Assembly: GCF_024700885.2 (NCBI RefSeq)
Contig: NZ_CP117016.1
Origin: Escherichia coli
GTDB lineage: Bacteria > Pseudomonadota > Gammaproteobacteria > Enterobacterales > Enterobacteriaceae
Direction: 5' to 3' (one strand)
Length of the DNA stretch: 64,000 nucleotides
Shown: piece by piece, positions 1-64,000 of the stretch
Layout: each line of letters starts with the position of its first letter
Position numbering within the stretch: the first letter of the stretch is position 1
Position numbers and translations under genes: made by a program
The notes under the pieces: generated by a model
Databases searched by the model: none
What the model saw: the letters and a program-made list of their open reading frames with translations, nothing else
What the model was told of the DNA's origin: nothing

Positions 1-1258
1 ATCGGACGGTGCGGAAGTTGCCGTCAGCAAGACCACCGGCATTAGCGTAAGCACGCGTTATGGTGAAGTGGAGAATGTTGAATTCAATAGCGATGGCGCG
101 TTGGGGATCACTGTTTATCACCAGAACCGCAAAGGTAGCGCATCGTCTACCGATTTAAGCCCGCAGGCCATTGCCCGCACCGTACAGGCGGCACTGGATA
201 TTGCCCGTTATACCTCGCCAGATCCCTGTGCCGGCGTGGCAGACAAAGAGCTGCTGGCCTTTGACGCACCGGATCTCGACTTGTTCCACCCTGCGGAAGT
301 TTCCCCGGATGAAGCCATTGAACTGGCGGCCCGCGCAGAACAGGCGGCATTGCAGGCGGACAAACGCATCACCAATACCGAAGGCGGCAGCTTTAACAGC
401 CACTACGGTGTCAAAGTTTTCGGCAACAGCCACGGCATGTTGCAGGGTTACTGCTCTACGCGTCATTCGCTCTCCAGCTGTGTAATTGCTGAAGAAAATG
501 GCGATATGGAGCGTGATTACGCCTACACCATTGGTCGTGCGATGAGCGATCTGCAAACGCCAGAGTGGGTTGGGGCCGACTGTGCTCGCCGTACTTTATC
601 GCGCCTGTCACCGCGTAAACTCTCCACCATGAAAGCGCCGGTCATTTTTGCCAATGAAGTGGCAACCGGGCTTTTTGGGCATCTGGTGGGGGCGATAGCG
701 GGTGGATCGGTTTACCGTAAATCTACCTTCCTGCTGGATTCGCTGGGTAAACAAATTCTGCCGGACTGGCTGACCATTGAAGAGCATCCGCATCTGCTGA
801 AAGGGCTGGCCTCTACGCCATTCGACAGCGAAGGTGTGCGCACCGAGCGTCGCGATATTATTAAAGATGGCATTCTGACTCAGTGGCTGCTGACCAGCTA
901 CTCGGCGCGGAAACTGGGGCTGAAAAGCACTGGACACGCAGGCGGTATTCACAACTGGCGGATTGCCGGACAAGGGCTAAGCTTCGAACAAATGCTCAAA
1001 GAGATGGGTACCGGGCTGGTGGTGACGGAGCTGATGGGCCAGGGCGTGAGTGCCATTACCGGTGATTATTCCCGTGGTGCAGCGGGCTTCTGGGTAGAGA
1101 ATGGCGAAATTCAGTATCCTGTTAGTGAAATCACCATCGCAGGTAATTTGAAAGATATGTGGCGCAATATTGTCACCGTCGGTAACGATATTGAAACACG
1201 CAGTAATATACAGTGTGGTTCTGTGCTGTTGCCGGAGATGAAAATCGCCGGGCAGTAA
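1..1258 (+). CDS. pmbA: Metalloprotease PmbA/TldE, C-terminal part (5' end lies outside the window; reading frame begins at position 2)
   Basis: ORF 68..1258 is open to the window edge; translation recognised as PmbA; followed by cybC as in E. coli. Confidence 0.85.
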
Positions 1259-1438
1259 AAAAACTGGCGCGACCTGCCGCGCTATAAACTAAAAAATTAC
1301 ACAAAATCATTCGCACTGCATCGAGACGGAAAGTGAATGAGGGCCGGGGAGCGTACTCGCAGTACGTGACTCGGGCGAATGAGCGTAGCCGTCGATGAGG
1401 CAGTGTGAAGGATGAAGTGTAAATAAAAAAGGAAGTGA

Positions 1439-1828
<390 letters not shown>

Positions 1829-1837
1829 TTCCTTATT

Positions 1838-1872
1838 GGGCGGTGAAACGTTACCGCCCAACGCTTTCTTCT
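1838..1872 (+). terminator. Probable intrinsic terminator after cybC
   Basis: Hairpin GGGCGGT-gaaacgtt-ACCGCCC followed by a T-rich tract. Confidence 0.45.
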
Positions 1873-1959
1873 CCCTTCGTAAAATCACCGCAATATCTAT
1901 CTTCACCACGGCATATTCCTGCGTGTCGTCCTCATTTTTGCGAGGCGTTTTCCAGAAAT

Positions 1960-1996
1960 GAATGTAATGCATATGTAATGCTATAATGCATTACAC
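1960..1996 (+). promoter_or_regulatory. Candidate promoter/operator of the toxin-antitoxin pair
   Basis: Direct repeats TGTAATGC (x2) and inverted copy GCATTACA; palindrome TAATGCATTA overlaps a TATAAT -10 hexamer about 30 bp upstream of the antitoxin ATG. Confidence 0.4.
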
Positions 1997-2019
1997 TTTT
2001 CATAATTACCGGAGGCATA

Positions 2020-2262
2020 ATGGCCACACTTAACGTCCGCCTGGATGACAAACTGAAAAATGAGGCTTATGCGGTGCTGGAAAAATTAAATATCACGCCT
2101 ACTGAAGCAGTGCGACTGCTGTTTCAGTACGTTGCGGAAAATGGACGAATGCCGGTAAAAACGCTCACTGTCAGTGATAGTGAAGAAGCCTTGTTACGCA
2201 CTGTCAGGGAACGACTGGCCAACCCACAAGAGGCCATTAAGGTCCGACTGGATGAACTATGA
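2020..2262 (+). CDS. Type II antitoxin, RelB/DinJ-like
   Basis: 80-aa acidic protein; N-terminal MATLNVRLDDKLK is a ribbon-helix-helix-like motif; stop overlaps the next ORF by 11 bp. Confidence 0.7.
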   Translation: MATLNVRLDDKLKNEAYAVLEKLNITPTEAVRLLFQYVAENGRMPVKTLTVSDSEEALLRTVRERLANPQEAIKVRLDEL

Positions 2263-2542
2263 GCTGGCGTTTGATCCGCGGGCGCTGAAAGAGTGGCAAA
2301 AACTGGGCGTGACAGTCCGGGAACAATTTAAAAAAAAGCTTGAGGATGTGCTGAAAAGGCCGCGCAATCCATCGGCTAAACTGCGGGATTTACCGGACTG
2401 CTACAAAATTAAGCTGCGCACACAGGGATATCGCCTGGTTTATCAGGTTAACGATAAAGAGTTGCTCGTGTTGGTGATAGCTATTGGTAAGAGAGAGAAC
2501 TCAGCCGTTTATGAAGACGCGACTAAACGGCTGGATGAGTGA
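2252..2542 (+). CDS. Type II toxin, RelE/ParE superfamily
   Basis: 96-aa basic protein from internal ATG 2252 (MNYELAFDPRALKEWQKL...); RelE/StbE-like C-terminal region (YRLVYQVNDKELLVLVIAIGKRE); classic antitoxin-toxin overlap. Confidence 0.7.
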   Translation: MNYELAFDPRALKEWQKLGVTVREQFKKKLEDVLKRPRNPSAKLRDLPDCYKIKLRTQGYRLVYQVNDKELLVLVIAIGKRENSAVYEDATKRLDE

Positions 2543-3007
2543 CTAACGCAAATGATGCACCACCTGATTGCTGCTGCCGCGCCAGATCAGGGAAGGGTCT
2601 TTTAAATCCTGCACAAATTTGCCGTCGACCAGTACGTTAATCAAATCAACAACCTGCATTTGCGCAGCGTTGAGTTCGTCGAGTTTATAGCCTGTCCACA
2701 CCCAAATGTCTTTACCCGGACATTCGGCGCGGATTCGTTGTACCAGTTTCAGAATATCCGGCACGTTTTGCGGATGCAGCGGATCGCCGCCGGAGAGGGA
2801 AATACCCTGGCGTTTGATGCGAGTGTCATTCAGATCGTTAATGATCTGGTCTTCCATTGCTTTGGTAAATGGCTGACCGGAATTTACCCGCCAGGTGCTT
2901 TTGTTATAGCAACCGGGGCATTCATGAACACACCCGGAGACAAACAGGGTGCAGCGAGTGCCGGGGCCGTTGACGATGTCGACAGGATAGTACTGATGAT
3001 AATTCAT
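2543..3007 (-). CDS. nrdG: Anaerobic ribonucleotide reductase activating protein (radical SAM)
   Basis: 154-aa product with CxxxCxxC cluster (CVHECPGC); adjacent to nrdD. Confidence 0.92.
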   Translation of the reverse strand: MNYHQYYPVDIVNGPGTRCTLFVSGCVHECPGCYNKSTWRVNSGQPFTKAMEDQIINDLNDTRIKRQGISLSGGDPLHPQNVPDILKLVQRIRAECPGKDIWVWTGYKLDELNAAQMQVVDLINVLVDGKFVQDLKDPSLIWRGSSNQVVHHLR

Positions 3008-3009
3008 TA

Positions 3010-3160
<151 letters not shown>

Positions 3161-3164
3161 AAGA

Positions 3165-5303
3165 TTAACCTATCTGCCCATTTCCCAAATGTTTAACGCG
3201 GCGCTTAACTTCTTCCTGCTTACCAGCGTTAAACGGACGTGCATCCGGGCTACCTAAATATCCGCACACGCGGCGAGTCACCGATACACGGGAGGTGTCA
3301 TGGTTACCACATTTCGGACAAGTGAAGCCTTTACTAGTGCACTCGAACTCACCGGTAAAGCCACACTCGTAGCACTCATCGATCGGCGTATTGGTGCCGT
3401 AATACGGTACATGCTGATAGCTGTAATCCCAGACATCTTCCAGCGCCTTCAGGTTGTGCTGAATGTTTGGATACTCGCCGTAGCAAATGAAACCACCGTT
3501 CGCCAGCGGCGGGTAAGGCGCTTCAAAGTCGATCTTGTCGTATGGGTTCACCTTCTTCTCCACATCGAGGTGGAAACTGTTGGTGTAGTAACCTTTATCG
3601 GTCACGCCCGGCACCACGCCAAACTCAGCGGTATCGAGACGGCAGAAGCGGTCGCACAGGTTTTCACTTGGCGTGCTGTAGAGACTGAAACCGTAACCCG
3701 TTTCTTCTTTCCACTGATCCACTGCCTGACGCAGACGTTCAACAATTGCGATACCTTTCGCGCGAAGCTGCTCGTTGTCGTAAACATGCTCGCCGCCGAA
3801 CAGCGCGTTAATGGTTTCGTGGATGCCGATGTAACCCAGCGAAATAGACGCACGACCGTTTTTGAAGATTTCAGAAACATCATCGTCAGCATTGAGACGC
3901 ACGCCACAAGCACCTTCCATATAGAGGATCGGGGCCACGCGCGCTTTCACGCCTTCGAGACGAGCGATACGGGTCATCAGCGCTTTACGTGCCAGCACCA
4001 GACGTTCATCCAGCAGCTTCCAGAAGGTGGCTTCATCGCCTTTTGCTTCCAGAGCAATACGCGGCAGGTTCAGGCTGATCACGCCGAGGTTGTTACGACC
4101 ATCGTGGATCTGCTCGCCGTTTTCATTTTCCCACACGCCGAGGAAGCTGCGGCAGCCCATCGGGGTTTTAAACGAACCGGTGACTTTCACTACCTGATCG
4201 TAGTTCAGGATATCCGGATACATGCGCTTGCTTGCGCACTCCAGCGCCAGCTGTTTGATGTCGTAGTTCGGATCGCCTTTTTTATGGTTCAGACCATCGC
4301 GAATTGCAAACACCAGTTTCGGGAACACCGCAGTTTTACGGTTTTTACCGAGGCCTGCGATACGATTACGCAGGATAGATTCCTGAATCAGGCGCGATTC
4401 CCAGCTGGTGCCCAGACCAAAACCAAAGGTTACAAACGGTGTTTGACCGTTGGCGGTGTGCAGGGTGTTTACTTCGTACTCCAGCGACTGGAAGGCATCG
4501 TAGCACTCTTTGATGGTACGAGAGTTAGCGTAGCCTTCGGCGTCCGGGATGTTCCACTCTTCTGCGGTCTTGCGATGTTTGTTGTAGCTGGCGGTGACAA
4601 ACGGTGCCAGCACTTCATCGATACGGTTAATGGTGGTGCCGCCATAAATATGGCTGGCGACCTGGGCAATAATCTGCGCAGTTACCGCGGTTGCCGTAGA
4701 GATCGACTTCGGCGGTTCAATCTCGGCGTTCCCCATTTTAAAGCCCTGGGTCAGCATGCCTTTCAGGTCGATCAACATGCAGTTGAACATCGGGAAGAAC
4801 GGTGAGTAATCGAGATCGTGATAGTGAATATCACCACGTTCATGTGCCTGCACCACGTCACGCGGCAGCAGGTGCTGGCGTGCATAGTGTTTAGCCACGA
4901 TCCCGGCCAGCAGATCGCGCTGGGTTGGAATCACCTTGCTGTCTTTGTTGGCGTTTTCGTTGAGCAACGAGGAGTTGGTCTGCTCGACCAGACCACGGAT
5001 CTCCTGGTTCAGGCGGCCGCGTTTTTCACGTTCAATGTCGCGATCGTGACGGTACTCGATGTAAGCACGAGCCAGTTGTTTGTATGGACCCGACATCAGC
5101 TGGTTTTCAACTGCGGTCTGGATCTCATTGATATCCACCTGGTTGCGGCCCTGCATCTGCTCGCTGACAACCGCAGCAACAGTGGCGCAATAATCGGCAT
5201 CATCGACTTCCGCTGCTTTAGCTGCACGCAGAATCGCTTCTTTGATGCGCTCTGATTTAAACGGCACTTTGCAGCCGTCTCGTTTCATCACATGCGGTGT
5301 CAT
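3165..5303 (-). CDS. nrdD: Anaerobic ribonucleoside-triphosphate reductase (class III)
   Basis: 712-aa product; C-terminal glycyl-radical region (RVCGYLGSP) and Zn-ribbon cysteines. Confidence 0.95.
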   Translation of the reverse strand: MTPHVMKRDGCKVPFKSERIKEAILRAAKAAEVDDADYCATVAAVVSEQMQGRNQVDINEIQTAVENQLMSGPYKQLARAYIEYRHDRDIEREKRGRLNQEIRGLVEQTNSSLLNENANKDSKVIPTQRDLLAGIVAKHYARQHLLPRDVVQAHERGDIHYHDLDYSPFFPMFNCMLIDLKGMLTQGFKMGNAEIEPPKSISTATAVTAQIIAQVASHIYGGTTINRIDEVLAPFVTASYNKHRKTAEEWNIPDAEGYANSRTIKECYDAFQSLEYEVNTLHTANGQTPFVTFGFGLGTSWESRLIQESILRNRIAGLGKNRKTAVFPKLVFAIRDGLNHKKGDPNYDIKQLALECASKRMYPDILNYDQVVKVTGSFKTPMGCRSFLGVWENENGEQIHDGRNNLGVISLNLPRIALEAKGDEATFWKLLDERLVLARKALMTRIARLEGVKARVAPILYMEGACGVRLNADDDVSEIFKNGRASISLGYIGIHETINALFGGEHVYDNEQLRAKGIAIVERLRQAVDQWKEETGYGFSLYSTPSENLCDRFCRLDTAEFGVVPGVTDKGYYTNSFHLDVEKKVNPYDKIDFEAPYPPLANGGFICYGEYPNIQHNLKALEDVWDYSYQHVPYYGTNTPIDECYECGFTGEFECTSKGFTCPKCGNHDTSRVSVTRRVCGYLGSPDARPFNAGKQEEVKRRVKHLGNGQIG

Positions 5304-5538
5304 GATCGCTCCATATTTTTAAGAACAGGTTATCCACAGAAATTGGGAAAGGCGTTTTCCGGTTTTTTCGTTTCGTTTTCCGGTGCTTTCCGCAATCGCC
5401 ATCCGCTTATCCACAACGCCGCACCTTTTTCGTGGGGAGCTGTAGTAGCAATTATAGTCGATTAATACAACATATTGGGTTGGGACGCATTTTAAAGTCT
5501 ATATATAGTGCTTTGCATCAAGGATGTTTGAACTTTTT

Positions 5539-5552
5539 TTGATGTAGCTCAA
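5539..5552 (-). promoter_or_regulatory. Possible FNR-type site in the nrdDG promoter region
   Basis: TTGATGTAGCTCAA resembles TTGAT-N4-ATCAA; lies upstream of nrdD on the minus strand. Confidence 0.3.
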
Positions 5553-5696
5553 AGTAAAAAGCAGAGCGTACGGATGACGGGCGCTACAGCGATATGTAAA
5601 TTTTTTAATGAATTTGCTGGTTGAAAAATCAACAAAAACAACATGCTGACAGACAAAACCCCGGAATGACCGGCATTACCGGGGTTTAGCGAAGAT

Positions 5697-7352
5697 TTAC
5701 TTTTGTAACCACCAGACAGCCTCAAAAGGCCGTAAAGTCATGGCGCAGGGTTGTGGTGAGGCTTCTTCGTAGTTATGCATCACAAGCTGCCAGTTGCCGC
5801 GCATTTGCCCTAGTTGCCAGGGTTGGATCTCACGGCTAAGGTTGGCAATGACCAACAAGGTTTGCCCCTTCCATTCACGGCGATAGCACCACAATACAGG
5901 GCTGTTTGGCAGCAGATCCTGGTAATCGCCCCATGTCAGAACGGCTTCTTGCTTACGCAGTGCGATTAACTTTTGGTAGGTGTAAAACACCGAGGACTCA
6001 TCGGTCAGCGCGGCTTCTACGTTGATTTGTTGATAGTTATCGCCTAGGCCAATCCACGGTTCGCCAGCCGTAAACCCGGCATTATCGCCGTTGGTCCATT
6101 GCATGGGTGTGCGACTGTTGTCACGGGATTTACTGGCGAGGATTGCCAATAACTCGTCGGCATCACGACCATCGTTGCGCAGCTCGGCAAACATATTGAG
6201 GCTCTCCACGTCGCGATAGTCAGTAATGCGCGTGAAATGCGGGTTGGTCATGCCAATCTCTTCGCCCTGGTAGATATACGGCGTTCCCTGCATGCCATGC
6301 AGCACCATCGCCAGCATTTTTGCCGCAGGCACGCGGTATTCACCTTCATCACCAAAGCGAGAAACAATGCGCGGCTGATCGTGGTTACACCAGAACAAGG
6401 CATTCCATGCCACGTTGTGCATTCCTTGTTGCCAGTGGCGGAACAATGTTTTCAACGCTACAAAGTCAGGTTTAGCCAGCGTCCATTTTTCACCACCGGG
6501 ATAATCGACTTTCAGGTGATGAAAATTAAAGGTCATCGACAATTCACTGCCTGTCAGTGCCGCGTATCGCTGGCAATGCTCAAGGCTGGTGGAGGACATT
6601 TCACCTACGGTCATTAACCCGCGTGGCGTAAACACATCGCGGTTCATCTCGTGCAAAAACTCGTGTGCTCGTGGCCCGTCGGTGTAGAAGCGACGCCCGT
6701 CGCCATCCAGGTCATCAGGGAAACGCGGGTCTTTGGAGATCAGATTCACCACATCCAGGCGCAACCCGTCGACCCCACGATCGGCCCAGAACTCACAGAC
6801 TTTTTTCAGCTCTGCGCGTACCGCTGGATTCTCCCAGTTGAGATCCGCCTGTTCTGGTGCAAAGAGATGCAAATAGTACTGTTCGCTTTCCGCATGCCAG
6901 CGCCACGCACTACCGCCAAATTTTGAACGCCAGTTGTTCGGTGGCGTTTCTGGTTCTCCATCGCGCCAGATATAAAACTGGCGGTAAGGGCTTGCTTTGT
7001 TCAGCGCCTCGCGAAACCAGGCATGTTGGGTAGAGGTATGGTTAAACACCATATCGAGAATGATACGAATCCCGCGCGATTTTGCCTGTGTCACCAGTTC
7101 GTCAAAATCGTCCAGCGTGCCGTAGGTGGGATCAATCGCTGTATAGTTCGCTACGTCGTAACCGTTATCGACCTGGGGAGAGACATAAAAGGGGGTTAGC
7201 CAGATGGCATCAACGCCCAGTTTATGCAGATAGTCCAGGCGCTGGATAACGCCACGTAAATCGCCGGTGCCGCTACCCGTGGTGTCCTGAAAACTCTTTG
7301 GATAAATCTGGTAGATAACGCCGTTTTGCCACCAGTGGGGAAGATTAGTCAT
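5697..7352 (-). CDS. treC: Trehalose-6-phosphate hydrolase
   Basis: GH13 alpha-glucosidase sequence; start placed at MTNLPHWWQNGVIYQIY (internal Met of the longer ORF 5697..7499). Confidence 0.92.
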   Translation of the reverse strand: MTNLPHWWQNGVIYQIYPKSFQDTTGSGTGDLRGVIQRLDYLHKLGVDAIWLTPFYVSPQVDNGYDVANYTAIDPTYGTLDDFDELVTQAKSRGIRIILDMVFNHTSTQHAWFREALNKASPYRQFYIWRDGEPETPPNNWRSKFGGSAWRWHAESEQYYLHLFAPEQADLNWENPAVRAELKKVCEFWADRGVDGLRLDVVNLISKDPRFPDDLDGDGRRFYTDGPRAHEFLHEMNRDVFTPRGLMTVGEMSSTSLEHCQRYAALTGSELSMTFNFHHLKVDYPGGEKWTLAKPDFVALKTLFRHWQQGMHNVAWNALFWCNHDQPRIVSRFGDEGEYRVPAAKMLAMVLHGMQGTPYIYQGEEIGMTNPHFTRITDYRDVESLNMFAELRNDGRDADELLAILASKSRDNSRTPMQWTNGDNAGFTAGEPWIGLGDNYQQINVEAALTDESSVFYTYQKLIALRKQEAVLTWGDYQDLLPNSPVLWCYRREWKGQTLLVIANLSREIQPWQLGQMRGNWQLVMHNYEEASPQPCAMTLRPFEAVWWLQK

Positions 7353-7401
7353 TACGTTATTCCTGCAAATGCGAGGGGGCGCAATTGCGCCCCGAAGAAA
7401 A

Positions 7402-8823
7402 TTAAACAATGTCCAGCGTGCCCAGGCGGTATTTCCGCTGATAGATAAACGAGGTGAGTACAATCGGGATGATGATGGCGATAGCCATTGCCAGCGCAAA
7501 CACCTGCCAGTAGCTCGGTTGAATCGAGAGAATTCCCGGCAGGCCGCCTACGCCAATGCCATTCGCCATAACGCCGTTCAGGCCGCATAGCAATCCTGCC
7601 AGACCAGAACCAATCATCGCGCACAGCATCGGGAAGCGATATTTCAGGTTGATGCCGTACATAGCAGGCTCAGTGACTCCAAGCCAGGCGGAGATAGCGG
7701 CAGGCACGGAGATCTCGCGTTCATTGTGCTTGCGGCTGGAAATGATAATGCCTATCACGGCGGAACCCTGAGCGATATTCGACAGCGCAATCAGCGGCCA
7801 CACTGGCGTACCACCCATGCTTTGAATCATCTGCAAATCAATAGCAAGCGTGGTCTGATGTACGCCGGTGATCACCAGCGGGGCGTACAGGAAGCCAAAC
7901 AATGCCGCGCCAATCGGAGCAAAGCTGCCGGTCATCAGGTGACGTACCGCAAAGGCAACGCCATCGCCAATCATGCGACCAAACGGACCAATCAGCGCAT
8001 GGGCGAGGAACACCGCGAGGATCAGCGAACAAACGGGCACCACCACCAGATAGAGGTAATCCGGCACGATGCGCTTAAGACGAGTTTCAATAACGCCCAG
8101 CGCCAGCCCGGCTAACAGTGCCGGGATCACCTGCGCCTGATAGCCCACTTTGGCGATGCTGAACATGCCAAAGTCCCACACTTCCGGCAGCTGCTGCCCG
8201 AGCAGATAAGCGTTCATCAGCTGTGGAGAAACCAGCGTTACGCCAAGCACGATACCAAGGATCGGCGTGCCGCCCATTTTTTTCACCGCTGACCAGCAAA
8301 TCCCGACCGGCAGGTAGAAGAAGATCGCTTCACCGATCAACCACAGAAAATCGTAGATCGTTTGCAGGGAAGGGTACATTTGCGCCAGCGTTTGACCGTT
8401 GCTCATGGGCAAATCGCCGATCACATTGCGAAAACCGAGGATCAAACCGCCGCTAATCAACGCGGGCAGCAACGGGAAGAAAATCTCCGCGAAATGAGAG
8501 ATCAACTGCTCATGCCATTTCATATTCTGCCGGGCGGCTTTTTTTACCTGCTCTTTATCAACCTGCGCCTGTCCGGTTGACGCTATCAGTGCTTGATAGT
8601 AATCACCCACGTTGGTGCCAATCACCACCTGAAATTGCCCGGCATTGGTGAAACAGCCTTTCACCATGGGGAGTTGCTCAATTTCTTTCGGTCTGGCATT
8701 GGCCGGTTGGTTGAGGACAAAGCGCAGACGAGTAATACAGTGGCTCACCGTCGCAATATTGCCGCGCCCGCCGACCAGTTCAATCAACCGATCGATATCC
8801 GTTTGGTTTATTTTGCTCATCAT
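7402..8823 (-). CDS. treB: PTS trehalose-specific EIIBC component
   Basis: 473-aa product; N-terminal EIIB cysteine motif (SHCITRLRF) followed by membrane EIIC domain. Confidence 0.92.
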   Translation of the reverse strand: MMSKINQTDIDRLIELVGGRGNIATVSHCITRLRFVLNQPANARPKEIEQLPMVKGCFTNAGQFQVVIGTNVGDYYQALIASTGQAQVDKEQVKKAARQNMKWHEQLISHFAEIFFPLLPALISGGLILGFRNVIGDLPMSNGQTLAQMYPSLQTIYDFLWLIGEAIFFYLPVGICWSAVKKMGGTPILGIVLGVTLVSPQLMNAYLLGQQLPEVWDFGMFSIAKVGYQAQVIPALLAGLALGVIETRLKRIVPDYLYLVVVPVCSLILAVFLAHALIGPFGRMIGDGVAFAVRHLMTGSFAPIGAALFGFLYAPLVITGVHQTTLAIDLQMIQSMGGTPVWPLIALSNIAQGSAVIGIIISSRKHNEREISVPAAISAWLGVTEPAMYGINLKYRFPMLCAMIGSGLAGLLCGLNGVMANGIGVGGLPGILSIQPSYWQVFALAMAIAIIIPIVLTSFIYQRKYRLGTLDIV

Positions 8824-8941
8824 AAAGCCCCATGGCAGATGACATTTTTGGTTGGCTGCAGAATATATTGCGCTGAAAAATTTAAAAACGGGAACGTTCC
8901 CGAAACGCAGCGAAGATCACAATTTATCGTTCAGGAAACGA

Positions 8942-9889
8942 TCAGGACAGGGTGGCGGGAATGATGATTTGTTGCGGTTCGCTGCGCCCGGTTACCTGCG
9001 CGATCAACTGGCAGGCCGCCTGGCGTCCAGCTTCGGCGTAACCGGGATCTACGGTGACGATCTCCGGATGGAGGAATTTCATTAACGGCGTATTACCGAC
9101 GCTCGCCAGTTGCAAGGTGTCGATGCGTTGCTCTTGCAGGTATTTACTTGCGCCAAGTGCCAGCGTGTCGGTTGCGCACAGTAACGCGGTAGTTTCAGGC
9201 GTAATCACTTTTGCTACGTTCTCATAGCCTTGCTTCATAGCAAGCCCTGGCAGAGCGGCAACGGGATGCAATTTATGCGCTTTGCAGAACGCCAGGTAGG
9301 CTTCGTGACGTCGCTTACCGGTCGTCACGTCACTGTGCGGCACGCCGAGATAACTGATATTACGATGTCCCTGGTCATACAGCCGTTGCATCAGGATCTT
9401 GATTGCCCCTTCGTCGTCATAACAGACCGAAGCAAAGCCTTTTGCGTCACGCGCCAGCAGAACCAGCGATGACTGCCAGTGGGCTAACATTTCTTCTGTT
9501 ATGCCGGTAAAACCGAACAGCACTACGCCGTCGATATTACGCCGTTTCAGCACCCCCAAATGTTCGGCAACTAATTGCGGGGAAAACTGACTTTCCATCA
9601 TGATTGGGTCGTAACCTTGTTCATAGAACGCTGGCAGCATGGTTTGAACGGCGAGATTTTCTGACAACGAATCCAGACGGGTAACAATGATGGCGACCAC
9701 TTTATCGCTTTGACCACGCATAGCGCGCGCAGAGCGGGAAGGGGAAAATCCATGCTGATTCATCACTGCTTCAACACGCTCGCGCGTGCGCTGGCTCACG
9801 CCGCTTTCGTTATTCAGCACCCGGGAAACCGTAGATTTCCCCACGCCGCTTAAGCGCGCGATGTCTTTGATGGTCAGCCGATTTTGCAT
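8942..9889 (-). CDS. treR: Trehalose operon repressor (LacI family)
   Basis: 315-aa product with N-terminal LacI-type HTH (LTIKDIARLSGVGKSTVSRVLNN). Confidence 0.9.
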   Translation of the reverse strand: MQNRLTIKDIARLSGVGKSTVSRVLNNESGVSQRTRERVEAVMNQHGFSPSRSARAMRGQSDKVVAIIVTRLDSLSENLAVQTMLPAFYEQGYDPIMMESQFSPQLVAEHLGVLKRRNIDGVVLFGFTGITEEMLAHWQSSLVLLARDAKGFASVCYDDEGAIKILMQRLYDQGHRNISYLGVPHSDVTTGKRRHEAYLAFCKAHKLHPVAALPGLAMKQGYENVAKVITPETTALLCATDTLALGASKYLQEQRIDTLQLASVGNTPLMKFLHPEIVTVDPGYAEAGRQAACQLIAQVTGRSEPQQIIIPATLS

Positions 9890-10003
9890 CCTGTTGTCCC
9901 GTAACGTGTTGTTTAATTATTTGAGCCTAACTTTACCCGTGCATTCAGCAATGGGTAAAGTCTGGTTTATCGTTGGTTTAGTTGCCAGCAGGTATTATAT
10001 CGC

Positions 10004-10267
10004 CATAGATGCTACGAATATTATTGGATTCTCCTTATTATTTGCGGCGCTTTTTTCACTTACCGGAGGTTATATGGAACCTGATCCCACGCCTCTCCCT
10101 CGACGGAGATTAAAACTTTTCCGGTAAGCCCGTCTTTTCACGGCGTTACCGGATGCGTAAGGCCGTGACGTTTTAACGTCCCTGCTCAGCTTTATTACCT
10201 TCAGGTAAGGCTTCGCCACGCCTGAAGACATTTCTGTACTGTTTCAGACAGTGCGGAGGGACTCCTT
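10004..10267 (+). promoter_or_regulatory. mgtA 5' leader (Mg2+/proline-responsive attenuation region)
   Basis: Long untranslated leader carrying the proline-rich mgtL peptide ORF immediately upstream of mgtA; extent approximate. Confidence 0.5.
10074..10127 (+). CDS. mgtL: mgtA leader peptide
   Basis: 17-codon ORF encoding [17 protein letters not shown] inside the mgtA leader. Confidence 0.75.
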
Positions 10268-22449: not shown

Positions 22450-22473
22450 AGATCCCTCCTGTGGCTAACGCCT

Positions 22474-22515
22474 CAATGAATTAAAATTCAATTTATATGG
22501 ATGATTATTCATTTG
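22474..22515 (-). promoter_or_regulatory. Tandem ARG boxes (ArgR operator) in the argI promoter
   Basis: AATGAATTAAAATTCAAT and ATGGATGATTATTCATTT, two 18-bp boxes separated by about 3 bp. Confidence 0.6.
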
Positions 22516-22610
22516 CAAGTCTAAAGCATAAATCTTTGTCACAAAGGTGGAGGCAATGTCAGTGGTGTGTGACAATAAGAGTATCGGCAGGACATTAAGA
22601 GGAATGAGCC

Positions 22611-23027
22611 ATGGCAAACCCGGAACAACTGGAAGAACAGCGTGAAGAAACACGTTTGATTATTGAAGAATTACTGGAAGATGGCAGCGATCCGGACGCG
22701 CTGTACACCATCGAACACCATCTTTCCGCAGACGATCTGGAAACTCTGGAAAAAGCGGCAGTTGAAGCGTTTAAACTCGGTTACGAAGTGACCGATCCAG
22801 AAGAGCTGGAAGTTGAAGATGGTGACATCGTGATTTGCTGCGACATCCTCAGCGAGTGCGCATTGAATGCCGATCTGATCGATGCCCAGGTTGAACAACT
22901 GATGACGCTGGCGGAGAAATTTGACGTTGAGTACGACGGTTGGGGCACTTACTTTGAAGATCCTAATGGCGAAGATGGCGACGATGAAGATTACGTCGAT
23001 GAAGACGATGACGGGGTTCGCCACTAA
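22611..23027 (+). CDS. rraB: Regulator of RNase E activity B
   Basis: 138-aa highly acidic product with D/E-rich C-terminus. Confidence 0.9.
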
Positions 23028-23041
23028 TTAATTGATTAAAA

Positions 23042-23074
23042 TGCCCGATAGCACACACTAGCGGGCATTTTTTT
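23042..23074 (+). terminator. Intrinsic terminator after rraB
   Basis: Hairpin TGCCCGATAGC...GCTAGCGGGCA followed by TTTTTTT. Confidence 0.6.
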
Positions 23075-23576
23075 AGAGTTCGCGTAGCATCCGCACTTCA
23101 CAATCGACATGGCCCGTGCAGCCAAGCGCATAGTCGATATGCTCAAAGCCCAAATGCTCATAAAGCGCAATGGCTTCCTTTAAAAAAGCGGTCGTTTCCA
23201 GATAGCAGCGTTTGAAGCCCATCTCTCGTGCCTGCTCCATCGCCATTACGGCCAGTTTTTTCGCTAGCCCTTTACCGCGAATAGCCGGAAGAAAATACAT
23301 CTTTTGCAGTTCGCAAATGTCCGACTCACTCCCGGTTAATGGCGCAATCCCACCGCCGCCGACCACTTCACCCTCGTACTCAACCACCCAATATGCATGG
23401 CCAGGCTGACTATACACTTGATACAGCTCGTCAAGATTCGGATCGGCGACGGTGTAGCCTTTATCAGCGGTAAGACCGTATTCGGCGGATACCTGACGAA
23501 TGACGCGGGCAATAGCAGGATTATCCTGCAGCGTCAGGCGACGCATTACAGGTGATTGCGGCGCAATGTTATTCAT
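23073..23576 (-). CDS. yjgM: GNAT-family N-acetyltransferase
   Basis: 167-aa product with acetyl-CoA-binding motif (RGKGLAKKL). Confidence 0.8.
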
Positions 23577-23768
23577 AGTTTAACCCAATAAAAATAAAGT
23601 AATTATACATTTGTTTAATACCACTCTCTTCTTACGTGCGCAAGCGTCTTATAAAGCAATAAAGTTTTTGCCAGCCTATTACTGATAAGAGTATTGTAAC
23701 GTGGCAGAACATTTTACTGTCTGTATCTATAAATTATATCAATGGATTTTTTAATTCAGGGAATTTTT

Positions 23769-24965
23769 ATGGCTCAAGTTATTAATGAAATGGATGTTCC
23801 GTCCCATTCTTTTGTTTTTCATGGTACAGGTGAGAGATATTTTCTTATTTGTGTGGTGAATGTGTTGTTAACGATTATAACGCTAGGTATCTATTTACCA
23901 TGGGCATTAATGAAATGTAAGCGTTATCTTTATGCTAATATGGAAGTTAACGGACAACGATTTTCTTATGGAATAACCGGTGGGAATGTTTTTGTTAGTT
24001 GTCTTATTTTTGTTTTTTTCTATTTCGCAATCTTAATGACAGTGTCAGCAGATATGCCGCTTGTTGGTTGTGTTTTGACTTTGTTACTGTTGGTTTTGCT
24101 TATATTTATGGCAGCAAAAGGACTGCGTCATCAGGCCTTGATGACCAGTCTCAACGGCGTAAGATTTAGTTTTAATTGCTCTATGAAAGGGTTCTGGTGG
24201 GTAACCTTTTTCTTGCCGATTTTAATGGCCATTGGGATGGGGACTGTTTTCTTTATCTCGACAAAGATGCTACATGCCAATAGTTCAAGTAGTGTTATTA
24301 TATCTGTGGTTCTGATGGCAATAGTTGGTATTGTTTCCATTGGTATTTTTAATGGTACTTTATATAGTCTGGTAATGAGTTTTCTCTGGAGTAATACCAG
24401 TTTCGGTATACATCGTTTCAAGGTGAAATTAGATACTACATATTGTATAAAATATGCCATTCTCGCATTTTTAGCTTTATTACCTTTTCTCGCTGTTGCT
24501 GGTTATATTATCTTCGATCAAATATTAAATGAGTATGATAGTTCTGGGTATGCAAATGATGATGTTGAGAATTTACAGCAGTTTATGGAAATGCAACGTA
24601 AAATGATAATCGCGCAGTTAATTTATTATTTTGGGATTGCTGTTAGCACCAGTTATTTAACGGTGTCGTTGCGAAATCATTTTATGAGCAACCTGTCACT
24701 GAATGATGGGCGTATTCGTTTTCGCTCAACTTTAACGTACCACGGTATGCTTTATCGCATGTGTGCGTTGGTGGTGATATCCGGGATTACGGGTGGTCTG
24801 GCTTACCCACTGCTGAAAATATGGATGATTGACTGGCAGGCAAAAAATACGTATTTGCTGGGCGATTTGGATGACCTTCCTTTAATCAATAAAGAAGAAC
24901 AACCAGATAAAGGCTTCTTAGCCAGTATTTCTCGGGGAGTTATGCCTTCTTTACCATTTCTGTAA
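23769..24965 (+). CDS. yjgN: DUF898-family inner membrane protein
   Basis: 398-aa polytopic membrane protein from MAQVINEMDVPSH (internal Met of the longer ORF). Confidence 0.8.
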   Translation: MAQVINEMDVPSHSFVFHGTGERYFLICVVNVLLTIITLGIYLPWALMKCKRYLYANMEVNGQRFSYGITGGNVFVSCLIFVFFYFAILMTVSADMPLVGCVLTLLLLVLLIFMAAKGLRHQALMTSLNGVRFSFNCSMKGFWWVTFFLPILMAIGMGTVFFISTKMLHANSSSSVIISVVLMAIVGIVSIGIFNGTLYSLVMSFLWSNTSFGIHRFKVKLDTTYCIKYAILAFLALLPFLAVAGYIIFDQILNEYDSSGYANDDVENLQQFMEMQRKMIIAQLIYYFGIAVSTSYLTVSLRNHFMSNLSLNDGRIRFRSTLTYHGMLYRMCALVVISGITGGLAYPLLKIWMIDWQAKNTYLLGDLDDLPLINKEEQPDKGFLASISRGVMPSLPFL

Positions 24966-24970
24966 GAGAT

Positions 24971-25005
24971 AAAAAAGGCCGGAGCATGCTCCGGCCTTCG
25001 TTTTC
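24971..25005. terminator. Bidirectional intrinsic terminator between yjgN and valS
   Basis: Hairpin AAGGCCGGAGCATGCTCCGGCCTT flanked by A-run and T-run. Confidence 0.6.
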
Positions 25006-25018
25006 ATCACGGTGTTGA

Positions 25019-27874
25019 TTACAGCGCGGCGATAACAGCCTGCTGTTCAAGCAGCTTCGCTTTCGCTTCCGCATAGCCTTCCAGCTTCTCACGCTCTTTC
25101 GCGATAACCGCTTCCGGTGCACGGGCGACAAAGCCTTCGTTCGCCAGTTTGTTCTCGATACGGCTGATTTCACCTTCGATCTTCGCCACTTCTTTCGCCA
25201 GGCGCGCCAGCTCATCTTCTTTGTTGATGAGGCCAGCCATCGGGATCAGCAGCTCTGCGCCGTCGATGATCTTCGTAACGGAAACCGGACCTTTGTCATC
25301 GGCAGGCAGCACGGTGATGCTTTCCAGACGCGCCAGCGTTTGCAGGAAGCCACGGTTTTCGTTCACTCGACGTTCTGCATCCGCGCTGCAACCACGCAGC
25401 AGCAGCTCCAGCGGTTTGCCCGGCGCGATGTTCATTTCTGCACGGATGTTACGTACAGCAACGATCGCCTGTTTCAGCCACTCGGTGTCGGCCAGTGCGG
25501 CTTCATCAACCTGAGACGCATCGTACTGCGGGAACGGTTGCAGCATGATGGTGTCAGCAGTGATACCGCAAAGTACTTTCACACGCTGCCAGATGGTTTC
25601 GGTGATGAACGGAATGATCGGATGCGCCAGGCGCAGCAAACCTTCCAGTACAGTCACCAGCGTATGGCGAGTACCGCGCAGTTCGGCTTCTGTTCCACCG
25701 TTCATTACCGGCTTGGTCAGCTCCAGATACCAGTCACAGAACTGGTTCCAGGTGAACTCATACAAAATGCCTGCGGCGATATCGAAGCGGAAGCTGTCCA
25801 GCGCTTCGCGGTACGCTTTGATAGTCTGGTTGAACTCCGCCAGAATCCAGCGGTCCGCCAGCGACAGCGTCATTTCACCGCCGTTGAAGCCGCAATCCTG
25901 ACCTTCTGTGTTCATCAGCACAAAGCGGCTGGCGTTCCACAGCTTGTTACAGAAGTTACGGTAGCCTTCCAGACGCTTCATATCCCAGTTGATGTCACGA
26001 CCGGTAGAAGCCAGCGCCGCCAGGGTGAAGCGCAGCGCGTCAGTGCCGTGCGGCTCAATGCCGTTCGGGAACTGTTTCTCGGTGCGCTTACGGATTTTGT
26101 CCGCCAGCTGCGGCTGCATCATATTGCCGGTACGTTTTTCCAGCAGTTCTGGCAGCGAAATACCGTCAACCATATCCAGCGGGTCGATAACGTTACCCTT
26201 GGATTTGGACATCTTCTGGCCTTCGTCGTCACGAATCAGACCGGTCATGTAAACAGTGTGGAACGGCACCTGCGGTTTGCCATTTTCATCTTTGATGAAG
26301 TGCATGGTCATCATGATCATGCGGGCAATCCAGAAGAAGATGATGTCGAAACCAGATACCATCACGCTGGTTGGGTGGAACTGACGCAGGGCGTCGGTAT
26401 TTTCCGGCCAGCCGAGCGTGGAGAAGGTCCACAGCGCGGAGGAGAACCAGGTGTCGAGAACGTCTTCGTCCTGACGCAGGGCAACGTCGGCACCGAGGTT
26501 ATTTTCTTTACGCACTTCGTCTTCATTGCGGCCAACATAAACGTTACCCGCTTCGTCGTACCATGCCGGGATACGGTGACCCCACCACAGCTGACGAGAG
26601 ATACACCAGTCCTGAATATCGCGCATCCAGGAGAAGTACATGTTTTCGTACTGCTTCGGTACGAACTGAATGTCGCCGTTCTCAACCGCTTCAACTGCCG
26701 GTTTCGCCAGTACATCGGCACGCACGTACCACTGGTCGGTCAGCATCGGTTCGATAACCACGCCGCCACGGTCGCCGTAAGGAACGGTCAGGTCGTGCGG
26801 TTTAATTTCTTCCAGCAGGCCGAGTGCATCAACCGCAGCAACGACTGCTTTACGTGCAGCAAAACGCTCGAGTTTCTGGAACTCTGCCGGGATTTCGCTG
26901 GAATAAACGTCAGATTCGTTACCTTTGGTATCGAACACCTGGGCGCTTTCACGGATATCGCCGTCAAAGGTCAGGATGTTGATCATCGGCAGCGCGTGAC
27001 GTTTACCGACTTCATAGTCGTTAAAGTCGTGCGCCGGGGTGATTTTCACGCAGCCGGTGCCTTTTTCCATGTCGGCGTGTTCGTCGCCAACGATCGGAAT
27101 ACGACGGTTAACCAGCGGCAGAATGACATATTTGCCAATCAGATCTTTGTAACGCGGATCTTCCGGGTTAACGGCTACGCCGGTATCGCCCAGTAGGGTT
27201 TCCGGGCGAGTGGTCGCAACCACCAGATAATCTTTACCGTCTGCGGTTTTCGCGCCGTCAGCCAGCGGATAGCGGATGTGCCACATCGAACCTTTCGATT
27301 CGCGATTTTCCACTTCCAGGTCAGAGATAGCGGTACGCAGTTTCGGGTCCCAGTTTACCAGGCGCTTGCCACGGTAAATCAGGTCTTCTTTATACAGACG
27401 AACGAAAACTTCTTTCACCGCATTGGACAGGCCTTCGTCCATGGTGAAGCGTTCACGCTCCCAGTCGACGGAGTTGCCGAGACGGCGCATCTGACGGGTA
27501 ATGGTGCCGCCAGATTCCGCTTTCCATTCCCAGATTTTGTCGATGAAAGCTTCGCGGCCGTAGTCGTGACGGGTTTTACCTTCTTCTGCGGCAATCTTGC
27601 GCTCAACGACCATCTGGGTAGCGATCCCGGCGTGGTCAGTACCGACCTGCCACAGGGTGTTTTTGCCCTGCATGCGCTGATAGCGGATCATGGTATCCAT
27701 GATGGTTTGCTGGAAGGCGTGACCCATATGCAAACTGCCGGTGACGTTCGGCGGCGGGATCATGATGCAGAAACTTTCCTGGCTTTCATCGCCATTAGGC
27801 TTAAAGTAGCCCTGCTTTTCCCAGTGCTCGTAAAGCGGCTGTTCGATATCTTGTGGGTTATATGTCTTTTCCAT
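25019..27874 (-). CDS. valS: Valine--tRNA ligase
   Basis: 951-aa product with HMGH and KMSKS motifs and C-terminal coiled coil. Confidence 0.97.
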
Positions 27875-28317
27875 TATTTCCAGGTTGCCGTATTCAGGTT
27901 GAAACCAGCCACGCGGTAGGCTTTATAGCGTTCGCGCGCCAGTTGTTTCAGAGAATCTTCATAAGGAACGAAGTCTACCACTTCTGTGAAAGCGGTGGCA
28001 AAATCTGCAAAGCTTGTTCGCAGACTAATCAATATATCGCGCGGGCTGCTGCTACGCTTTTGCGGCCAGGCGATCTCCACCGGCGCACCGCCGCGCGGTC
28101 CTTCTCCCGCTAAATTATGCGGAACAAAGCTTTCTGCCGGACGCGCCCACAGGGCTTCATCCAGCCGGTAAGCCTGCTTTTCATCTTCACAGGCGATGAG
28201 CACGCGCTTACCGCTGCGCCAACGTTCTGCGGCAATTTCACACACCAGCTGCTCAACGGCGCTTAAGCCATCGACGGTGGTGTCATTGTCCAGAAGGTAG
28301 AACGTTGCGTTTTTCAT
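27874..28317 (-). CDS. holC: DNA polymerase III chi subunit
   Basis: 147-aa product from MKNATFYLL; stop overlaps the valS start. Confidence 0.9.
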
Positions 28318-28450
28318 ATATGGGGCTTCTTGTGGTGGATTTAAATATTGCTGCATTCCTCACCCTGAAAGATGAGCAATGAATTTCTATTGCGCTCGAT
28401 CGGTTCCCTCTCCCTTAGGGAGAGGGTTAGGGTGAGGGTAAAACGCAAAC

Positions 28451-29965
<1,515 letters not shown>

Positions 29966-30228
29966 CTACGCTCCTGAATCTTAAAGACAACGGCGGTGGC
30001 TACAGATAGAATTGCAAGCTTTCGTAACTCATGTCCGCTGTTGCGATGACTTCGTGTTAATCTTAACGTTATTACGGCATTGGCACGTCAGAACATAATC
30101 TGAGAGGTGAATCCGTTGAGTATAATTATCTTAGCGACGATTTCGACGACTCAAGAGAATAAATGACGTTTAAGCCATGAAACAAGCTAAAATCCTGCAA
30201 AAGACGAGTTTTTACGGGCGTATTTAAA

Positions 30229-31329
30229 GTGATAATCATAAGATATCTGGTGCGGGAGACGCTCAAAAGCCAGCTGGCGATACTCTTCATCTTGCTTTTG
30301 ATCTTCTTCTGTCAAAAGTTAGTGAGGATCCTCGGCGCAGCGGTTGACGGCGATATTCCGGCGAATCTGGTGCTCTCCCTTCTCGGGTTGGGCGTGCCGG
30401 AAATGGCGCAGCTTATCCTGCCATTAAGCCTGTTCCTCGGGCTGCTGATGACGCTGGGCAAACTGTATACCGAAAGTGAAATTACGGTAATGCATGCCTG
30501 CGGCCTGAGCAAAGCGGTTCTGGTGAAAGCGGCAATGATCCTTGCGGTATTCACGGCAATCGTCGCGGCGGTTAACGTGATGTGGGCGGGACCGTGGTCA
30601 TCGCGTCATCAGGATGAAGTGTTAGCAGAAGCGAAAGCGAACCCTGGCATGGCGGCGCTGGCGCAAGGGCAATTCCAGCAAGCGACTAATGGCAGTTCGG
30701 TGCTGTTCATCGAAAGCGTTGACGGCAGCGATTTCAAAGATGTGTTCCTCGCGCAAATTCGACCAAAAGGTAATGCACGTCCTTCTGTGGTGGTGGCCGA
30801 TTCCGGACATTTAACCCAGCTGCGCGACGGCTCCCAGGTCGTCACTCTCAACCAGGGAACGCGCTTCGAAGGCACTGCACTGTTACGTGATTTCCGCATT
30901 ACGGATTTCCAGGATTATCAGGCGATCATTGGTCACCAGGCGGTGGTGCTCGACCCGAACGATACCGACCAGATGGACATGCGCACATTGTGGAACACTG
31001 ACACCGATCGTGCTCGCGCAGAACTGAACTGGCGTATCACGTTGGTATTCACCGTGTTTATGATGGCACTTATGGTCGTACCGCTGAGCGTGGTTAACCC
31101 ACGTCAGGGACGCGTACTGTCGATGCTGCCAGCCATGCTGCTGTATCTGTTGTTCTTCCTGATCCAGACCTCCCTGAAATCGAACGGCGGTAAAGGTAAG
31201 CTGGACCCGACGCTGTGGATGTGGACCGTTAACCTGATTTATCTGGCTTTGGCGATTGTTCTCAACCTTTGGGACACCGTGCCGGTCCGCCGCCTGCGCG
31301 CCAGTTTTTCGCGTAAAGGAGCGGTGTGA
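30229..31329 (+). CDS. lptF: LPS export ABC transporter permease LptF
   Basis: 366-aa membrane protein; stop overlaps the lptG start. Confidence 0.93.
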   Translation: MIIIRYLVRETLKSQLAILFILLLIFFCQKLVRILGAAVDGDIPANLVLSLLGLGVPEMAQLILPLSLFLGLLMTLGKLYTESEITVMHACGLSKAVLVKAAMILAVFTAIVAAVNVMWAGPWSSRHQDEVLAEAKANPGMAALAQGQFQQATNGSSVLFIESVDGSDFKDVFLAQIRPKGNARPSVVVADSGHLTQLRDGSQVVTLNQGTRFEGTALLRDFRITDFQDYQAIIGHQAVVLDPNDTDQMDMRTLWNTDTDRARAELNWRITLVFTVFMMALMVVPLSVVNPRQGRVLSMLPAMLLYLLFFLIQTSLKSNGGKGKLDPTLWMWTVNLIYLALAIVLNLWDTVPVRRLRASFSRKGAV

Positions 31330-32411
31330 TGCAACCTTTTGGCGTACTTGACCGCTATATCGGTAAAACTATTTTCACCACCATCATGATGACACTGTTC
31401 ATGCTGGTGTCGCTGTCGGGCATTATCAAATTTGTCGATCAGTTGAAAAAAGCCGGGCAGGGGAGTTACGACGCGTTAGGCGCAGGAATGTATACCTTGC
31501 TGAGCGTGCCGAAAGATGTGCAGATCTTCTTCCCGATGGCGGCTCTGCTTGGGGCGTTGCTTGGTCTTGGGATGCTGGCGCAGCGCAGCGAACTGGTGGT
31601 GATGCAGGCTTCTGGTTTTACCCGTATGCAGGTGGCGCTGTCGGTGATGAAAACCGCCATTCCGCTGGTCTTACTGACGATGGCGATTGGTGAATGGGTC
31701 GCGCCGCAGGGCGAGCAGATGGCGCGTAACTACCGTGCGCAGGCGATGTACGGCGGCTCGTTGCTCTCTACCCAGCAAGGTTTATGGGCGAAAGATGGCA
31801 ACAACTTCGTCTACATTGAGCGGGTTAAAGGTGACGAAGAGTTAGGTGGCATCAGTATTTATGCCTTTAACGAGAATCGTCGTCTGCAATCCGTACGCTA
31901 TGCCGCTACCGCGAAGTTTGACCCGGAACATAAAGTCTGGCGTCTGTCGCAGGTTGATGAATCTGATCTGACCAATCCGAAACAGATCACCGGTTCGCAG
32001 ACGGTGAGCGGCACCTGGAAAACCAACCTCACGCCGGACAAACTGGGCGTGGTGGCGCTGGACCCGGATGCACTCTCCATCAGTGGTTTGCACAACTACG
32101 TGAAGTATCTGAAGTCGAGCGGTCAGGATGCCGGGCGTTATCAGCTCAACATGTGGAGCAAAATCTTCCAGCCGCTATCCGTGGCGGTGATGATGCTGAT
32201 GGCGCTGTCGTTCATCTTTGGCCCACTGCGTAGCGTACCGATGGGTGTGCGTGTGGTCACCGGTATTAGCTTCGGTTTTGTCTTCTACGTACTGGACCAG
32301 ATCTTCGGCCCGCTGACGTTGGTTTATGGCATCCCGCCGATCATCGGCGCACTGTTGCCAAGCGCTAGCTTCTTCTTAATCAGCCTGTGGCTGTTAATGA
32401 GAAAATCGTAA
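31329..32411 (+). CDS. lptG: LPS export ABC transporter permease LptG
   Basis: 360-aa product from ATG 31329 (MQPFGVLDRYIGK); the ORF track starts one codon earlier at GTG 31326. Confidence 0.93.
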   Translation: MQPFGVLDRYIGKTIFTTIMMTLFMLVSLSGIIKFVDQLKKAGQGSYDALGAGMYTLLSVPKDVQIFFPMAALLGALLGLGMLAQRSELVVMQASGFTRMQVALSVMKTAIPLVLLTMAIGEWVAPQGEQMARNYRAQAMYGGSLLSTQQGLWAKDGNNFVYIERVKGDEELGGISIYAFNENRRLQSVRYAATAKFDPEHKVWRLSQVDESDLTNPKQITGSQTVSGTWKTNLTPDKLGVVALDPDALSISGLHNYVKYLKSSGQDAGRYQLNMWSKIFQPLSVAVMMLMALSFIFGPLRSVPMGVRVVTGISFGFVFYVLDQIFGPLTLVYGIPPIIGALLPSASFFLISLWLLMRKS

Positions 32412-32425
32412 CCGAATGAACGAAT

Positions 32426-32452
32426 AAAGGGAGCGAAAGCTCCCTTTATTAT
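32426..32452 (+). terminator. Intrinsic terminator after lptG
   Basis: Hairpin AAAGGGAGC-gaa-AGCTCCCTTT followed by a T-rich tract. Confidence 0.55.
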
Positions 32453-32571
32453 TGTTAGCATAGTGTGCTTCGTTCATTTATGAAAAATCATTAAAATTCA
32501 ATATATTGCAGTGGTGTGGGCATAATAAGACGCGCCAGCGTCGCATCAGGCAAAGACAAATCGCACCTGGC

Positions 32572-34074
32572 TTACCTTTTTCTCCCCCCCAGCAAACTCC
32601 CCAACATTCCACGCACAATCTGATTCGTCACCTGGCGGGCGGCGCTTTTCGCCATTGTTTGCACAACACCATCTTTCTTCCCGCCGCGTGGTCCGGTAGT
32701 GCCGAACAAAATATCCTTCAATCCACCAAGAATGCCGTCATCTACCGCTACCTCTTTCCCTTTCGCGGGGGGATTATTTTGCTGCTCGGTGCTTGCCTGT
32801 ACGCCTTTTTGCAACATCTCATAGGCGGATTCCCGGTCCACGTCATCCTCGTACTTGCCATACACCGGAGAGTGATTAATCAAGCCATTACGCTCATCTT
32901 CCGTCACCGGTCCCATCCGCGAACAAGGCGCAATCACCATCGCCCGTTCCACCACAGAAGGACTTCCTTTTGCATCGAGAAACGAGATTAACGCCTCGCC
33001 GGTCCCCAGTTCCTGGATTGCCTTTTCCGTATCAAATGCAGGGGTGGGGCGCATGGTTTGCGCCGCAGCTTTTACCGCTTTCTGATCTTTGGGCGTAAAA
33101 GCACGCAAAGCGTGTTGAACGCGATTACCGAGCTGGCCGAGCACATTATCTGGAATATCAGACGGGTTTTGCGAAACGAACCAGACGCCCACGCCTTTTG
33201 AGCGAATAAGCCTTATCACCTGCTCAATCTTATCCAGCAGTACCTGCGGGGCATCGTTAAATAGCAGATGTGCCTCGTCGAAGAAAAACACCAGTTTTGG
33301 TTTCTCCAGATCGCCCGCTTCCGGCAATTGTTCATACAACTCTGAAAGCATCCACAGCAGGCTGGCGGCGTACAGTTTCGGCATCTGATAAAGTTTCTCG
33401 GCGCTGAGGATATTGATAACGCCTTTACCGTTGGCATCGGTGCGCATCCAGTCTTTGATATCCAGCATCGGCTCACCAAAGAAGTGTGCTGCGCCTTGCT
33501 GTTCCAGCGACAACAGCCCGCGCTGGATGGCACCAACCGATGCGCTACTGATATTTCCGTACTGATTCTGGAAGGATTTGGCGTTATCGCCGATGTACTG
33601 GGTAATTGCCCGCAGATCTTTAAAGTCGAGCAGTAACAGCCCCTGATCGTCAGCAATGCGGAAAATGATATCCAGCACGCCAGATTGCACATCGTTGAGA
33701 TTCAACAGTCGCGCCAGCAACAGCGGTCCCAGATCCGAAACCGTCGCCCGCACCGGATGGCCTTTCTCGCCAAAGATATCCCACACCACCACCGGATTGG
33801 CATGCGGTTGCCAATCATTGACGCCGATATTTTTAAGCCTTGCGAGCAGTTTTTCCGACGCCGTTCCTGCCTGCGCGATACCGGTCAGATCGCCTTTCAC
33901 ATCAGCCATAAACACCGGCACGCCGATTTCCGACAATGACTCTGCCAGTTTTTGCAGCGTAACGGTTTTACCCGTCCCCGTTGCGCCGGTAATCAGCCCG
34001 TGACGGTTCGCCATTCCCGGCAGTAAAAACAGTTCTGTGTCCGGCGTGCGGGCAATTAACAGGGGTTCGCTCAT
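32572..34074 (-). CDS. yjgR: DUF853 P-loop NTPase (HerA/FtsK-like)
   Basis: 500-aa product from [12 protein letters not shown]; Walker A GATGTGKT. Confidence 0.85.
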
Positions 34075-34203
34075 GAGATTTCCTCCAGTTTCCTGCCTGG
34101 AGTATAGGCAACGGCTGCGCACTCTTCACCGCTAAATTCAGCAGATTGCGAGACGCCTTCCAAAGAGATTTAAGTGCCGGGCGACAGGCACCCGGCAAAG
34201 GGA

Positions 34204-35223
34204 TCAGAAGTCGGCTTTCAGGACCACTCGGTAGCGCGCTTTACCATCGCGTACATGCTGAATGGCGTCGTTAATTTTCGACATCGGGAACAATTCGGTA
34301 GTCGGCGCAACCTTGCTGCGGGCGGCAAAGCGCATCAGCTTACGCAACTCATAAGGCGTGCCGGTAGCAGAACCAGAGACGCTGCGGTCGCCCGCAATTA
34401 ACGTAAAGGCCGGAACAGACAGCGGCGTGAGAACCGCACCGACCGTATGGAAATTACCGCCGTACGTCAGCGCTTCAAAATAAGGCTGCCAGTCGAGGCT
34501 GACGTTGACGGTGTTGATAATGAGATCAAACTGCCCCGCCAGTGCTTTCAGTGCCTGCGGATCGCGGCTATTCACCACTTTATCGGCACCCATCGCCAGT
34601 ACTTCCTGCTCTTTCGCCGGATTCGAACTAAAGGCTGTCACCTCGCATCCCATTGCGTGCAGAAGTTTTATAGCGATATGCCCCAGCCCGCCAATACCAA
34701 TTACCCCAACGCGGCTGGTGGCAGTGATATGGTGCATTAACAGTGGTTTGAAGACCGTGATACCACCGCACAACAGCGGCCCGGCGGACTCGATATCAAT
34801 ATTTTCTGGCAGTGGAATCACCCATTGCCAGTCCGCACGCAACTTCTCGGCAAAGCCACCGCGATTCATAATCGTCGGCACCGCACCTTGCTCACAGTTG
34901 ATCTGATTACCGCTAATACAGGCATCGCAATGCCCGCAGCTACGCGCCGTCCAGCCAATCCCGACACGCTGACCGACCTGCAAACCTTTATCCTGCGCGG
35001 CGCTCCCGAGCGCCACCACGCGACCAATCACCTCATGCCCGGCAACCAGCGGATATTGTGAAAATCCCCATTCGTTATCGATCATCGACAGATCGGAATG
35101 GCAGATCCCGCAGTAATCCACCTGCACTTCAACATCTTGTGGCTTCAGTTCACCGGGATCGTACTCATAAACTTCCAGTTCGCCGCCTGCTTCTTTTGCG
35201 GCATAGCTTTTTATCATCGACAT
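34204..35223 (-). CDS. ahr: NADPH-dependent aldehyde reductase (Zn-dependent MDR family)
   Basis: 339-aa product from [14 protein letters not shown]; Zn-binding GHEVIG and CGxCxxC motifs. Confidence 0.88.
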
Positions 35224-35418
35224 TTTTTGGTCCTTCTCTGGTGTTGTCTGGGAAGTGTAGAGCATGGCAGGGCGGGGTGCCTGGAGTGTGACAAAGGTTA
35301 CACATCGCTGTATGCAATGCTGAAAATTTCAGCACTTAGCGAGGTGCGAGCAAGCTGGCGCTTGCATGGTGGCGTGCGACAGGTATAATCCACAACGTTT
35401 TCCGCATACCTCTTCAGT

Positions 35419-35503
35419 GCCGAAGTGGCGAAATCGGTAGACGCAGTTGATTCAAAATCAACCGTAGAAATACGTGCCGGTTCGAGTCCGGCCTTCGGCA
35501 CCA
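35419..35503 (+). tRNA. leuX: tRNA-Leu (anticodon CAA)
   Basis: 85-nt sequence GCCGAAGTGGCGAAATCGGTAGACGCAGTTGATTCAAAATCAACC...GGTTCGAGTCCGGCCTTCGGCACCA with long variable arm and encoded CCA. Confidence 0.9.
35479..35503 (+). repeat. Island junction (attL-like): leuX 3' end, repeated at 41077-41101
   Basis: 25-bp GGTTCGAGTCCGGCCTTCGGCACCA present twice in direct orientation. Confidence 0.75.
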
Positions 35504-36016
35504 AGTCACTAAATTCCTTACAATACAGGTAGTTAGACAATAAAATCTGTCTCTTTTGCCTGTAAGAAATGCTCTGTTATGTCCCTTGAAAAAGCCGCTG
35601 TGGTTGATAGTGGTAATTGGGATGTTAACTCATAGCGGCGTGTAGTTCCAAGCGTCAAACACGTACTGACTCAACTTGAAAGCTATGACGTAGCCACTGT
35701 CTCTAAACAATCCCAAAAACTTTTAGTGAAGCGCATTTTAGCCCGATGCCCCCGTTCTGCCGCTGTCGCGAGACGCCGCAGGGGATAAACAGGTTTATGG
35801 TGGTCACGGTACTTGCAGACCATATGCAAGCTCTGCCAGCGGTTCGGCCTCGCTCCCCTTGGGTACATGGTCATCCTGATAAGCCTCACTAACTGACATA
35901 ACTGTGATGTAGTCGCCAGAGGCTCCGCTTGTTGTCTTACCACCAACGGGGCTTTATGGATTCTATTGCGGTATGTTTGAAAGTGCGCGGGGGTTCATTC
36001 CCGCGCGTCCGGCGCT

Positions 36017-36931
36017 TTATGGTAAGTATTTAAGTATTTCTGCTGCCCAGTTTACACGGTGGATGACACGGGCATGGTGCAAGTTTCCGTCTAGTATTTC
36101 GGCTTTAGTTAGCTGGGATAACTGCTGCCAATTATTGTTAAGTATATAAGTTGCGTTATTACATTGTGAGCTTTCTAGCACGTAAATGTTTTGGCCTGTG
36201 AACCCAAATATCACGTAGCCTTGGAACCCAGCTTGCCCAACCGCTACGAAATCTGGTTTTTTACTATTGATAAGTTCAAGTCTGCCTTCAACAACAGCGG
36301 TATTGCCCTTTCCCCTGATCTTAATAGCTGAAAGGATTTTTGAGCCGATAGTACTCCAAGGCTGTTGACCCTGAGGCAGGAGGCTCCAGTTTAGTTTTAT
36401 AGATTTACTTTTAACGATGGTATTAAGTTGGTCGTCAACAGTTTCGCACAACCCAAAAAGCTCTAAAAAAAGATTAATGCAGTGAGCCACTAACTCTTTG
36501 TTGTTAGCTGTCAAACTTAGCTTTGGAGAGATGATCAACTTCTCCCCTTGAAGATTCTCTACAATCTTTAACTCTATGCTTGGTGGAGGGGTGAGGATTC
36601 TCTTGTAGCGCTTATACTCAATTTCACGAGTGTCAGTAACTTCTTGAGTTGCGCCCCCTCCGATCCATTGCTTTCTAGTCCATGAAATTTGTCTGTATGC
36701 AGTTTCTTTAGGTGCTGTTTTGTCAGGTACTGATTTGCCATTAGCATTGAATCTGGTTATTGGCCCTAAAATCTTGGGGAGGACTTCTTCACCTAAAGCT
36801 CTTTGACTTGAGAAACCAATAGAGTCCGTTTTCCCCGCATCTGGCAAAGAATGTGCAATGTAGATATCACGGCCATCAAAGTTAGGTATGTAATTATCAA
36901 TATTTCGAATACGCTTTTTCTGAATAAGCAT
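36017..36931 (-). CDS. Hypothetical protein, 304 aa, no family recognised by eye
   Basis: Long ORF with SD (AAGGAA) upstream of ATG; first gene of the island next to leuX. Confidence 0.6.
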   Translation of the reverse strand: MLIQKKRIRNIDNYIPNFDGRDIYIAHSLPDAGKTDSIGFSSQRALGEEVLPKILGPITRFNANGKSVPDKTAPKETAYRQISWTRKQWIGGGATQEVTDTREIEYKRYKRILTPPPSIELKIVENLQGEKLIISPKLSLTANNKELVAHCINLFLELFGLCETVDDQLNTIVKSKSIKLNWSLLPQGQQPWSTIGSKILSAIKIRGKGNTAVVEGRLELINSKKPDFVAVGQAGFQGYVIFGFTGQNIYVLESSQCNNATYILNNNWQQLSQLTKAEILDGNLHHARVIHRVNWAAEILKYLP

Positions 36932-37058
36932 GGATCGTTCCTTTTGATTTTATCTTACTGTTTACATAACCAACCAAGCCGGGCACAATCGAGCCGTTAG
37001 AAACGATAGTGAGGCTAACAATCGTTATGAGTTTGCAGACTCATGGCGGTCATGCTTC

Positions 37059-37094
37059 ATAGACCGGATTCACGCAGGTGACTCCGGTTTTTTT
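37059..37094 (+). terminator. Orphan plus-strand intrinsic terminator
   Basis: About 10-bp stem (CCGGATTCAC / GTGACTCCGG, one mismatch), GCAG loop, followed by 7 T; no plus-strand ORF upstream. Confidence 0.5.
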
Positions 37095-37782
37095 ATGCCC
37101 ATCATTTATACATGAGCACAACATATAGGGTGTGTTAATAAGATTACCCCCTACATGTTCAGCATTCTAGTTAGGATTCTTTGCAGTACAAGGGGTGATT
37201 TTGAGGTTAAATTGAGGTTGTCAAAGGGAAATTTCGACCAACCCTACGTGCCGTAAGGCTTAGGCTGTATGTCAATGTTTCAGAAAAAAAATGAAAATTT
37301 GATCGAGTGCTGATTTCTTTAGCACGAGAACATGAGATCGAACCAAAATATTGCAAAGTTTTGAACAAAACTTGAGCTGCCTCGTGTCTCCATAGCCAAG
37401 ACGAATGCAGTTTAAATAAGCTAAGTCAGCTCTCAAAAGTCCTTTATGACCCGAACCAAAAATTGTACCTCTTAAACCCCCACCGCAAGCGGCTCTCCGG
37501 GGTTTGTGCGCGTGGAGTAATGCGATTGTACTGGGTATGTGCGCACAACCCTCTACAAGCCGCATTCTACCGTTAGCCTATAGCTGAATCCCCGGCTTGA
37601 AAAATTGCACGCTTATGGTTGCCCCTCCCTCAACTGTATAGCTCGCCCGCGCCCCCGTGCGCATGTGCGTGCCCGCGCGTCAGGGGTCGCTGAGAAAACC
37701 CTAAGATTTTGCTCATCCGAGACAACCGTTGCAGGCGCGCGTTGCCGGGGCACACTGTTAGTGTTTGATGGTGTCATCAATC

Positions 37783-37892
37783 GACCGTTTTCTGGCACCT
37801 CCCAATCGCACGCTTTCACACTGTTGGAAAAATAGCCTTGGCTTTTCTGGCAGGCCATCCTAATGTTGGCCTCGTTTTCTGGCAGGGGTCAG
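37783..37892 (+). repeat. Three direct repeats of (C)GTTTTCTGGCA upstream of the recombinase gene
   Basis: cgaccGTTTTCTGGCAcc, ggcTTTTCTGGCAgg, ctcGTTTTCTGGCAgg at about 37789, 37843 and 37875. Confidence 0.4.
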
Positions 37893-37906
37893 ATGGGGAG
37901 ATAACA

Positions 37907-38467
37907 ATGGCAACTTTTGGCTACGGACGTGTTTCGACATCGCAGCAGGATACTGAGAACCAACGGCTGGAGCTTGGGCAGGCTGGGTGGCAAATTGATT
38001 ACTGGTTTGCCGATGTTGTTAGCGGGAAGGTTCCGGCAATGCAACGTAAAGCATTTTCTGAAATGCTCAATAAAATCCGCGATGGTGAAACGTTGGTGGT
38101 AGCGAAGCTTGATCGTCTGGGGCGTGATGCGATTGACGTCCTGCAAACGGTAAGGGCGCTGGCTGACCGTAATATCAAGGTTCTTGTCCACCAGCTTGGT
38201 AACACAGATCTCACTTCTGCCGCTGGGAAGTTGCTATTATCTATGCTCGCCGCGGTTGCGGAGATGGAGCGTGATCTGCTGATTGAGCGCACTCAGGCGG
38301 GACTATCACGAGCAAAAGCCGAAGGTAAGAAATTGGGCAGACCTCCTAAAATCGCGTCAGAAGCCCGTAGAGAGATTTTAGAGAAAAAGAATAGCGGTTT
38401 GAGTATCAGTGCGTTAGCGCGTCAATATGGCGTTTCAAGAGCGACTGTAGCAGCTATTACCGATTGA
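37907..38467 (+). CDS. Small serine recombinase (resolvase/invertase family)
   Basis: 186-aa product from MATFGYGRVSTSQQD (catalytic Ser motif), C-terminal HTH; SD GGGGAG upstream. Confidence 0.85.
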   Translation: MATFGYGRVSTSQQDTENQRLELGQAGWQIDYWFADVVSGKVPAMQRKAFSEMLNKIRDGETLVVAKLDRLGRDAIDVLQTVRALADRNIKVLVHQLGNTDLTSAAGKLLLSMLAAVAEMERDLLIERTQAGLSRAKAEGKKLGRPPKIASEARREILEKKNSGLSISALARQYGVSRATVAAITD

Positions 38468-38480
38468 ATATGGAGAGTTT

Positions 38481-39326
38481 ATGGCTTACACAGCAACTGT
38501 TATCCCTGTAATGATTGCTTCTCCTGGTGATGTCGCTGAAGAGAGACAAGTCATTCGTGAAATGATCCATGAGTGGAATGATATAAATTCAGCTCGTTCA
38601 AAAGTAATGTTGACACCAATTGGATGGGAAACTCATACATCACCCGAATTAGGAGTTAGGCCTCAGAAGTTGATTAATCAAAGATTATTAGTAGATTGTG
38701 ATTTATTAATCGGTGTGTTTTGGACTCGTCTAGGCTCACCGACTGGGAACGAGGCCAGCGGAACAGTCGAAGAAATCCACCGTCATTTGAATGCGGGAAA
38801 ACCGGCAATGATTTACTTTTCCTCAAAGCCTGTTGCCCCTGAAAGCCTTGATAGAGAACAATATGAGTCTCTTAAATTGTTCAAAACTGAGTGCATGCAA
38901 AAGGGATTGATAGAGTCTTTTAATGACTTATCTGATTTCAAAGACAAAGTCCGTAGGCAACTTTCGATAATTATTTCTAGTAGCCCTTATTTGTCTTCTC
39001 TTATATCTACCATTAACAATTCTCCTGATGCGAATACAAGTCAATCTTTGCCAGAAAGTAATTTGTCCGCCGATGCACTCAGTTTGCTGAAATTGGCATG
39101 TGTCGATGATAGCGGAACAATTTATGTGATAAGGCATTTAGGTGGCACGGATATTCAAGCGGGAAATCAATCCTTTGGTGGAAGTTCGGCTAGAGAGGTA
39201 GCCCGTTGGGAGGGCGCACTTAACGAACTGTTATCCTTTGATTATGTGATTGAAAGAGGGGCAAAAGGACAAATGTATTATGTTACTCATAAAGGCTGGA
39301 CATTTCTTGAATCTTTAAATGAATAA
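38481..39326 (+). CDS. Hypothetical protein with DUF4062/TIR-like-looking N-terminal domain, Ser-rich linker and small C-terminal domain
   Basis: 281-aa ORF 14 bp after the recombinase gene; N-terminal pattern VIPVMIASPGDVAEERQ ... CDLLIGVFWTRLGSP ... GKPAMIYF; domain call is by eye only. Confidence 0.55.
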   Translation: MAYTATVIPVMIASPGDVAEERQVIREMIHEWNDINSARSKVMLTPIGWETHTSPELGVRPQKLINQRLLVDCDLLIGVFWTRLGSPTGNEASGTVEEIHRHLNAGKPAMIYFSSKPVAPESLDREQYESLKLFKTECMQKGLIESFNDLSDFKDKVRRQLSIIISSSPYLSSLISTINNSPDANTSQSLPESNLSADALSLLKLACVDDSGTIYVIRHLGGTDIQAGNQSFGGSSAREVARWEGALNELLSFDYVIERGAKGQMYYVTHKGWTFLESLNE

Positions 39327-39362
39327 TTAAATGCGAGGCCATTACATAAGTTTATTTTTGAT

Positions 39363-39391
39363 GTGAGGGTGAATTCCCTCACATTTTTATT
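39363..39391 (+). terminator. Intrinsic terminator after the recombinase/DUF4062-like gene pair
   Basis: Hairpin GTGAGGG-tgaatt-CCCTCAC followed by ATTTTTATT. Confidence 0.6.
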
Positions 39392-39881
39392 CGAAAGAGG
39401 CCGCAATGACTTCTCCTGTTTTTGCGTTGAAAACACAAAAGTATTGAAGCGGAGCTAGCATCCCCAAGCCGTTAACTACCTTAGCTTGTTGCCCAAATGC
39501 CTGAATAATCTTCGCATTCTCATCGTGCCAGAGATAAGTATTAAATACAGGCGCTTCGCTTTCTTGCCACACATGGCGAAACTTCGCTTTCTCATCCATT
39601 ACCTTTTTGCACTCCCTGACCGGGTTATGGTGCGTTTTCGCATAGCATTCCGGGTTGTCATCTGCACATACGATATCTTTTCGTGCTGTCTGATGCTCAG
39701 CACCTACAGCAGAAAAGGCGCATACGCCCAGCACCAATGAGAGAGTGCCCAGAGCACCCCATACAGTTGCGCGTAGCGTGCTGATGTGCTGCTTTGATAC
39801 AGCATGGGCAACTACACTATAACTGGCCCAGCTAATCGCGGCTCCCGCTGCAATCGGTAGTAAAAAGTCTGCTCCCGTCAT
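39387..39881 (-). CDS. Hypothetical small membrane-anchored protein (two N-terminal TM helices, Cys-containing soluble C-terminus)
   Basis: ORF 39387..39938; start preferred at Met 39881 with GAGGG SD; no family recognised. Confidence 0.5.
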   Translation of the reverse strand: MTGADFLLPIAAGAAISWASYSVVAHAVSKQHISTLRATVWGALGTLSLVLGVCAFSAVGAEHQTARKDIVCADDNPECYAKTHHNPVRECKKVMDEKAKFRHVWQESEAPVFNTYLWHDENAKIIQAFGQQAKVVNGLGMLAPLQYFCVFNAKTGEVIAASFE

Positions 39882-40121
39882 GATTCCCTCACTTTCCAAA
39901 CCACATCGCGCCTGATAGCGAACGCTGGTGACGCCCAACCGATGATGATCATCATACTTGTTGGGTTTTAAATGTCACCATTGGTGTTTGTTTTGAATCA
40001 AAAAGGATTGTCATGATACAGCCGATGAATGCTAGTGACTAAGCTCGCTGACGTGAGATTGGATTCAAAATATCTCATATGGAGCGTGGCCTTACAGTGG
40101 TCAAAATTGCACATTCAGTGC

Positions 40122-40586
40122 ATGAAAAAATCCCTGAGAATACAGTTTGGCGAGCGGGTAAAAGAACTGCGCATTGCCACCGGATTGAGCCAGGAGGCCT
40201 TTGCCGATCGGTGCGGGTTTGCACGTAGTTATATGAGCAGAATTGAACGTGGTGGCTCTAATGCGTCTCTGGATGCGATTGAGGTGCTGGCTAACGCTCT
40301 GAGCGTTGAGCCGTGGCAGTTGTTAGCGCCTGGCCCATCTGAAGATAACGACTCGGAACTGTTGGTTCCATACGCAGCCGATGGTTCCTGTTTTCACCCC
40401 GGTTTGGCGAGCACCCGTGATGGCTCGTTTGGCGTAGGTGATAAAGCGGCTCAGAAGCGTTTTGGCACGTTTGCTGAAGCTCTTGAGTATCTTCGTAGCA
40501 TGGAGACAGCAAAATGGCGTAGGCCTAATCCTAGCGGCAACTGGGGTATCGTATCAGCGGTTCGGTGGGACAAACTGAGAAAGTAG
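40122..40586 (+). CDS. XRE-family HTH transcriptional regulator with about 90-aa C-terminal extension
   Basis: Cro/C1-type HTH (LRIATGLSQEAFADRCGFARSYMSRIERG); divergent from the membrane protein gene. Confidence 0.65.
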   Translation: MKKSLRIQFGERVKELRIATGLSQEAFADRCGFARSYMSRIERGGSNASLDAIEVLANALSVEPWQLLAPGPSEDNDSELLVPYAADGSCFHPGLASTRDGSFGVGDKAAQKRFGTFAEALEYLRSMETAKWRRPNPSGNWGIVSAVRWDKLRK

Positions 40587-41076
40587 CTCAAGTGTAAGTT
40601 TATGAATTTTCATGCTGTATGGATGAACAGTATTCATTAGATGCTGATAGTCTTATGTTTCATCAGCCCTTTGTTTCTATAAGAGTGAATAAAACAGCAA
40701 AATGCGGGTGCGTTACGTAGGCGTTACGGTGGCGTTTCGCTTTGGCTCTTAATGGCTTAATTCATATAAATAACATTGAGTTAAATAGTTATTCTGAACA
40801 AGGTCTGCCGGGGTCTAACTGGTTTCAAAATCCGAACGCAGTGGCGTTTATTCAACGTCCACATAGCTGACAAATGTTCTTTCCTCCCGACTCGGCAGAC
40901 CTCCAGAAACATTAAAAGGCAGGTATGGCACGTTGATGTTTTATGCCGCCACGAACACTCGGTTTGATTCCGTCCAGCGGATCAAACTTAATATGTAGCC
41001 CCTAGAACAAAAAGGTCCTACGATTGCTCTCTTAACAGCTAACAGGAACGTGATTACAGCAGGTTATAGAGACTTA

Positions 41077-41101
41077 GGTTCGAGTCCGGCCTTCGGCACC
41101 A
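41077..41101 (+). repeat. Island junction (attR-like): displaced copy of the leuX 3' end
   Basis: Second copy of GGTTCGAGTCCGGCCTTCGGCACCA, followed by the expected tRNA terminator hairpin. Confidence 0.75.
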
Positions 41102-41114
41102 AAAGTATGTAAAT

Positions 41115-41140
41115 AGACCTCAACTGAGGTCTTTTTTTAT
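41115..41140 (+). terminator. Intrinsic terminator following the displaced leuX 3' end
   Basis: GACCTC-aact-GAGGTC followed by TTTTTTT. Confidence 0.55.
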
Positions 41141-41287
41141 GCCTGAAATCCAGTGTTTATCTATCTTTCCCGCTATATTAACTCTCTCAAGGTCAACCGA
41201 TATCAACGTACATCTACCAACATATGTTGGTACAGATGATGGTATTTCCGGTTCGATAATGCTTGTACCAACAGGGAGGGAATACGC

Positions 41288-41878
41288 ATGGCATTAACAG
41301 ATATCAAAGTCAGAGCAGCCAAGCCAACGGATAAGCAATATAAGCTGACTGATGGTGGCGGTATGCATCTGCTTGTCCATCCAAATGGTTCTAAGTACTG
41401 GCGTTTGCAGTACCGTTATGAGGGAAAGCAAAAAATGCTGGCACTTGGGGTTTATCCTGAAATCACACTAGCGGATGCCAGAGTACGTCGTGACGAGGCG
41501 CGTAAGCTGCTTGCGAATGGCGTCGATCCGGGAGACAAAAAGAAAAATGATAAGGTTGAACAGAGTAAAGCACGAACCTTTAAAGAAGTCGCGATTGAGT
41601 GGCATGGCACCAATAAAAAGTGGTCTGAAGATCACGCCCATCGTGTGCTAAAAAGTCTTGAAGATAATCTTTTTGCAGCGCTTGGTGAACGTAATATCGC
41701 TGAGTTAAAAACTCGAGATTTATTAGCACCTATTGTTCCTTTAACCATCCGCAATGGCCAACGGTTTACAGAGCATAATACGAATAGCCGTAGAGCCAGC
41801 CAGTTACGGTGGTCGCGATGGTGTGTCCGCCAGAAAATCACCACGAATACCAGAATCGCGGCACTGACCAGAAAATGA
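41288..41878 (+). pseudogene. P4-type tyrosine integrase, N-terminal fragment (truncated or frameshifted after about 150 aa)
   Basis: N-terminus MALTDIKVRAAKPTDKQYKLTDGGGMHLLVHPNGSKYWRLQYRYEGKQK is typical of P4-family integrases; the catalytic domain is absent. Confidence 0.75.
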
Positions 41879-42372
41879 TAAACAGGAAACACGGGGAGGT
41901 TCACTTTGCTTTCTCCTGTAGTATTTTCTGTAGGTTCTGAACCGGTTCGAGCGGGGTTGTGAGGCTGATGGCAATCCCCGGGCTCTTCCTGCATGTTACA
42001 CTGGTACTGCAACAGGGGGCCTTCGCTCCTATGACATTACTCAGTATTTTCACTACTACACCCCATCTGCCATCCATAACAACCGATTCACCCCCTCGGG
42101 AGGCGTTGTTGCCCGTCACCCGGACAGGCATCGTTATGGACTTCTCTTGTTGCACGATCGATCAATTGTTATGCATGCTGACACCACTACCCCGGTGGGT
42201 ATGACCGATGCCTTTCTCACTCTCTTCCCGGTCATCGTCGGCCTTCCCCGTTATTGTGGCGTGTCGGCACCATCGACGGCATTTCGATGGCTGCTCAGTG
42301 TTCACTCACGTTACGGCCCGCATAACCCATTGACTTCCTGAAGAAGTCGTTTCAGGGAGAGATTCAGCCCTT

Positions 42373-43358
42373 TTGTTACCTCCTGGACCGCTTCCTGTCC
42401 TTCCAGTTGGAGCGAGAGTTAGTCGGGGCGGACTTTCACCGACGGAAAGATCGTGCATTTCAAGGCACACACAACAATATCTGCGAGCGTGCTATCCGTC
42501 CGGTCGTTATGGGACGAAAGGCCTGGTTGTTCGCTGGTTCACTGATGGCCGGGAACCGAGCGGCACAGATAATGAGCCTTCTGGAAACAGCAGTCTGGAG
42601 CCACATGCTTGGCTGACGGACGTCCTAACGCGTCTGCCCGGAGTGGCCGGAGGAGAGGTTGGCAGAGTTACTGCCTCTTGAGGGCTTTACCTTCTTTGGG
42701 TAAGTGATACCTGCCGTCAGGTGTTTGTGCACCGGGCCATAACCTGCAGTTGGGAATTGAACGCCTGACAACAGGAAATGAGCTAGAGCAGTAAACACGC
42801 GGGCTGACAATGGGTCAGAATATGAGTCTGCCCGGCGTTATTCTTGGGGTCAGTACTTCAGATCCAGCCTCCGGTACCAGACTAGCTAGCCCCTACGCAA
42901 CCAAATAAATCAACCATCGTAAGAGTGCAATCGTTCATATACACTGCCGGTGATGGGCGGAAAAATGCGTTAATGTTGAGTTCCTCGAACCCTTACCAAT
43001 TAAGGGACATAGCCAGATACGCAACTGGCTGATGCAAGCAGTCTGATGTCTTTAGATTCGCTGGCCTGCGGGCATGACAATGTCAAACAGTCAAAGATTG
43101 TGGCGTTGACGGTCAGTCTGGGTCGTAAAAACTTCCTGTTCTTCGGCTCTGACCATGGTGGTGAGCGGGGAGCGCTACTGTACAGCCTGATCGGGACGTG
43201 CAAACTGAATGACGTGGATCCAGAAAGCTACCTTCGCCATGTGCTTGGCGTCATAGCAGACTGGCCGGTCAACCGGGTCAGCGAACTGCTTCCGTGGCGT
43301 ATAGCACTGCCAGCTGAATAACACATCCCCGTCAATACGGCCCTCGCTGTACGCTTAC
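42373..43358 (+). mobile_element. IS66-family transposase remnants (two C-terminal fragments), right end at about 43358
   Basis: Fragments with GRKAWLFAGS and LGRKNFLFFGSDHGGERGALLYSLIGTCKLNDVDPESYLRHVL; terminal ...ACGCTTAC matches the IS66 right end at 57116. Confidence 0.55.
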
Positions 43359-43434
43359 GATTAGTGGTGGTGTCTTCCAGTGCGAGGAGCAGCGGATGAG
43401 CCTCACATGCCCTTGCAGTGGCGGTAAATCCGGC

Positions 43435-43815
43435 TTAGGCAATGGCTTCCGGGGACACAGACGGGTTACGTATCAGGCGGTACGCACTTTCAACCTGAGC
43501 AGTGGAGTGGGATGATTTCACAATAGAAAGACCTGCATGCTGAGCGAGAGAAGAGGCCAGTGACACAAGGCGTCGTGTACGACGCGGATCACCGAGACGG
43601 GCATGTCCAAACTGCTCGTTATCCCATGAATAACAATCAGAAAGTACCATAACAGACCCGAAGAAAATGAAATATAAGAGAAGATCAACGGGTGAAGAAA
43701 AAGTTCAAAAAATCGCTGCCGGGGAGGAAGGAAACTACCGAATGGAAAGAGTCCCCCTAAAGCAGACTGACAGACATCACAAATCCCCGGGTGGGGATTT
43801 GTGTATAAGAGACAG
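43435..43815 (-). mobile_element. IS4-family (IS50-like) element remnant: terminal inverted repeat plus transposase N-terminal fragment
   Basis: Fragment ARLGDPRRTRRLVSLASSLAQHAGLSIVKSS...AYRLIRNPSVSPEAI resembles the IS50 transposase N-terminus; end sequence CTGTCTCTTATACACAAA at 43798-43815. Confidence 0.55.
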
Positions 43816-44113
43816 CCTGATAGGGGGGCGCATACATTATGCATACATACTCTCGGATATTGTAAAAGTTTTTTATATAATTACTAAGTTAGCTACCATC
43901 AATAAAATATTGACGTTAGCAGGTAACATCAACTTAATATATAAAAATATTCTTAGGTGAAAGTAACTGTTCAAGATAAAATAAAATCATCGCTTAAAAA
44001 GAAAAACACTCTCTTTGTTATATACGTACTCTGATAAATGCCAGATAAAACTATTAATTTTCATAAAAATATAATGCCATATATTATGATGCTATACATC
44101 TTACATATTCAAT

Positions 44114-44878
44114 TCAGATATATTTTAATTTTTCCGATAGTTCTTGACACGCATCAAGAACCAAAGTTGAATAATATTCAATTTTTTCTTTAGGTATCTG
44201 AATTTCCACGCCACTAATGCTGATAGCTGCAATTACTTCACGAGTCTGATTAAATACCGGAGCAGCAATACAATAAATTCCCGGTGAATCCTCTGCGTTA
44301 TCAAAAGCCCATCCACGTTCACGAATACGTGCAAATTCCTGTATTAGATCAGATTTACGAGTGATAGTTGTTTGCGTAAATCGTGGCAACGTTTCCTCAG
44401 GCAACAATGTGTCAATGACGTCTTGAGGTAACCACGCACATAAAGCCTTACCAACTCCAGAACTATGGAGTGGCAACTTCTTGCCTACCCACGTTCTGAT
44501 GCCAATTGGTTGTGTACTCTCGAGTTTCAAAATATAGATTGGAGCGACTTCATCGAGAATGCCCAGATGGCAGATAAGATCAGTACTGTCTCTCAGTTTT
44601 TCTAGAACCGGCCTCGCTACCTTACTGATGTCAAACTGCTCCAGAGATCGATTCCCCCATTCATACAATTTCAGCCCAAGAAAAAAACGCCCTCTTTCCT
44701 GACGTAACAGATGATGTTCGACAAGGGCATTCAGTAAAGATGATGTGCTGCTTTTTGGCAGATCCAGATCCTGCTGGATCTGGCTGAAGGTGGCGCCTGG
44801 AGAGCTAAAAAGGTAATTGCAGACTCTGACAGTTTTATCGAGTGCTGGTACCGATGTTCTGATGGTTTGATTATTCAT
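44114..44878 (-). CDS. IclR-family transcriptional regulator
   Basis: N-terminal HTH region and C-terminal effector domain; start taken at MNNQTIRTSVPALDKT; divergent from the catabolic operon. Confidence 0.75.
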   Translation of the reverse strand: MNNQTIRTSVPALDKTVRVCNYLFSSPGATFSQIQQDLDLPKSSTSSLLNALVEHHLLRQERGRFFLGLKLYEWGNRSLEQFDISKVARPVLEKLRDSTDLICHLGILDEVAPIYILKLESTQPIGIRTWVGKKLPLHSSGVGKALCAWLPQDVIDTLLPEETLPRFTQTTITRKSDLIQEFARIRERGWAFDNAEDSPGIYCIAAPVFNQTREVIAAISISGVEIQIPKEKIEYYSTLVLDACQELSEKLKYI

Positions 44879-45117
44879 AAAAAAATATGATTCCTTACAA
44901 TACTGAATAGTATACCCCATTCCCCCTTGATGCGCAGCGGCGCTTAGCACACATATTATACATGGCCTCCGCGTACCGGCATGCCTCTATAAACCTGACT
45001 TATTTCACACTTTTCATATCGCATTGTAAAAACATTTGACATGCAAAACCTGAATTTGATTCACTTTATTCAGCATAAAGAACTTATGTTCCATATACAG
45101 AACTTAGTGAGAGTGAT

Positions 45118-46017
45118 ATGTTGACAGCGTTTAGAGGTATTTTCCCGCCAGTTCCTACAATTGTTGACGCACAAGGGAAACTAGATAAGGCTGGCATGGC
45201 CCGGATGATCGACCATGTTTTAGAAAATGGTGCAAACGGGATGTTGATCCTTGGCAGTGGGGGAGAATTCTCACAATTTTCTTCCCAGCAACGAAAAGAG
45301 ATAGCTGCATTTTGCTTAAGTCATGTAGATGGCAAAGTGCCTGTTCTGGTGGGGATCGCCTGCGCGGGAACTGCAGAAACTATTGATTTAGGACATCATG
45401 CACAGGAGCACGGAGCTGATGGTGTGATGGTGGTGAATCCGTATTATGCAAAACTCAGCGATGATGCCCGGTTTATGCATTACAAATCTATTGCCGATTC
45501 ACTTAAAATTCCAGTGTTTCTCTATAACTTTCCTGATCTGACCGGTCAGGATATTGGGCTTGAGGTCATTACCCGGCTGGCCCGGGAAGTTCCAAATATC
45601 GTGGGTATCAAGGATACCATCGATAATATCAGCCATACCCGGGAAGTCATCAACCGTGTACATGCTTTTCGTCCGGATTTCATTATATTCAGCGGATATG
45701 ACGAATATATGCTGGATACCCTGTTACTGGGCGGCCATGGTGGTATTCCGGCGACATTCAATTTTGCTCCAAATATCACACGTGGTATTTATCAGGCCGT
45801 TATGGAAAATGATCTTGATAAAGCACGTTCTTTTCAGCAACAACTGGCAAAACTGTCTCCGTTATACACACTGGAGCAGCCTTTCTTTGGCGTGATAAAA
45901 ACTGCCATCAAACTGAGTGGACTGGACATATCTACTGCAGTTATGGCACCGGCTCTTCCGCTCAGTGATGACAAGGTCGCCAGGGTGAAAGCCATTCTGG
46001 AACACATTCACCAGTGA
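45118..46017 (+). CDS. DapA/NAL-family aldolase or dehydratase (Schiff-base class I aldolase fold)
   Basis: 299-aa product with conserved GIKDT lysine motif. Confidence 0.8.
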   Translation: MLTAFRGIFPPVPTIVDAQGKLDKAGMARMIDHVLENGANGMLILGSGGEFSQFSSQQRKEIAAFCLSHVDGKVPVLVGIACAGTAETIDLGHHAQEHGADGVMVVNPYYAKLSDDARFMHYKSIADSLKIPVFLYNFPDLTGQDIGLEVITRLAREVPNIVGIKDTIDNISHTREVINRVHAFRPDFIIFSGYDEYMLDTLLLGGHGGIPATFNFAPNITRGIYQAVMENDLDKARSFQQQLAKLSPLYTLEQPFFGVIKTAIKLSGLDISTAVMAPALPLSDDKVARVKAILEHIHQ

Positions 46018-46033
46018 TTACGAGGATCGTAAG

Positions 46034-47551
46034 ATGAATAAGACTCCGATACTCAAATTAAATAACTCGGATGATGTCGTTATTGCCAGGACAGAACTTC
46101 CTGCCGGAAGCTGGCTGGAATCTGAAAGTATGGAAACACGTGACCTTATTCCGGCAGGGCACAAAATTGCTCTTCGGGATATTCCGGCCGGCAGTGCCGT
46201 TAAACGCTATGGACAGATAATCGGTTTTGCGACCCGTGACATCCGACAGGGCGAACATATTCATGTGCATAATCTCGGTATGGGGAGTTTTGAGCGTGAT
46301 TATGCCTGGGGGATAGACAGTCATCTTCCGGAAAAGGATGTTCATCAGGATACCTTTATGGGGATCCGCAGAAAAGACGGACGGGTGGCAACCCGTAATT
46401 ATATTGGTGTACTGAGTTCTGTAAACTGTAGTGCAACCGTAGTAAGGGCAATTGAAGATCATTTCCGTACCCGTGGTCTCAGTGATTACCCTAATGTGGA
46501 TGGTATTGTTGCCCTCCCACAAAGTTTTGGTTGTGCCTTTGGCTCTGACAGCGAAATGATGAAAGTCATGCGGAGGACAATGGCAGGCTATGCCACGCAC
46601 GCGAACTTTGCCGGGATCGTGATCGTGGGACTGGGATGTGAATCATTCCAGATTAAGGACATGATGAATGCCCACGGATTACATGAAAGTCCTGTATTCC
46701 ATACAATGACTATTCAGGAAAGCGGCGGAACACGTAACGCTATAGAAAAAGGTATTTCCTTCATTCTCGACATGCTCCCGGAAGCCAACAATGTCAAACG
46801 AGAACCAGTTCCGGTATCAGAAATCATTCTGGCTCTTGAGTGTGGCGGCTCTGATAGCTATTCAGGAATTTCCGCTAATCCGGCTCTCGGGTACGCAGTT
46901 GATCGCCTGGTTCGCCAGGGAGGAACGGCTATTCTGTCGGAAACATCGGAAATTTATGGAGCAGAACACCTTCTGACACGCCGTGCCATTAGTCGCGAAG
47001 TTGGCGAGAAACTAATCCGCAGAATTAAGTGGTGGGAAGAGTACTGTAAACGTACAGGGAGTGAAATGAATAACAACCCTTCTGCAGGTAATAAAGCGGG
47101 GGGACTGACCACTGTTCTGGAGAAATCGCTGGGAGGGATAGCAAAAGCTGGTACAACCAGCTTAATGGATGTATATGAATATGCTGAACCGGTGACAGCA
47201 AAAGGGCTTGTCTTTATGGATACCCCCGGATATGACCCGATGGCAGTAACCGGACAAATCGCCGGAGGAGCCAACCTGCTGTGTTTTACCACGGGCAGGG
47301 GATCTGCCTTTGGCGCAAAACCCACTCCTTGTCTGAAACTGTCAACCAATAACGCACTATGGCAACGGCAGCGCGACGACATGGATTTAAACTGTGGCAC
47401 GATTGTTGATGGCGAAGAAACAATAGAACAGGTTGGAGAACGTATTTATCAGAGAATTATTGAGCTGGCTTCAGGTCATCGTAGTCGAAGTGAAGAGCTG
47501 GGTTATGGGAGCCAGGAATTCGTTCCCTGGATAATGAACTCAATCATGTAA
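46034..47551 (+). CDS. UxaA/GarD-family sugar-acid dehydratase (SAF domain plus altronate-hydrolase-like domain)
   Basis: 505-aa product; N-terminal SAF-like region and conserved Cys-containing C-terminal domain. Confidence 0.75.
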   Translation: MNKTPILKLNNSDDVVIARTELPAGSWLESESMETRDLIPAGHKIALRDIPAGSAVKRYGQIIGFATRDIRQGEHIHVHNLGMGSFERDYAWGIDSHLPEKDVHQDTFMGIRRKDGRVATRNYIGVLSSVNCSATVVRAIEDHFRTRGLSDYPNVDGIVALPQSFGCAFGSDSEMMKVMRRTMAGYATHANFAGIVIVGLGCESFQIKDMMNAHGLHESPVFHTMTIQESGGTRNAIEKGISFILDMLPEANNVKREPVPVSEIILALECGGSDSYSGISANPALGYAVDRLVRQGGTAILSETSEIYGAEHLLTRRAISREVGEKLIRRIKWWEEYCKRTGSEMNNNPSAGNKAGGLTTVLEKSLGGIAKAGTTSLMDVYEYAEPVTAKGLVFMDTPGYDPMAVTGQIAGGANLLCFTTGRGSAFGAKPTPCLKLSTNNALWQRQRDDMDLNCGTIVDGEETIEQVGERIYQRIIELASGHRSRSEELGYGSQEFVPWIMNSIM

Positions 47552-47628
47552 TAACTACAGGCATAATTTGTTTTGCCCGGAAATAAGGAAACAAACTGAA
47601 TCCTGTTTTTGATAATTAGAGGTGAATA

Positions 47629-48636
47629 ATGGAACGTAAACCAGTACTGGGCATTTTTTTAGGTGAAGCTGCCGGCATTGGACCTGAACTGGTTGCCAAA
47701 GTCGTAGCTGATGGTACTGTCTATAAATATTGCAGACCTGTTCTGATTGGCGATGCCCGGGTACTTGCTCTTGGGCAAGAGATTGCTGGTGTGGATTTTC
47801 AGTGGGATGTCATCAGTGATCCCACTGAAGCTGACTGGACTACGGGAAATGTACCATTACTTGATTTGAAAAATTTTAATCCCGAAAAACTAACTATGGG
47901 CACCATTGACACTGCCTCAGGTTATGCAACAGGAGAATCACTGGTAACCTGTATGTCATTACTTAAATCAGGTAAAATTGACGGTTTTGTTTTCGCTCCA
48001 CTCAATAAAGAAGCGTTCAAGAAGGGGGGCTGGGATATTGAGGACGAACATTATCTCTTTGCTGAGCAGTTAGGATACTTGGATAAACCACGTGGCCTGT
48101 TGAATGTCCTTGATGACCTCTGGGTTTTTCGCGTGACGGGACATATTCCATTCAAAGATATTGCCAGCCATATTACACCAGAAAATGTCAGTCGTTCGAT
48201 TCAGTTATGCTACGATACATTAAAGATGGCGGGTTATAAATCACCTCGCATTGCAGTTGCGGCACTAAATCCTCATGCTGGTGATGGTGGTACATGTGGC
48301 ACTGAGGAAATAGATGTACTTATCCCTGTAATTGAAATGTTTCGGGAGAAAGGAATGGATATGTACGGTCCTGTCCCAGGGGACACCATCTTTATTCATG
48401 CATTTAATCATGAATATGATGCGATCGTTACCCTGTTCCATGATCAAGGACAAATTGCCACCAAGCTTCATTCCTTTGATGTGGGCATAACTGTAGCCGC
48501 CGGGCTTCCATTTGCTATAACAACACCGGAACATGGCACTGCATTTGATATTGCAGGTAAGGGGATCGCAAAAACAATGGCTACAGAGAGGGCTATTGCT
48601 GTTGCAGCCAGAATGGCATCAACAACACAGAAATAA
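47629..48636 (+). CDS. PdxA-family NAD-dependent dehydrogenase (4-hydroxythreonine-4-phosphate dehydrogenase-like)
   Basis: 335-aa product with GEAAGIGPE N-terminal motif and metal-binding His residues. Confidence 0.75.
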   Translation: MERKPVLGIFLGEAAGIGPELVAKVVADGTVYKYCRPVLIGDARVLALGQEIAGVDFQWDVISDPTEADWTTGNVPLLDLKNFNPEKLTMGTIDTASGYATGESLVTCMSLLKSGKIDGFVFAPLNKEAFKKGGWDIEDEHYLFAEQLGYLDKPRGLLNVLDDLWVFRVTGHIPFKDIASHITPENVSRSIQLCYDTLKMAGYKSPRIAVAALNPHAGDGGTCGTEEIDVLIPVIEMFREKGMDMYGPVPGDTIFIHAFNHEYDAIVTLFHDQGQIATKLHSFDVGITVAAGLPFAITTPEHGTAFDIAGKGIAKTMATERAIAVAARMASTTQK

Positions 48637-48937
48637 TTTTTATAATAGCAGATAATAATACAATATATAACTTATATTGAGGGATATAGATATTATCTGC
48701 ATTAAAATGAGCTTTATAAAATGTCTTTATAAAGTTATCGCAAGTAATAGTGACTGTTTAAAATAGCAATAGACTATTTTATCTTCTAAGGAATACGATA
48801 CAGTCTATTGTTGGACTTATAGGAGCACTACTTCTCGGAACTATTCTTTGTTAGTAATTTCGCAATCAATATCCAGAAAGTAAAATCAAATTTTAACATA
48901 TTTAGTCTAATAGGTGTATTATTAAAGGAGAATAATT

Positions 48938-50203
48938 ATGTCCGCCTATGAGAAAGCAACAAATATAAGATGGAGAATATTTTTTGTACTTTTCCTTCTT
49001 GTTGTTGTCAGTATGATTGATCGAGCCTCAATATCTATAGCTATGCCTACTATTGCTAAAGATCTGGGATTAAGCGATACGATGCAAGGACTAATCTTGA
49101 GTGGTTTTTTCTGGACTTATGCATGCATGCAAATACCGGGTGGATTTTTAGCCGATAAATTTGGGGCAAGAATTATATTAGCATGCTCGGCAATACTTTG
49201 GGGAACTGCAGAAGCACTATTAGGGTTATGCCCAACAGGCTTTGCCTTACTTGCTGCTAATCTATTGCTTGGTGCAAGTGAAGCACCTGTATTTCCTTCT
49301 GGAGCCAGACTGAATGCAATCTGGCTTAACAAAAATGAAAGAGCTCGGGGAGCAACACTAATGGATGCAGGAGGGCCATTTGGTGCTGCAATTGGAGGAA
49401 TATTAGTAGCTGAAATGATGTTATATTTTACATCATGGCGGATTACCTTCATTATTTGTGGCATCGCAGCTATAACTCTGGGGCTAATCGCATACTGGGT
49501 TATTCGCGACAGGCCTGAAGATTCGCCAAGAGTGAATAACAAAGAACTGGGAATCATTAATCTCGATCGTGTTGTACAAGATACAGTAGAAGAAAATAAT
49601 GATCCCTTATTAAAAGTGATTCCACTACGTTCCTTCATCGGCATGCTTCTAGGCCGTTGTTCATGGGCTATGTGTTTCTTTGGTTTATTAACATGGGGGC
49701 CGGGATATCTTACACGAGCATTAAACCTGGATTTAAAAGCCGTTGGGTTTGCCACAATGATCGTTTTCTGTGCAGGTGGTTGTGGTAGCCTTTGTGGAGG
49801 ATGGCTCGCAGATAAACTTGCAAGTAAAGGGTTCGGACAGGCTAGATCATGTAAATTTCTATTAACAGTGTCAGGTATCTGCACGCTTATATCATTTGCT
49901 TTATTACCAAGTATTCCTGACGTAAAAACATCGATTATTTTACTGTCCTGCGCTGCATTTGTTTTAATGTGGGGAAGTATGTACTGGACATTCCCTCCTT
50001 TACTGGCACCCCGTTCTCGCGTAGCTACCGTCGGAGGAATGATGAATATGGCGGGAAGTGTTGGGGGCATTTGCATTCCTTTATTAGTAGGACTTATTTT
50101 AGATGTAACAAATTCATTCAATCCTGTACTCTATTTCTTTGCTGGTTGCGCAGTGATATTTATTTTAATGACAAACATTATTGATTTACGACACGTGCGA
50201 TAG
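48938..50203 (+). CDS. MFS transporter, anion:cation symporter-like (hexuronate/aldarate type)
   Basis: 421-aa, about 12 TM segments; AT-rich codon usage. Confidence 0.75.
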   Translation: MSAYEKATNIRWRIFFVLFLLVVVSMIDRASISIAMPTIAKDLGLSDTMQGLILSGFFWTYACMQIPGGFLADKFGARIILACSAILWGTAEALLGLCPTGFALLAANLLLGASEAPVFPSGARLNAIWLNKNERARGATLMDAGGPFGAAIGGILVAEMMLYFTSWRITFIICGIAAITLGLIAYWVIRDRPEDSPRVNNKELGIINLDRVVQDTVEENNDPLLKVIPLRSFIGMLLGRCSWAMCFFGLLTWGPGYLTRALNLDLKAVGFATMIVFCAGGCGSLCGGWLADKLASKGFGQARSCKFLLTVSGICTLISFALLPSIPDVKTSIILLSCAAFVLMWGSMYWTFPPLLAPRSRVATVGGMMNMAGSVGGICIPLLVGLILDVTNSFNPVLYFFAGCAVIFILMTNIIDLRHVR

Positions 50204-50212
50204 GAGATAAAT

Positions 50213-51169
50213 ATGAACATTAAGCCACTAAATTTATATGATGGTCCTGTAATCGATGCTCATCATCATTTCTGGGATCCGATAAAAAACGATCATCCTT
50301 GGTTGAAACCGGATGTTTTAATTCCTTTTAGATATGGTGATTATACAGCCATTAAGAGAAAATATTATCCAGAAGATTATTTTGCAGATGTAGGTGATAT
50401 TAATATTGTTGAAACATGTTATATGGAAACTGAATGGAATCCAACGGATCCATGTGGTGAAAGCGATTTCATTACATCAGTGGCAAAAATGACAGGTTAT
50501 CCAAATGCTGTTGTCGGTCAGGCTTGGTTAAACCATGATGATATAGATTCTGTATTAAAAATGCAGAGCTCATATAAGCTAATGCGAAGCATCAGACATA
50601 AACCTGAAGGCCCGGATAAACCAGAAGATGTTGGACAGTATACCACACTGATGAGTGATGAAAAATGGCGATATGGCTATTCGTTACTTTCGAAATATAA
50701 TTTAATGTTTGACCTTCAGACCCAGTGGTGGAACCTGCATGAAGCAGTAAAACTTGCAAATGATTTTCCAGATACAGTCATAATACTTAACCATACAGGA
50801 CTTCCTGCACAACGATCTGCTGAAGGGCTTGCCGGTTGGCATTCAGCAATGGCTTCTTTAGCTGAGTGTCAAAATGTTATGGTCAAAATTTCGGGAATAG
50901 GTTTAAAAGGAATCCCATGGACAATGGAGAATAATTTATGGATTATATCTGAAACCTTATCAATGTTTGGTCCTGACAGGGTAATGTTTGCAAGCAATTT
51001 CCCCGTAGATAGCCTTTGTGGCAGCTTTACTAATATATTCCATGGTTTTATGACAGTGTGTGAAATGAAAGGATATTCGCATGCCGCTCAGCGGAAGATG
51101 TTTCATGACAATTGTAAGAGAATTTATCGAACAATCCCACCACATAAATTGAAAGAAAAGCATAGCTAA
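50213..51169 (+). CDS. Amidohydrolase-2 family metal-dependent hydrolase (putative lactonase)
   Basis: 318-aa product with N-terminal HHHFWD metal-binding motif. Confidence 0.7.
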   Translation: MNIKPLNLYDGPVIDAHHHFWDPIKNDHPWLKPDVLIPFRYGDYTAIKRKYYPEDYFADVGDINIVETCYMETEWNPTDPCGESDFITSVAKMTGYPNAVVGQAWLNHDDIDSVLKMQSSYKLMRSIRHKPEGPDKPEDVGQYTTLMSDEKWRYGYSLLSKYNLMFDLQTQWWNLHEAVKLANDFPDTVIILNHTGLPAQRSAEGLAGWHSAMASLAECQNVMVKISGIGLKGIPWTMENNLWIISETLSMFGPDRVMFASNFPVDSLCGSFTNIFHGFMTVCEMKGYSHAAQRKMFHDNCKRIYRTIPPHKLKEKHS

Positions 51170-51676
51170 TAACCATACAACAAAACCTGATATTTATTGT
51201 GATATATAACGTATCAAACTTTATAACTTTTAAATATATGTTATGTTCATACTATGTCGAATGATAGTGCTCAAGTAGCACATCTAAAAAGACAATGCAA
51301 AACAGTAATAACCCCCCTTGCTAAAAAAAGGGGGGTATCATCCCTACACCGTCTCCAAAGGAGATGGAGATAGTTCCTATAAGGTCATAGCCTAAAAAAT
51401 ACCTATGACGGAATATCTCAACTTACTCACCACAATTAAAAAGAGACAAAATGACATGGAGTTTATGTGACCTCATCCCATTTTGCACAGCCTCCATTGT
51501 TCTGACATTGACGGCAGGTTGCCGCTTTATATCCGGCTTTATTGCAGCCATAAAGTTATGTGCCACTATATAATTCTCTGACTCACACTTCATTTACTGC
51601 ACGGGCTTCAAGCCCAAACCTCATGCAGGTTTAGTGAGTCCCAATCTTACCTGTCTTTATCATCTGTCACGAACGA

Positions 51677-53249
<1,573 letters not shown>

Positions 53250-53297
53250 TGAAATTCCTGAGAGAATAGTGGACACCAAATATGGTGGACGCTATCC

Positions 53298-53702
53298 ATG
53301 AAATCATTAACCGCAGTGCGTAAAAAAAGCCCTAATTATCCCGTTGAGTTCAAAATCAAAATGGTTGAACTCTCGCATCGACCAGAGATCTCCGTAGCGC
53401 AACTCGCTCGTGAGCATGGGATCAACGATAATTTGCTGTTCAAGTGGCGCCAGTACTGGCGCGAAGGAAAACTACGTCCTCCTTCAACAACAGAAAACAA
53501 CGTGCCTGAGCTGCTCCCGATAACACTTGATGCCGAAGATGTTGTCCCTACAACCTCCCCCCGGTCACAACCTGTAGCTGCTGCGACACCTGAATCACTC
53601 AATATCAGCTGTGAAGTGACGTTCCGGCACGGATCACTCCGTCTGAATGGTGCCATCAGCGAAAATATCCTGAACCTGCTGATACGGGAGCTCAAACGTT
53701 GA
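53298..53702 (+). CDS. IS66-family accessory protein (orf1/TnpA-like)
   Basis: 134-aa product with LAREHGINDNLLFKWRQ motif. Confidence 0.75.
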   Translation: MKSLTAVRKKSPNYPVEFKIKMVELSHRPEISVAQLAREHGINDNLLFKWRQYWREGKLRPPSTTENNVPELLPITLDAEDVVPTTSPRSQPVAAATPESLNISCEVTFRHGSLRLNGAISENILNLLIRELKR

Positions 53703-54046
53703 TCCCATTACCATCAGGGACAAAGATCTGGCTGGTCGCTGGCATCACCGATATGAGAAACGGCTTCAACGGCCTGGCGGCAAAGGTGCAGACGACGCTG
53801 AAAGACGATCCGATGTCAGGTCACGTTTTTATCTTCCGTGGGCGTAATGGCAGTCAGGTAAAGCTCCTCTGGTCTACCGGCGATGGACTGTGTCTGCTGA
53901 CCAAACGGCTGGAGCGCGGCCGCTTCGCCTGGCCGTCAGCCCGGGATGGCAAAGTGTTCCTCACACCGGCACAGCTGGCGATGCTGCTGGAAGGTATCGA
54001 CTGGCGGCAGCCTAAAAGACTACTTACGTCCCTGACTATGTTGTAA
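53699..54046 (+). CDS. IS66-family accessory protein (orf2/TnpB-like)
   Basis: 115-aa product overlapping orf1 by 4 bp (ATGA). Confidence 0.75.
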   Translation: MIPLPSGTKIWLVAGITDMRNGFNGLAAKVQTTLKDDPMSGHVFIFRGRNGSQVKLLWSTGDGLCLLTKRLERGRFAWPSARDGKVFLTPAQLAMLLEGIDWRQPKRLLTSLTML

Positions 54047-54094
54047 GCCTCTTTATCCTGGTCGACGCTGAATGAGCCTGGTAATATACCCGGT

Positions 54095-55519
54095 ATGAGC
54101 AGCTCACTTCCTGACGATATCAATGCACTGAAACGTCTCCTTGCCGAACAGGAGGCGCTGAACCGTGCCCTGCAGGAAAAGCTGAACGAGCGTGAACGCG
54201 AAATAGACCATCTGCAGGCACAGCTGGATAAGCTGCGCCGGATGAACTTCGGCAGCCGCTCGGAAAAAGTCTCCCGTCGTATCGCACAGATGGAAGCTGA
54301 CCTGAAGGCACTTCAGAAAGAAAGTGATACCCTTACCGGTCGGGTTGACGACCCGGCCGTGCAGCGCCCGCTGCGTCAAACCCGCACCCGCAAACCGTTC
54401 CCCGAATCACTCCCCCGCGATGAAAAACGGCTGCTGCCGGCAGCGTCATGCTGCCCGGAATGTGGAGGCTCGCTGAGCTATCTGGGTGAGGATGCCGCCG
54501 AACAGCTGGAGTTGATGCGCAGCGCCTTCCGGGTTATCCGGACTGTACGTGAAAAGCATGCCTGTACTCAGTGCGATGCCATCGTGCAGGCCCCCGCGCC
54601 TTCACGGCCCATCGAGCGGGGTATCGCAGGACCGGGGCTGCTGGCCCGCGTGCTGATCTCAAAGTATGCAGAGCACACCCCGCTGTACCGCCAGTCTGAA
54701 ATGTACGGCCGCCAGGGCGTGGAGCTGAGTCGTTCACTGCTGTCGGGCTGGGTGGATGCATGCTGCCGGCTACTGTCACCGCTGGAAGAAGCGCTTCAGG
54801 ACTATGTGCTGACTGACGGTAAGCTCCATGCTGATGACACGCCTGTCCCGGTGCTGTTGCCAGGCAATAAGAAAACGAAGACCGGGCGGTTATGGACCTA
54901 CGTTCGTGACGACCGTAACGCCGGGTCAACGCTGGCGCCGGCGGTGTGGTTCGCTTACAGCCCGGACAGAAAAGGCATCCATCCGCAGACCCATCTTGCG
55001 GGGTTCAGTGGTGTACTGCAGGCGGATGCATACGCCGGGTTCAACGAGCTGTACCGGGATGGCCGGATAACGGAAGCCGCCTGTTGGGCTCACGCCCGCC
55101 GTAAAATCCACGATGTGCACGTTCGCACCCCGTCAGCCCTGACGGAGGAAGCGCTGAAACGGATCGGCGAACTGTACGCCATCGAGGCAGAGATAAGGGG
55201 AATGACGGCGGAGCAGCGCCTTGCCGAACGTCAGTTGAAAACGAAACCGCTGCTGAAATCCCTGGAAAGCTGGCTGCGTGAAAAGATGAAAACCCTGTCG
55301 CGACACTCAGAACTGGCGAAAGCGTTCGCATACGCCCTGAACCAGTGGCCGGCGCTGACGTACTATGCAGATGATGGCTGGGCTGAGGCGGACAATAACA
55401 TCGCTGAAAATGCGTTGCGGATGGTCAGTCTGGGCCGCAAAAACTCTTATGACCTTTGTCAAATATTAAGCCCAAAAAGACCTACGCAGCTCCGGGAGCT
55501 TCGTTATATCGCGGATTAA
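54095..55519 (+). pseudogene. IS66-family transposase (orf3), disrupted at about 55445 by the IS110-family insertion; C-terminal remainder at about 56890-57078
   Basis: Transposase sequence stops matching after ...MVSLGRKN and resumes as FFGSDHGGERGALLYSLIGTCKLNGVEPESYLRYVLDVIADWPINR after the insert. Confidence 0.7.
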
Positions 55520-56889
55520 AGAACCTGAAACAGTCAGACTGTATCTTGGATTTTACAAACTCTTATTCGGGGATTTTAGCCCCATGACGATTTACGCAGT
55601 GAGCTGGCCTCTTTCTACGTGCAGGTATTAGCGCATTCTGGCTTCCCTGAATTCTTTTTCGAGGATCACTCATTCCGTGTCTGACTGCTTCAGGGTTTAA
55701 TTTTGCTTCTGCTGACTGAATGATGATTGGGCAGCAAGTGCAATATCCCACATAAATCCAGTCAACTCACGAGCCACCGCCGTAATGGCTACTTGTGATT
55801 TTTTCCCTTTTGCTGTCAGAGTTCGGTAACGAGAACACAATCGTTGTTGAGCTTTCCATGCAATATCTTTGGAATATTGTGTTACAGAGTCCGGTCGGTA
55901 ATATATAAGCCATGCACCAACTTTTGCAGGTGTACGATAAGACCAGGCGGCTTCGTAAAGCAGACGTCTCAGTTCGCTGTTTCCAACTTTTGTTATTCCT
56001 CTGGGACGAATACTGTTTCCACTGGAATATTCACCTGGCACCAGTCCCAGAAAAGCCATGAGCTGTTTGGGATTGGAAAATCGCGAAAAATCACCCAGTT
56101 CAGCAACCAGGGTTATTGCAATTAGCTGACCAACACCTTTTAGAGCCTGCAACTGGCAGACCAGATTGCACAGAGACCACTCAGGTAACAGGCGAGATAT
56201 TTCCTGGTCGAGTTGAAGTATGCGATCTTCAATCTGCTCCAGACTTTGACAATAGTGTTGAAAAGCAATCTGCTGAGATGGCTGACTAAATGATTGATTA
56301 GCTAACCAGGTTCGATGTTTGCCGGTCCAGTGCTTCCCTGCATAACGTTTGTCTGTTCGCAATAGCATGCTCAGAATTCGCTGTCGGGCAACTCTGCTGT
56401 CTCGTTTAGCTGCTGCACGGGCTCTGATTAGATCCCGCATAGCTTCATGAGTCAGGTCAGGGATCCAGACAGGGGTAAGTTCACCAGCCCGCAGTAACCT
56501 GGCAAGAGAAATTGCGTCCCGATGATCATTTTTGATTCTGTCTGTCGGTGATTTTGGTATCCGGGAAGGGGCAATAACCTGGAATTTTATATTCATCGCT
56601 GTGAGTTGATGATATAGCCCAAAACCACAGGGGCCAGCCTCATAGCAGGAAAGAATGTTTCCGTAAAGTCCCTGCAATTTCTGAAATAATCGACGTACAG
56701 CCTGGGCTTCGTTGTTAATCGTACCATAATAACGAACTTCGCCAAGCCGTTCAGGTGCAGCAATAGCAACCGCCAACGTTTCTTTATGTACATCCAGCCC
56801 GATGTAAGCTGCAATATTTTCCGAATGCATAATGACCTCCTCTGGAATATCCCACCAATGCTATAGTGAGTATATAAAGGTCATACCAT
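55445..56889 (-). mobile_element. IS110-family insertion sequence nested inside the IS66 transposase gene
   Basis: About 1.45-kb block carrying a single transposase gene; exact ends approximate. Confidence 0.6.
55697..56830 (-). CDS. IS110-family transposase
   Basis: 377-aa product; N-terminal YIGLDVHKETLAVAIA (DEDD catalytic region) and C-terminal Transposase_20-like GLVPGEYSSGNSIRPRGITKVGNSELRR. Confidence 0.75.
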   Translation of the reverse strand: MHSENIAAYIGLDVHKETLAVAIAAPERLGEVRYYGTINNEAQAVRRLFQKLQGLYGNILSCYEAGPCGFGLYHQLTAMNIKFQVIAPSRIPKSPTDRIKNDHRDAISLARLLRAGELTPVWIPDLTHEAMRDLIRARAAAKRDSRVARQRILSMLLRTDKRYAGKHWTGKHRTWLANQSFSQPSQQIAFQHYCQSLEQIEDRILQLDQEISRLLPEWSLCNLVCQLQALKGVGQLIAITLVAELGDFSRFSNPKQLMAFLGLVPGEYSSGNSIRPRGITKVGNSELRRLLYEAAWSYRTPAKVGAWLIYYRPDSVTQYSKDIAWKAQQRLCSRYRTLTAKGKKSQVAITAVARELTGFMWDIALAAQSSFSQQKQN

Positions 56890-57116
56890 CTACCTGTTCT
56901 TCGGTTCGGATCATGGAGGAGAGCGGGGAGCGCTGCTGTACAGCCTGATCGGGACGTGCAAACTGAACGGAGTGGAGCCAGAAAGCTACCTCCGCTATGT
57001 CCTTGACGTCATAGCCGACTGGCCGATAAACCGGGTCGGCGAACTGCTCCCCTGGCGCGTAGCACTGCCGACTGAATAACACATCCCCGTCAATACGGTT
57101 CTTGCTGCACGCTTAC

Positions 57117-57640
57117 AGTTCGTAAACGTCCGATAGCGATGATCTGAAGTGCACTATTTGCAGCACGCTCCCCACCCCGATTAAGTCGGTAACGGTTCAT
57201 TTTTTTAGAAGATACGGTAACCGAGTTGACACCACACAGCACCGCAAAACCTGATTCTATTCTTAGCCGTTGGGGATTATCTCCGGCAGTGATGAGCAAC
57301 TGCGAAGCGCTTTCGTATCCAACAGCATTACGTTTAATCAGTTCAGGTGCCAGTTCATCGACAATTGCCGCAATCATGACATCAAGGTCGGCGATTTCAT
57401 CATGTAACTCGAAATAGCGTCAGGCAAGTGATTTCAATGCAATGCGATAAACGTTGGTAACATTACGATATTCACTGGCACTAGGCTTCCAGGATCCCGG
57501 AGTCCTGATAAGTTGCATACGTGTCATATTTCTGAGTGGTTCGCGTAATTCATCCGGTGCAGAGATAATATAGGAATGGATAATCTGGAGAGCGACTCTG
57601 CAGGCTGATATTGCGGTTTTGCGGCAAGTTTTTGGCATCC
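57117..57640 (-). pseudogene. Fragmented transposase gene, possibly IS110-like, abutting the IS66 right end
   Basis: Frame-shifted fragments with AIVDELAPELIK and SSKKMNRYRLNRGGERAANSALQIIAI motifs. Confidence 0.35.
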
Positions 57641-57768
57641 GCTTCTACGCCAAATACCTGAAGTAGGAATGGATGCGTTAGCAGCATACATCCGGATCTG
57701 CGCGGGGAATAGCCGGAAACGGCTATCCCTACCACAATAGCTAACTTTGTAATAGTGCCCTTTTAGGC

Positions 57769-64000: not shown

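Follow-up and report, generated by a model that had tools for sequence, protein, structure and literature searches.

The closest described relatives of the locus analysed here are two enterobacterial toxin-antitoxin pairs. The first is RelBE of Escherichia coli K-12, encoded by relBEF in the Qin cryptic prophage (4FXE, 4V7J/K, 2K29). Its operator, relO, contains four [A/T]TGT[A/C]A hexads forming two abutting 12-bp half-sites, TTGTAATGACAT and TTGTAATTACAA, the spacing of which is critical (PMC2812701). In the same work, mutation of R7, I8, K13 or S28 of RelB abolished relO binding and R81A served as a non-toxic variant of RelE (PMC2812701). The second is relBE2ST of Salmonella Typhimurium (relB2/relE2; SL4379/SL4380 = STM4449/STM4450). 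RelE2ST (SL4380 = STM4450) has been placed among the toxins that ‘behave functional’, and relBE2ST is not listed with the pairs for which neutralisation by the antitoxin failed (PMC4366850). Other papers only catalogue the Salmonella pair, while earlier growth data for STM4450 (PMC3868539) have been retracted and are left out here. Literature searches on nrdG together with relBE, and on the RefSeq protein accessions given below, found no publication on the E. coli copy. Further afield, DinJ-YafQ, plasmid StbDE and other pairs of the RelE-ParE superfamily share the models TIGR02384, TIGR02385 and PF05016 with the locus described here, the DinJ-YafQ and StbDE pairs being much more distant from it than K-12 RelBE.

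We call the window the whole stretch of 64,000 nucleotides of E. coli DNA that was analysed. The pair that it carries corresponds by position to Salmonella relBE2ST, its orthologue, and has a paralogue in the Qin relBE of K-12. We read it, with a probability of roughly 0.87, as an intact chromosomal type II RelBE operon, predicted to be autoregulated, at an old locus flanking nrdG that is being lost in E. coli.

Comparison with Salmonella relBE2ST gives identities of 84% for RelB and 69% for RelE. The Salmonella pair shows the same 11-bp gene overlap and operator block and is likewise convergent with nrdG, lying 3 bp from its stop; the Salmonella gene adjoining nrdG is cross-referenced to STM4449 in its record. 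The two loci differ in their upstream neighbour, which in E. coli is cybC and in Salmonella encodes a PRD-domain regulator, and in the centre of the -10 element, TAAACT in Salmonella and TATAAT in the window. With K-12 RelBE the window pair shares gene order, similar protein lengths (79/95 aa in K-12, 80/96 aa here), the catalytic residues, the DNA-contact residues of RelB (R7 and K13 identical, I8 replaced by L and S28 by T) and a TGTAA hexad core beside the -10 box. The genomic context, however, is a prophage in K-12 and the core nrdG flank in the window; the third gene found downstream in K-12 relBEF, hokD/relF, has no counterpart here; and the genes overlap by 1 bp in K-12 but by 11 bp in the window.

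Gene layout and annotation

The left neighbour of the pair is cybC (1442-1828, plus strand). Its terminator hairpin, TTGGGCGGT...ACCGCCCAA, occupies 1836-1861 on the same strand and forms the left edge of the segment missing from K-12, the alignment showing the window to depart from the K-12 sequence from 1838 onward. A leader that is common to E. albertii (1862-1961, plus strand) runs from the cybC terminator to the operator. The Shine-Dalgarno sequence GGAGG, at 2011-2015 on the plus strand, lies 4 nt 5' of the relB start and is invariant in the orthologues. A preliminary description of this DNA had reported an antitoxin of 80 aa and a toxin of 96 aa overlapping by 11 bp, and the open reading frames bear this out: a relB-type antitoxin gene at 2020-2262 and a relE-type toxin gene, predicted to encode a ribosome-dependent mRNA endonuclease, at 2252-2542, both on the plus strand, both with ATG starts and both with matches to the corresponding families, share positions 2252-2262. 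RefSeq gives the same coordinates in an identical genome and assigns the products to the RelB/DinJ antitoxin family (WP_000212715.1) and the RelE toxin family (WP_001105433.1). The layout, with the antitoxin gene first and the toxin gene overlapping it, is that of a type II module and is identical in 11 orthologous loci.

On the right, relE is convergent with nrdG (2543-3007, minus strand). The nrdG stop codon (2543-2545) abuts that of relE (2540-2542), leaving 0 bp between them, and a terminator scan detected no intrinsic terminator between the two genes on either strand. Convergent read-through, by which nrdDG transcripts would run antisense to relE and relE transcripts antisense to nrdDG, seems inevitable. 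An Rfam search of positions 1200-3300 gave no match within the toxin-antitoxin region.

The annotation of cybC itself differs between strains: in K-12 its annotation begins later, giving 121 codons compared with 128 in the window, and the K-12 matches to the window start 19 bases into cybC (503-868 of the extracted K-12 locus, compared with 1442-1828 of the window).

Family identity and key residues

The antitoxin matches Pfam RelB (PF04221, 6e-16), the NCBIfam RelB/DinJ equivalog NF008412 (130 bits, cutoff 96) and TIGR02384 RelB_DinJ and, among proteins of solved structure, it matches RelB at 1e-20. For the toxin, the top Pfam matches are PF05016 ParE_toxin (7e-15) and PF15781 ParE-like_toxin. 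These names would favour a gyrase poison of ParE type over an mRNA endonuclease of RelE type, but the toxin also scores above the cutoff of NCBIfam RelE_StbE (TIGR02385) and shares 64% identity with E. coli RelE itself (61/96 positions against the K-12 protein in NC_000913, with 38/80 for RelB). PF05016 is the model for the entire RelE/ParE superfamily. In the comparison with solved structures, E. coli RelE is matched at E=2e-35, gapless over residues 1-94, with 4V7J/4V7K (bound to the ribosome) and 4FXE (the RelB2E2 complex) among the entries. All the solved structures nearest to the toxin are of RelE, and no solved ParE was matched at E<0.01. Residues R45, K52, K54, R56, R61, R81 and Y87 of K-12 RelE are all identical in the window toxin. 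Five of these, K52, K54, R61, R81 and Y87 (K-12 numbering), which are the active-site residues by their roles in the RelE-ribosome structures, are invariant in 12 syntenic RelE orthologues, and R45 varies among orthologues. Since no ParE structure is matched and the RelE catalytic set is complete, we reject the gyrase poison, which has hardly any chance of being the right assignment.

The Pfam, NCBIfam and solved-structure matches, which far exceed what chance would give, along with a toxin in which the RelE catalytic residues are present, thus uphold the earlier assignment to a RelB/RelE-type type II module. [quoted passage not shown]

Operator and promoter

The preliminary description had also seen a TATAAT box embedded in direct and inverted repeats and had taken these for a likely autoregulatory operator. 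The coordinates agree, the candidate operator and promoter spanning 1962-1995 on the plus strand, where they are marked by repeats, cross-genus conservation and the hexad core of relO. The direct units (ATGTAATGCAT/ATGTAATGC) are 11 bp each, with ATGTAATGC found at 1962-1970 and again, at 11-bp spacing, at 1973-1981. A perfect 8-6-8 palindrome, TGTAATGC-TATAAT-GCATTACA, covers 1974-1995, with TATAAT at 1982-1987 and GCATTACA at 1988-1995, and a 10-nt inverted repeat joins 1963-1972 to 1986-1995. There are three TGTAA hexad cores, at 1963, at 1974 and, on the minus strand, at 1990-1995; they surround the -10 box and hardly vary across seven genera. Counting both strands, TGTAATGC occurs seven times in the 64-kb window where 2.8 occurrences are expected, and three of the seven fall inside 33 bp of the operator. 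The terminator scan also flagged the operator palindrome as ‘terminator-like’, which we regard as an artefact of the palindrome.

In an alignment of the syntenic upstream regions, the block TGTAATGCnnATGTAATGCTAnnnTGCATTACA is near-invariant in Escherichia, Citrobacter, Enterobacter, Kosakonia, Salmonella and Klebsiella, and the DNA further upstream is unalignable. The identity of RelB across these genera is 88-98% for residues 1-48 and 62-81% for residues 49-80. Because a conserved operator footprint with relO-type TGTAA cores, set beside divergent flanks, is here combined with a near-invariant N-terminal domain of RelB, it is very likely that the repeat block is the predicted autoregulatory operator.

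Its geometry is not that of relO. The K-12 operator has its abutting 12-bp half-sites downstream of the -10 box, whereas in the window the 11-bp units run head-to-tail and the palindrome encloses the -10 box, its halves 6 bp apart. As the spacing is unlike that of relO, stoichiometry and cooperativity may differ from those in K-12.

Judging from the sequence, the promoter probably belongs to the extended -10 class, the inferred element being TGcTATAAT at 1979-1987 (plus strand) with its TG at 1979-1980. The pattern TG-n-TAnnnT is kept in all the orthologous promoters, with central bases that vary (TATAAT, TAAACT, TATATT, TATGCT). A generic sigma-70 scan of this region of the window found no canonical promoter because the -35 element is poor; the -35 region is also unconserved.

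Further upstream, positions 1936-1957 (TTTTGCGAGG..TTCCAGAA; TTTTG[A/C]GAGG...T[T/A]TCCA) are conserved in all genera compared. In Salmonella and Klebsiella this block lies across the stop codon of the PRD-domain gene that precedes the pair (3494-3515 of the extracted loci), and it persists in E. coli even though the PRD-domain gene is absent there. It may be a relic of that gene or an upstream promoter element. For the rest of the leader, 1862-1935, comparison with the 3' end of the PRD-domain gene gives a weak hint in Citrobacter (39/2000 shuffles) and in one Enterobacter (76/2000), and no signal for Salmonella, Klebsiella or Kosakonia. That this part of the Escherichia leader, too, derives from the PRD-domain gene is no more than suggested.

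Distribution among E. coli genomes

The occurrence of the locus was assessed with two probes. Of the 5426 complete E. coli genomes, 454 (8.4%) are matched by a 731-bp probe (1830-2560), with at least 80% coverage in 390. A toxin-internal probe matches 393 genomes, 300 of which carry the toxin segment at an identity of at least 99%. The difference between the 454 carriers and the 393 with toxin means that 61 genomes have the leader and antitoxin with the toxin missing. The intact pair is kept in about 7% of complete E. coli genomes. The flanking genes cybC and nrdG are found in 5425 of the 5426, and the non-carriers listed all have a K-12-type structure, with a span of 896 bp compared with 1566 bp in the window. 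The cybC-nrdG spacer measures only 44 bp in K-12 and 714 bp in the window; 35 of the 44 bp are unrelated to the 714-bp interval and fold into a hairpin of -23 kcal/mol. Absence of the pair from the K-12 interval, which the preliminary description had expected, is thereby confirmed, and with 454 carriers out of 5426 the pair is not part of the E. coli core.

Differences between E. coli alleles are mostly synonymous. A second toxin allele, WP_001105432.1 (E. coli XDL and GF131), has the replacements Q58L and Q65S, the latter through a change of all three bases of codon 65, CAG to TCC; the remaining differences in relE are all synonymous.

Synteny, divergence and direction of change

The presence of the pair in only 8.4% of complete genomes and its absence from K-12 could be taken as signs of a recent horizontal insertion, by which some E. 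coli lineages would have acquired a mobile toxin-antitoxin cassette in the cybC-nrdG interval. Toxin-antitoxin modules are often mobile, and enterobacterial plasmids often carry RelE-like pairs at 60-80% DNA identity. The wider distribution, however, speaks against such an event. A one-genome-per-species scan gave 495 relatives of the toxin, of which the closest 80 were kept; among these best 80 of 495, all those with a RelB identity of at least 80% are convergent with nrdG-nrdD. Twelve syntenic loci were then compared, from Escherichia, Salmonella, Klebsiella, Citrobacter, Enterobacter, Kosakonia and an unclassified MAG. The same pair lies beside nrdG in the same orientation in six other genera, the 11-bp overlap of relB and relE is identical across the 12 loci, and in 11 of the 12 relE and nrdG are separated by 0-8 bp, with 0 bp in the window and 3-8 bp in other genera. 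In Enterobacter sp. Bisph1, relE has lost its stop and extends to 117 codons, running 63 nt into the 3' end of nrdG, which is encoded on the other strand (3001-3354 of the extracted locus).

Mean pairwise identity over the 12 loci is 83% for RelB, 72% for RelE and 90% for NrdG. Measured from E. coli, dS is saturated (1 or more) for relB, relE and nrdG alike, so that the divergence of the pair is comparable to that of its core neighbour. Between genera, dN/dS is 0.04-0.10 for relB, 0.09-0.25 for relE and 0.02-0.08 for nrdG; relB and relE are under purifying selection.

A side result of these comparisons is that RelB is better conserved than RelE in all 66 of the 66 pairs formed by the 12 loci. 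An antitoxin more conserved than its toxin is the reverse of the pattern usually expected for such pairs. Conservation of RelB is concentrated in its DNA-binding N-terminal half, matching the invariant operator.

Signs of mobility were sought at the locus and in collections of mobile elements. At the borders of the pair we found no insertion sequence, integrase gene, tRNA, border repeat or target duplication. The 456 copies in E. coli all sit on the chromosome, at a single site, and at an identity above 80% the plasmid and phage sets yielded no copy from a true plasmid or phage: matches in these sets at an identity of at least 70% are confined to chromosome-sized, chromosome-derived or hybrid-looking records, the sole near-identical ‘plasmid’ match being a record of 4.9 Mb. 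Chromosomes of Salmonella Infantis and K. pneumoniae, mis-filed in the phage and plasmid collections, show the same nrdG arrangement. There is, in addition, a decayed remnant of the pair at the same site in E. albertii (see below), and the K-12 allele, with its 35 unrelated bp and hairpin, is a replacement and not a clean empty site. A recent insertion is therefore improbable.

With synteny across genera at saturated dS, the E. albertii remnant, the lack of any mobility signature and the lack of plasmid or phage copies, an ancestral locus is the parsimonious explanation. Of the strain-variable insertion proposed in the preliminary description, the variability between strains stands and the insertion does not. 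The pair is best read as long settled beside the 3' end of nrdG in Enterobacteriaceae, as a locus which a minority of E. coli would have retained and the majority would have lost. Some E. coli lineages may have regained the pair from others through homologous recombination.

Decay and loss in Escherichia

The 61 genomes in which the toxin is missing carry an allele with an orphan relB. Alignment shows that 283 bp are deleted between a left direct repeat, CG-A-CTGGATGA (2245-2255, plus strand), at the end of relB and start of relE, and a right one, CG-G-CTGGATGA (2528-2538, plus strand), at the end of relE. The relE deletion is a product of recombination between 8-bp microhomology repeats, which leaves the antitoxin in frame: the orphan relB encodes 79 aa, ends in RLDE and directly adjoins nrdG (O145 RM8843, 2013C-4282, MSB1_4I). 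The RelE C-terminus reads ...KRL in Salmonella, as in the other genera, while Escherichia RelE ends in KRLDE; the right-hand CTGGATGA repeat that is used for the deletion exists only because of these two extra residues, DE. Junctions of both CGA and CGG type are found, in haplotypes 94-98.5% identical to the window, which suggests more than one origin for the 283-bp deletion. The orphan allele of E. coli MSB1_4I is also without one 11-bp operator unit (ATGTAATGCAT), at about 1640-1680 of the extracted locus, presumably lost by slippage between the direct repeats.

Other alleles are damaged in other ways. One O158:H23 strain has IS100 within relE, and in strain E69 a 2-bp deletion ahead of R81 shifts the relE frame, an allele absent from the RefSeq set of complete genomes, where the best match is 96.1%. 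In E. albertii the remnant has lost the promoter and relB codons 1-58, and its relE is frameshifted in an A-run. The E. coli series, from the intact pair through orphan relB and IS100 or a frameshift in relE to full replacement by the 44-bp hairpin spacer of K-12, shows stepwise loss. Several routes would be involved, namely microhomology deletion of relE leaving relB behind, IS100, frameshifts and replacement by the spacer.

A search for traces of relBE in the K-12 spacer, which might have marked it as a deletion scar, gave alignments no better than shuffles. In a local alignment of the spacer with the window insert, 317 of 1000 shuffles reach the score, and an 11-mer that the spacer has in common with the remnant in E. 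albertii is reduced to an 8-mer without the shared flank (1221/5000).

So much decay raises the question of whether the pair in the window could be intact in sequence yet functionally dead or silenced, a decaying remnant without toxin activity. Favouring this are the 61 relE-deleted genomes, the IS100 insertion, the E69 frameshift and the degraded E. albertii copy, as well as the faster divergence of RelE than of RelB in every orthologue pair. In the window, however, the open reading frames, Shine-Dalgarno sequence, operator and catalytic residues are all intact. The near-identity of the toxin segment in 300 genomes, the mostly synonymous nature of allelic differences, dN/dS well below 1 and the reported activity of the Salmonella orthologue also argue against a dead pair, which we consider very unlikely. 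The intact, predicted autoregulated operon remains our reading of the copy in the window.

Proposed mechanism

The proposed mode of action is drawn from K-12. RelB dimers would bind the TGTAA hexads through their ribbon-helix-helix domain (PMC2812701, PMC3507626) and, once bound, would occlude the -10 box. RelE would act as a co-repressor, an excess of RelE relieving repression through conditional cooperativity, and the C-terminus of RelB would wrap around and neutralise the toxin. On degradation of the labile RelB, for which Lon is responsible in K-12, free RelE would enter the ribosomal A site, cleave mRNA and stop translation. For the E. coli pair of the window, the toxic effect, its neutralisation, the binding of DNA and the promoter are all predictions.

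Significance and further observations

The pair is already known, in the sense that RefSeq assigns its family names and that the Salmonella orthologue has been catalogued and tested, and its novelty is low since it is annotated and its orthologue has been studied. What changes is the reading of the cybC-nrdG polymorphism in E. coli, as loss of an old enterobacterial RelBE locus, not as a gain. The decay series offers a small natural example of chromosomal toxin-antitoxin pairs being dismantled toxin-first, and the operator is a well-footprinted variant of a RelB operator that can be compared with relO.

Two more speculative ideas concern function. The nrdDG operon is induced anaerobically. The tail-to-tail abutment of relE and nrdG, seen in six or more genera, might itself be functional, with nrdDG read-through antisense to relE/relB coupling expression of the pair to oxygen. 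Alternatively, the orphan relB, which is preserved intact together with the operator in its 61 genomes, might serve as a stand-alone repressor or anti-addiction factor in cross-talk with Qin relBE, the Qin operator being built on the same TGTAA hexad. We consider these ideas a long shot.

Two minor features lie outside the pair. Between nrdG and nrdD, at 3027-3178 of the window, there are palindromic units of REP/BIME type, with three sub-threshold Rfam matches to naRNA4. The intergenic region between pmbA and cybC, at 1295-1419 of the window, gives a weak sub-threshold Rfam match to V_AS5; judging by eye against the consensus, we take it to hold an ERIC-like repeat.

What the first reader, a model, noticed from the sequence alone, without database searches (positions are those of the whole stretch)
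35479..41140. Integrase-less 5.6-kb island inserted at leuX, in tandem with an older P4-type island
The 25-bp leuX 3' end occurs twice in direct orientation (35479-35503 and 41077-41101), and the second copy carries the native tRNA terminator hairpin. That is the signature of site-specific integration into leuX. The bracketed 5.6 kb has no tyrosine integrase; the only integrase (a truncated P4-type int) lies outside it, just after the second repeat, so this looks like a newer element inserted in front of an older island. Its cargo is an orphan 304-aa protein, a serine recombinase plus DUF4062-like protein operon, a small membrane protein and an XRE regulator. None is a housekeeping function and none is a family I can assign a known system to, which is the profile of an undescribed defence or phase-variable module.
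Basis: partly seen in the sequence, partly recalled or inferred. Interest (0 to 1): 0.8.

Follow-up and report, generated by a model that had tools for sequence, protein, structure and literature searches.

The report
Integrase-less hybrid island at leuX
The 5.6-kb insert at the leuX tRNA gene is real, but it is a leftover fused from two different mobile elements, joined at the binding site of a small DNA recombinase so that both integrases were lost; it still carries one gene of a recently described anti-phage family and one widespread gene of unknown function.

Summary
leuX (35419-35503) and an exact 26-nt copy of its 3' end (41077-41102) bracket 5.6 kb. E. coli K-12 is a clean empty site.

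The island is not a self-contained new element but a chimera.
- Left arm (35505 to about 37771): the leuX-proximal end of a satellite-like element that encodes a capsid protein. It is 98% identical to leuX-adjacent DNA in Kluyvera and Enterobacter.
- Right arm (37782-41102): 99% identical to the distal half of the SpLE5-type leuX element.

The joint (37772-37797) is a hybrid 12-2-12 site. One half-site comes from each parent, and it sits at the head of a res-like repeat array upstream of the serine recombinase gene. A tandem array of the required kind exists in E. coli E1739. A deletion between the two recombinase sites explains the loss of both integrases.

The cargo:
- The DUF4062 protein has a TIR-like domain, a conserved Glu97 and a winged-helix tail. 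Two 2026 preprints show that DUF4062 family proteins act in anti-phage defence by depleting NAD+.
- The 304-aa "orphan" has more than 700 homologues in Bacteria and Archaea. It sits in a slot that holds defence genes in sister elements. Its function is unknown.

Phase variation is not supported.

The parts
35419..35503 (+). leuX, tRNA-Leu(CAA); its 3' end is the left attachment repeat
   Evidence: ARAGORN; Rfam tRNA at 59 bits
35479..35504 (+). Left 26-nt direct repeat (attL core)
   Evidence: Exact copy of 41077-41102
35505..35969 (+). Conserved 460-bp arm that follows a leuX repeat in many genomes; the proximal end of the B-type (satellite-like) element
   Evidence: 97-98% identical in L001, L002 and L006, always directly after a leuX repeat; 98% identical in Kluyvera and Enterobacter
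36017..36931 (-). 304-aa protein of an uncharacterised but widespread family, sitting in the B-type cargo slot
37475..37637 (.). 163-bp non-coding block shared by B-type elements
   Evidence: 92.6% identical to L002, and the part tested (37600-37634) is 100% identical to L023 and L024
37635..37769 (.). 135 bp of G+C-rich sequence found only in genomes with this island; presumably specific to the unknown B-type parent
   Evidence: No match in any fetched locus or in other E. coli genomes
37772..37797 (+). Hybrid recombinase crossover site, TGTCATCAATCG-AC-CGTTTTCTGGCA; the junction of the two arms
   Evidence: The 14-nt GGTGTCATCAATCG (37770-37783), which contains the left half-site, matches the site upstream of the Kluyvera B-type recombinase 14 of 14. 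The right half and everything downstream equals the SpLE5-type site CGCCAACAAACG-AC-CGTTTTCTGGCA
37841..37884 (+). Two further direct copies of (C/G)TTTTCTGGCA; res-like accessory sites overlapping the recombinase promoter region
   Evidence: Three exact 10-mers within 100 bp, conserved across SpLE5-type elements and plasmids
37907..38467 (+). Small serine recombinase of the resolvase/invertase family; backbone gene of the SpLE5-type element
   Evidence: PHROG 125 at 1e-55; gamma-delta resolvase at 1e-25; identical protein WP_000190110.1 in L001
38481..39326 (+). DUF4062 protein: TIR-like domain, helical stalk and winged-helix-like C-terminal domain; cargo cassette in the slot 38464-39383
39387..39881 (-). 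164-aa membrane protein; SpLE5-type and plasmid backbone gene
   Evidence: PHROG 20749 at 8e-102; RefSeq annotation; present on plasmids L009 and L021
40122..40586 (+). XRE-family helix-turn-helix regulator (counterpart of ECs5252); backbone gene
   Evidence: PADLOC control-protein and RstR-like matches; 90% identical to the O157 element; PMC1890555
41077..41102 (+). Right 26-nt direct repeat (attR core), followed by the native leuX terminator at 41115-41140
41288..41749 (+). Truncated P4-type integrase (intB counterpart) that heads the older island; outside the insert
   Evidence: NCBIfam PRK09692, residues 3-156 only; annotated as a pseudogene in strain ST648; 99.7% identical to K-12 as far as 41734

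Best explanation
The island is a non-autonomous chimera left behind by recombination between two elements that had integrated in tandem at leuX.

Element B is satellite-like. It encodes a major head protein, a helicase and an HNH nuclease, and its integrase lies at the far end. It contributes leuX-attL, the 460-bp arm, the 304-aa cargo gene and the left half of a recombinase site. Element A is the SpLE5 type: integrase next to the tRNA, then NIPSNAP, DUF1643, a serine recombinase, a cargo slot, a membrane protein, an XRE regulator and attR. It contributes the right half of the site and everything downstream.

Both parents carry a small serine recombinase with a res-like array upstream of its gene. 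A crossover between the two head sites of a leuX-B-repeat-A-repeat array would excise the right arm of B, the middle repeat and the left arm of A. That removes both integrases and leaves what is seen here.

The remnant keeps intact att repeats, so an integrase supplied in trans could in principle move it; this step is inferred. Its likely selective value is its cargo. The DUF4062 protein most probably acts as a phage-triggered NADase that causes abortive infection, by family analogy. The 304-aa protein is a candidate single-gene defence factor, by position and neighbourhood only. The recombinase, membrane protein and regulator are element housekeeping, not a defence operon.
For: Shown:
- Precise insertion relative to K-12.
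- The right arm, 37775-41102, is 99.2% identical to the SpLE5-type element of strain FAHZZU6014, which has a 636-aa integrase next to leuX. The same architecture occurs in O157 (SpLE5, PMC1890555, PMC8190617), 401651 and DG342-2.
- The left arm, 35332-37634 or 37662, is 98.2-98.3% identical to leuX-adjacent DNA in Enterobacter chuandaensis and Kluyvera ascorbata. In Kluyvera it runs on into an element with its own recombinase and a 614-aa ORF, the same size as the DEAD/DEAH helicase of strain 550.
- The E. coli 550 relative has a major head protein (8e-70), an HNH nuclease and a 408-aa integrase next to the distal repeat.
- The junction is a 12-2-12 hybrid site. Its left half matches the Kluyvera B site and its right half matches the A site. 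Identity to A begins inside the site.
- Three TTTTCTGGCA repeats lie within 100 bp upstream of the recombinase gene. An analogous CTTTTGAGAC array lies upstream of the Leclercia recombinase.
- A second independent mosaic, DG342-2, breaks at the same site.
- A tandem leuX-B-like-repeat-A-repeat-P4-int array exists in E. coli E1739.
- Cargo: DUF4062 evidence, plus bioRxiv 10.64898/2026.05.01.722283 and 10.64898/2026.06.25.731849. Slot alleles are defence candidates or known systems. Homologues of the 304-aa protein lie beside methyltransferase-helicase, SIR2 and integrase genes.
Against: - The direct B-type parent has not been found. The 135 bp at 37635-37769 has no match anywhere.
- The Kluyvera site has central TT, whereas the hybrid and the A site have AC. 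A clean serine-recombinase exchange between exactly those two sites would mismatch.
- The two recombinases are only 47% identical, so cross-recognition is not expected a priori.
- The B-like element in E1739 carries its recombinase in the opposite orientation, so that array is a precedent and not the parent.
- The 14-nt half-site match has E = 0.29 against all fetched loci. It is significant only because of where it lies.
- No experiment links this DUF4062 lineage or the 304-aa protein to defence. The sequences of the tested Swarozyc proteins could not be obtained, and the residue landmarks of KpSwz (W176, W238/Y239) are absent here.
Confidence: 0.66

Rival explanations
1. The chimera arose by an ordinary illegitimate or IS-mediated deletion within a tandem array, or by homologous recombination. 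The recombinase played no part, and the position of the joint at the recombinase site is a coincidence.
For: Other rearrangements nearby look IS-associated. In strain C 691-04A the element is cut at 37840, next to transposase fragments, and PO06021 has a deletion inside the DUF4062 gene. The central dinucleotides of the only known B site (TT) and the A site (AC) differ. The recombinases are 47% identical.
Against: Both ends of the joint fall within one 26-bp site at half-site resolution. The 14-nt GGTGTCATCAATCG, which contains the left half-site, is the motif found upstream of a B-type recombinase. An independent mosaic breaks at the same place. There is no IS end or extended homology at the joint.
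Confidence: 0.17
2. The 5.6 kb is a complete, minimal mobile element in its own right. It would be inserted at leuX by an integrase supplied in trans, and the recombinase, DUF4062 protein, membrane protein and regulator would form one functional defence or phase-variable module.
For: It has perfect 26-nt repeats, a clean empty site in K-12, and is conserved as a unit in 78-79 genomes.
Against: - The two halves have separate, nearly identical relatives in elements that carry integrases.
- The 79 carriers are about 100% identical, which fits one lineage and not repeated insertion.
- The gene after the recombinase varies, and DUF4062 homologues stand alone elsewhere.
- No inverted repeats and no inverted isoforms were found.
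Confidence: 0.1
3. The serine recombinase itself inserted the right-hand module into a resident B-type element, acting as a small integrase or cassette-capture enzyme. No tandem intermediate was involved.
For: The same DUF1643-recombinase-membrane-HTH module occurs on MOBH plasmids. A plasmid-to-chromosome fusion at the site followed by loss of the plasmid part is therefore conceivable.
Against: The right arm ends in the SpLE5-type attR and the leuX repeat, exactly as in integrated A elements. A plasmid-derived module would not carry these. Small resolvases strongly favour intramolecular deletion (general knowledge of the family).
Confidence: 0.07

Closest known systems
SpLE5 of E. coli O157:H7 Sakai (S-loop 286 / O-island 172; ECs5242-ECs5252)
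   Same: It integrates at leuX in tandem with a second island headed by a P4-type integrase. It shares the serine recombinase (83% amino-acid identity), the XRE regulator and the right end (90% nucleotide identity), and the same 26-nt repeat (PMC1890555, PMC8190617).
   Different: The window lacks the SpLE5 integrase, NIPSNAP and DUF1643 genes, which are replaced by foreign DNA. The cargo after the recombinase also differs: the DUF4062 and membrane genes here, two hypothetical genes in O157.
Cis-mobilisable elements (CIMEs) and accretion of tandem integrative elements at tRNA genes
   Same: It is flanked by att repeats, has no integrase, and derives from tandemly integrated elements (general knowledge of the concept; structure shown).
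   Different: In this island the loss of the integrases appears to come from a crossover between two resolvase sites inside the elements, not from decay or from att x att recombination. Mobilisation in trans has not been tested.
res/resolvase systems of Tn3-family transposons and plasmids (gamma-delta, Sin, beta)
   Same: The enzyme is a small serine recombinase (gamma-delta resolvase at 1e-25). A roughly 115-bp array of three sites lies directly upstream of its gene, with a palindromic 12-2-12 head site furthest from the gene. Mosaic breakpoints fall at that site.
   Different: It sits in integrative islands and MOBH plasmids, not in a transposon. Site sequences are unrelated to known res sites. 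Binding and crossover have not been demonstrated. The exchange appears to involve sites of two different recombinases.
Swarozyc / Evangelion DUF4062 single-gene anti-phage systems (2026 preprints)
   Same: It is a single gene with an N-terminal DUF4062 TIR-like domain, an invariant Glu at the start of helix C (E97), a helical stalk and a small C-terminal winged-helix-like auxiliary domain. It is carried as cargo on a mobile element.
   Different: It belongs to a different lineage from KpSwz: the landmark residues W176 and W238/Y239 are absent. Neither NADase activity nor a phage trigger has been tested for this protein.
Defence-gene hotspots of phage satellites (P4-like elements, PICIs)
   Same: A variable slot between conserved arms of a satellite-like element holds different defence genes in different strains: PDC-S32/AbiJ-NTD4, PDC-M04A/DUF3800 or an Eco29kI RM system.
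   Different: The host element is neither P4-like nor a described PICI. It has a major head protein, a DEAD-box helicase, an HNH nuclease and a serine recombinase. Its satellite status is inferred.

Membership tests
tRNA-targeting integrative island (site-specific insertion at the leuX 3' end) | Direct repeat of the tRNA 3' end at both boundaries, and a precise empty site in a related genome | tested here: met
   26-nt exact repeat. The K-12 flanks abut and overlap by the repeat.
tRNA-targeting integrative island (site-specific insertion at the leuX 3' end) | Its own tyrosine integrase within the boundaries | tested here: not met
   No integrase ORF or family match in 35505-41076. Integrases are present in the full-length A and B relatives.
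SpLE5-type leuX element | Backbone of integrase, NIPSNAP, DUF1643, serine recombinase, cargo, (membrane protein), XRE regulator and attR | tested here: inconclusive
   The right half, from the recombinase to attR, is present at 99% identity to L001. The left half, from the integrase to DUF1643, is absent and replaced.
Small serine recombinase with res-type site (resolvase) | Resolvase-type catalytic domain plus C-terminal HTH, about 185 aa | tested here: met
   Gamma-delta and Tn3 resolvases and Gin at 1e-22 to 1e-25 over residues 1-183; PHROG 125.
Small serine recombinase with res-type site (resolvase) | Multi-subsite binding array next to the gene, with a dyad-symmetric crossover site | tested here: met
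   Three exact TTTTCTGGCA repeats. The head site has 8-10 of 12 palindromic matches in five of the six A-type copies tested (6 of 12 in L007), p = 3e-3 to 4e-5. It is conserved across elements. This is sequence evidence only.
Small serine recombinase with res-type site (resolvase) | Demonstrated binding and strand exchange at the site | not testable with these tools
   Needs biochemistry or in vivo recombination assays.
DNA invertase / phase-variation switch | Inverted recombination sites flanking an invertible segment, and both orientations seen in populations | tested here: not met
   All site repeats are direct. No flanking inverted repeat was found. All 78 full-length genome matches are single collinear pieces.
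DUF4062 defence family (Swarozyc / Evangelion) | DUF4062 TIR-like fold with a conserved catalytic Glu | tested here: met
DUF4062 defence family (Swarozyc / Evangelion) | Single gene with a C-terminal auxiliary (sensor) domain, HTH/winged-helix in Swarozyc | tested here: met
   The model shows a stalk at 150-179 and an alpha/beta domain at 197-281, with a weak HTH_45 match at 247-281. Homologues stand alone.
DUF4062 defence family (Swarozyc / Evangelion) | Sequence membership in a tested lineage (KpSwz, EcSwz, Eva01-04) | tested here: inconclusive
   The tested sequences (UniParc ids) could not be retrieved. KpSwz landmark residues are absent from this lineage. No solved structure matches by sequence.
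DUF4062 defence family (Swarozyc / Evangelion) | Phage-triggered NAD+ depletion and protection | not testable with these tools
   Needs plaque assays and NAD+ measurement.
Known anti-phage systems (PADLOC-DB 2.0) for the 304-aa protein | Match to any defence-system profile | tested here: not met
   No PADLOC, NCBIfam, PHROG or Pfam family matches. Three AFDB relatives are auto-labelled as restriction endonucleases, without evidence.

The most novel reading that the evidence does not exclude
Two readings remain open.

First, small serine recombinases carried by unrelated leuX-targeting elements may recombine each other's res-like sites. Tandemly integrated elements would then swap whole arms. 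This would be a resolvase-driven route that shuffles defence cargo between islands, satellites and plasmids, and that produces integrase-less but att-flanked islands in a single step.

Second, the 304-aa protein may be the founding member of an undescribed single-gene anti-phage family. It has no detectable fold relatives among solved structures and is spread across Bacteria and Archaea.
Probability: 0.3. Interest if true: 0.65.

Novelty: new variant of a known kind. Interest (0 to 1): 0.45.

Why it matters
leuX is one of the busiest integration sites in E. coli. How stacked islands there exchange and lose parts shapes which virulence and defence genes a lineage keeps.

The hybrid recombinase site gives a concrete, testable mechanism for two things. 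It would explain how integrase-less islands arise in one step, and how cargo arms move between an island family (SpLE5 type), a satellite-like family and MOBH plasmids that share the recombinase module.

In practice, the locus offers two ready test genes. One is a member of an untested lineage of the newly described DUF4062 NADase defence family. The other is a 304-aa protein with more than 700 homologues, no annotation and a confident predicted structure, sitting in a slot that otherwise holds RM, AbiJ-like and other candidate defence genes.

The island as such is ordinary for E. coli and is confined to one lineage, about 1.5% of complete genomes.

Tried and rejected
- Homologous recombination between the two recombinase genes was rejected. 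The B-type recombinases are only 28-47% identical to the one in the window.
- The third repeat copy (40961-40986, 69%) was considered as a relic att site. It was rejected because it is a self-complementary hairpin.
- Phase variation was rejected.
- Recombinase plus DUF4062 as a conserved two-gene system was rejected from the neighbourhoods of three distant homologues and from the slot variants.
- The Rfam scan of the island found only the tRNA.
- Folding of the conserved non-coding blocks gave unremarkable z-scores of -2.0, -0.8, -1.0 and -0.4.
- Pfam on all 40 aligned homologues found nothing.
- Searching the literature by protein accession found nothing.
- I could not retrieve the sequences of the tested Swarozyc proteins to test lineage membership.
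- Searches for the unique 135 bp at 37635-37769 found no parent: megablast against E. coli genomes, the more sensitive blastn against plasmids, and a short-word blastn against the fetched loci.

Full report
**1.

ARAGORN finds a single tRNA in the window, tRNA-Leu(CAA), at 35419-35503. Its last 25 nt plus one base form a 26-nt repeat, GGTTCGAGTCCGGCCTTCGGCACCAA. The repeat occurs exactly twice, at 35479-35504 and 41077-41102.

The second copy is followed by a hairpin and T-run at 41115-41140. In E. coli K-12 MG1655, window 34204-35504 and window 41077-41734 are adjacent and overlap by exactly the 26-nt repeat, and the same terminator follows leuX directly. K-12 is therefore a clean empty site for a 5,598-bp insertion.

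No tyrosine integrase lies between the repeats. A P4-type integrase fragment begins at 41288; only residues 3-156 match the profile, and it is annotated as a pseudogene in strain ST648. G+C content drops to about 40-43% in parts of the insert.

The complete arrangement is present, collinear and about 100% identical, in 78-79 of 5426 complete E. coli genomes.

**2. The insert is a chimera of two different leuX elements**

*Right arm.* Window 37775-41102 is 99.2% identical to the distal half of an element in strain FAHZZU6014 (locus L001). That element reads: leuX, 636-aa site-specific integrase, NIPSNAP, DUF1643, serine recombinase, DUF4062 protein, membrane protein, XRE regulator, leuX repeat.

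The same architecture recurs, with a 636-649-aa integrase next to leuX and a P4-type integrase after the distal repeat, in:
- O157:H7 (L004),
- strain 401651 (L007),
- strain DG342-2 (L008).

The O157 version is the published prophage-like element SpLE5 (S-loop 286 / OI 172, ECs5242-5252), which lies between tRNA-Leu and the int of SpLE6 (PMC1890555, PMC8190617). I call this family A. A test query that included the junction of leuX with the integrase gene matched 891 genomes, most of them over that junction.

*Left arm.* Window 35505-35969 (a 460-bp arm) and 37475-37637 (a 163-bp block) match the leuX-proximal end of a roughly 15-kb element in E. coli strain 550 (L002, L003). That element runs from leuX through:
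- three cargo genes,
- a serine recombinase,
- a DEAD-box helicase,
- a major head protein (PHROG 267, 8e-70),
- an HNH endonuclease,
- an endonuclease VII-like protein,
- a 408-aa integrase,

and then reaches a leuX repeat followed by an intact P4-type integrase. I call this family B. Its content suggests a phage satellite; that is inference.

A scan of one genome per species found the whole left arm, including a 100% identical 304-aa protein. It is 98.2-98.3% identical at the nucleotide level and lies directly after leuX in Enterobacter chuandaensis and Kluyvera ascorbata. In Kluyvera it continues into a B-type element with its own recombinase and a 614-aa ORF of the same size as the strain 550 helicase. 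A Leclercia relative has the 304-aa gene next to a resolvase, a capsid gene and an integrase.

The 460-bp arm always follows a leuX repeat. It comes after leuX itself, after an A element in L001, and after a P4-like satellite in L006.

**3. The joint is a hybrid recombinase site**

Upstream of the recombinase gene lie three exact direct copies of TTTTCTGGCA within 100 bp, at 37788, 37843 and 37875. They are conserved in all A elements and in plasmid copies.

The copy furthest from the gene is the right half of a 12-2-12 dyad:

| Source | Site | Palindromic matches |
|---|---|---|
| L001, L009, L021 | CGCCAACAAACG-AC-CGTTTTCTGGCA | 9 of 12 |
| L004 (O157) | CGCCAACAAACG-AC-CGTTTTCCGGCA | 8 of 12 |
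| L008 | TGCCAATAAACG-AC-CGTTTTCTGGCA | 10 of 12 |
| L007 | CGCCAACAAACG-AC-TGTTTTCCGACA | 6 of 12 |

Apart from L007, the chance probability for these is 3e-3 to 4e-5.

This layout is that of a res site: a crossover site at the far end and accessory sites over the promoter. The protein's best solved relatives are the gamma-delta and Tn3 resolvases and Gin. The Leclercia B-type recombinase has its own analogous array built on CTTTTGAGAC and GTCTTAAAAGG.

In the window the site reads TGTCATCAATCG-AC-CGTTTTCTGGCA (37772-37797). Identity to family A starts at CGAC, inside the site. The left half-site differs from the A half-site at four positions. The 14-nt GGTGTCATCAATCG (37770-37783), which contains it, matches 14 of 14 the motif found upstream of the Kluyvera B-type recombinase, where the site is TGTCATCAATCG-TT-CGATTCTTGCTA.

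The joint is thus one half-site from each family. DG342-2 is a second mosaic whose left flank diverges at the same site.

**4. A tandem precedent exists**

A synthetic query joining the B right end, the repeat and the A left end found two records with that junction in one piece. In E. coli E1739 (L026) the locus reads:
- leuX;
- a B-like element: cytosine methyltransferase plus Eco29kI-type endonuclease, a recombinase, an HTH protein, KwaA and KwaB, and an integrase;
- an exact repeat;
- an A element: integrase pseudogene, NIPSNAP, DUF1643, recombinase, DUF4062 protein, membrane protein and XRE regulator;
- the position of a third repeat (no copy within two mismatches was found there), then a P4-type integrase.

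A crossover between the head sites of the two recombinase arrays in an array of this kind, with both arrays in the same orientation as in the window, would delete B-right, the repeat and A-left, including both integrases. That gives the observed structure in one step.

Caveats:
- The actual B parent is unknown. The 135 bp at 37635-37769 matches nothing.
- The Kluyvera site has central TT, not AC.
- The recombinases are 47% identical.
- In E1739 the B-like recombinase is inverted.

I therefore put the recombinase-mediated version at about two in three. A coincidental illegitimate deletion is the main rival.

**5. Backbone and cargo**

Comparison of A elements shows a cargo slot bounded by the recombinase stop codon (about 38463) and the membrane-gene stop codon (about 39384). 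The slot holds:
- DUF4062 here and in L001, L007 and L026;
- an HNH endonuclease in L008;
- two hypothetical genes in O157, where the variable stretch also replaces the membrane gene and runs to the regulator gene (about 40062);
- about 400 bp with no annotated gene on plasmid p1292.

The backbone DUF1643-recombinase-membrane-HTH also occurs on MOBH-type plasmids of E. coli and E. fergusonii. This fits a multimer-resolution role for the recombinase.

DUF4062 homologues (more than 2100, about 55% identical) stand alone in unrelated contexts without a recombinase. The recombinase and the DUF4062 gene are therefore neighbours, not partners.

The B slot after the 460-bp arm holds, in different strains:
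- AbiJ-NTD4 (PADLOC PDC-S32, 6e-104);
- DUF3800 (PDC-M04A, 1.5e-21);
- an Eco29kI-type RM system;
- the 304-aa gene in the window.

A further A slot holds DUF2971 (PDC-S31).

**6. The two cargo proteins**

*DUF4062 protein (281 aa).*
- It matches Pfam DUF4062 weakly and the N-terminus of PADLOC candidate PDC-S60 at 1e-26.
- A helical stalk and an alpha/beta domain with winged-helix character follow.
- E97 and E98 are invariant in 30 homologues.

Two 2026 preprints show that DUF4062 is a TIR-like NADase. Single-gene DUF4062-plus-auxiliary-domain proteins (Swarozyc from Klebsiella and E. coli; Evangelion from plasmids) protect against phage by NAD+ depletion and abortive infection. In KpSwz the catalytic residue is E97 and a winged-helix auxiliary domain senses the phage portal (bioRxiv 10.64898/2026.05.01.722283 and 10.64898/2026.06.25.731849).

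The window protein shares this architecture. It lacks KpSwz landmark residues, and I could not obtain the tested sequences. It is best called a member of the DUF4062 defence family from an untested lineage.

*304-aa protein.*
- It has at least 722 homologues, 40-47% identical over their full length, from Enterobacterales to Kosmotoga, Methanobacterium and cyanobacteria.
- It has no Pfam, PADLOC, NCBIfam or PHROG match.
- Its AFDB relatives are uncharacterised; three are machine-labelled as restriction endonucleases.
- Distant homologues lie next to a methyltransferase and helicase (Kosmotoga) and next to SIR2, an HATPase and an integrase (Methanobacterium).

A defence role, perhaps as a nuclease, is a reasonable guess from position and neighbourhood. 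Nothing more can be said.

**7. Verdict**

The rest of the interpretation needs correcting:
- The insert is a decayed hybrid of two known kinds of leuX element and not a new kind of element.
- Its "operon" is a backbone gene followed by a cargo gene.
- One cargo gene belongs to a family now described as anti-phage.
- The "orphan" is a large uncharacterised family.
- Phase variation is unsupported.

The two points of real interest are the half-site-resolution hybrid recombinase site, which suggests resolvase-driven arm exchange between stacked islands, and the 304-aa family as a candidate defence gene. Both are testable with simple experiments.

Noticed in passing
window 37118-37329: An unannotated non-coding stretch of about 200 bp is conserved at 75-78% on many Klebsiella, Enterobacter, Citrobacter and Kosakonia plasmids, for example K. 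pneumoniae plasmid NZ_CP143910.1 (L020 4001-4210). There is no Rfam match, and the plus-strand RNA fold has z = -2.0.
   Followed up: partly
window 37475-37637: A 163-bp non-coding block is shared by B-type elements of E. coli 550 (92.6%) and of Kluyvera and Enterobacter (about 98% as part of the left arm), while the sequences on either side vary. Fold z-scores are unremarkable (-1.0 and -0.4).
   Followed up: partly
window 35505-35969: A 460-bp arm with no convincing ORF always follows a leuX repeat, whatever lies upstream: leuX itself, an SpLE5-type element, or a P4-like satellite. It is also 90% conserved on an Enterobacter hormaechei plasmid (H117). It may be the attL-side arm recognised by the B-type integrase.
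   Followed up: partly
window 40961-40986: The 69% third copy of the repeat is a self-complementary hairpin, GTTTGAT(T)CCG…CGGATCAAAC, 116 bp before attR. It is conserved in the SpLE5-type right end and its function is unknown.
   Followed up: partly
L026 (E. coli E1739, NZ_CM180506.1 4730356-4751480): A triple tandem array at leuX carries an Eco29kI-type RM system, Kiwa (KwaAB), a DUF4062 gene and a retron-like reverse transcriptase in three successive elements. It is a compact example of defence stacking by accretion.
   Followed up: partly
L018 (E. coli C 691-04A) 6998-7063: An SpLE5-type element is cut off at the position equivalent to window 37840, just before the second recombinase-site repeat. 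The cut abuts transposase fragments and deletes everything up to the IS30/IS3 cluster seen in L001.
   Followed up: no
L005 (E. coli PO06021) 11225: In this strain the island is identical up to window 38734. It is then fused, inside the DUF4062 gene, to CoA-transferase, HMG-CoA lyase and MFS transporter genes. This is a later deletion in the same lineage.
   Followed up: no
window 41750-43900: After the truncated P4-type integrase come fragments of a phosphoethanolamine transferase gene and of IS66-family and IS4/Tn5-family transposase genes. The older island is heavily decayed.
   Followed up: no
window 34123-34203 compared with L002 and L026: In the window, yjgR is followed directly by ahr. 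Strain 550, E1739 and K-12 carry the idnK/idnDOTR L-idonate genes in this region; in 550 and E1739 the whole cluster lies between yjgR and ahr. The idn cluster is therefore absent from this lineage.
   Followed up: no

What the first reader, a model, noticed from the sequence alone, without database searches (positions are those of the whole stretch)
36932..37094. Orphan plus-strand terminator suggests an antisense small RNA over the start of the 304-aa gene
A strong intrinsic terminator (about 10-bp stem, GCAG loop, 7 T) is oriented on the plus strand at 37059-37094, with no plus-strand ORF upstream. The only sequence it could terminate is a short transcript running antisense across the 5' UTR and start codon of the minus-strand 304-aa gene. 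This is the arrangement seen in type I toxin-antitoxin or antisense-controlled effector loci.
Basis: seen in the sequence. Interest (0 to 1): 0.5.

Follow-up and report, generated by a model that had tools for sequence, protein, structure and literature searches.

The report
Conserved antisense small RNA gene
The orphan terminator is real and ends a previously undescribed ~100-base small RNA gene, which lies backwards inside the long leader of the neighbouring 304-aa gene as part of a portable control cassette that mobile islets place in front of different cargo genes.

Summary
The plus-strand hairpin plus T7 at 37063-37094 is real. It is the 3' end of a compact unit: promoter TTTACA-17-CACAAT (36961-36989), then a ~99-nt RNA (about 36996-37094). 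The RNA folds far better on the plus strand (-41 vs -26 kcal/mol). It is conserved in 18 distinct sequences, with 97% of pair cells kept and compensatory changes in 6 pairs. About 25% of pairs are G.U, so the structure exists only on the plus strand. No Rfam family matches.

The RNA starts about 65 nt from the 304-aa gene's ATG and runs away from it, so it does not cover the start codon. It overlaps the gene's mRNA only if that mRNA starts at the conserved minus-strand promoter at 37164-37191. That promoter block is a captured copy of the enterobacterial nrdAB promoter region, with two NrdR-type boxes.

The 375-nt cassette (36944-37320) also precedes a different cargo, an 88-95-aa Cys-rich protein, in 12 loci. 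Its RNA promoter and terminator have decayed in two lineages that keep the 304-aa gene.

I read it as a cis-antisense RNA gating cargo expression, not a dedicated type I antitoxin. Expression and function are untested.

The parts
36944..37320 (.). Conserved non-coding cassette: small RNA gene plus nrdAB-like promoter block
   Evidence: Homology to about 25 loci starts at 36944 or 36960 and stops sharply at 37319/37320, whatever the cargo or the recombinase beside it.
36961..36989 (+). Small RNA promoter: -35 TTTACA (36961-36966), 17-nt spacer, -10 CACAAT (36984-36989)
   Evidence: Promoter scan. Hexamers and spacing are kept in nearly all homologues. In loci with the other cargo, homology begins exactly at the -35.
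36996..37094 (+). Predicted ~99-nt small RNA; the 5' end is inferred, the 3' end is the T-run
   Evidence: MFE -41.1 kcal/mol, z -5.9, against -25.7 for the reverse complement. Covariance model hit 105 bits. No Rfam match.
37011..37058 (+). Central long stem-loop (SL2): 5-bp outer helix, CUAAC internal loop, 12-bp inner helix
   Evidence: RNAalifold consensus. 98% of cells paired on the plus strand against 72% if read as minus-strand RNA.
37063..37094 (+).
   Evidence: Sequence. 13 alignment pairs, 4 of them with compensatory changes, 98% paired.
37096..37118 (.). Small hairpin just after the T-run (TGCCCAT...ATGAGCA); role unknown
   Evidence: Arms change together between loci, e.g. GCCT/AGGC and ATGC/GCAT. 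A weak sub-threshold potC hit is probably chance.
37116..37163 (-). Two NrdR-type 16-bp boxes (37116-37131 and 37148-37163) with a 16-bp linker
   Evidence: They align to the NrdR box region of Klebsiella and E. coli K-12 nrdA upstream. Box spacing rule and E. coli box sequences come from PMC12176259.
37164..37191 (-). Cargo promoter: -10 TAGAAT (37164-37169), 16-nt spacer, -35 TTGTAC (37186-37191); predicted start near 37157
   Evidence: Invariant TA.AAT and TTG..C in 13 aligned loci. The pattern was found in 7 of 8 loci tested.
37192..37320 (-). Upstream part of the nrdAB-like promoter region, including AAATTTGATCGAGTGCTGATTTCTT with a GATC
   Evidence: 77% identity to K. pneumoniae ubiG-nrdA intergenic DNA for the window; 90-93% for loci L185 and L138.
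36932..37157 (-). Predicted 226-nt mRNA leader of the cargo gene, complementary to the whole small RNA
   Evidence: Inferred from the promoter position. Not measured.
36017..36931 (-). 304-aa cargo gene (hypothetical protein WP_000908169.1)
   Evidence: ORF and RefSeq annotation. 722 homologues in bacteria and archaea. No Pfam, PADLOC, NCBIfam or PHROG family. AF2 pLDDT 90 but no fold match.

Best explanation
The terminator at 37063-37094 ends a small RNA gene of about 99 nt with its own sigma-70 promoter (36961-36989). The gene sits, in the opposite direction, inside the ~226-nt leader of the 304-aa gene. That leader is transcribed from a promoter (37164-37191) copied from the enterobacterial nrdAB promoter region, including two NrdR-type operator boxes. 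The small RNA promoter and the cargo promoter face each other about 160 bp apart, and the two RNAs are fully complementary over about 100 nt. The small RNA stops 22 nt short of the operator and begins 65 nt from the start codon. Shown: the sequence elements, their conservation, plus-strand-specific RNA structure, the homology to nrdAB upstream DNA, and reuse of the cassette with other cargo. Inferred: a steadily made small RNA lowers cargo expression by colliding transcription and by pairing with the leader (RNase III cleavage or altered Rho access). The cargo would then rise only when the NrdR-controlled promoter is strongly derepressed, for example on dNTP shortage or replication stress, possibly during phage infection.
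For: Terminator and fold. Strand test: 97-98% of pair cells standard on the plus strand against about 72% on the minus strand; mean MFE -40.9 vs -24.2 kcal/mol over 18 sequences. Covariation: 6 pairs with double changes; slid controls 34-50% paired. Promoter hexamers conserved, and the cassette boundary falls at the -35. The covariance model finds two sequences not used to build it (L212 at 82 bits, L214 at 79 bits). Minus-strand promoter and boxes are conserved and homologous to Klebsiella and E. coli nrdA upstream DNA, with box spacing as published. The same cassette precedes other cargo. On plasmids the same promoter block faces a different terminator-ended small RNA, weakly OrzO-like, followed by a 26-codon hydrophobic ORF. 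So the layout recurs with an unrelated RNA.
Against: There are no expression data. Both transcription starts are predicted. The -10 CACAAT is weak. Serratia (L084) keeps the small RNA but lacks the nrdAB-like block, so the overlap there is unproven. The RNA is more conserved in sequence (87% mean column identity) than pure antisense action would need, which hints at another constraint such as a trans target or a protein partner. Ewingella and one Pantoea have lost the RNA signals yet keep the gene, so the RNA is dispensable at least there. NrdR binding was not tested.
Confidence: 0.55

Rival explanations
1. A true type I toxin-antitoxin pair: the 304-aa protein is toxic and this RNA is its dedicated antitoxin.
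For: Antisense geometry. Three Firmicutes lineages of the protein family also have a short promoter-to-terminator unit on the opposite strand 150-250 nt upstream: 13 of 53 loci, against 1 of 53 on the sense strand; background is 24 and 27 of 481. The plasmid version of the cassette carries a 26-aa hydrophobic ORF and an OrzO-like RNA.
Against: The RNA does not cover the ribosome binding site or start codon. The same RNA precedes an unrelated cargo in 12 loci. It is absent from about 75 distant loci of the family. It has decayed in two lineages with an intact ORF. The protein is large and soluble.
Confidence: 0.15
2. A trans-acting, Hfq-type small RNA whose real targets lie elsewhere (host or phage mRNAs); its place in the leader is incidental.
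For: High sequence conservation, including the unpaired CUAAC and the apical loop. Strong hairpin with a 7-9 U tail, typical of Hfq-bound RNAs (general knowledge).
Against: No target was sought or found. The RNA always keeps the same position and orientation relative to the cargo start.
Confidence: 0.2
3. The conserved structure belongs to the minus-strand mRNA leader as a cis-regulatory element, and the plus-strand 'terminator' is a by-product.
For: The region lies in a long leader. The minus strand still forms the two simple hairpins.
Against: About 25% of pairs are G.U on the plus strand and become A.C on the minus strand; pairing drops to about 72% and MFE from -41 to -24 kcal/mol. The T-run and a correctly spaced plus-strand promoter are conserved.
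Confidence: 0.05
4. The unit encodes a tiny protein: 11-19 codons, ...MSLQTHGGHAS, inside the central stem-loop.
For: The frame recurs and several differences are synonymous.
Against: The stop codon is not conserved (products of 11 to more than 30 aa). The upstream ATG is absent in the window. GAGG lies 12 nt from the inner ATG, and both are buried in helices. The same changes are explained by G.U and loop positions.
Confidence: 0.05

Closest known systems
SymR-symE of E. coli (cis-antisense RNA over a stress-inducible protein gene)
   Same: A constitutive short antisense RNA is encoded inside the 5' region of a protein gene whose own promoter is held off by a stress-responsive repressor (LexA there, predicted NrdR here). 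The product is a protein rather than a tiny membrane peptide.
   Different: SymR covers the ribosome binding site and start codon, whereas this RNA ends its overlap 65 nt upstream of the ATG. There is no sequence or Rfam similarity. Here the cassette is shared by unrelated cargo genes.
zorO-orzO, tisB-istR-1 and shoB-ohsC type I systems (small RNA encoded upstream of a toxin with a long 5' UTR)
   Same: A small RNA gene with its own promoter and terminator lies upstream of, and opposite to, a gene with a long leader. The plasmid relative of the cassette gives a weak OrzO-P match (34 bits against a cut-off of 60).
   Different: Those toxins are peptides of 26-37 aa, and their RNAs pair through a short repeat rather than by full overlap. 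The window RNA has no match to any of these families.
Phage antisense RNAs at convergent promoters (lambda OOP, P22 sar)
   Same: Short terminated RNAs from mobile elements, made against a longer transcript from a facing promoter. Their action combines interference and duplex cleavage (general knowledge).
   Different: Those RNAs are part of immunity or lysis-lysogeny circuits. This one sits in front of accessory cargo in islets and prophage remnants.
nrdAB promoter / NrdR regulon
   Same: -35, -10, two 16-bp boxes 16 bp apart and about 130 nt of upstream DNA are homologous to chromosomal nrdA upstream regions.
   Different: The native nrdA leader (DnaA boxes in Klebsiella) is replaced by a leader holding the small RNA gene, and the gene driven is not a ribonucleotide reductase.

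Membership tests
Intrinsic (Rho-independent) terminator | G+C-rich hairpin followed at once by a U-tract on the transcribed strand | tested here: met
   10 pairs, loop GCAG, 7 T. Kept with compensatory changes in 18 sequences. No U-tract on the other strand.
Cis-encoded antisense small RNA | Own promoter at a suitable distance upstream of the terminator | tested here: met
   TTTACA-17-CACAAT, conserved hexamers and spacing. This is sequence evidence only.
Cis-encoded antisense small RNA | Overlap with a transcript from the opposite strand | tested here: inconclusive
   The overlap follows if the cargo mRNA starts near 37157, at the conserved nrdAB-like promoter. No 5' end data are available.
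Cis-encoded antisense small RNA | The RNA is actually made | not testable with these tools
   No transcriptome data are available. Literature searches found nothing on this locus.
Type I toxin-antitoxin system | Toxin is a small, usually hydrophobic peptide or small nuclease | tested here: not met
   304 aa with a mixed alpha/beta model, pLDDT 90; no long hydrophobic stretch is apparent in the sequence by eye.
Type I toxin-antitoxin system | Antitoxin RNA and toxin gene are inherited as a fixed pair | tested here: not met
   The RNA occurs with another cargo in 12 loci. The protein family lacks this RNA in about 75 loci. The RNA signals have decayed in L082 and L091 with the ORF intact.
Type I toxin-antitoxin system | Product is toxic when the RNA is removed | not testable with these tools
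   This needs experiments.
NrdR regulon | Two partly palindromic 16-bp boxes separated by 15-16 bp at the promoter | tested here: met
   Boxes at 37116-37131 and 37148-37163 with a 16-bp linker. Sense-strand box ACCCTATATGTTGTGC matches E. coli nrdDG box ACCCAATATGTTGTAT at 13 of 16 positions. Homology to nrdA upstream DNA.
NrdR regulon | NrdR binds and represses | not testable with these tools
   This needs binding and reporter assays.
Any Rfam family | Score at or above the family's gathering threshold | tested here: not met
   Nothing at E <= 1 over 35000-38500. Only sub-threshold potC (22.8 against 44) and BTnc231 (12 against 80) at E <= 10.

The most novel reading that the evidence does not exclude
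The 375-nt cassette is a portable two-input switch that mobile islets and prophage remnants of Enterobacterales put in front of accessory, probably anti-phage or otherwise costly, genes. A captured nrdAB promoter reports nucleotide or replication stress through NrdR. A facing, constitutively made antisense small RNA sets a threshold that keeps the cargo silent until that promoter fires hard. The plasmid version, with the same promoter block facing an OrzO-like RNA and a 26-aa hydrophobic ORF, would be the toxin-bearing form of the same logic. The 304-aa family's recurrent upstream antisense units in Firmicutes would mean that this protein generally needs such a gate.
Probability: 0.25. Interest if true: 0.75.

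Novelty: new member of a known kind. Interest (0 to 1): 0.55.

Why it matters
If expressed, this is an undescribed small RNA family of Enterobacterales. It is present in about 95 of 5,426 complete E. coli genomes and in Enterobacter, Kluyvera, Leclercia, Serratia, Pectobacterium and a Pantoea, with a clear and testable regulatory layout. The more interesting by-product is that the cargo promoter is a copied nrdAB promoter with NrdR boxes. That would tie expression of horizontally acquired cargo, sitting at a leuX hot spot that holds an AbiJ-like gene in other strains, to the cell's nucleotide status. It would also give a handle on a widespread 304-aa protein family of unknown fold and function.

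Tried and rejected
1. A plus-strand protein gene ending at the terminator. The 49-codon ORF 36851-37000 is not conserved in length or end point.

2. An invertible promoter switch, suggested by the invertase-type recombinases next door. No convincing inverted repeats flank the intergenic region, and E. coli hits lie in one orientation, one place per genome. I did not pursue it further.

3. The leader segment complementary to the RNA's 5' end sequesters the ribosome binding site, so that the RNA would activate translation. This is the best duplex in the window (-10.3 kcal/mol) but is not consistent across 15 loci.

4. Terminal inverted repeats that would make gene plus cassette a small transposon. 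Nothing convincing was found in Pectobacterium or Ewingella.

6. The covarying 'hairpin' at 37119-37158 as a 5' stem-loop of the mRNA. It coincides with the two NrdR-type boxes; both readings stay open.

7. nrdAB as a regular neighbour of the protein family. This holds for only 1 of the loci held here.

8. The metagenome pattern scan returned at least 120 stretches, most of them chance matches. About 20 were real homologues.

Full report
**Setting.** The window is an E. coli-type chromosome. It carries yjgR, ahr and tRNA-Leu(CAA) leuX at 35419-35503. The last 26 nt of the tRNA are repeated exactly at 41077-41102, which marks a 5.6-kb islet. The islet holds:
- the 304-aa gene (36017-36931, minus strand);
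- a 975-nt gene-free gap;
- a small serine recombinase (37907-38467);
- a DUF4062 / PDC-S60-like protein;
- a PHROG-20749 protein;
- an HTH protein.

The gene and its upstream gap are near-identical in 91 of 5,426 complete E. coli genomes, and RefSeq annotates nothing in the gap.

**The observation.** The hairpin is as described: ACCGGATTCAC / GCAG / GTGACTCCGGT at 37063-37088, with one T.C mismatch, and seven T to 37094. The simple terminator scan missed it because of the mismatch. On the minus strand no U-tract follows the hairpin, so it terminates plus-strand transcripts only.

**What it terminates.** A sigma-70-like promoter, TTTACA-17-CACAAT, lies at 36961-36989. That places a start near 36996 and gives an RNA of about 99 nt.
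- This stretch folds at -41.1 kcal/mol (z -5.9); its reverse complement folds at only -25.7.
- Homologous sequences came from relatives of the 304-aa protein and from a metagenome pattern scan.
- Eighteen distinct sequences give one consensus: a weak 5' hairpin, a long central stem-loop and the terminator. It has 35 pairs, 97% of cells paired, and six pairs with changes on both sides. Partners slid by 1-3 columns pair only 34-50%.
- About a quarter of the pairs are G.U. Read as minus-strand RNA, the same pairs drop to about 72%, and mean MFE falls from -40.9 to -24.2 kcal/mol. The selected structure is therefore on the plus strand.
- A covariance model built from these sequences finds two further sequences not used to build it (82 and 79 bits).
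- Rfam has no matching family.
- The mechanical plus-strand ORF 36851-37000 is not conserved.

**Relation to the 304-aa gene.** The RNA starts 65 nt from the ATG and runs away from it, so it does not cover the start codon. Whether it is antisense at all depends on where the mRNA starts.
- Upstream of the terminator is a second conserved block (37116-37320). It holds an invariant minus-strand -10 TAGAAT (37164-37169) and -35 TTGTAC (37186-37191).
- A plasmid search led to a Klebsiella record in which this block is the ubiG-nrdA intergenic region. Identity to it is 77% for the window and 90-93% for other copies of the cassette. E. coli K-12 nrdA upstream DNA aligns recognisably.
- The two 16-bp elements at 37116-37131 and 37148-37163, 16 bp apart, sit where the NrdR boxes lie. 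They fit the published two-box, 15-16-bp-linker rule (PMC12176259).
- The cargo promoter thus appears to be a captured nrdAB promoter. Its predicted start near 37157 gives a 226-nt leader that contains the complement of the whole small RNA.
- The two promoters face each other about 160 bp apart, and the RNA's terminator stops it 22 nt short of the operator.

**The cassette is portable.**
- Homology to about 25 loci begins at 36944 or 36960, the latter lying directly before the -35 of the RNA promoter (36961). It ends sharply at 37319/37320.
- In 12 loci the gene beside it is not the 304-aa gene but an 88-95-aa Cys-rich protein, followed by variable genes (DUF4062, DUF2971 and others). The other side carries a serine invertase-type or a ~188-aa tyrosine recombinase.
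- The model finds no copy in about 75 loci of the 304-aa family outside Enterobacterales.
- In Ewingella and one Pantoea, the RNA's promoter and terminator have decayed while the ORF is intact.

These facts argue against a dedicated toxin-antitoxin pair and for a general regulatory cassette.

**Points that keep a gating or toxin-like reading alive.**
- On plasmids, the same nrdAB-like block faces a different terminator-ended RNA with a weak OrzO-P resemblance. Further on lies a 26-codon hydrophobic ORF with a strong Shine-Dalgarno sequence.
- In three Firmicutes lineages of the 304-aa family, an unrelated promoter-to-terminator unit lies on the opposite strand 150-250 nt upstream. That is 13 of 53 loci, against 1 of 53 on the sense strand; background is about 5% each way. 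One of its hairpins shows covariation. The 13 loci reduce to three independent lineages, so this is suggestive only.

**The cargo.** The protein has 722 detectable relatives across bacteria and archaea. Its model is confident (pLDDT 90), but it has no family, solved relative or fold match. Its contexts include:
- an oppositely oriented insert among the tail genes of a P2-like prophage in Proteus;
- an islet with SIR2, a HATPase and an integrase in Methanobacterium;
- the leuX position, which in other E. coli strains holds an AbiJ-like gene.

An accessory, possibly anti-phage, role is plausible but unproven.

**Mechanism, with its status.**
- Shown: the elements, their conservation, the strand of the structure, the nrdAB homology and the modularity.
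- Inferred: the small RNA is made constitutively, and the cargo mRNA starts at the nrdAB-like promoter. Facing transcription and a ~100-bp RNA duplex then reduce cargo expression, through RNase III cleavage, polymerase collision or Rho access to the untranslated leader. NrdR derepression would override this.
- An alternative in which the RNA frees a sequestered ribosome binding site was tested by duplex prediction and was not consistent across loci.

**Verdict.** The feature is best filed as a new, unannotated cis-antisense small RNA candidate within a portable control cassette. No experimental evidence of expression is available.

Noticed in passing
window 37116-37320: The cargo promoter block is a copy of the enterobacterial ubiG-nrdA (nrdAB promoter) region with two NrdR-type boxes. 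Identity to K. pneumoniae is 77% for the window and 90-93% for other copies of the cassette.
   Followed up: partly
L213 3440-4230 and L215 2400-3200 (Klebsiella and Enterobacter plasmids): The same nrdAB-like block faces a different plus-strand RNA ending in CCCGGTCTAATCAGCCGGGTTTTTT (OrzO-P 34 bits, below the cut-off). About 450 nt further on is a 26-codon hydrophobic ORF with a strong Shine-Dalgarno sequence (MVNLLMKLLPPLVSIIVMVVDYFNKR). A ~28-nt direct repeat links the RNA and the ORF's leader. This looks like a type I toxin-antitoxin locus.
   Followed up: partly
L026 4720-4860; L019 4820-4900; L055 1770-1880: Firmicutes homologues of the 304-aa gene have unrelated short promoter-to-terminator units on the opposite strand just upstream. 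That is 13 of 53 loci in 3 lineages, against 1 of 53 on the sense strand. In L019, a 13-nt motif ATAAGATGATTAT occurs both at the gene's start region and at the 5' end of the small unit.
   Followed up: partly
window 35479-35504 and 41077-41102: An exact 26-nt repeat of the leuX 3' end bounds a 5.6-kb islet. A second, degraded island with integrase and transposase fragments follows.
   Followed up: partly
window 35504-35969: The DNA after leuX, including a 65-nt piece at 35905-35969, is shared by about 530 other E. coli genomes. In those, a different gene follows, for example one for an AbiJ-NTD4 protein in strain ST540. This is a variable-cargo hot spot.
   Followed up: partly
L105, L106, L110, L132, L138, L151, L177, L182, L185, L190, L194, L198, L214: The alternative cargo behind the same cassette is an 88-95-aa Cys-rich protein (..HKCCGCAYDQGY..) with no Pfam family. 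It is followed by variable genes: a DUF4062 protein of 340 aa, DUF2971, bactofilin-like and others.
   Followed up: partly
window 37907-39326: A small serine recombinase of the resolvase/invertase type is followed by a 281-aa DUF4062 protein matching the PADLOC candidate PDC-S60 (E 1e-26). In other loci a ~188-aa tyrosine recombinase takes this place. No invertible segment was found.
   Followed up: partly
L219 (E. coli S163-2 and two other strains): An IS1 insertion truncates the 3' end of the 304-aa gene. Truncated variants (177-202 aa) also appear in the protein search.
   Followed up: partly
L221 1921-6924: One metagenomic homologue of the 304-aa gene lies directly after nrdA-nrdB, behind a terminator. 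It is the only such case among the loci held, so it may be coincidence.
   Followed up: yes
L222 (Proteus terrae) 5241-7610: The homologue is an oppositely oriented insert between the baseplate-spike (Phage_base_V) and Phage_tail_S genes of a P2-like prophage.
   Followed up: no
window 37096-37118: A small hairpin lies directly after the T-run, and its arms change together between loci. The sub-threshold Rfam potC hit here is probably chance.
   Followed up: partly
window 37026-37061: An 11-codon frame, MSLQTHGGHAS, lies inside the central stem-loop and recurs in homologues (up to 19 or more codons with upstream ATGs). The stop is not conserved and there is no well-placed Shine-Dalgarno sequence. 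It is probably not coding.
   Followed up: partly
window 37296-37320: An invariant AAATTTGATCGAGTGCTGATTTCTT with a Dam site (GATC) lies at the outer edge of the cassette, and homology stops sharply just after it. Its role is unknown.
   Followed up: no

What the first reader, a model, noticed from the sequence alone, without database searches (positions are those of the whole stretch)
37095..37906. About 0.8-kb non-coding spacer with GC-rich inverted repeats between the divergent island genes
No convincing ORF is present. The region holds an imperfect inverted repeat GGGTTTGTGCGC / GCGCACAACCC (about 37500-37552) and a GC-rich palindromic patch CCCGCGCCCCCGTGCGCATGTGCGTGCCCGCGCG (about 37647-37680), embedded in otherwise AT-rich DNA. 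Such structure could be a structured RNA, a recombination site or a regulatory hub for the divergent genes.
Basis: seen in the sequence. Interest (0 to 1): 0.4.

Follow-up and report, generated by a model that had tools for sequence, protein, structure and literature searches.

The report
Orphaned phage-end mimic beside recombination scar
This E. coli "spacer" is three borrowed non-coding modules joined together: a copied ribonucleotide-reductase promoter, a copy of the DNA-end signal of T7-like phages left by a probable, undescribed phage parasite, and a recombinase site where two mobile islands were fused.

Summary
The inverted repeat (37500-37511 / 37541-37551) and the GC-rich patch (37646-37679) are present, and no ORF is credible. 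Only the repeat folds better than chance.

The 975-bp spacer (36932-37906) lies in an E. coli leuX island and is a mosaic.
1. 37100-37330, read on the minus strand, is homologous to the Klebsiella/Salmonella nrdA promoter. It has two NrdR boxes and points at the 304-aa gene. A probable antisense sRNA lies opposite its leader.
2. 37475-37771 holds both flagged features. It is the conserved non-coding left end of a ~15-kb leuX element with a tyrosine integrase, a helicase and one T7-like capsid gene. Its invariant core (37591-37629) and the GC patch match the sequence where the unique right end of Bonnellvirus phages meets their terminal repeat. I read this as a helper-phage end or packaging mimic of a satellite-like element. 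In this window it is orphaned.
3. 37772-37890 is a res-like site for the adjacent small serine recombinase. The window switches from one island type to another at the centre of its 26-bp crossover site.

The structured-RNA reading is not supported for the flagged repeats. "Recombination site" and "regulatory hub" are right for the spacer, but at other positions.

The parts
35419..35503 (+). tRNA-Leu(CAA) leuX; its 3' end is the attL repeat of the islet
   Evidence: ARAGORN. The exact 3'-end repeat is found again at 41077.
35504..35968 (.). Conserved left-end segment of the satellite-like leuX element; left flank of its cargo slot
   Evidence: Window 35360-35968 is 97.7% identical to the left end of the E2348/69 element.
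36017..36931 (-). 304-aa cargo gene of unknown function, driven by the nrdA-type promoter cassette
   Evidence: ORF list. No Pfam, NCBIfam, PADLOC or PHROG match. 722 homologues, about 45% identical across bacteria and archaea. The AF2 model is confident (pLDDT 88.8) but has no PDB fold match. The same gene, 99.7-100% identical, occupies the same slot in Kluyvera and Enterobacter.
36961..37095 (+). Candidate ~100-nt cis-antisense sRNA gene: -35 TTTACA 36961-36966, -10 CACAAT 36984-36989, three hairpins, intrinsic terminator 37062-37095
   Evidence: Promoter scan. Terminator hairpin z -4.7. Both hexamers are identical in the 73%-identical AB66 copy although the spacer between them differs, and all three hairpins keep pairing through compensatory changes.
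37116..37163 (-). Pair of NrdR-box-like palindromes: 37116-37131 GCACAACATATAGGGT (6 of 6 conserved positions) and 37148-37163 CCCCTACATGTTCAGC (5 of 6), with a 16-bp linker
   Evidence: Sequence scored against the published consensus of C4, A6, A8, T9, T11, G13 with a 15-16 bp linker (PMC12176259). The boxes align with the boxes of the Klebsiella/Salmonella nrdA promoters.
37164..37191 (-). Core sigma-70 promoter of the cassette: -35 TTGTAC (37191..37186), 16-nt spacer, -10 TAGAAT (37169..37164); predicted start near 37157, reading leftward
   Evidence: These positions are conserved in all copies in alignments A3 and A4. That they function as a promoter is inference.
37100..37330 (-). Block homologous to the enterobacterial nrdA promoter region (upstream A/T tract, ATTGACAT, core promoter, NrdR boxes); a portable cassette
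   Evidence: 74-80% identical to the ubiG-nrdA intergenic DNA of Klebsiella and Salmonella and to unannotated DNA on plasmids and phage-plasmids of six genera. It precedes a different ORF in E. coli AB66.
37489..37563 (.).
   Evidence: z -2.5 and -3.5. One compensatory change in the TUM13867 variant, T>C in the left arm with A>G in the right arm. It is absent from several variants of the same element (E2348/69, Kosakonia, Trabulsiella, strain 5735).
37591..37629 (+). Invariant core CCCGGCTTGAAAAATTGCACGCTTATGGTTGCCCCTCCC, homologous to the unique sequence that abuts the right terminal repeat of Bonnellvirus phages; the boundary equivalent to the phage end is 37629|37630
   Evidence: Essentially invariant (isolated single-base differences) in E. 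coli variants and in Kluyvera, Kosakonia, Enterobacter and Trabulsiella. It matches phage megetsur just past its last gene. In J8-65 the annotated 259-bp terminal repeat starts directly after ...CCTCCC. It is unique in the J8-65 genome.
37630..37771 (+).
   Evidence: The GC patch aligns to J8-65 terminal-repeat positions 14-48 at 28 of 34 identities, score 38 against 17 +/- 2.6 for shuffles. Core plus patch scores 50 against 18 +/- 2.6. A content is 16% here, 7% in the phage region and 13-19% in the three native elements measured.
37772..37797 (+). Site I of the res-like site, TGTCATCAATCG-AC-CGTTTTCTGGCA (12+2+12); the hybrid junction lies at its centre (37784-37785)
   Evidence: The window matches KFu019 up to 37783 and ATCC 25922 from 37784. 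Half-site scores are 8 of 12 and 12 of 12. The ATCC 25922 site is CGCCAACAAACG-AC-CGTTTTCTGGCA and the KFu019 site is TGTCATCAATCG-TT-CGATTTTTGCTA.
37825..37884 (+). Putative accessory sites: site II TGGAAAAATAGC-CTTG-GCTTTTCTGGCA (37825-37852) and the site III right half CGTTTTCTGGCA (37873-37884)
   Evidence: Three same-orientation copies of the right half-site at spacings of 55 and 32 bp. The 55-bp spacing also holds for the unrelated motif TGCTACC in KFu019. The left halves are weak.
37838..37906 (+). Putative recombinase promoter and RBS: -35 TTGGCT 37838-37843, -10 TAATGT 37861-37866, RBS GGGGAG 37895-37900
   Evidence: Read from the sequence only. The plasmid variant has TATTTT at the -10 position. 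Inference.
37907..38467 (+). Small serine recombinase (resolvase/invertase type)
   Evidence: Pfam Resolvase 9e-37 plus HTH_7. The best solved relative is gamma-delta resolvase at 1e-25.
41077..41102 (+). Second copy of the leuX 3' end (attR of the islet)
   Evidence: Exact repeat. Window 37775-41102 is 99.2% identical to ATCC 25922 from its crossover site to its attR.

Best explanation
The spacer is a chimera of non-coding modules from two mobile elements that once sat in tandem at the leuX tRNA gene.

The left two-thirds come from a ~15-kb integrative element. It carries a tyrosine integrase, a helicase, HNH and endonuclease VII nucleases, one T7-like major capsid gene and a small serine recombinase. 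It has a cargo slot next to leuX.

In this lineage the cargo is a 304-aa gene of unknown function. It is expressed from a captured nrdA-type promoter with two NrdR boxes. A convergent antisense sRNA probably acts on its leader.

To the right of the cargo is the element's conserved non-coding end module. This module copies the point where the unique right end of Bonnellvirus (T7-like) phage genomes meets their direct terminal repeat. I infer that in the intact element it lets the helper phage's packaging machinery recognise and cut element DNA, so the element is a phage satellite.

The right 135 bp is a res-like site for the adjacent serine recombinase, with a crossover site I and two accessory motifs that overlap the recombinase promoter.

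The window's arrangement arose by recombination between the res-like sites of the two elements at the centre of site I. This deleted the satellite body and the left part of the second island. In this window the phage-end mimic is therefore an orphan relic.

Shown: the homologies, the mosaic structure and the position of the junction. Inferred: packaging function, NrdR control, recombinase binding and the deletion pathway.
For: Mosaic and junction. Different parts of the spacer have different distributions among 5,426 E. coli genomes. The window equals KFu019 up to 37783 and ATCC 25922 from 37784, at the centre of a 12+2+12 quasi-palindrome. Window 37775-41102 is 99.2% identical to ATCC 25922 from that site to its attR. 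Both parent elements are bounded by leuX 3'-end repeats and have their sites in the same orientation.

Recombinase and site. The recombinase is closest to gamma-delta resolvase. The half-site motif occurs three times in 100 bp. The 55-bp spacing is shared with a different recombinase module. Half-sites of both modules share TnnCAnnAAnCG. Tn3 res has three dimer sites in 114 bp with a 22-bp I-II linker (PMC2602789; PMC9943657).

Phage-end mimic. The core matches Bonnellvirus phages (E 9e-7). The J8-65 terminal repeat starts immediately after the core. The GC patch matches repeat positions 14-48 (z about 8). The core is unique in the phage genome. The native element encodes a major head protein (phrog_267, 3e-64) whose closest phage relatives, at 54-56% identity, are the same Bonnellvirus group. 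No other phage gene is shared. The element is 15.06 kb between att repeats. It is present in 59 of 5,426 E. coli genomes and in four other genera with the same layout, two of which carry the same 304-aa cargo at 99.7-100% identity.

Promoter cassette. It is homologous to chromosomal nrdA promoters. The NrdR boxes score 6 of 6 and 5 of 6 with a 16-bp linker. The cassette is conserved up to the ATG in front of an unrelated ORF in AB66.
Against: No experiment shows packaging, excision or recombinase binding.

The central dinucleotides of the two parental crossover sites differ (TT against AC). Serine recombinases normally need them to match, so the event would have been inefficient, or it involved an unsampled parent.

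The left halves of sites II and III are weak, so a three-site res is not proven.

The element shares only the capsid gene and the end sequence with the phage. Phage promoters were not searched for.

IMG/VR held no exact match to the core. Similarity to J8-65 within the core is partial (two conserved blocks), and only the megetsur subgroup matches closely.

The inverted-repeat hairpin has no counterpart in the phages and is missing from several element variants, so its role is unexplained.

The downstream gene is not a ribonucleotide reductase, so NrdR control is inferred from the promoter alone.
Confidence: 0.65

Rival explanations
1. The GC-rich segment (37475-37771) encodes a structured non-coding RNA. 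The inverted repeat and the GC patch would be RNA helices.
For: The repeat hairpin folds better than shuffles (z -2.5 and -3.5) and has one compensatory change. A hairpin just right of the core in E2348-type variants has two compensatory pairs in Enterobacter.
Against: No Rfam match at E <= 1 or at gathering score in native elements. The GC patch (z 0 and -0.9) and the whole segment (z +0.35 and -1.06) do not fold better than chance. No promoter or terminator was found for it. The 39-nt core is invariant, which is not the pattern of a helix-constrained RNA. The segment is homologous to non-transcribed genome-end DNA of a phage.
Confidence: 0.08
2. The ~15-kb leuX element is a decayed T7-like temperate prophage. 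Segment C is then inherited end DNA with no present function, in the native element or in this window.
For: The element has an integrase, a T7-like capsid gene, an endonuclease VII and phage-end-like DNA. Temperate T7-like phages exist (for example LUZ100, PMC10134795, listed).
Against: Only one of roughly 45 phage genes is shared. The same 15-kb layout with intact ORFs recurs in 59 E. coli genomes and four other genera, with near-identical copies in different genera. The core is essentially invariant (isolated single-base differences) while its flanks vary. These point to a maintained, mobile element rather than to decay. Bonnellvirus records show no integrase.
Confidence: 0.15
3. The conserved core is not a packaging or end signal. 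It is another cis-element shared by phage and island, such as a replication origin, a host-factor binding site or a phage-responsive promoter.
For: Function is inferred from position only. In T7 and T3 the right-end packaging region also contains a phage promoter and a secondary origin (from memory, not checked here). The core sits about 150-370 bp upstream of the recombinase gene in all elements.
Against: The core is unique in the phage genome and ends exactly at the terminal-repeat boundary. The consensus scan found no sigma-70 promoter across it. Sigma-32 and sigma-54 readings failed on spacing when checked by eye.
Confidence: 0.2
4. The hybrid junction at 37784 arose by RecA-dependent or illegitimate recombination that landed there by chance, not by the serine recombinase. 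The three direct repeats are only operator sites for autoregulation.
For: The central dinucleotides of the parental sites differ (TT against AC), which disfavours serine-recombinase strand exchange. All 89 window-type genomes are about 99.9% identical and may descend from a single event.
Against: The parents share only about 2-4 bp on either side of the junction, too little for homologous recombination. The junction falls exactly at the dyad of a 26-bp recombinase-type site, next to a resolvase gene, and both parental sites are in direct orientation, as a resolution-type deletion requires.
Confidence: 0.15
5. The site is part of an invertible-DNA switch of the Hin/Gin type that controls the divergent genes.
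For: The crossover site is 26 bp (12+2+12), the hix/gix size (from memory). Gin invertase is the second-best solved relative.
Against: There is no inverted partner site within the islet. All three motif copies have the same orientation. Other near-matches in the window are at chance level, 9 observed against 7 +/- 2.3 expected. No genome shows the segment inverted.
Confidence: 0.03

Closest known systems
res site and resolvase of Tn3 / gamma-delta transposons
   Same: A small serine recombinase with a C-terminal HTH; its best solved relative is gamma-delta resolvase. Its site lies directly upstream of its own gene and spans about 115 bp. The crossover site is an imperfect inverted repeat of 12-bp motifs, and further motif copies lie at centre distances (54 bp from I to II) close to those of Tn3 res (22-bp linker, PMC9943657). 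The natural product is a deletion between directly repeated sites. The overlap with the promoter suggests autoregulation.
   Different: The crossover site is 26 bp rather than 28 bp. The left halves of the accessory sites are weak. There is no transposase or transposon ends: the module sits in tRNA-integrating islands and on plasmids next to a DUF1643 gene. Recombination here joined two non-identical sites with different central dinucleotides.
Helper-derived packaging signals of phage satellites (P4 cos; cos or pac sites of PICIs, SaPIs and cf-PICIs)
   Same: A ~15-kb integrase-bearing island without a full virion gene set carries a short sequence copied from its presumed helper's genome-end region. 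It sits at the end of the element opposite the integrase and next to a variable cargo slot. The element also encodes a capsid protein, as capsid-forming PICIs do. These family features are from memory and from titles seen.
   Different: The presumed helper is a virulent T7-like phage (Bonnellvirus) with direct terminal repeats, not a cos or headful temperate phage. Only the major capsid gene is present: no portal, protease or terminase. No paper describing such a satellite was found. In this window the signal is orphaned.
Concatemer junction / terminal-repeat boundary of T7-like phages
   Same: The sequence is homologous across the unique-right / terminal-repeat boundary of Bonnellvirus genomes. 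It is followed by A-poor, GC-rich short-repeat DNA, as in the phage.
   Different: It is in a bacterial chromosome. Only about 140 bp of repeat-like DNA follows in this lineage. The upstream inverted repeat has no phage counterpart. ATCTGT motifs, which resemble T7 class II pause sites (from memory), occur in some native elements but not in the window.
nrdAB promoter with NrdR boxes
   Same: The block is 74-80% identical to the Klebsiella/Salmonella nrdA promoter. It has two 16-bp boxes with a 16-bp linker that meet 6 of 6 and 5 of 6 conserved positions and sit at and just downstream of the -10 element and start site, as in E. coli nrdAB (PMC12176259).
   Different: It drives a 304-aa protein of unknown function, or in AB66 an 88-aa protein, not a ribonucleotide reductase. 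It is carried on mobile elements and plasmids. It is followed by a structured leader with a convergent candidate sRNA that the chromosomal nrdA leader lacks.

Membership tests
Serine-resolvase res site (Tn3 / gamma-delta type) | The adjacent gene encodes a small serine recombinase with an N-terminal catalytic domain and a C-terminal HTH | tested here: met
   Pfam Resolvase 9e-37 plus HTH_7; gamma-delta resolvase 1e-25 over the full length.
Serine-resolvase res site (Tn3 / gamma-delta type) | The crossover site is an imperfect inverted repeat of ~12-bp motifs around a central dinucleotide | tested here: met
   37772-37797 TGTCATCAATCG-AC-CGTTTTCTGGCA (8 of 12 and 12 of 12). The ATCC 25922 version scores 9 of 12 and 12 of 12.
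Serine-resolvase res site (Tn3 / gamma-delta type) | Two accessory dimer-binding sites (II, III) within about 115 bp | tested here: inconclusive
   The right half-site recurs at +55 and +87 bp, and the 55-bp spacing is shared by a second module. The left halves are only 6-8 of 12.
Serine-resolvase res site (Tn3 / gamma-delta type) | Strand exchange occurs at the centre of site I | tested here: met
   This is indirect evidence: a natural hybrid junction lies at 37783|37784 between two island types. The parental central dinucleotides differ (TT against AC), which is a caveat.
Serine-resolvase res site (Tn3 / gamma-delta type) | The recombinase binds the sites and resolves directly repeated copies | not testable with these tools
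   Needs EMSA or footprinting and a resolution assay.
Known structured RNA families (Rfam 15) | A covariance-model match at or near the gathering score | tested here: not met
   The only match is potC at E 0.36 on a terminator hairpin at 37089-37125. Nothing but tRNA in native elements and phage.
T7-like phage genome-end / concatemer-junction sequence | Sequence homology spanning the unique-right / terminal-repeat boundary of a phage with mapped ends | tested here: met
   score 50 against 18 +/- 2.6 for shuffles, with the boundary directly after CCTCCC.
T7-like phage genome-end / concatemer-junction sequence | The sequence is cut by terminase and forms the physical end of packaged DNA | not testable with these tools
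   Needs sequencing of virion DNA ends after helper infection.
Phage satellite (native ~15-kb element, not the window's relic) | An integrative island of about 10-20 kb with an integrase and att repeats, lacking most virion genes | tested here: met
   15,061 bp between leuX 3'-end repeats, with a tyrosine integrase. The only structural gene is a major head protein.
Phage satellite (native ~15-kb element, not the window's relic) | Carries helper-related packaging sequence and/or capsid-remodelling genes tied to one helper group | tested here: met
   The core plus repeat-like DNA and the capsid gene both point to Bonnellvirus.
Phage satellite (native ~15-kb element, not the window's relic) | Helper-dependent induction, packaging and transfer | not testable with these tools
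   Near-identical copies in E. coli, Kluyvera and Enterobacter are consistent with transfer but do not prove it.
Phage satellite (native ~15-kb element, not the window's relic) | The element is intact in this window | tested here: not met
   No helicase, capsid or integrase homologue of the element is in the window. Only the left end is present.
NrdR-regulated nrd promoter | Two 16-bp NrdR boxes with conserved C4, A6, A8, T9, T11, G13 and a 15-16 bp linker | tested here: met
   37116-37131 scores 6 of 6 and 37148-37163 scores 5 of 6, with a 16-bp linker (sequence against consensus).
NrdR-regulated nrd promoter | Controls a ribonucleotide reductase operon | tested here: not met
   The downstream gene is a 304-aa protein with no family match. 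This is a captured promoter, not an nrd operon.
Hin/Gin-type DNA inversion switch | Two crossover sites in inverted orientation flanking an invertible segment | tested here: not met
   No inverted partner site was found, and no inverted arrangement occurs among 513 genomes.

The most novel reading that the evidence does not exclude
Enterobacteria carry an undescribed family of ~15-kb, leuX-integrating satellites of virulent T7-like (Bonnellvirus) phages. They encode their own T7-like major capsid protein and mimic the helper's unique-right / terminal-repeat boundary so that they are packaged. They also hold a cargo slot next to that signal. In this window the cargo has an NrdR-controlled, antisense-RNA-gated promoter. 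Orphan copies of the signal, as in this window and 88 other sequenced E. coli genomes, might still be cut by the helper terminase and so promote packaging of the adjacent chromosome.
Probability: 0.4. Interest if true: 0.85.

Novelty: new variant of a known kind. Interest (0 to 1): 0.62.

Why it matters
As far as I know and could find, known phage satellites in enterobacteria (P4-like elements, PICIs, cf-PICIs) exploit temperate cos or headful phages. A satellite that copies the terminal-repeat boundary and the capsid gene of strictly virulent T7-like phages would extend satellite biology to a phage group widely used in therapy and biotechnology.

It would also provide a natural, minimal candidate for the poorly defined packaging signal of phiKMV/J8-65-like phages: a 39-nt invariant core. 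The element is present in well-studied strains such as EPEC E2348/69, so it can be tested directly.

The window also gives a clean natural example of a resolvase-type site fusing two unrelated genomic islands. It shows that a ribonucleotide-reductase promoter with NrdR boxes circulates on mobile elements as a portable cassette, which would tie cargo expression to the dNTP or replication state of the cell.

For this particular window, the practical message is that the flagged repeats are an orphan relic and not a new RNA.

Tried and rejected
Rfam at E <= 1 over 35500-39500 gave only a chance-level potC hit on a terminator hairpin. Gathering-level scans of plasmid copies, native elements and the phage found nothing relevant.

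Thermodynamic folding of the GC patch and of the whole GC-rich segment gave no signal.

The spacer ORFs (97, 81 and 76 aa) were checked against Pfam and PHROGs with no hits.

I tested whether the conserved core is an att site of the 15-kb element. It is not: the att repeats are the leuX 3' end.

By eye I considered sigma-70, sigma-32 (CTTGAAA...CCCC) and sigma-54 readings of the core. The spacings are wrong, and the sigma-70 consensus scan found no promoter there.

A scan of IMG/VR viral contigs for the core found no exact match.

The homology break at 37840 in strain AHB10 looked like a second junction at site II, but an IS30 insertion causes it.

The inversion-switch idea was rejected.

I did not derive a phage RNA-polymerase promoter consensus for J8-65, because promoters of phiKMV-like phages are poorly conserved (from memory). 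I only showed that the core is unique in that genome.

Fold-level identification of the 304-aa cargo failed despite a confident model.

E. coli's own nrdA promoter is too diverged to be the source of the cassette; the Klebsiella/Salmonella type is closer.
Full report
**Observation**

The window is E. coli chromosomal DNA at the leuX tRNA-Leu(CAA) island hotspot. The gap between a 304-aa gene (36017-36931, minus strand) and a small serine recombinase gene (37907-38467, plus strand) is 975 bp.
- The inverted repeat GGGTTTGTGCGC / GCGCACAACCC lies at 37500-37511 and 37541-37551. It extends to 23-nt arms.
- The GC-rich patch lies at 37646-37679, inside a 59% G+C segment that follows 38% G+C DNA.
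- The spacer ORFs have no Pfam or PHROG match, and RefSeq annotates nothing there.

The repeat hairpin folds moderately better than shuffles (z -2.5 and -3.5). The GC patch and the 266-nt GC-rich segment do not. Rfam finds nothing.

**The spacer is a mosaic**

Searches of 5,426 complete E. coli genomes show that different parts have different distributions.
- 89 genomes hold the whole spacer.
- About 400 more hold only the last ~130 bp, together with the same recombinase.
- About 60 more hold only parts of 37475-37739, always at leuX and upstream of other small serine recombinases.
- 37118-37329 matches unannotated DNA on plasmids of Klebsiella, Enterobacter, Citrobacter, Kosakonia, Leclercia and Salmonella at 74-80% identity.

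**Module 1: a captured nrdA promoter (37100-37330, read on the minus strand)**

Two of the 'plasmid' hits are chromosome-like DNA in which the match lies in the ubiG-nrdA intergenic region, directly upstream of nrdA. Alignments show these shared features:
- an upstream A/T tract and ATTGACAT;
- a TTGTAC-16 nt-TAGAAT core promoter (window 37191-37164);
- two palindromes.

Published work defines the NrdR box as 16 bp with conserved C4, A6, A8, T9, T11 and G13 and a 15-16 bp linker. It places the boxes at and downstream of the nrdAB -10 element (PMC12176259; bioRxiv 10.64898/2026.05.11.724285). The window box at 37116-37131 meets 6 of 6 positions, the box at 37148-37163 meets 5 of 6, and the linker is 16 bp.

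The cassette points at the 304-aa gene. E. coli's own nrdA promoter is much more diverged, so the cassette was acquired.

In E. coli AB66, a 73%-identical copy of promoter plus leader runs up to the start codon of an unrelated 88-aa ORF. The cassette is therefore portable.

Within the leader, three hairpins keep pairing through compensatory changes. On the opposite strand, TTTACA-17 nt-CACAAT hexamers are conserved while the spacer between them is not. A strong hairpin plus U7 (37062-37095, z -4.7) ends that strand's transcript. This suggests a ~100-nt antisense sRNA just left of the finding's start.

The 304-aa protein belongs to a widespread family with no known domain. Its predicted structure is confident, but no solved structure resembles it.

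**Module 2: the flagged GC-rich segment (37475-37771)**

In other strains this segment lies at leuX, upstream of a serine recombinase, followed by a DEAD/DEAH helicase and many small genes.

In E2348/69 the leuX 3' end is repeated 15,061 bp downstream, next to a tyrosine integrase. This defines one integrative element. Its order is:
1. leuX
2. 465 conserved bp
3. variable cargo
4. segment C
5. res-like site
6. serine recombinase
7. a 1.27-kb unannotated gap
8. helicase
9. small ORFs
10. a 331-aa protein
11. HNH nuclease
12. endonuclease VII
13. an AbiTii-domain protein
14. integrase

The 331-aa protein matches a phage major head protein (phrog_267, E 3e-64).

Across E. coli variants and Kluyvera, Kosakonia, Enterobacter and Trabulsiella, the only constant part of segment C is a core of about 40 nt, CCCGGCTTGAAAAATTGCACGCTTATGGTTGCCCCTCCC. 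Only isolated single-base differences occur in it, with no wobble-type pattern. Its flanks vary.

The same core occurs in T7-like phages of the genus Bonnellvirus, just past their last gene. In J8-65 the record carries identical 259-bp terminal repeats. The right repeat begins directly after ...GGGCCTCCC, with TCGACCCGAAGGAGCGCCTGCGCCCCCGTACGCCTGTGCGCG.
- The window core plus GC patch aligns across this boundary with score 50, against 18 +/- 2.6 for shuffles.
- The GC patch alone matches repeat positions 14-48 at 28 of 34 identities.
- The core is unique in the phage genome.
- The element's capsid protein is most similar, at 54-56%, to the capsids of the same phage group.
- Nothing else is shared between element and phage.

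The element occurs in 59 of 5,426 E. coli genomes. Near-identical copies, including the 304-aa cargo, occur in Kluyvera and Enterobacter.

I infer a satellite-like element that uses a mimic of the helper's genome end. No paper describing this was found, although the searchable library is incomplete.

The inverted-repeat hairpin lies 28-100 nt left of the core. It has one compensatory change and is absent from several variants. Its role is open.

**Module 3: a res-like site and the hybrid junction (37772-37906)**

The recombinase is of the resolvase/invertase type, and its best solved relative is gamma-delta resolvase. Upstream of it, CGTTTTCTGGCA occurs three times in the same orientation, at 37786, 37841 and 37873.

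The first copy forms a 12+2+12 quasi-palindrome with TGTCATCAATCG. The second forms TGGAAAAATAGC-CTTG-GCTTTTCTGGCA. The I-II centre distance is 54 bp. By comparison, Tn3 res is 114 bp, has three dimer sites and has a 22-bp I-II linker (PMC2602789; PMC9943657).

A different recombinase module (KFu019, E2348/69; 47% identical protein) has its own motif at the same 55-bp spacing, and its half-sites share the pattern TnnCAnnAAnCG.

The window is identical to KFu019 up to 37783. It is identical to ATCC 25922 from 37784, which is the centre of site I.

The ATCC 25922 island is itself a 7.3-kb element bounded by leuX repeats. Window 37775-41102 matches it at 99.2%, from the site to its attR. The window has no other gene of the satellite-like element.

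The simplest history is as follows. The two elements sat in tandem at leuX with their sites as direct repeats. A resolution-type deletion between the sites removed the satellite body and the left part of the second island.

The caveat is that the parental central dinucleotides differ (TT against AC). No inverted partner site exists, so an inversion switch is excluded.

**Verdict**

The structured-RNA interpretation of the flagged repeats is not supported. A recombination site and regulatory DNA are present in the spacer, but at other positions.

The flagged repeats are best read as an orphaned copy of a T7-like phage end signal, left by a satellite-like element. The homologies, the mosaic and the junction are shown. 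The packaging function, NrdR control and recombinase action are inferred and need the experiments listed above.

Noticed in passing
window 36961-37095 (+ strand); L019 ~4040-4175: Candidate ~100-nt cis-antisense sRNA opposite the leader of the NrdR-box promoter. Its -35 and -10 hexamers are conserved with a diverged spacer. It has three hairpins with compensatory changes and a strong intrinsic terminator. It has no Rfam family.
   Followed up: partly
L011 4109-5001, L012 4381-5001, L014 1388-2183, L015 1915-2501: On plasmids and SSU5-like phage-plasmids, the same nrdA-type promoter cassette is followed by at least 600 nt with no annotated gene and no convincing ORF. The first ~200 nt are conserved among plasmids and start with a similar hairpin. 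This may be an NrdR-controlled non-coding RNA.
   Followed up: partly
window 36017-36931 (-): The 304-aa cargo protein belongs to a family of ~305-aa proteins that are about 45% identical from Enterobacteria to Kosmotoga, cyanobacteria and Methanobacterium. It has no Pfam domain. The AF2 model is confident (pLDDT 88.8), includes a long beta-hairpin at residues 76-108, and has no whole-fold PDB match. It may be an uncharacterised single-gene defence or toxin protein.
   Followed up: partly
L013 3885-5151 (also L003 7154-8414, L004 7249-8729, L006 7551-8813): Every copy of the satellite-like element has an unannotated gap of about 1.26-1.48 kb between the serine recombinase and the helicase gene. 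Rfam finds nothing there. It could hold an origin, promoters or an unannotated gene.
   Followed up: no
window 38481-39326 (+) and neighbours; L027 4782-6557; L002 9847-10671: The genes to the right of the window-type recombinase vary between strains and look defence-related. Here it is a DUF4062 protein matching PADLOC PDC-S60 (1e-26). In THO-010 it is an AIPR protein, and in ATCC 25922 an AbiJ-NTD4 protein lies further right. The recombinase's usual left neighbour is a DUF1643 gene.
   Followed up: no
L004 6313 and 6335; L003 6379; L010 3297: ATCTGT motifs, which resemble the T7 RNA polymerase class II pause signal at the concatemer junction (from memory), occur in the A-poor region of long-type elements and of phage megetsur. 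They do not occur in the window spacer.
   Followed up: partly
L013 2946-3020; L023 ~8440-8470: Just right of the core in E2348-type elements there is a hairpin CCCAGCC-GAAG-GGCTGGG. In Enterobacter chuandaensis it reads CCTCGCC-GAAG-GGCGAGG, which is two compensatory pairs.
   Followed up: no
window 41288-41878 and rightward: Beyond the islet's attR repeat lie a truncated tyrosine integrase and a series of IS remnants (IS66, IS4, IS21/IS100, IS110 in the ST648 annotation). The leuX locus therefore holds several stacked, decayed islands.
   Followed up: no

What the first reader, a model, noticed from the sequence alone, without database searches (positions are those of the whole stretch)
37783..39391. 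Serine recombinase co-transcribed with a DUF4062/TIR-like-looking protein
The recombinase gene (37907-38467) and a 281-aa ORF (38481-39326) are 14 bp apart on the same strand and end in a clean intrinsic terminator (39363-39391). The second protein has an N-terminal pattern that by eye resembles the DUF4062/TIR-like fold found in immune-type proteins, then a Ser-rich linker and a small C-terminal domain. A site-specific recombinase fused transcriptionally to such a protein suggests either an invertible/phase-variable switch or a recombinase-dependent effector. Three direct repeats of GTTTTCTGGCA sit in the 125 bp upstream and are candidate recombinase or regulator binding sites.
Basis: inference. 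Interest (0 to 1): 0.7.

Follow-up and report, generated by a model that had tools for sequence, protein, structure and literature searches.

The report
Phage-defence gene riding behind a resolvase
A small E. coli genomic islet carries a stand-alone TIR-like (DUF4062) protein of a recently described anti-phage type directly behind a resolvase gene, but the two look like neighbours on a mobile element rather than working partners.

Summary
A 186-aa serine recombinase (37907-38467) and a 281-aa ORF (38481-39326) lie 13 nt apart, end in a hairpin terminator, and are preceded by three copies of (C/G)TTTTCTGGCA.

The 281-aa protein has a DUF4062/TIR-like core, a helical stalk, a Ser-rich linker and an acidic winged-helix C-terminal domain. 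This matches the single-gene anti-phage NADases reported in two 2026 preprints (Swarozyc, Evangelion). It is a separate, untested lineage.

The recombinase is probably not its partner. In 80 loci from other species, only the 3 enterobacterial ones have it directly upstream, and no neighbour is conserved. In E. coli the recombinase module occurs in 764 of 5426 genomes and the DUF4062 gene in 437. The same slot is empty in UTI89 and holds other genes in O157:H7.

The repeats behave like resolvase half-sites in a res-like site. They change with the recombinase paralogue. The first lies in a 26-bp imperfect palindrome. Three unrelated left flanks meet at that palindrome, and one junction maps to its centre.

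No second site exists in the window, so an invertible switch is not supported. Nothing here was tested experimentally. Verdict: a new member of a known kind, of modest interest.

The parts
35419..35503 (+). tRNA-Leu(CAA), leuX. Its last 26 nt (35479-35504) form the left att-like repeat of the islet.
   Evidence: ARAGORN; Rfam tRNA 59 bits; repeat family D1.
35505..37783 (.). Left arm of the islet, including an orphan 304-aa ORF at 36017-36931 on the - strand. ARS-C101 carries the same 304-aa protein after leuX, and its DNA matches the window (97%) from at least 37500 to 37783, where it joins a different serine recombinase.
   Evidence: ARS-C101 match ends at 37783. In AR437 the first 465 bp follow that island's attR.
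37772..37797 (+). Candidate crossover site ('site I'): the 26-bp imperfect palindrome TGTCATCAATCG-AC-CGTTTTCTGGCA. Its right half is repeat 1.
   Evidence: Best palindromic match in the whole window, 20/24, against a shuffle maximum of 17-18. Homology among 8 modules starts here, and three unrelated left flanks each keep a degenerate left half-site. The reciprocal junction in ARS-C101 ends at 37783.
37822..37852 (+). Candidate accessory site II (TGTTGGAAAAAT-7 nt-GCTTTTCTGGCA). Its right half is repeat 2 (37841-37852).
   Evidence: 17/24 in the palindrome scan. The block TGTTGRAAAAWTAGCCTTGGC is conserved in 8 variants, but the right half itself is not conserved in 2 of them.
37873..37884 (+). 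Repeat 3 (CGTTTTCTGGCA), the candidate site III half-site nearest the recombinase gene. No clear inverted partner.
   Evidence: CCGTTTTCTGRCAGG is conserved in all 8 variants.
37838..37866 (+). Candidate sigma-70 promoter read by eye: -35 TTGGCT, 17-nt spacer, -10 TAATGT (TATTGT/TATTTT in variants). It overlaps repeat 2 and lies just upstream of repeat 3.
   Evidence: Read from the sequence and the conserved blocks. The consensus scan did not report it, so this is inference only.
37907..38467 (+). Small serine recombinase (186 aa) with catalytic Ser10 in YGRVSTSQQ and a C-terminal HTH_7.
   Evidence: Pfam. gamma-delta resolvase E 1.4e-25, Gin invertase 6.5e-23, Tn3 resolvase 2.5e-22. PHROG 'DNA invertase' 1.2e-55.
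38481..38921 (+). DUF4062/TIR-like core of the 281-aa protein (residues 1-147). Invariant motifs are D17..E21-R22, W49, P55-E56-L57-G58 and S93-G94-T95..E97-E98. The predicted catalytic Glu codons are at 38769-38774.
38922..39068 (+). Helical stalk (residues 148-180) and Ser/Thr/Asn-rich linker (181-196, disordered over 180-191).
   Evidence: AlphaFold2 model: helices 150-167 and 169-179, pLDDT<50 at 180-191. Stalk identity is only 30% across the family.
39069..39326 (+). C-terminal winged-helix 'AUX' domain (residues 197-281) and stop codon. It is acidic, with net charge -5.
39360..39392 (.). Intrinsic-terminator-like hairpin between the convergent 281-aa gene and the 183-aa gene.
39387..39938 (-). 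Backbone gene: membrane protein of unknown function. The longest ORF is 183 aa; RefSeq aa (a 495-bp CDS).
   Evidence: phrog_20749 E 7.6e-102. Conserved at 66-99% in AR437, UTI89, pF1053 and L003.
40029..40586 (+). Backbone gene: XRE-type HTH regulator. The longest ORF is 185 aa; RefSeq aa.
   Evidence: PADLOC 'Control_protein' 1.9e-18. 77-99% identical in the other island variants.
41077..41102 (+). Exact 26-nt copy of the leuX 3' end, the right att-like repeat that closes the 5.6-kb islet. A truncated P4-type integrase of the next element starts at 41288.
   Evidence: D1.

Best explanation
The window holds a 5.6-kb islet without an integrase, integrated at leuX and bounded by 26-nt att-like repeats at 35479-35504 and 41077-41102. 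Two separate things sit side by side in it.

(1) A resolvase-type serine recombinase with its own res-like site directly upstream.
- The three (C/G)TTTTCTGGCA repeats are read as one half-site each of three dimer-binding sites. The crossover site is the distal 26-bp palindrome at 37772-37797.
- By analogy with Tn3/gamma-delta, the recombinase would bind these sites to repress its own promoter. It would recombine only when two copies of the site lie in direct repeat, as in multimers, cointegrates or tandem islands.
- The present islet looks like the product of such an event. It has the left arm of an 'E2'-type leuX element (ARS-C101/E2348-69 type, integrase at its right end). This is joined at the centre of site I to the right arm of an 'E1'-type island (AR437 type, integrase at its left end). 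That would explain why the hybrid has att repeats but no integrase.

(2) A cargo gene in the variable slot downstream of the recombinase.
- It encodes a self-contained DUF4062 protein: TIR-like core, helical stalk, linker and acidic winged-helix domain.
- By homology and architecture it most likely works like Swarozyc/Evangelion. The winged-helix domain would sense a phage component. This would release the oligomerised TIR-like core, which would hydrolyse NAD+ (predicted catalytic Glu E98, with E97 adjacent) and abort the infection.
- It is probably transcribed as the second gene of the recombinase operon, at a low, recombinase-limited level.

Shown here: the anatomy, the folds, the homology, the distribution, the lack of a conserved partner, and the position of the mosaic junction. 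Inferred: NADase activity, defence function, autoregulation, co-transcription, and the deletion history.
For: DUF4062 protein:
- Pfam DUF4062, PADLOC PDC-S60 N-terminus at E 1.3e-26, and NCBI's own name for close relatives.
- S93-G94-T95..E97-E98, D17 and E21-R22 are invariant in 34 relatives. These motifs are shared with Eva01 of pMW2, whose E87 is needed for defence (10.64898/2026.06.25.731849).
- KpSwz has the same core-stalk-winged-helix layout and is a portal-activated NADase (10.64898/2026.05.01.722283).
- Relatives are full-length and patchily spread over many phyla: 308 species genomes.
- No neighbour is conserved, and the recombinase is directly upstream in only 3 of 80 loci.
- The core is 71% identical across the family, the AUX 49% and the stalk 30%. 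Among four enterobacterial alleles the tail is 38-73% identical while the adjacent recombinase is 82-90%.
- The N-terminal core also hits 155 Enterococcus, 9 Rhodococcus and 5 Synechococcus plasmids. These are taxa listed as Evangelion-positive in the preprint.

Cargo status:
- The recombinase module is in 764 of 5426 E. coli genomes. The DUF4062 gene is in 437.
- The slot is empty in UTI89 and in plasmid pF1053-2, and holds two other genes in EDL933.
- The insert relative to those elements is 38459-39383.
- UTI89 carries a complete Gabija system immediately left of the site.

Recombinase and site:
- Closest solved relatives are gamma-delta and Tn3 resolvases and Gin.
- The repeats are conserved together with the gene in 8 variants.
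- The 47%-identical paralogue in ARS-C101 has three repeats of a different motif at spacings of 50 and 29 bp.
- Site I is the best palindrome in the window.
- E2 has its integrase at the right end. E1 has its integrase at the left end.
- In Tn3-family elements res has three subsites with site III next to tnpR, crossover within site I, embedded autoregulated promoters, and known mosaics that break at site I (PMC7157771).
Against: - No experiment supports any step for this protein or this recombinase.
- The single-sequence Pfam hit is weak (E 3.9e-4). The hhalign match to Eva01 has only 26% probability, and its printed register pairs E98 with Eva01 E85, not E87.
- The residues quoted for KpSwz (D16, R18, D71, W176, W238/Y239) do not map onto this protein, so it is not a close orthologue.
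- In Kangiella the gene sits alone among housekeeping genes.
- Only site I has a convincing inverted half-site. Repeat 2 is not conserved in two variants.
- The promoter was read by eye and was not reported by the scan.
- The central dinucleotides of the two presumed parental sites differ (TT in ARS-C101, AC in AR437). This would make a canonical serine-recombinase exchange inefficient.
- No extant tandem E2-E1 array was found, although the search was not systematic.
- The res spacing figures used for comparison (53 and 34.5 bp) come from memory.
Confidence: 0.6

Rival explanations
1. Invertible or phase-variable switch. The recombinase would flip a DNA segment and so turn the DUF4062 gene, or a neighbour, on and off.
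For: The recombinase scores well against invertase families: PHROG 'DNA invertase' 1.2e-55, Gin 6.5e-23, and NCBIfam Mpi 4e-28, which is far below that model's cut-off.
Against: No second site-I-like sequence was found in either orientation in the 64-kb window. The 384 E. coli genomes holding the whole region match as single places, and every listed one is a single collinear piece. Gene order and orientation are the same in all eight variants inspected. The three-site array next to the gene is a resolvase feature, not an invertase feature.
Confidence: 0.04
2. Recombinase-dependent effector. The two proteins would form one system, for example with the recombinase or its DNA products activating or targeting the TIR-like protein.
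For: The 13-nt gap and the same spacing are kept in four diverged enterobacterial alleles. In E. coli every locus inspected has the gene directly behind this recombinase.
Against: 74 of 80 loci from other species have no serine recombinase within 5 kb. Only the 3 enterobacterial loci have one directly upstream, and no neighbour is conserved. About 43% of E. coli recombinase modules lack the gene. Recombinase and DUF4062-tail divergence are discordant. In the two preprints, related DUF4062+AUX proteins defend as single genes in heterologous hosts.
Confidence: 0.06
3. The repeats are operators for another regulator, such as the islet's XRE-type HTH protein (40029-40586), and not recombinase sites.
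For: The HTH protein is a conserved backbone gene of the same islands. Only one of the three repeats has a clear inverted partner.
Against: The repeat motif changes when the recombinase paralogue changes: CGTTTTCTGGCA here and GGTGTCATCAAT in ARS-C101. Element mosaics break at the palindrome containing repeat 1, and one junction maps to its centre. TGCCAGAAAACG resembles the gamma-delta half-site TGTCCGATAATT at 7 of 12 positions (the gamma-delta sequence is from memory).
Confidence: 0.1
4. The 281-aa protein is not an immune protein. It would be a nucleotide- or nucleoside-processing enzyme (NDT/MilB-like), or a winged-helix regulator with a housekeeping or element-maintenance role.
Against: Distribution is patchy and HGT-like across phyla. 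It sits in cargo slots of islands that also carry Gabija or AbiJ-like genes. It is homologous to a PADLOC defence-candidate family and to the Evangelion-positive plasmid set. The sensor-like tail evolves fast. The winged helix is acidic.
Confidence: 0.15

Closest known systems
Swarozyc (KpSwz), a DUF4062 TIR-like NADase defence system (Osinski et al., bioRxiv 2026, 10.64898/2026.05.01.722283)
   Same: Single-gene layout: N-terminal DUF4062/TIR-like core with a conserved Glu, a helical stalk, and a C-terminal HTH/winged-helix auxiliary domain. It is found on islands next to other defence genes.
   Different: Not a close orthologue. The quoted KpSwz residues do not map. The distance from the first strand to the catalytic Glu is about 92 residues here. 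It is about 78-79 in Eva01 and, as inferred from the paper's numbering, in KpSwz. The extra length lies in a highly conserved, extended loop between the second strand and second helix (residues 49-61). The trigger and activity of this protein are unknown. The KpSwz sequence could not be retrieved, and no solved structure matches by sequence.
Evangelion Eva01 of S. aureus pMW2 (Ibarra-Chavez et al., bioRxiv 2026, 10.64898/2026.06.25.731849)
   Same: DUF4062 core plus an auxiliary region, single gene, carried on mobile elements. It shares the D-x-x-E-E-R and S-x-T-x-x-E motifs. This protein's core also hits the Enterococcus, Rhodococcus and Synechococcus plasmids that the preprint counts as Evangelion-positive.
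   Different: Only about 32% identity over 127 columns, hhalign E 7e-4. Eva01 is 324 aa, so its region after the core is far longer than the 85-aa acidic winged helix here. Eva01 is plasmid-borne in Gram-positives. This gene is chromosomal in every E. coli genome that holds it.
PADLOC PDC-S60 (candidate single-gene defence system)
   Same: The first ~165 residues (core plus start of the stalk) match the profile's N-terminus at E 1.3e-26.
   Different: The PDC-S60 profile is 906 positions long, and the rest has no counterpart here. No paper mentioning PDC-S60 was found.
Tn3/gamma-delta-type resolvase with its res site
   Same: A small serine recombinase of about 185 aa with a C-terminal HTH (gamma-delta E 1.4e-25). 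There is an array of three repeats directly upstream with the last one next to the gene. The crossover site is the distal one, and element mosaics break there. Passenger genes lie next to the module. These features of res are described in PMC7157771 and 10.1101/2021.12.07.471667.
   Different: No Tn3 transposase or terminal inverted repeats; the module sits in tRNA-integrating islands. Site I is 26 bp with a 2-bp centre, not 28 bp. Inverted half-sites at sites II and III are unclear. Nothing was tested biochemically.
Hin/Gin/Pin DNA invertases
   Same: Comparable sequence similarity and a 26-bp crossover-site format.
   Different: No second inverted site and no invertible segment were found.
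Integrase-only defence islands at E. coli tRNA hotspots (Hochhauser et al. 2023, PMC10121019)
   Same: A small island at a tRNA gene carrying integrase/recombinase genes and defence cargo, with no other mobility genes.
   Different: That study does not describe this backbone: DUF6538-type integrase, NIPSNAP, cargo, res-recombinase, cargo, membrane protein, HTH. It also does not describe its site-I mosaicism. The text search found no mention of resolvase.

Membership tests
DUF4062 (PF13271) superfamily | Match to the Pfam DUF4062 profile | tested here: met
   E 3.9e-4 over residues 10-99 for the window protein. 34/34 aligned relatives match at E<=0.1 and 21/34 at E<=0.001.
DUF4062 (PF13271) superfamily | TIR/NDT-like alpha/beta fold (five parallel strands) | tested here: met
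DUF4062 (PF13271) superfamily | Conserved catalytic Glu after the third strand | tested here: inconclusive
   E97 and E98 are invariant in 34 sequences. The S-x-T-x-x-E motif lines up with Eva01 S82-T84-E87. However, hhalign's own register pairs E98 with Eva01 E85.
Swarozyc | C-terminal HTH/winged-helix auxiliary domain joined by a helical stalk | tested here: met
Swarozyc | Close sequence relationship to KpSwz | tested here: inconclusive
The quoted residues D16, R18, D71, W176 and W238/Y239 fall on G, V, V, S and R/E here. No PDB chain matches the family profile.
Swarozyc | NAD+ hydrolysis activated by a phage portal; abortive infection | not testable with these tools
   Needs biochemistry and phage assays.
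Evangelion | Single-gene unit of DUF4062 core plus auxiliary region, with no obligatory partner gene | tested here: met
   No conserved neighbour in 80 loci from 80 species. The two-domain layout is full-length in 308 species genomes.
Evangelion | Anti-phage phenotype | not testable with these tools
Tn3/gamma-delta-type resolvase with res | Small serine recombinase with catalytic Ser near residue 10 and a C-terminal HTH | tested here: met
   YGRVSTSQQ with S10; Resolvase plus HTH_7; full-length alignment to gamma-delta resolvase.
Tn3/gamma-delta-type resolvase with res | res with three dimer-binding sites upstream of the gene, site III proximal | tested here: inconclusive
   Three direct repeats at spacings of 55 and 32 bp. 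Only the distal one has a significant inverted partner. Repeat 2 is not conserved in 2 of 8 variants.
Tn3/gamma-delta-type resolvase with res | Crossover at the centre of site I | tested here: met
   Comparative evidence only. ARS-C101 homology ends at 37783, and AR437-type homology starts at 37775-37782. Both parental sites are palindromes centred at this point.
Tn3/gamma-delta-type resolvase with res | Part of a Tn3-family transposon (tnpA, terminal inverted repeats) | tested here: not met
   No transposase ORF in the islet. The backbone is a tRNA-integrating island.
Hin/Gin-type DNA invertase switch | Two crossover sites in inverted orientation flanking a segment | tested here: not met
   The palindrome scan of all 64 kb finds only one site above background. 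All listed full-length genome matches are single collinear pieces.

The most novel reading that the evidence does not exclude
The resolvase and its res-like site may be more than a leftover of element maintenance. They could act as a dedicated exchange point for defence cargo in a family of leuX/thrW islands. Site I would let whole arms be swapped between different resident elements, even ones with 47%-identical recombinases. Examples of left-arm cargo are Gabija, DUF1643 and the orphan 304-aa gene. The recombinase-repressed promoter would give a safe, low level of expression of a toxic NADase placed behind the recombinase gene, with a burst on entry into a new host.
Probability: 0.25. Interest if true: 0.55.

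Novelty: new member of a known kind. Interest (0 to 1): 0.35.

Why it matters
If the reading is right, about 8% of complete E. coli genomes carry an untested lineage of the newly described DUF4062 NAD+-depleting phage defences. These include Nissle 1917 and the ST648 strain in the record. The lineage has its own conserved extended loop and a fast-evolving acidic winged-helix sensor, which makes it a ready target for finding a new phage trigger. The context also gives a concrete, nucleotide-level example of how integrase-less 'defence islets' could arise: recombination at a resolvase site between two different islands sharing one tRNA hotspot. Neither point overturns current views.

Tried and rejected
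- The PDB sequence search with the family profile found nothing.
- The KpSwz and EcSwz sequences could not be retrieved. Only UniParc ids are given in the supplement, and cluster look-up did not show those ids. Mapping the residue numbers quoted in the paper argues against close orthology.
- No paper mentions PDC-S60.
- Rfam found nothing in 35000-42000 apart from leuX.
- The promoter scan did not report a + strand promoter upstream of either gene. The promoter proposed here is therefore by eye only.
- A second recombination site was sought with a half-site palindrome scan using spacers of 0-11 nt. None rose above shuffle background.
- An extant tandem E2-E1 array was sought through the 15 genomes with a full-length match to the paralogous recombinase (54 matched in all). 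No accession obviously overlapped the E1-carrying strains listed earlier, and only ARS-C101 and E2348/69 were inspected. This was not a systematic search.
- I considered that the small serine recombinase integrates the islet at leuX. I rejected this because the 26-nt tRNA-end repeats and the intact relatives point to tyrosine integrases.
Full report
**Where this is.** The window is E. coli chromosome around leuX: yjgR, ahr, then tRNA-Leu(CAA) at 35419-35503. The last 26 nt of leuX recur exactly at 41077-41102. So 35505-41102 is a discrete 5.6-kb islet bounded by att-like repeats. A truncated P4-type integrase and IS debris follow it.

The islet has five ORFs:
- an orphan 304-aa ORF on the - strand,
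- the serine recombinase,
- the 281-aa ORF,
- a 183-aa membrane protein on the - strand,
- an XRE-type HTH protein.

It has no integrase of its own.

**Checking the observation.**
- The recombinase (37907-38467, 186 aa) has Resolvase and HTH_7 domains.
- The 281-aa ORF (38481-39326) starts 13 nt after the recombinase stop codon, behind a GGAGAG motif.
- A 10-bp hairpin with a T-run lies at 39360-39392.
- The repeats are two exact copies and one copy with one mismatch. They are clustered far beyond chance, at spacings of 55 and 32 bp.

**The 281-aa protein: sequence and distribution.** It belongs to a large, well-conserved family of about 282 aa. There are 2121 database hits, with about 55% identity over the full length in distant Proteobacteria.

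A scan of one genome per species found 308 genomes with a full-length relative. These cover Proteobacteria, Planctomycetota, Chlorobi, Bacteroidota, Bacillota, Actinomycetota, Acidobacteriota, Nitrospira and one archaeon.

Pfam DUF4062 matches the window protein weakly (E 3.9e-4). It matches all 34 aligned relatives at E<=0.1. The first ~165 residues match the N-terminus of the PADLOC candidate system PDC-S60 at E 1.3e-26.

**The 281-aa protein: structure.** The AlphaFold2 model (pLDDT 78) gives four parts:
- a five-stranded alpha/beta core (residues 6-147),
- two stalk helices (150-179),
- a disordered Ser-rich linker,
- a C-terminal domain.

**Comparison with published systems.** Two 2026 preprints describe this kind of protein.
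- Osinski et al. (10.64898/2026.05.01.722283) show that DUF4062 is a TIR-like NADase. They show that a K. pneumoniae protein, Swarozyc, defends by abortive infection once a phage portal binds its auxiliary domain. Swarozyc has a core, helical stalks and a winged-helix auxiliary domain.
- Ibarra-Chavez et al. (10.64898/2026.06.25.731849) define Evangelion. These are single-gene DUF4062-plus-AUX defences on mobile elements, with F11, E87 and W162 needed in Eva01.

I recovered Eva01 from pMW2, and its numbering matches the paper. A profile comparison with the family gives E 7e-4. It shows shared D-x-x-E-E-R and S-x-T-x-x-E motifs. This points to E98, with E97 adjacent, as the catalytic Glu; both are invariant.

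The window protein is not a close relative of KpSwz. The residues quoted in that paper do not map. The distance from the first strand to the Glu is about 13 residues longer here. The extra length lies in a highly conserved loop, W49 to P61.

The core also hits 155 Enterococcus, 9 Rhodococcus and 5 Synechococcus plasmids. These are taxa listed as Evangelion-positive.

**Is the recombinase a partner?** The evidence says no.
- In the 80 best loci from different species, only the three enterobacterial ones have the recombinase directly upstream. Three others have some serine recombinase within 5 kb, and 74 have none.
- Clustering all flanking ORFs finds no conserved neighbour of any kind.
- In Kangiella the gene stands alone between housekeeping genes. 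In Stutzerimonas it follows a HEPN gene.

Within E. coli, the recombinase with its upstream repeats belongs to a recurrent island backbone:

tRNA - DUF6538-type tyrosine integrase - NIPSNAP - [cargo] - repeats - recombinase - [cargo] - membrane protein - HTH

The slot after the recombinase varies:
- the DUF4062 allele of the window (also in AR437 and Nissle 1917),
- a 65%-identical allele, plus 83% and 61% alleles in other Enterobacteriaceae,
- nothing in UTI89 and in plasmid pF1053-2,
- two unrelated genes in O157:H7 EDL933.

The recombinase module is in 764 of 5426 complete genomes. The DUF4062 gene is in 437.

The slot to the left of the repeats holds DUF1643, or in UTI89 a complete Gabija system (GajA E 4e-282, GajB 1e-234). 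So these are defence-carrying islands with two cargo slots around a resolvase gene.

Among the four enterobacterial alleles the recombinase is 82-90% identical and the DUF4062 core 80-92%. The stalk plus AUX is only 38-73% identical and is discordant with the recombinase. That fits a fast-evolving specificity domain.

**The repeats and the recombinase.** The closest solved relatives are gamma-delta resolvase (1.4e-25), Gin (6.5e-23) and Tn3 resolvase. Sequence alone does not separate resolvase from invertase.

The DNA is more informative:
- Repeat 1 is the right half of a 26-bp imperfect palindrome, TGTCATCAATCG-AC-CGTTTTCTGGCA (37772-37797). It is the best such site in the window at 20/24, against a shuffle maximum of 17-18. 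No second site exists.
- Homology among eight diverged modules begins inside this palindrome. Three unrelated left flanks each keep a degenerate left half-site.
- Strain ARS-C101 has the window's left arm. Its DNA matches up to position 37783, and it carries the same 304-aa protein. The arm then joins a 47%-identical paralogous recombinase.
- That paralogue has its own palindrome (TGTCATCAATCG-TT-CGATTCTTGCTA). It also has its own three direct repeats of a different motif, at spacings of 50 and 29 bp.

So the motif changes with the recombinase, and the mosaic junction lies at the centre of both parental palindromes.

In Tn3-family elements res has three subsites upstream of tnpR, with site III proximal. 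Crossover occurs in site I. Promoters inside res are repressed by the resolvase. Mosaics that break at site I are documented (PMC7157771; 10.1101/2021.12.07.471667).

The spacings here resemble those I recall for gamma-delta res (53 and 34.5 bp). That figure is from memory.

A weak promoter can be read by eye (-35 TTGGCT at 37838, -10 TAATGT at 37861). It overlaps repeat 2 and lies just upstream of repeat 3. The scan did not report it.

**A history that fits.** The ARS-C101/E2348-69 element ('E2') carries its tyrosine integrase at its right end. The AR437-type island ('E1') carries its integrase at its left end.

Suppose the two sat in tandem at leuX, as leuX|E2|att|E1|att. A deletion between their directly repeated site I copies would then leave:

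leuX - left arm of E2 - hybrid site I - recombinase - DUF4062 - membrane protein - HTH - att

That is the window: att repeats but no integrase.

In line with this, 86 genomes have the window-type left arm. Most of the other genomes holding the >=99%-identical recombinase-DUF4062 unit have the E1 left arm.

There are caveats. The central dinucleotides differ (TT versus AC). No tandem array was found. Microhomology-mediated recombination cannot be excluded.

**Verdict.**
- The DUF4062/TIR-like call and the idea that the repeats are recombinase sites are supported.
- The invertible-switch and recombinase-dependent-effector readings are not supported.
- The protein is a new, untested lineage of a kind of anti-phage protein described in 2026.
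- The recombinase is a resolvase-like backbone gene of the island.
- Co-transcription is likely and may set the expression level, but it was not tested.

Noticed in passing
window 36017-36931 (- strand): 304-aa ORF with no Pfam, NCBIfam, PADLOC or PHROG match. It has 305 full-length homologues (40-88% identity), spread patchily over Enterobacterales, Methylophaga, Nostoc, Desulfobacterales, Pyrinomonadaceae and Methanobacterium. It occupies the cargo slot between leuX and the recombinase site, so it is a candidate unknown defence or mobile-element gene.
   Followed up: partly
window 35479-35504 and 41077-41102; also 40961-40986: The exact 26-nt duplication of the leuX 3' end delimits a 5.6-kb islet that has no integrase. 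A third, 69%-identical tRNA-end-like copy lies 116 bp before the right repeat, which suggests older integration scars.
   Followed up: partly
L013 (E. coli UTI89) 1804-5903: The UTI89 version of the island lies upstream of a tRNA-Thr gene. It carries a complete Gabija system (GajA, GajB) directly left of the recombinase site and has nothing in the slot where the window has the DUF4062 gene.
   Followed up: yes
L096 (ARS-C101) 5265-5983; L099 (E2348/69) 13151-28047: A second leuX element type has a 47%-identical serine recombinase preceded by three GGTGTCATCAAT repeats. A DEAD/DEAH helicase, many small genes, HNH endonucleases and a tyrosine integrase at the far end follow. It has variable cargo between leuX and the repeats, and full-length matches occur in only 15 complete genomes.
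   Followed up: partly
window 39387-39938 (-) and 40029-40586 (+): This is a conserved backbone pair of unknown role. The membrane protein matches phrog_20749 (E 7.6e-102). The XRE-type HTH protein has a ~90-aa C-terminal extension and resembles restriction-modification 'control proteins' in PADLOC.
   Followed up: no
window 37751-37759 and 37817-37825: The 9-nt sequence CACACTGTT occurs twice, 66 bp apart. One copy is left of site I and one runs into the left half of candidate site II. It may be chance or part of the recombinase-binding array.
   Followed up: no
L016 (contig JAIJJM010000048.1, labelled MAG Collinsella sp.): A 9.9-kb contig binned as Collinsella encodes a recombinase 100% identical to the window's and the other islet proteins at 99%. 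It is probably E. coli DNA mis-binned into that MAG.
   Followed up: no
window 41288-44000: The element after the islet begins with a P4-type integrase truncated at about 41878. Fragments of a phosphoethanolamine transferase gene and of IS66- and IS4-family transposases follow, so this is a decayed tandem island.
   Followed up: no
H97-H101 (Synechococcus elongatus PCC 7942/6301 46-kb plasmid): The model cyanobacterium's large plasmid encodes a full-length member of this same 282-aa family (42.5% identity over residues 1-279). It would be a convenient second system for testing function.
   Followed up: no

What the first reader, a model, noticed from the sequence alone, without database searches (positions are those of the whole stretch)
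39387..40586. Divergent pair: small membrane protein and XRE regulator with a C-terminal extension
A 164-aa protein with two predicted TM helices and a Cys-containing soluble tail is encoded divergently from an XRE-HTH regulator that has an extra C-terminal domain of about 90 aa. The 240-bp intergenic region has repeated GAATCAAAA / GATTCAAAA motifs that could be operators. The pair could be an addiction, exclusion or sensor module belonging to the island.
Basis: inference. Interest (0 to 1): 0.4.

Follow-up and report, generated by a model that had tools for sequence, protein, structure and literature searches.

The report
Controller-type regulator beside an exported membrane protein
A regulator closely related to the "controller" proteins of restriction systems, carrying an extra uncharacterised domain, sits back-to-back with a small periplasm-facing membrane protein at the far end of a tRNA-inserted defence island; the pair is real and conserved, but what the membrane protein does is still unknown.

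Summary
A 164-aa protein with two membrane helices (39387-39881, minus strand) and a 154-aa XRE-HTH protein (40122-40586, plus strand) face away from each other across 240 bp that carry the repeats described.

The pair is not a free-standing module. It is the conserved right end of a 5.6-kb islet flanked by 26-bp repeats of the leuX 3' end. That islet is a degraded copy of an island family found in Enterobacterales, Pantoea and Pseudomonas. The family's order is tRNA, 640-aa integrase, cargo, small serine recombinase, cargo, partner gene facing the regulator, then attR.

The regulator's HTH is 47% identical to the restriction-modification controller C.AhdI. Its C-terminal 75 aa form a separate domain with no Pfam, NCBIfam or PDB match. 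That domain occurs in 537 protein clusters, alone or fused to ASCH, RNase T, YjiT-like and probably RHH regions.

Comparison of related loci shows a strong conserved promoter for the membrane gene, with an operator-like element over its -35. A second copy lies about 44 bp upstream of the regulator's start codon, which has no Shine-Dalgarno sequence.

The most likely reading is a controller-type switch that represses or times an envelope protein. A toxin-antitoxin pair is unlikely. The function of the membrane protein was not resolved.

The parts
39387..39881 (-). MEM: gene for a 164-aa membrane protein (ATG at 39881; the stop codon is included in the range)
   Evidence: ORF. RefSeq CDS WP_001724296.1. 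Full-length match to phrog_20749, E 5e-102, function unknown. The family has 144-155 clusters, all named examples from Enterobacterales and about 165 aa long. dN/dS 0.13-0.29.
39699..39866 (-). Membrane hairpin of MEM (helices at about residues 6-24 and 43-61, with a short +2 loop between them)
   Evidence: Hydropathy and charge counts. AlphaFold helices 7-29 and 33-63. By the positive-inside rule the loop is cytoplasmic and both ends are periplasmic; this is an inference.
39390..39653 (-). C-terminal alpha+beta domain of MEM (residues 77-164) with conserved Cys79, Cys91 and Cys149 (Cys72 just before it); predicted to be periplasmic
39951..39978 (-). Promoter of MEM: -35 GTGACA (39978-39973), 16-bp spacer, -10 TATGAT (39956-39951)
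   Evidence: Matches 10 of 12 consensus positions. Column identity across 11 loci is 1.0 for the -10 and 0.985 for the -35. The O157 variant uses the same -35/16/-10 layout for a different partner gene.
39886..39890 (-). Shine-Dalgarno sequence GAGGG, 4 nt before the MEM start codon
   Evidence: Read directly from the sequence. Conserved in the alignment.
39969..39985 (+). Site A: operator-like element AAATGTCACCATTGGTG. It contains the palindrome CACCA-T-TGGTG and overlaps the -35 of the MEM promoter.
   Evidence: Column identity 0.914. In relatives a 15-nt run, AAATGTCACTATTGG, is identical between site A (L007) and site B (L003).
39990..39999 (+). Box 1: GTTTTGAATC (ATTTTGAATC in most orthologs)
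   Evidence: Inverted partner of box 2. Column identity 0.973. In plasmids IS1 is inserted at its right edge.
40062..40071 (+). Box 2: GATTCAAAAT. It marks the left edge of the block that travels with the regulator when the partner gene differs.
   Evidence: Column identity 0.982. Homology with the O157 variant begins exactly at 40062.
40068..40089 (+). Site B: AAATATCTCATATGGAGCGTGG, a second copy of the operator-like element, centred about 44 bp upstream of the regulator's ATG
   Evidence: Column identity 0.967. The core AAAatgTCaC..ATTgGAGCGTGG is kept upstream of regulator homologs in O157, a faecal contig, Pseudomonas and Pantoea.
40087..40115 (+). Putative promoter of the regulator: -35-like TGGCCT (40087-40092), 17-bp spacer, -10-like CACATT (40110-40115), ending 6 nt before the ATG. 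There is no Shine-Dalgarno sequence, which suggests a leaderless mRNA.
   Evidence: Inference. The 32 bp before the ATG keep 0.969 column identity. CA[AC]AT[TAC] sits at a fixed distance from the ATG in five divergent loci. C.AhdI has the same layout: -35 TGGACT, 18 bp, -10 TGTAAT, leaderless mRNA (PMC2275141). The consensus promoter scan did not find it.
40122..40586 (+). REG: gene for a 154-aa regulator (the stop codon is included in the range)
   Evidence: ORF. RefSeq CDS WP_000749342.1. 443 homolog clusters, reaching Pseudomonas and Azoarcus at about 60% identity over the full length. dN/dS 0.05-0.09.
40134..40322 (+). HTH domain of REG (residues 5-67), of the restriction-modification controller type
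40362..40577 (+). C-terminal domain of REG (residues 81-152; three strands, a helix, three strands). Motif: VPxAxDG..F..(20)..VGxKG....F..FxEAL..L..M..AxWRRPN..GNWGIV.AV.W
   Evidence: pLDDT about 90, joined to the HTH by a disordered linker at residues 68-80. No Pfam, NCBIfam or PDB sequence match. Found in 537 clusters at 50% identity in several different domain architectures.
39360..39385 (+). GC-rich hairpin between the converging ends of the DUF4062 gene and MEM; probably a terminator working in both directions
   Evidence: Terminator-like site: 10-bp stem followed by a T run.
40707..40739 (+). Three tandem 11-bp repeats, GGTGCGTTAC-G / TAGGCGTTAC-G / GTGGCGTTTC, at the end of the conserved block downstream of REG
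   Evidence: Conserved in 13 of 15 aligned loci. Related GCGTTAC/GCGTCAC repeats lie near both ends of the island in L002. They may be integrase arm-type sites; this is an inference.
35479..35504 (+). attL: 26-bp direct repeat made of the 3' end of tRNA-Leu(CAA)
41077..41102 (+). attR: second copy of the 26-bp repeat, 491 bp downstream of REG
   Evidence: The same repeat follows REG in L003, L006, L020, L030 and L031.
37907..38467 (+). Small serine recombinase, a backbone gene of the island. The conserved left block is about 37770-38463.
   Evidence: 73-92% identical in related loci.
38481..39326 (+). Variable cargo gene: a DUF4062 protein resembling PDC-S60
   Evidence: Pfam DUF4062 at 8.9e-5. 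PADLOC PDC-S60 at 1.3e-26. This slot holds other genes in other loci.

Best explanation
REG is a controller-type (C-protein-like) transcription switch that belongs to the backbone of a tRNA-inserted island carrying defence genes. MEM is the accessory gene it controls in this copy.

Proposed mechanism:
- A REG dimer binds the repeated element AAATGTCAC.ATTGG.G.
- At site A it covers the -35 of a strong sigma-70 promoter and represses MEM.
- At site B, about 44 bp upstream of its own probably leaderless start, it regulates itself, as C.AhdI does.
- MEM would therefore be made in a burst whenever REG is scarce or inactive, for example just after the island enters a new cell or when a signal acts on REG's extra C-terminal domain. 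At steady state MEM would be held low.

MEM itself is a membrane hairpin that displays a disulfide-stabilised alpha+beta domain in the periplasm. I think it most likely protects the envelope, as a superinfection-exclusion or immunity type of protein, rather than acting as a toxin.

Shown here: gene structures, domain relationships, conservation of the pair, conserved promoter and operator-like elements, and swapping of the partner gene.

Inferred only: DNA binding, the direction of regulation, the leaderless start, the membrane topology and MEM's role.

For: Promoter and operator evidence.
- The MEM promoter matches 10 of 12 consensus positions, and both hexamers are conserved.
- Site A overlaps its -35. 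Site B is a second copy at the position where C.AhdI's activating site lies, near -44.
- REG has no Shine-Dalgarno sequence and has a conserved CA[AC]AT[TAC] 6 nt before the ATG in five divergent loci.
- In O157 a single hybrid site carries the -35 of a different divergent gene. The regulator and operator therefore behave as a cassette that drives whatever gene sits opposite.

Link to restriction enzymes. In plasmids and in L022, REG is followed 170 bp downstream by a DUF6998 protein. This protein matches PADLOC's methyl-directed type II restriction enzyme model at 1.7e-70, giving a controller-then-nuclease gene order.

Conservation of the pair. It is intact in 10 of 12 full loci from the genome scan and in 478 E. 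coli genomes.

Island context. The cargo slots hold defence-type genes: one AAA ATPase plus UvrD-helicase pair (L021, L023), OLD-like, AAA_13, and DUF4062/PDC-S60.

MEM.
- The charge distribution predicts both ends in the periplasm, and four cysteines are conserved.
- The fold weakly resembles cystatin and NTF2 folds, including the membrane-anchored periplasmic colicin M immunity protein and VirB8-type domains.
- Four of the five kinds of partner gene opposite REG, MEM included, encode exported or membrane-anchored proteins.
Against: - No binding or expression data exist.
- The operator-like elements lack the GACT...AGTC symmetry I recall for controller-protein binding sites, and their own symmetry is weak.
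- The regulator's promoter was not found by the consensus scan.
- REG is twice the size of a controller protein, and in this window no gene follows it.
- The fold matches for MEM are weak and generic (Z no higher than 6.5, from a model with mean pLDDT 69).
- MEM has no match in PADLOC or among predicted viral protein structures.
- The Pantoea partner gene encodes a cytoplasmic protein, so "envelope cargo" is not a rule.
- A strong promoter held shut by a repressor fits an inducible harmful effector as well as it fits a protective factor.
Confidence: 0.5

Rival explanations
1. Inducible abortive-infection or sensor module. REG keeps MEM tightly shut off. REG's C-terminal domain senses a phage-derived or stress-derived molecule and releases the operator. 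The resulting burst of MEM damages the membrane or otherwise arrests the cell.
For: - A strong promoter and a strong Shine-Dalgarno sequence sit under an operator.
- The C-terminal domain is an independent module. It is attached to an XRE-HTH or (apparently, judged by eye) an RHH DNA-binding region, and also to ASCH, RNase T and YjiT-like proteins, as expected of a sensor in conflict systems.
- The island carries defence cargo.
- Known regulators with an HTH plus a sensor domain, such as CapH and Stl, work this way (established knowledge; their HTH domains appear among the matches).
Against: - The conserved part of MEM is the periplasmic domain with its cysteines, not the membrane helices. This is unusual for a pore-forming or holin-like effector.
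- MEM survives with its promoter in plasmids where IS1 elements have separated it from REG, and in at least one plasmid with no REG on the same replicon.
- No ligand or trigger is known.
Confidence: 0.2
2. REG is the island's master repressor for excision or transfer, comparable to SaPI Stl or ICEBs1 ImmR. MEM is a passenger gene that happens to share the intergenic region.
For: - REG is a backbone gene, more conserved than MEM (87-93% against 58-83% identity).
- It is the last gene before attR, next to conserved 11-bp tandem repeats that look like integrase arm sites.
- It combines an HTH with a possible sensor domain.
Against: - The boxes and sites were not found upstream of the serine recombinase or elsewhere in the window. 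The only other exact match lies inside the tRNA gene.
- The island has no replication, packaging or excisionase genes for REG to control.
- The operator-like element overlaps the promoter of the partner gene, not that of a recombinase.
Confidence: 0.12
3. Toxin-antitoxin or addiction pair: MEM is a small membrane toxin and REG its antitoxin and repressor.
For: XRE-HTH proteins are common antitoxins (weak HipB, MqsA and PezA matches to the HTH alone). MEM is a small membrane protein on a mobile element.
Against: - The genes are divergent, not co-transcribed.
- REG pairs with five unrelated partners, and the L010 locus has MEM without REG beside it.
- In plasmids an IS1-flanked segment separates the two genes.
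- MEM's selective constraint lies on its periplasmic domain.
- There is no match to any toxin family.
Confidence: 0.06
4. Two unrelated neighbouring genes with no regulatory link. The conserved intergenic blocks would be only their separate promoters.
For: No experimental link exists. In this window the repeat alone is weakly significant: 6% of simulated sequences have one as good.
Against: - The same operator-like element occurs at both promoters.
- In O157 the two copies are merged into one site shared by both promoters.
- Spacing and orientation are kept at synonymous divergence of up to about 1.5 substitutions per site.
Confidence: 0.08

Closest known systems
Restriction-modification controller (C) proteins such as C.AhdI, C.BclI, C.PvuII and C.Esp1396I, and their control regions
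   Same: - The HTH domain is 47% identical to C.AhdI.
- A conserved operator-like block lies just upstream of the regulator's own gene, at the positions where C.AhdI's sites lie (-44 and -29).
- The -35 is of the TGG type, and there is no Shine-Dalgarno sequence, suggesting a leaderless mRNA.
- In some C-regulated restriction-modification systems, bound C protein occludes the methylase promoter; here the divergent MEM gene sits in the position such a repressed gene would occupy.
- In some copies a restriction-enzyme-like gene follows the regulator.
   Different: - REG is 154 aa, not 70-100 aa, and carries a 75-aa C-terminal domain that no controller protein has.
- No methyltransferase is present.
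- In this window no nuclease follows REG.
- The operator lacks GACT...AGTC symmetry.
- The controlled gene encodes a membrane protein.
Other regulators of defence loci: CapH/CapP (CBASS), BrxR/CapW (WYL type) and RptR
   Different: No CapP-type protease lies nearby. The C-terminal domain is unrelated to WYL domains or to RptR. The controlled gene is not a known defence system.
Master repressors of mobile islands that combine an HTH with a sensor domain (SaPI Stl, ICEBs1 ImmR)
   Different: The divergent gene here is not an excision or replication gene. There is no ImmA-type protease. No similarity extends beyond the HTH.
Membrane-anchored periplasmic protective proteins: colicin M immunity protein Cmi and prophage superinfection-exclusion proteins
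   Different: There is no sequence similarity. The fold match is generic, and cystatin and NTF2 folds score higher. MEM has two membrane helices rather than one. No bacteriocin or phage partner is known.
"Integrase-only" defence islands of E. coli (Hochhauser 2023, PMC10121019) and defence loci linked to serine recombinases (Andersen 2025, PMC12632615)
   Same: tRNA-inserted islets with an integrase, a small serine recombinase and variable defence cargo, and no known transfer genes.
   Different: Term searches of these papers found no mention of an XRE or helix-turn-helix regulator (PMC12632615), and the passages read from PMC10121019 describe no such backbone: 640-aa DUF6538-type integrase, NIPSNAP protein, recombinase, membrane protein and regulator.

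Membership tests
Restriction-modification controller (C) protein | Dimeric XRE-type HTH domain of the C.AhdI / C.PvuII kind | tested here: met
Restriction-modification controller (C) protein | Small single-domain protein of about 70-100 aa | tested here: not met
   REG is 154 aa, with a second folded domain at residues 81-152.
Restriction-modification controller (C) protein | Gene lies just upstream of a restriction endonuclease gene and is transcribed with it | tested here: not met
   In the window, 491 bp without a gene follow REG up to attR. In plasmids and L022 a DUF6998 protein matching the methyl-directed restriction enzyme model follows after 170 bp. Co-transcription was not tested.
Restriction-modification controller (C) protein | Paired palindromic binding sites (C-boxes) overlapping the -35 of its own promoter | tested here: inconclusive
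   Conserved blocks lie at the equivalent positions (positions from PMC2275141). Their symmetry is weak, of the form CAC-N5-G[TA]G, and is not GACT...AGTC.
Restriction-modification controller (C) protein | Activates and then represses its own promoter; leaderless mRNA | not testable with these tools
   The only support is the absence of a Shine-Dalgarno sequence and a conserved -10-like hexamer 6 nt before the ATG.
Type II toxin-antitoxin pair with an XRE antitoxin | Toxin and antitoxin transcribed together in one operon | tested here: not met
   The genes are divergent and 240 bp apart.
Type II toxin-antitoxin pair with an XRE antitoxin | The two genes always occur together, and the toxin belongs to a recognisable family | tested here: not met
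   REG occurs with five unrelated partners, and the L010 locus has MEM without REG beside it. MEM matches no toxin family.
Superinfection-exclusion or immunity protein | Located in the envelope, facing the periplasm | tested here: inconclusive
   The charge distribution and four conserved cysteines predict both ends in the periplasm. There is no experimental topology.
Superinfection-exclusion or immunity protein | Blocks entry of phage DNA or neutralises a toxin acting in the periplasm | not testable with these tools
   No homolog has a known function.
Colicin M immunity protein (Cmi) | Sequence or specific fold similarity to Cmi, and linkage to a colicin M gene | tested here: not met
CapH-type regulator | An adjacent CapP metalloprotease that cleaves the regulator | tested here: not met
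   No protease gene was found in any of the contexts examined.

The most novel reading that the evidence does not exclude
The 75-aa C-terminal domain (core motif WRRPN..GNWG) may be a previously undescribed sensor domain of bacterial conflict systems. Fused to a controller-type HTH, it would make REG a one-protein switch that detects an infection or arrival signal and releases a strong promoter for interchangeable effectors, most of them envelope proteins. The surrounding 7.7-11 kb tRNA islands (DUF6538-type integrase, cargo, serine recombinase, cargo, partner gene, REG) would then be an unrecognised class of minimal defence-carrying elements with a built-in expression controller. MEM would be a new envelope-level defence or immunity protein.
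Probability: 0.2. Interest if true: 0.7.

Novelty: new variant of a known kind. Interest (0 to 1): 0.45.

Why it matters
Little is known about how defence islands regulate their cargo, or about how "integrase-only" islands are organised. This locus offers three things that can be tested directly.

- A controller-type regulator that has left restriction-modification systems and acquired a second domain. That domain is widespread (537 clusters at 50% identity), has no entry in Pfam, NCBIfam or the PDB, and is also fused to ASCH, RNase T and YjiT-like proteins.
- A compact promoter-operator cassette that drives interchangeable partner genes.
- A tightly conserved family of periplasm-facing proteins, restricted to Enterobacterales and present in about 9% of complete E. 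coli genomes, with no known function.

If MEM blocks phage, plasmid or bacteriocin entry, it would be a new single-gene envelope defence. If it does not, the pair is still a useful marker for the right-hand end of this island family.

Tried and rejected
- **AP2-like or integrase-arm idea.** From memory, the domain looked like an AP2 or integrase arm-binding domain. hhalign against the N-terminal domains of the P4-type integrase and the DUF6538 integrase gave probabilities below 1%, so I dropped the idea.
- **Distant relatives of MEM.** A profile of the periplasmic domain returned only the same 155 clusters. The predicted viral structure library gave no match at E <= 1e-3. tblastn against phage genomes found nothing, despite the PHROG match.
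- **All partner genes are exported.** This fails for the Pantoea Rv1289-like protein, which is cytoplasmic.
- **The virome contig MT836560 as an excised island.** It is an integrated copy flanked by 23-bp repeats within chromosomal DNA.
- **RptR as a relative of REG.** It is unrelated.
- **The repeats on their own statistics.** The single-sequence statistics are weak. The 10-mer is not enriched in the window. The case for the repeats rests on conservation across loci.
Full report
**Observation**

The window is E. coli chromosome around leuX, the tRNA-Leu(CAA) gene at 35419-35503. The two ORFs are as described. MEM runs 39387-39881 on the minus strand and encodes 164 aa from the ATG. REG runs 40122-40586 on the plus strand and encodes 154 aa. 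RefSeq annotates the same genes.

MEM has two hydrophobic segments (residues 6-24 and 43-61) joined by a short loop with +2 charge. Four cysteines in the tail are conserved.

REG has an XRE-type HTH at residues 8-63 and a second folded domain at about residues 81-152.

They form a 12-nt inverted repeat that is 92% complementary. In a single sequence this is weak evidence: 6% of simulated 240-mers contain an equally good one.

Both genes are under purifying selection, with dN/dS of 0.13-0.29 for MEM and 0.05-0.09 for REG.

**Context: the pair is the right end of an island**

The sequence from 35505 to 41076 is bounded by a 26-bp direct repeat of the tRNA's 3' end, at 35479-35504 and 41077-41102. 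Inside it lie an unknown 304-aa gene, a small serine recombinase, a DUF4062 protein resembling PDC-S60, then MEM and REG.

I scanned one genome per species with the MEM family and compared the loci by tblastn and blastn. This revealed a conserved frame: a left block of about 37770-38463 (the recombinase), a right block of 39387 to about 40737 (MEM and REG), and between them 0.17-2.4 kb of variable cargo.

Complete copies have a common order:
- the tRNA gene (Leu, or Gly in some; one locus has a tRNA-Thr gene beside the regulator end);
- an integrase of about 640 aa with DUF6538 and Phage_integrase domains;
- a NIPSNAP protein;
- cargo, such as one AAA ATPase plus UvrD-helicase pair (L021, L023), OLD-like, AAA_13 or DUF1643;
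- the serine recombinase;
- more cargo;
- the partner gene and REG, facing away from each other;
- attR.

The family reaches Pantoea, where the island is 7.7 kb and uses the same leuX repeat, and Pseudomonas syringae.

The window's copy has lost the integrase and the NIPSNAP gene.

Islands with an integrase but no known means of transfer have been noted in E. coli (PMC10121019). Small serine recombinases have been proposed as markers of defence loci (PMC12632615). Term searches of those two papers turned up no description of this backbone.

**The regulator**

After a disordered linker (residues 68-80) comes a confident domain of three strands, a helix and three more strands. It matches nothing in Pfam, NCBIfam or PDB sequences.

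A profile of this domain finds 537 clusters at 50% identity. Among the 146 best matches:
- 22 are the domain alone (about 80-110 aa);
- 114 carry it at the C-terminus of a longer protein;
- about 8 carry it at the N-terminus.

Its fusion partners include ASCH, RNase T, a YjiT/STY4851-family region and, judged by eye, an RHH-like region.

It therefore behaves as an independent module of conflict-related proteins. A sensor or an oligomerisation role are both plausible, and neither was tested.

**The intergenic region**

Aligning the intergenic region from 11 loci shows which parts are constrained. Column identities are:

| Element | Column identity |
|---|---|
| MEM promoter -10 (TATGAT) | 1.0 |
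| MEM promoter -35 (GTGACA; 16-bp spacer, 10/12 consensus match) | 0.985 |
| Box 1 | 0.97 |
| Box 2 | 0.98 |
| Site B | 0.967 |
| Last 32 bp before REG's ATG | 0.969 |
| 58-bp spacer between the boxes | 0.71 |

Besides the inverted 10-mers there is a direct repeat of about 17 bp, AAATGTCACyATTGGwG. Site A (39969-39985) overlaps the -35 of the MEM promoter. Site B (40068-40084) is centred about 44 bp upstream of REG's ATG.

In relatives a 15-nt run is identical between site A and site B.

In O157:H7 the two sites are merged into one. That single site still supplies a GTGACA -35, with 16-bp spacing to a TATGAT -10, for a different divergent gene.

The core AAAatgTCaC..ATTgGAGCGTGG, and a CA[AC]AT[TAC] hexamer 6 nt before the ATG, persist upstream of REG homologs in O157, a faecal contig, Pseudomonas and Pantoea. 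REG has no Shine-Dalgarno sequence, whereas MEM has GAGGG.

This layout parallels C.AhdI. That system has a leaderless mRNA, a TGGACT -35 (REG has TGGCCT), binding sites at -44 and -29, and a promoter that is inactive without the controller protein (PMC2275141).

**Swappable partners**

The gene opposite REG varies:
- MEM in most Enterobacterales;
- a 257-aa protein with a signal peptide, plus a 438-aa protein, in O157;
- two small proteins with signal peptides in MT836560;
- a 211-aa cysteine-rich protein with an N-terminal anchor in Pseudomonas;
- a cytoplasmic Rv1289-family protein in Pantoea.

Downstream of REG, plasmids and one chromosome carry a DUF6998 protein. It matches PADLOC's methyl-directed type II restriction enzyme model at 1.7e-70, so the gene order there is controller followed by nuclease.

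In plasmid p65COLEC-2, a segment of about 5 kb flanked by IS1 elements is inserted at the edge of box 1, with an 8-bp target duplication.

**The membrane protein**

The family is tight: 144-155 clusters, about 165 aa each, all named examples from Enterobacterales, and none with a name.

Selective constraint sits on the C-terminal domain (dN/dS about 0.05-0.14). The membrane helices are less constrained. The 14-residue stretch next to the membrane has dN equal to or above dS in most comparisons.

**Interpretation**

The best reading is a controller-type switch that belongs to the island backbone. REG would repress a strong divergent promoter through site A and regulate itself through site B, so MEM would be produced when REG is scarce or inactive.

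I favour a protective envelope role for MEM, at about one chance in three. An inducible harmful effector is the main rival.

A toxin-antitoxin pair is unlikely, given the divergent genes, the interchangeable partners and the copies in which the two genes are separated. The rival that REG controls island excision lacks any operator near a recombinase gene.

**Novelty**

The regulator is a new variant of a known kind: a controller-type HTH with an undescribed extra domain, controlling genes that are not part of a restriction-modification system. MEM is an uncharacterised family.

The island backbone was not described in the papers I could search.

Noticed in passing
window 35479-35504 and 41077-41102: A 26-bp direct repeat of the tRNA-Leu 3' end bounds a 5.6-kb islet. 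A second island follows in tandem, starting with a truncated P4-type integrase gene at 41288. The islet has lost its own integrase.
   Followed up: yes
L006, L008, L009, L012, L016, L021/L023, L026-L031 (related loci): A conserved island family of 7.7-11 kb: tRNA, then a roughly 640-aa integrase (DUF6538 + Phage_integrase), NIPSNAP protein, cargo, small serine recombinase, cargo, partner gene facing REG, then attR. Cargo includes one AAA ATPase plus UvrD-helicase pair (L021, L023), OLD-like, AAA_13 and DUF1643 genes. I found no description of this family in the papers searched.
   Followed up: partly
window 35449-35458 compared with 40062-40071: Box 2 (GATTCAAAAT) is identical to the anticodon arm of the leuX tRNA gene 4.6 kb upstream. 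These are the only two exact matches in 64 kb. It is probably coincidence, because the box is also conserved in islands inserted at tRNA-Gly genes.
   Followed up: partly
window 40707-40739: Three tandem 11-bp repeats (GGTGCGTTAC / TAGGCGTTAC / GTGGCGTTTC) end the conserved block downstream of REG. They are conserved in 13 of 15 aligned loci. Similar GCGTTAC/GCGTCAC repeats lie near both ends of the island in L002, so they may be integrase arm-type sites.
   Followed up: partly
window 37789-37885: TTTTCTGGCA occurs three times upstream of the serine recombinase start, within the conserved left block. These may be binding sites for the recombinase or for a regulator.
   Followed up: no
window 38481-39326: The cargo gene between the recombinase and MEM encodes a 281-aa DUF4062 protein. 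Its N-terminal 160 aa match the PADLOC candidate PDC-S60 (1.3e-26). Its C-terminal half matches nothing.
   Followed up: partly
L004 6764-7636; L022 7698-8576: The DUF6998 protein encoded 170 bp downstream of REG in plasmids and in one chromosome matches PADLOC's methyl-directed type II restriction enzyme model at 1.7e-70. No searchable paper mentions DUF6998.
   Followed up: partly
P0243, P0245, P0255, P0273, P0381, P0251/P0254 (proteins carrying REG's C-terminal domain): The C-terminal domain of REG also occurs alone and fused to ASCH, RNase T, a YjiT/STY4851-family region and an RHH-like region. One ASCH fusion lies next to an SNF2 helicase and a DUF2130 gene (L025).
   Followed up: partly
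window 39654-39695 (MEM residues 63-76): The 14-residue stretch between the second membrane helix and the periplasmic domain is hypervariable. In two comparisons dN is 0.74 against dS of 0.06. This could reflect recombination or diversifying selection.
   Followed up: partly
window 39908-39925: A small dyad in the MEM 5' untranslated region (CGC-CTGATA-GCG) changes to CAC...GTG in L012, L014 and L016. This looks like a compensatory change, so the dyad may be an RNA hairpin or a further protein-binding site.
   Followed up: no
plasmid hits H91-H102: About 29 E. coli plasmids carry only the last 172 nt of REG (the C-terminal domain part) at 88% identity, mostly unannotated. This is either a remnant or a stand-alone copy of the domain.
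   Followed up: no
L006 (JAIJJM010000048.1) and L002 (MT836560.1): A contig filed under a Collinsella MAG is 99-100% identical to E. coli leuX-island DNA, so it is probably a binning error. A contig deposited as "Bacteriophage sp." is a chromosomal fragment with an integrated island of this family flanked by 23-bp repeats, not a phage.
   Followed up: partly
window 36017-36931: A 304-aa ORF on the minus strand between leuX and the recombinase matches nothing in Pfam, PADLOC, NCBIfam or PHROGs. It is unrelated to the equally long gene found downstream of REG in L014, L016 and L021.
   Followed up: partly
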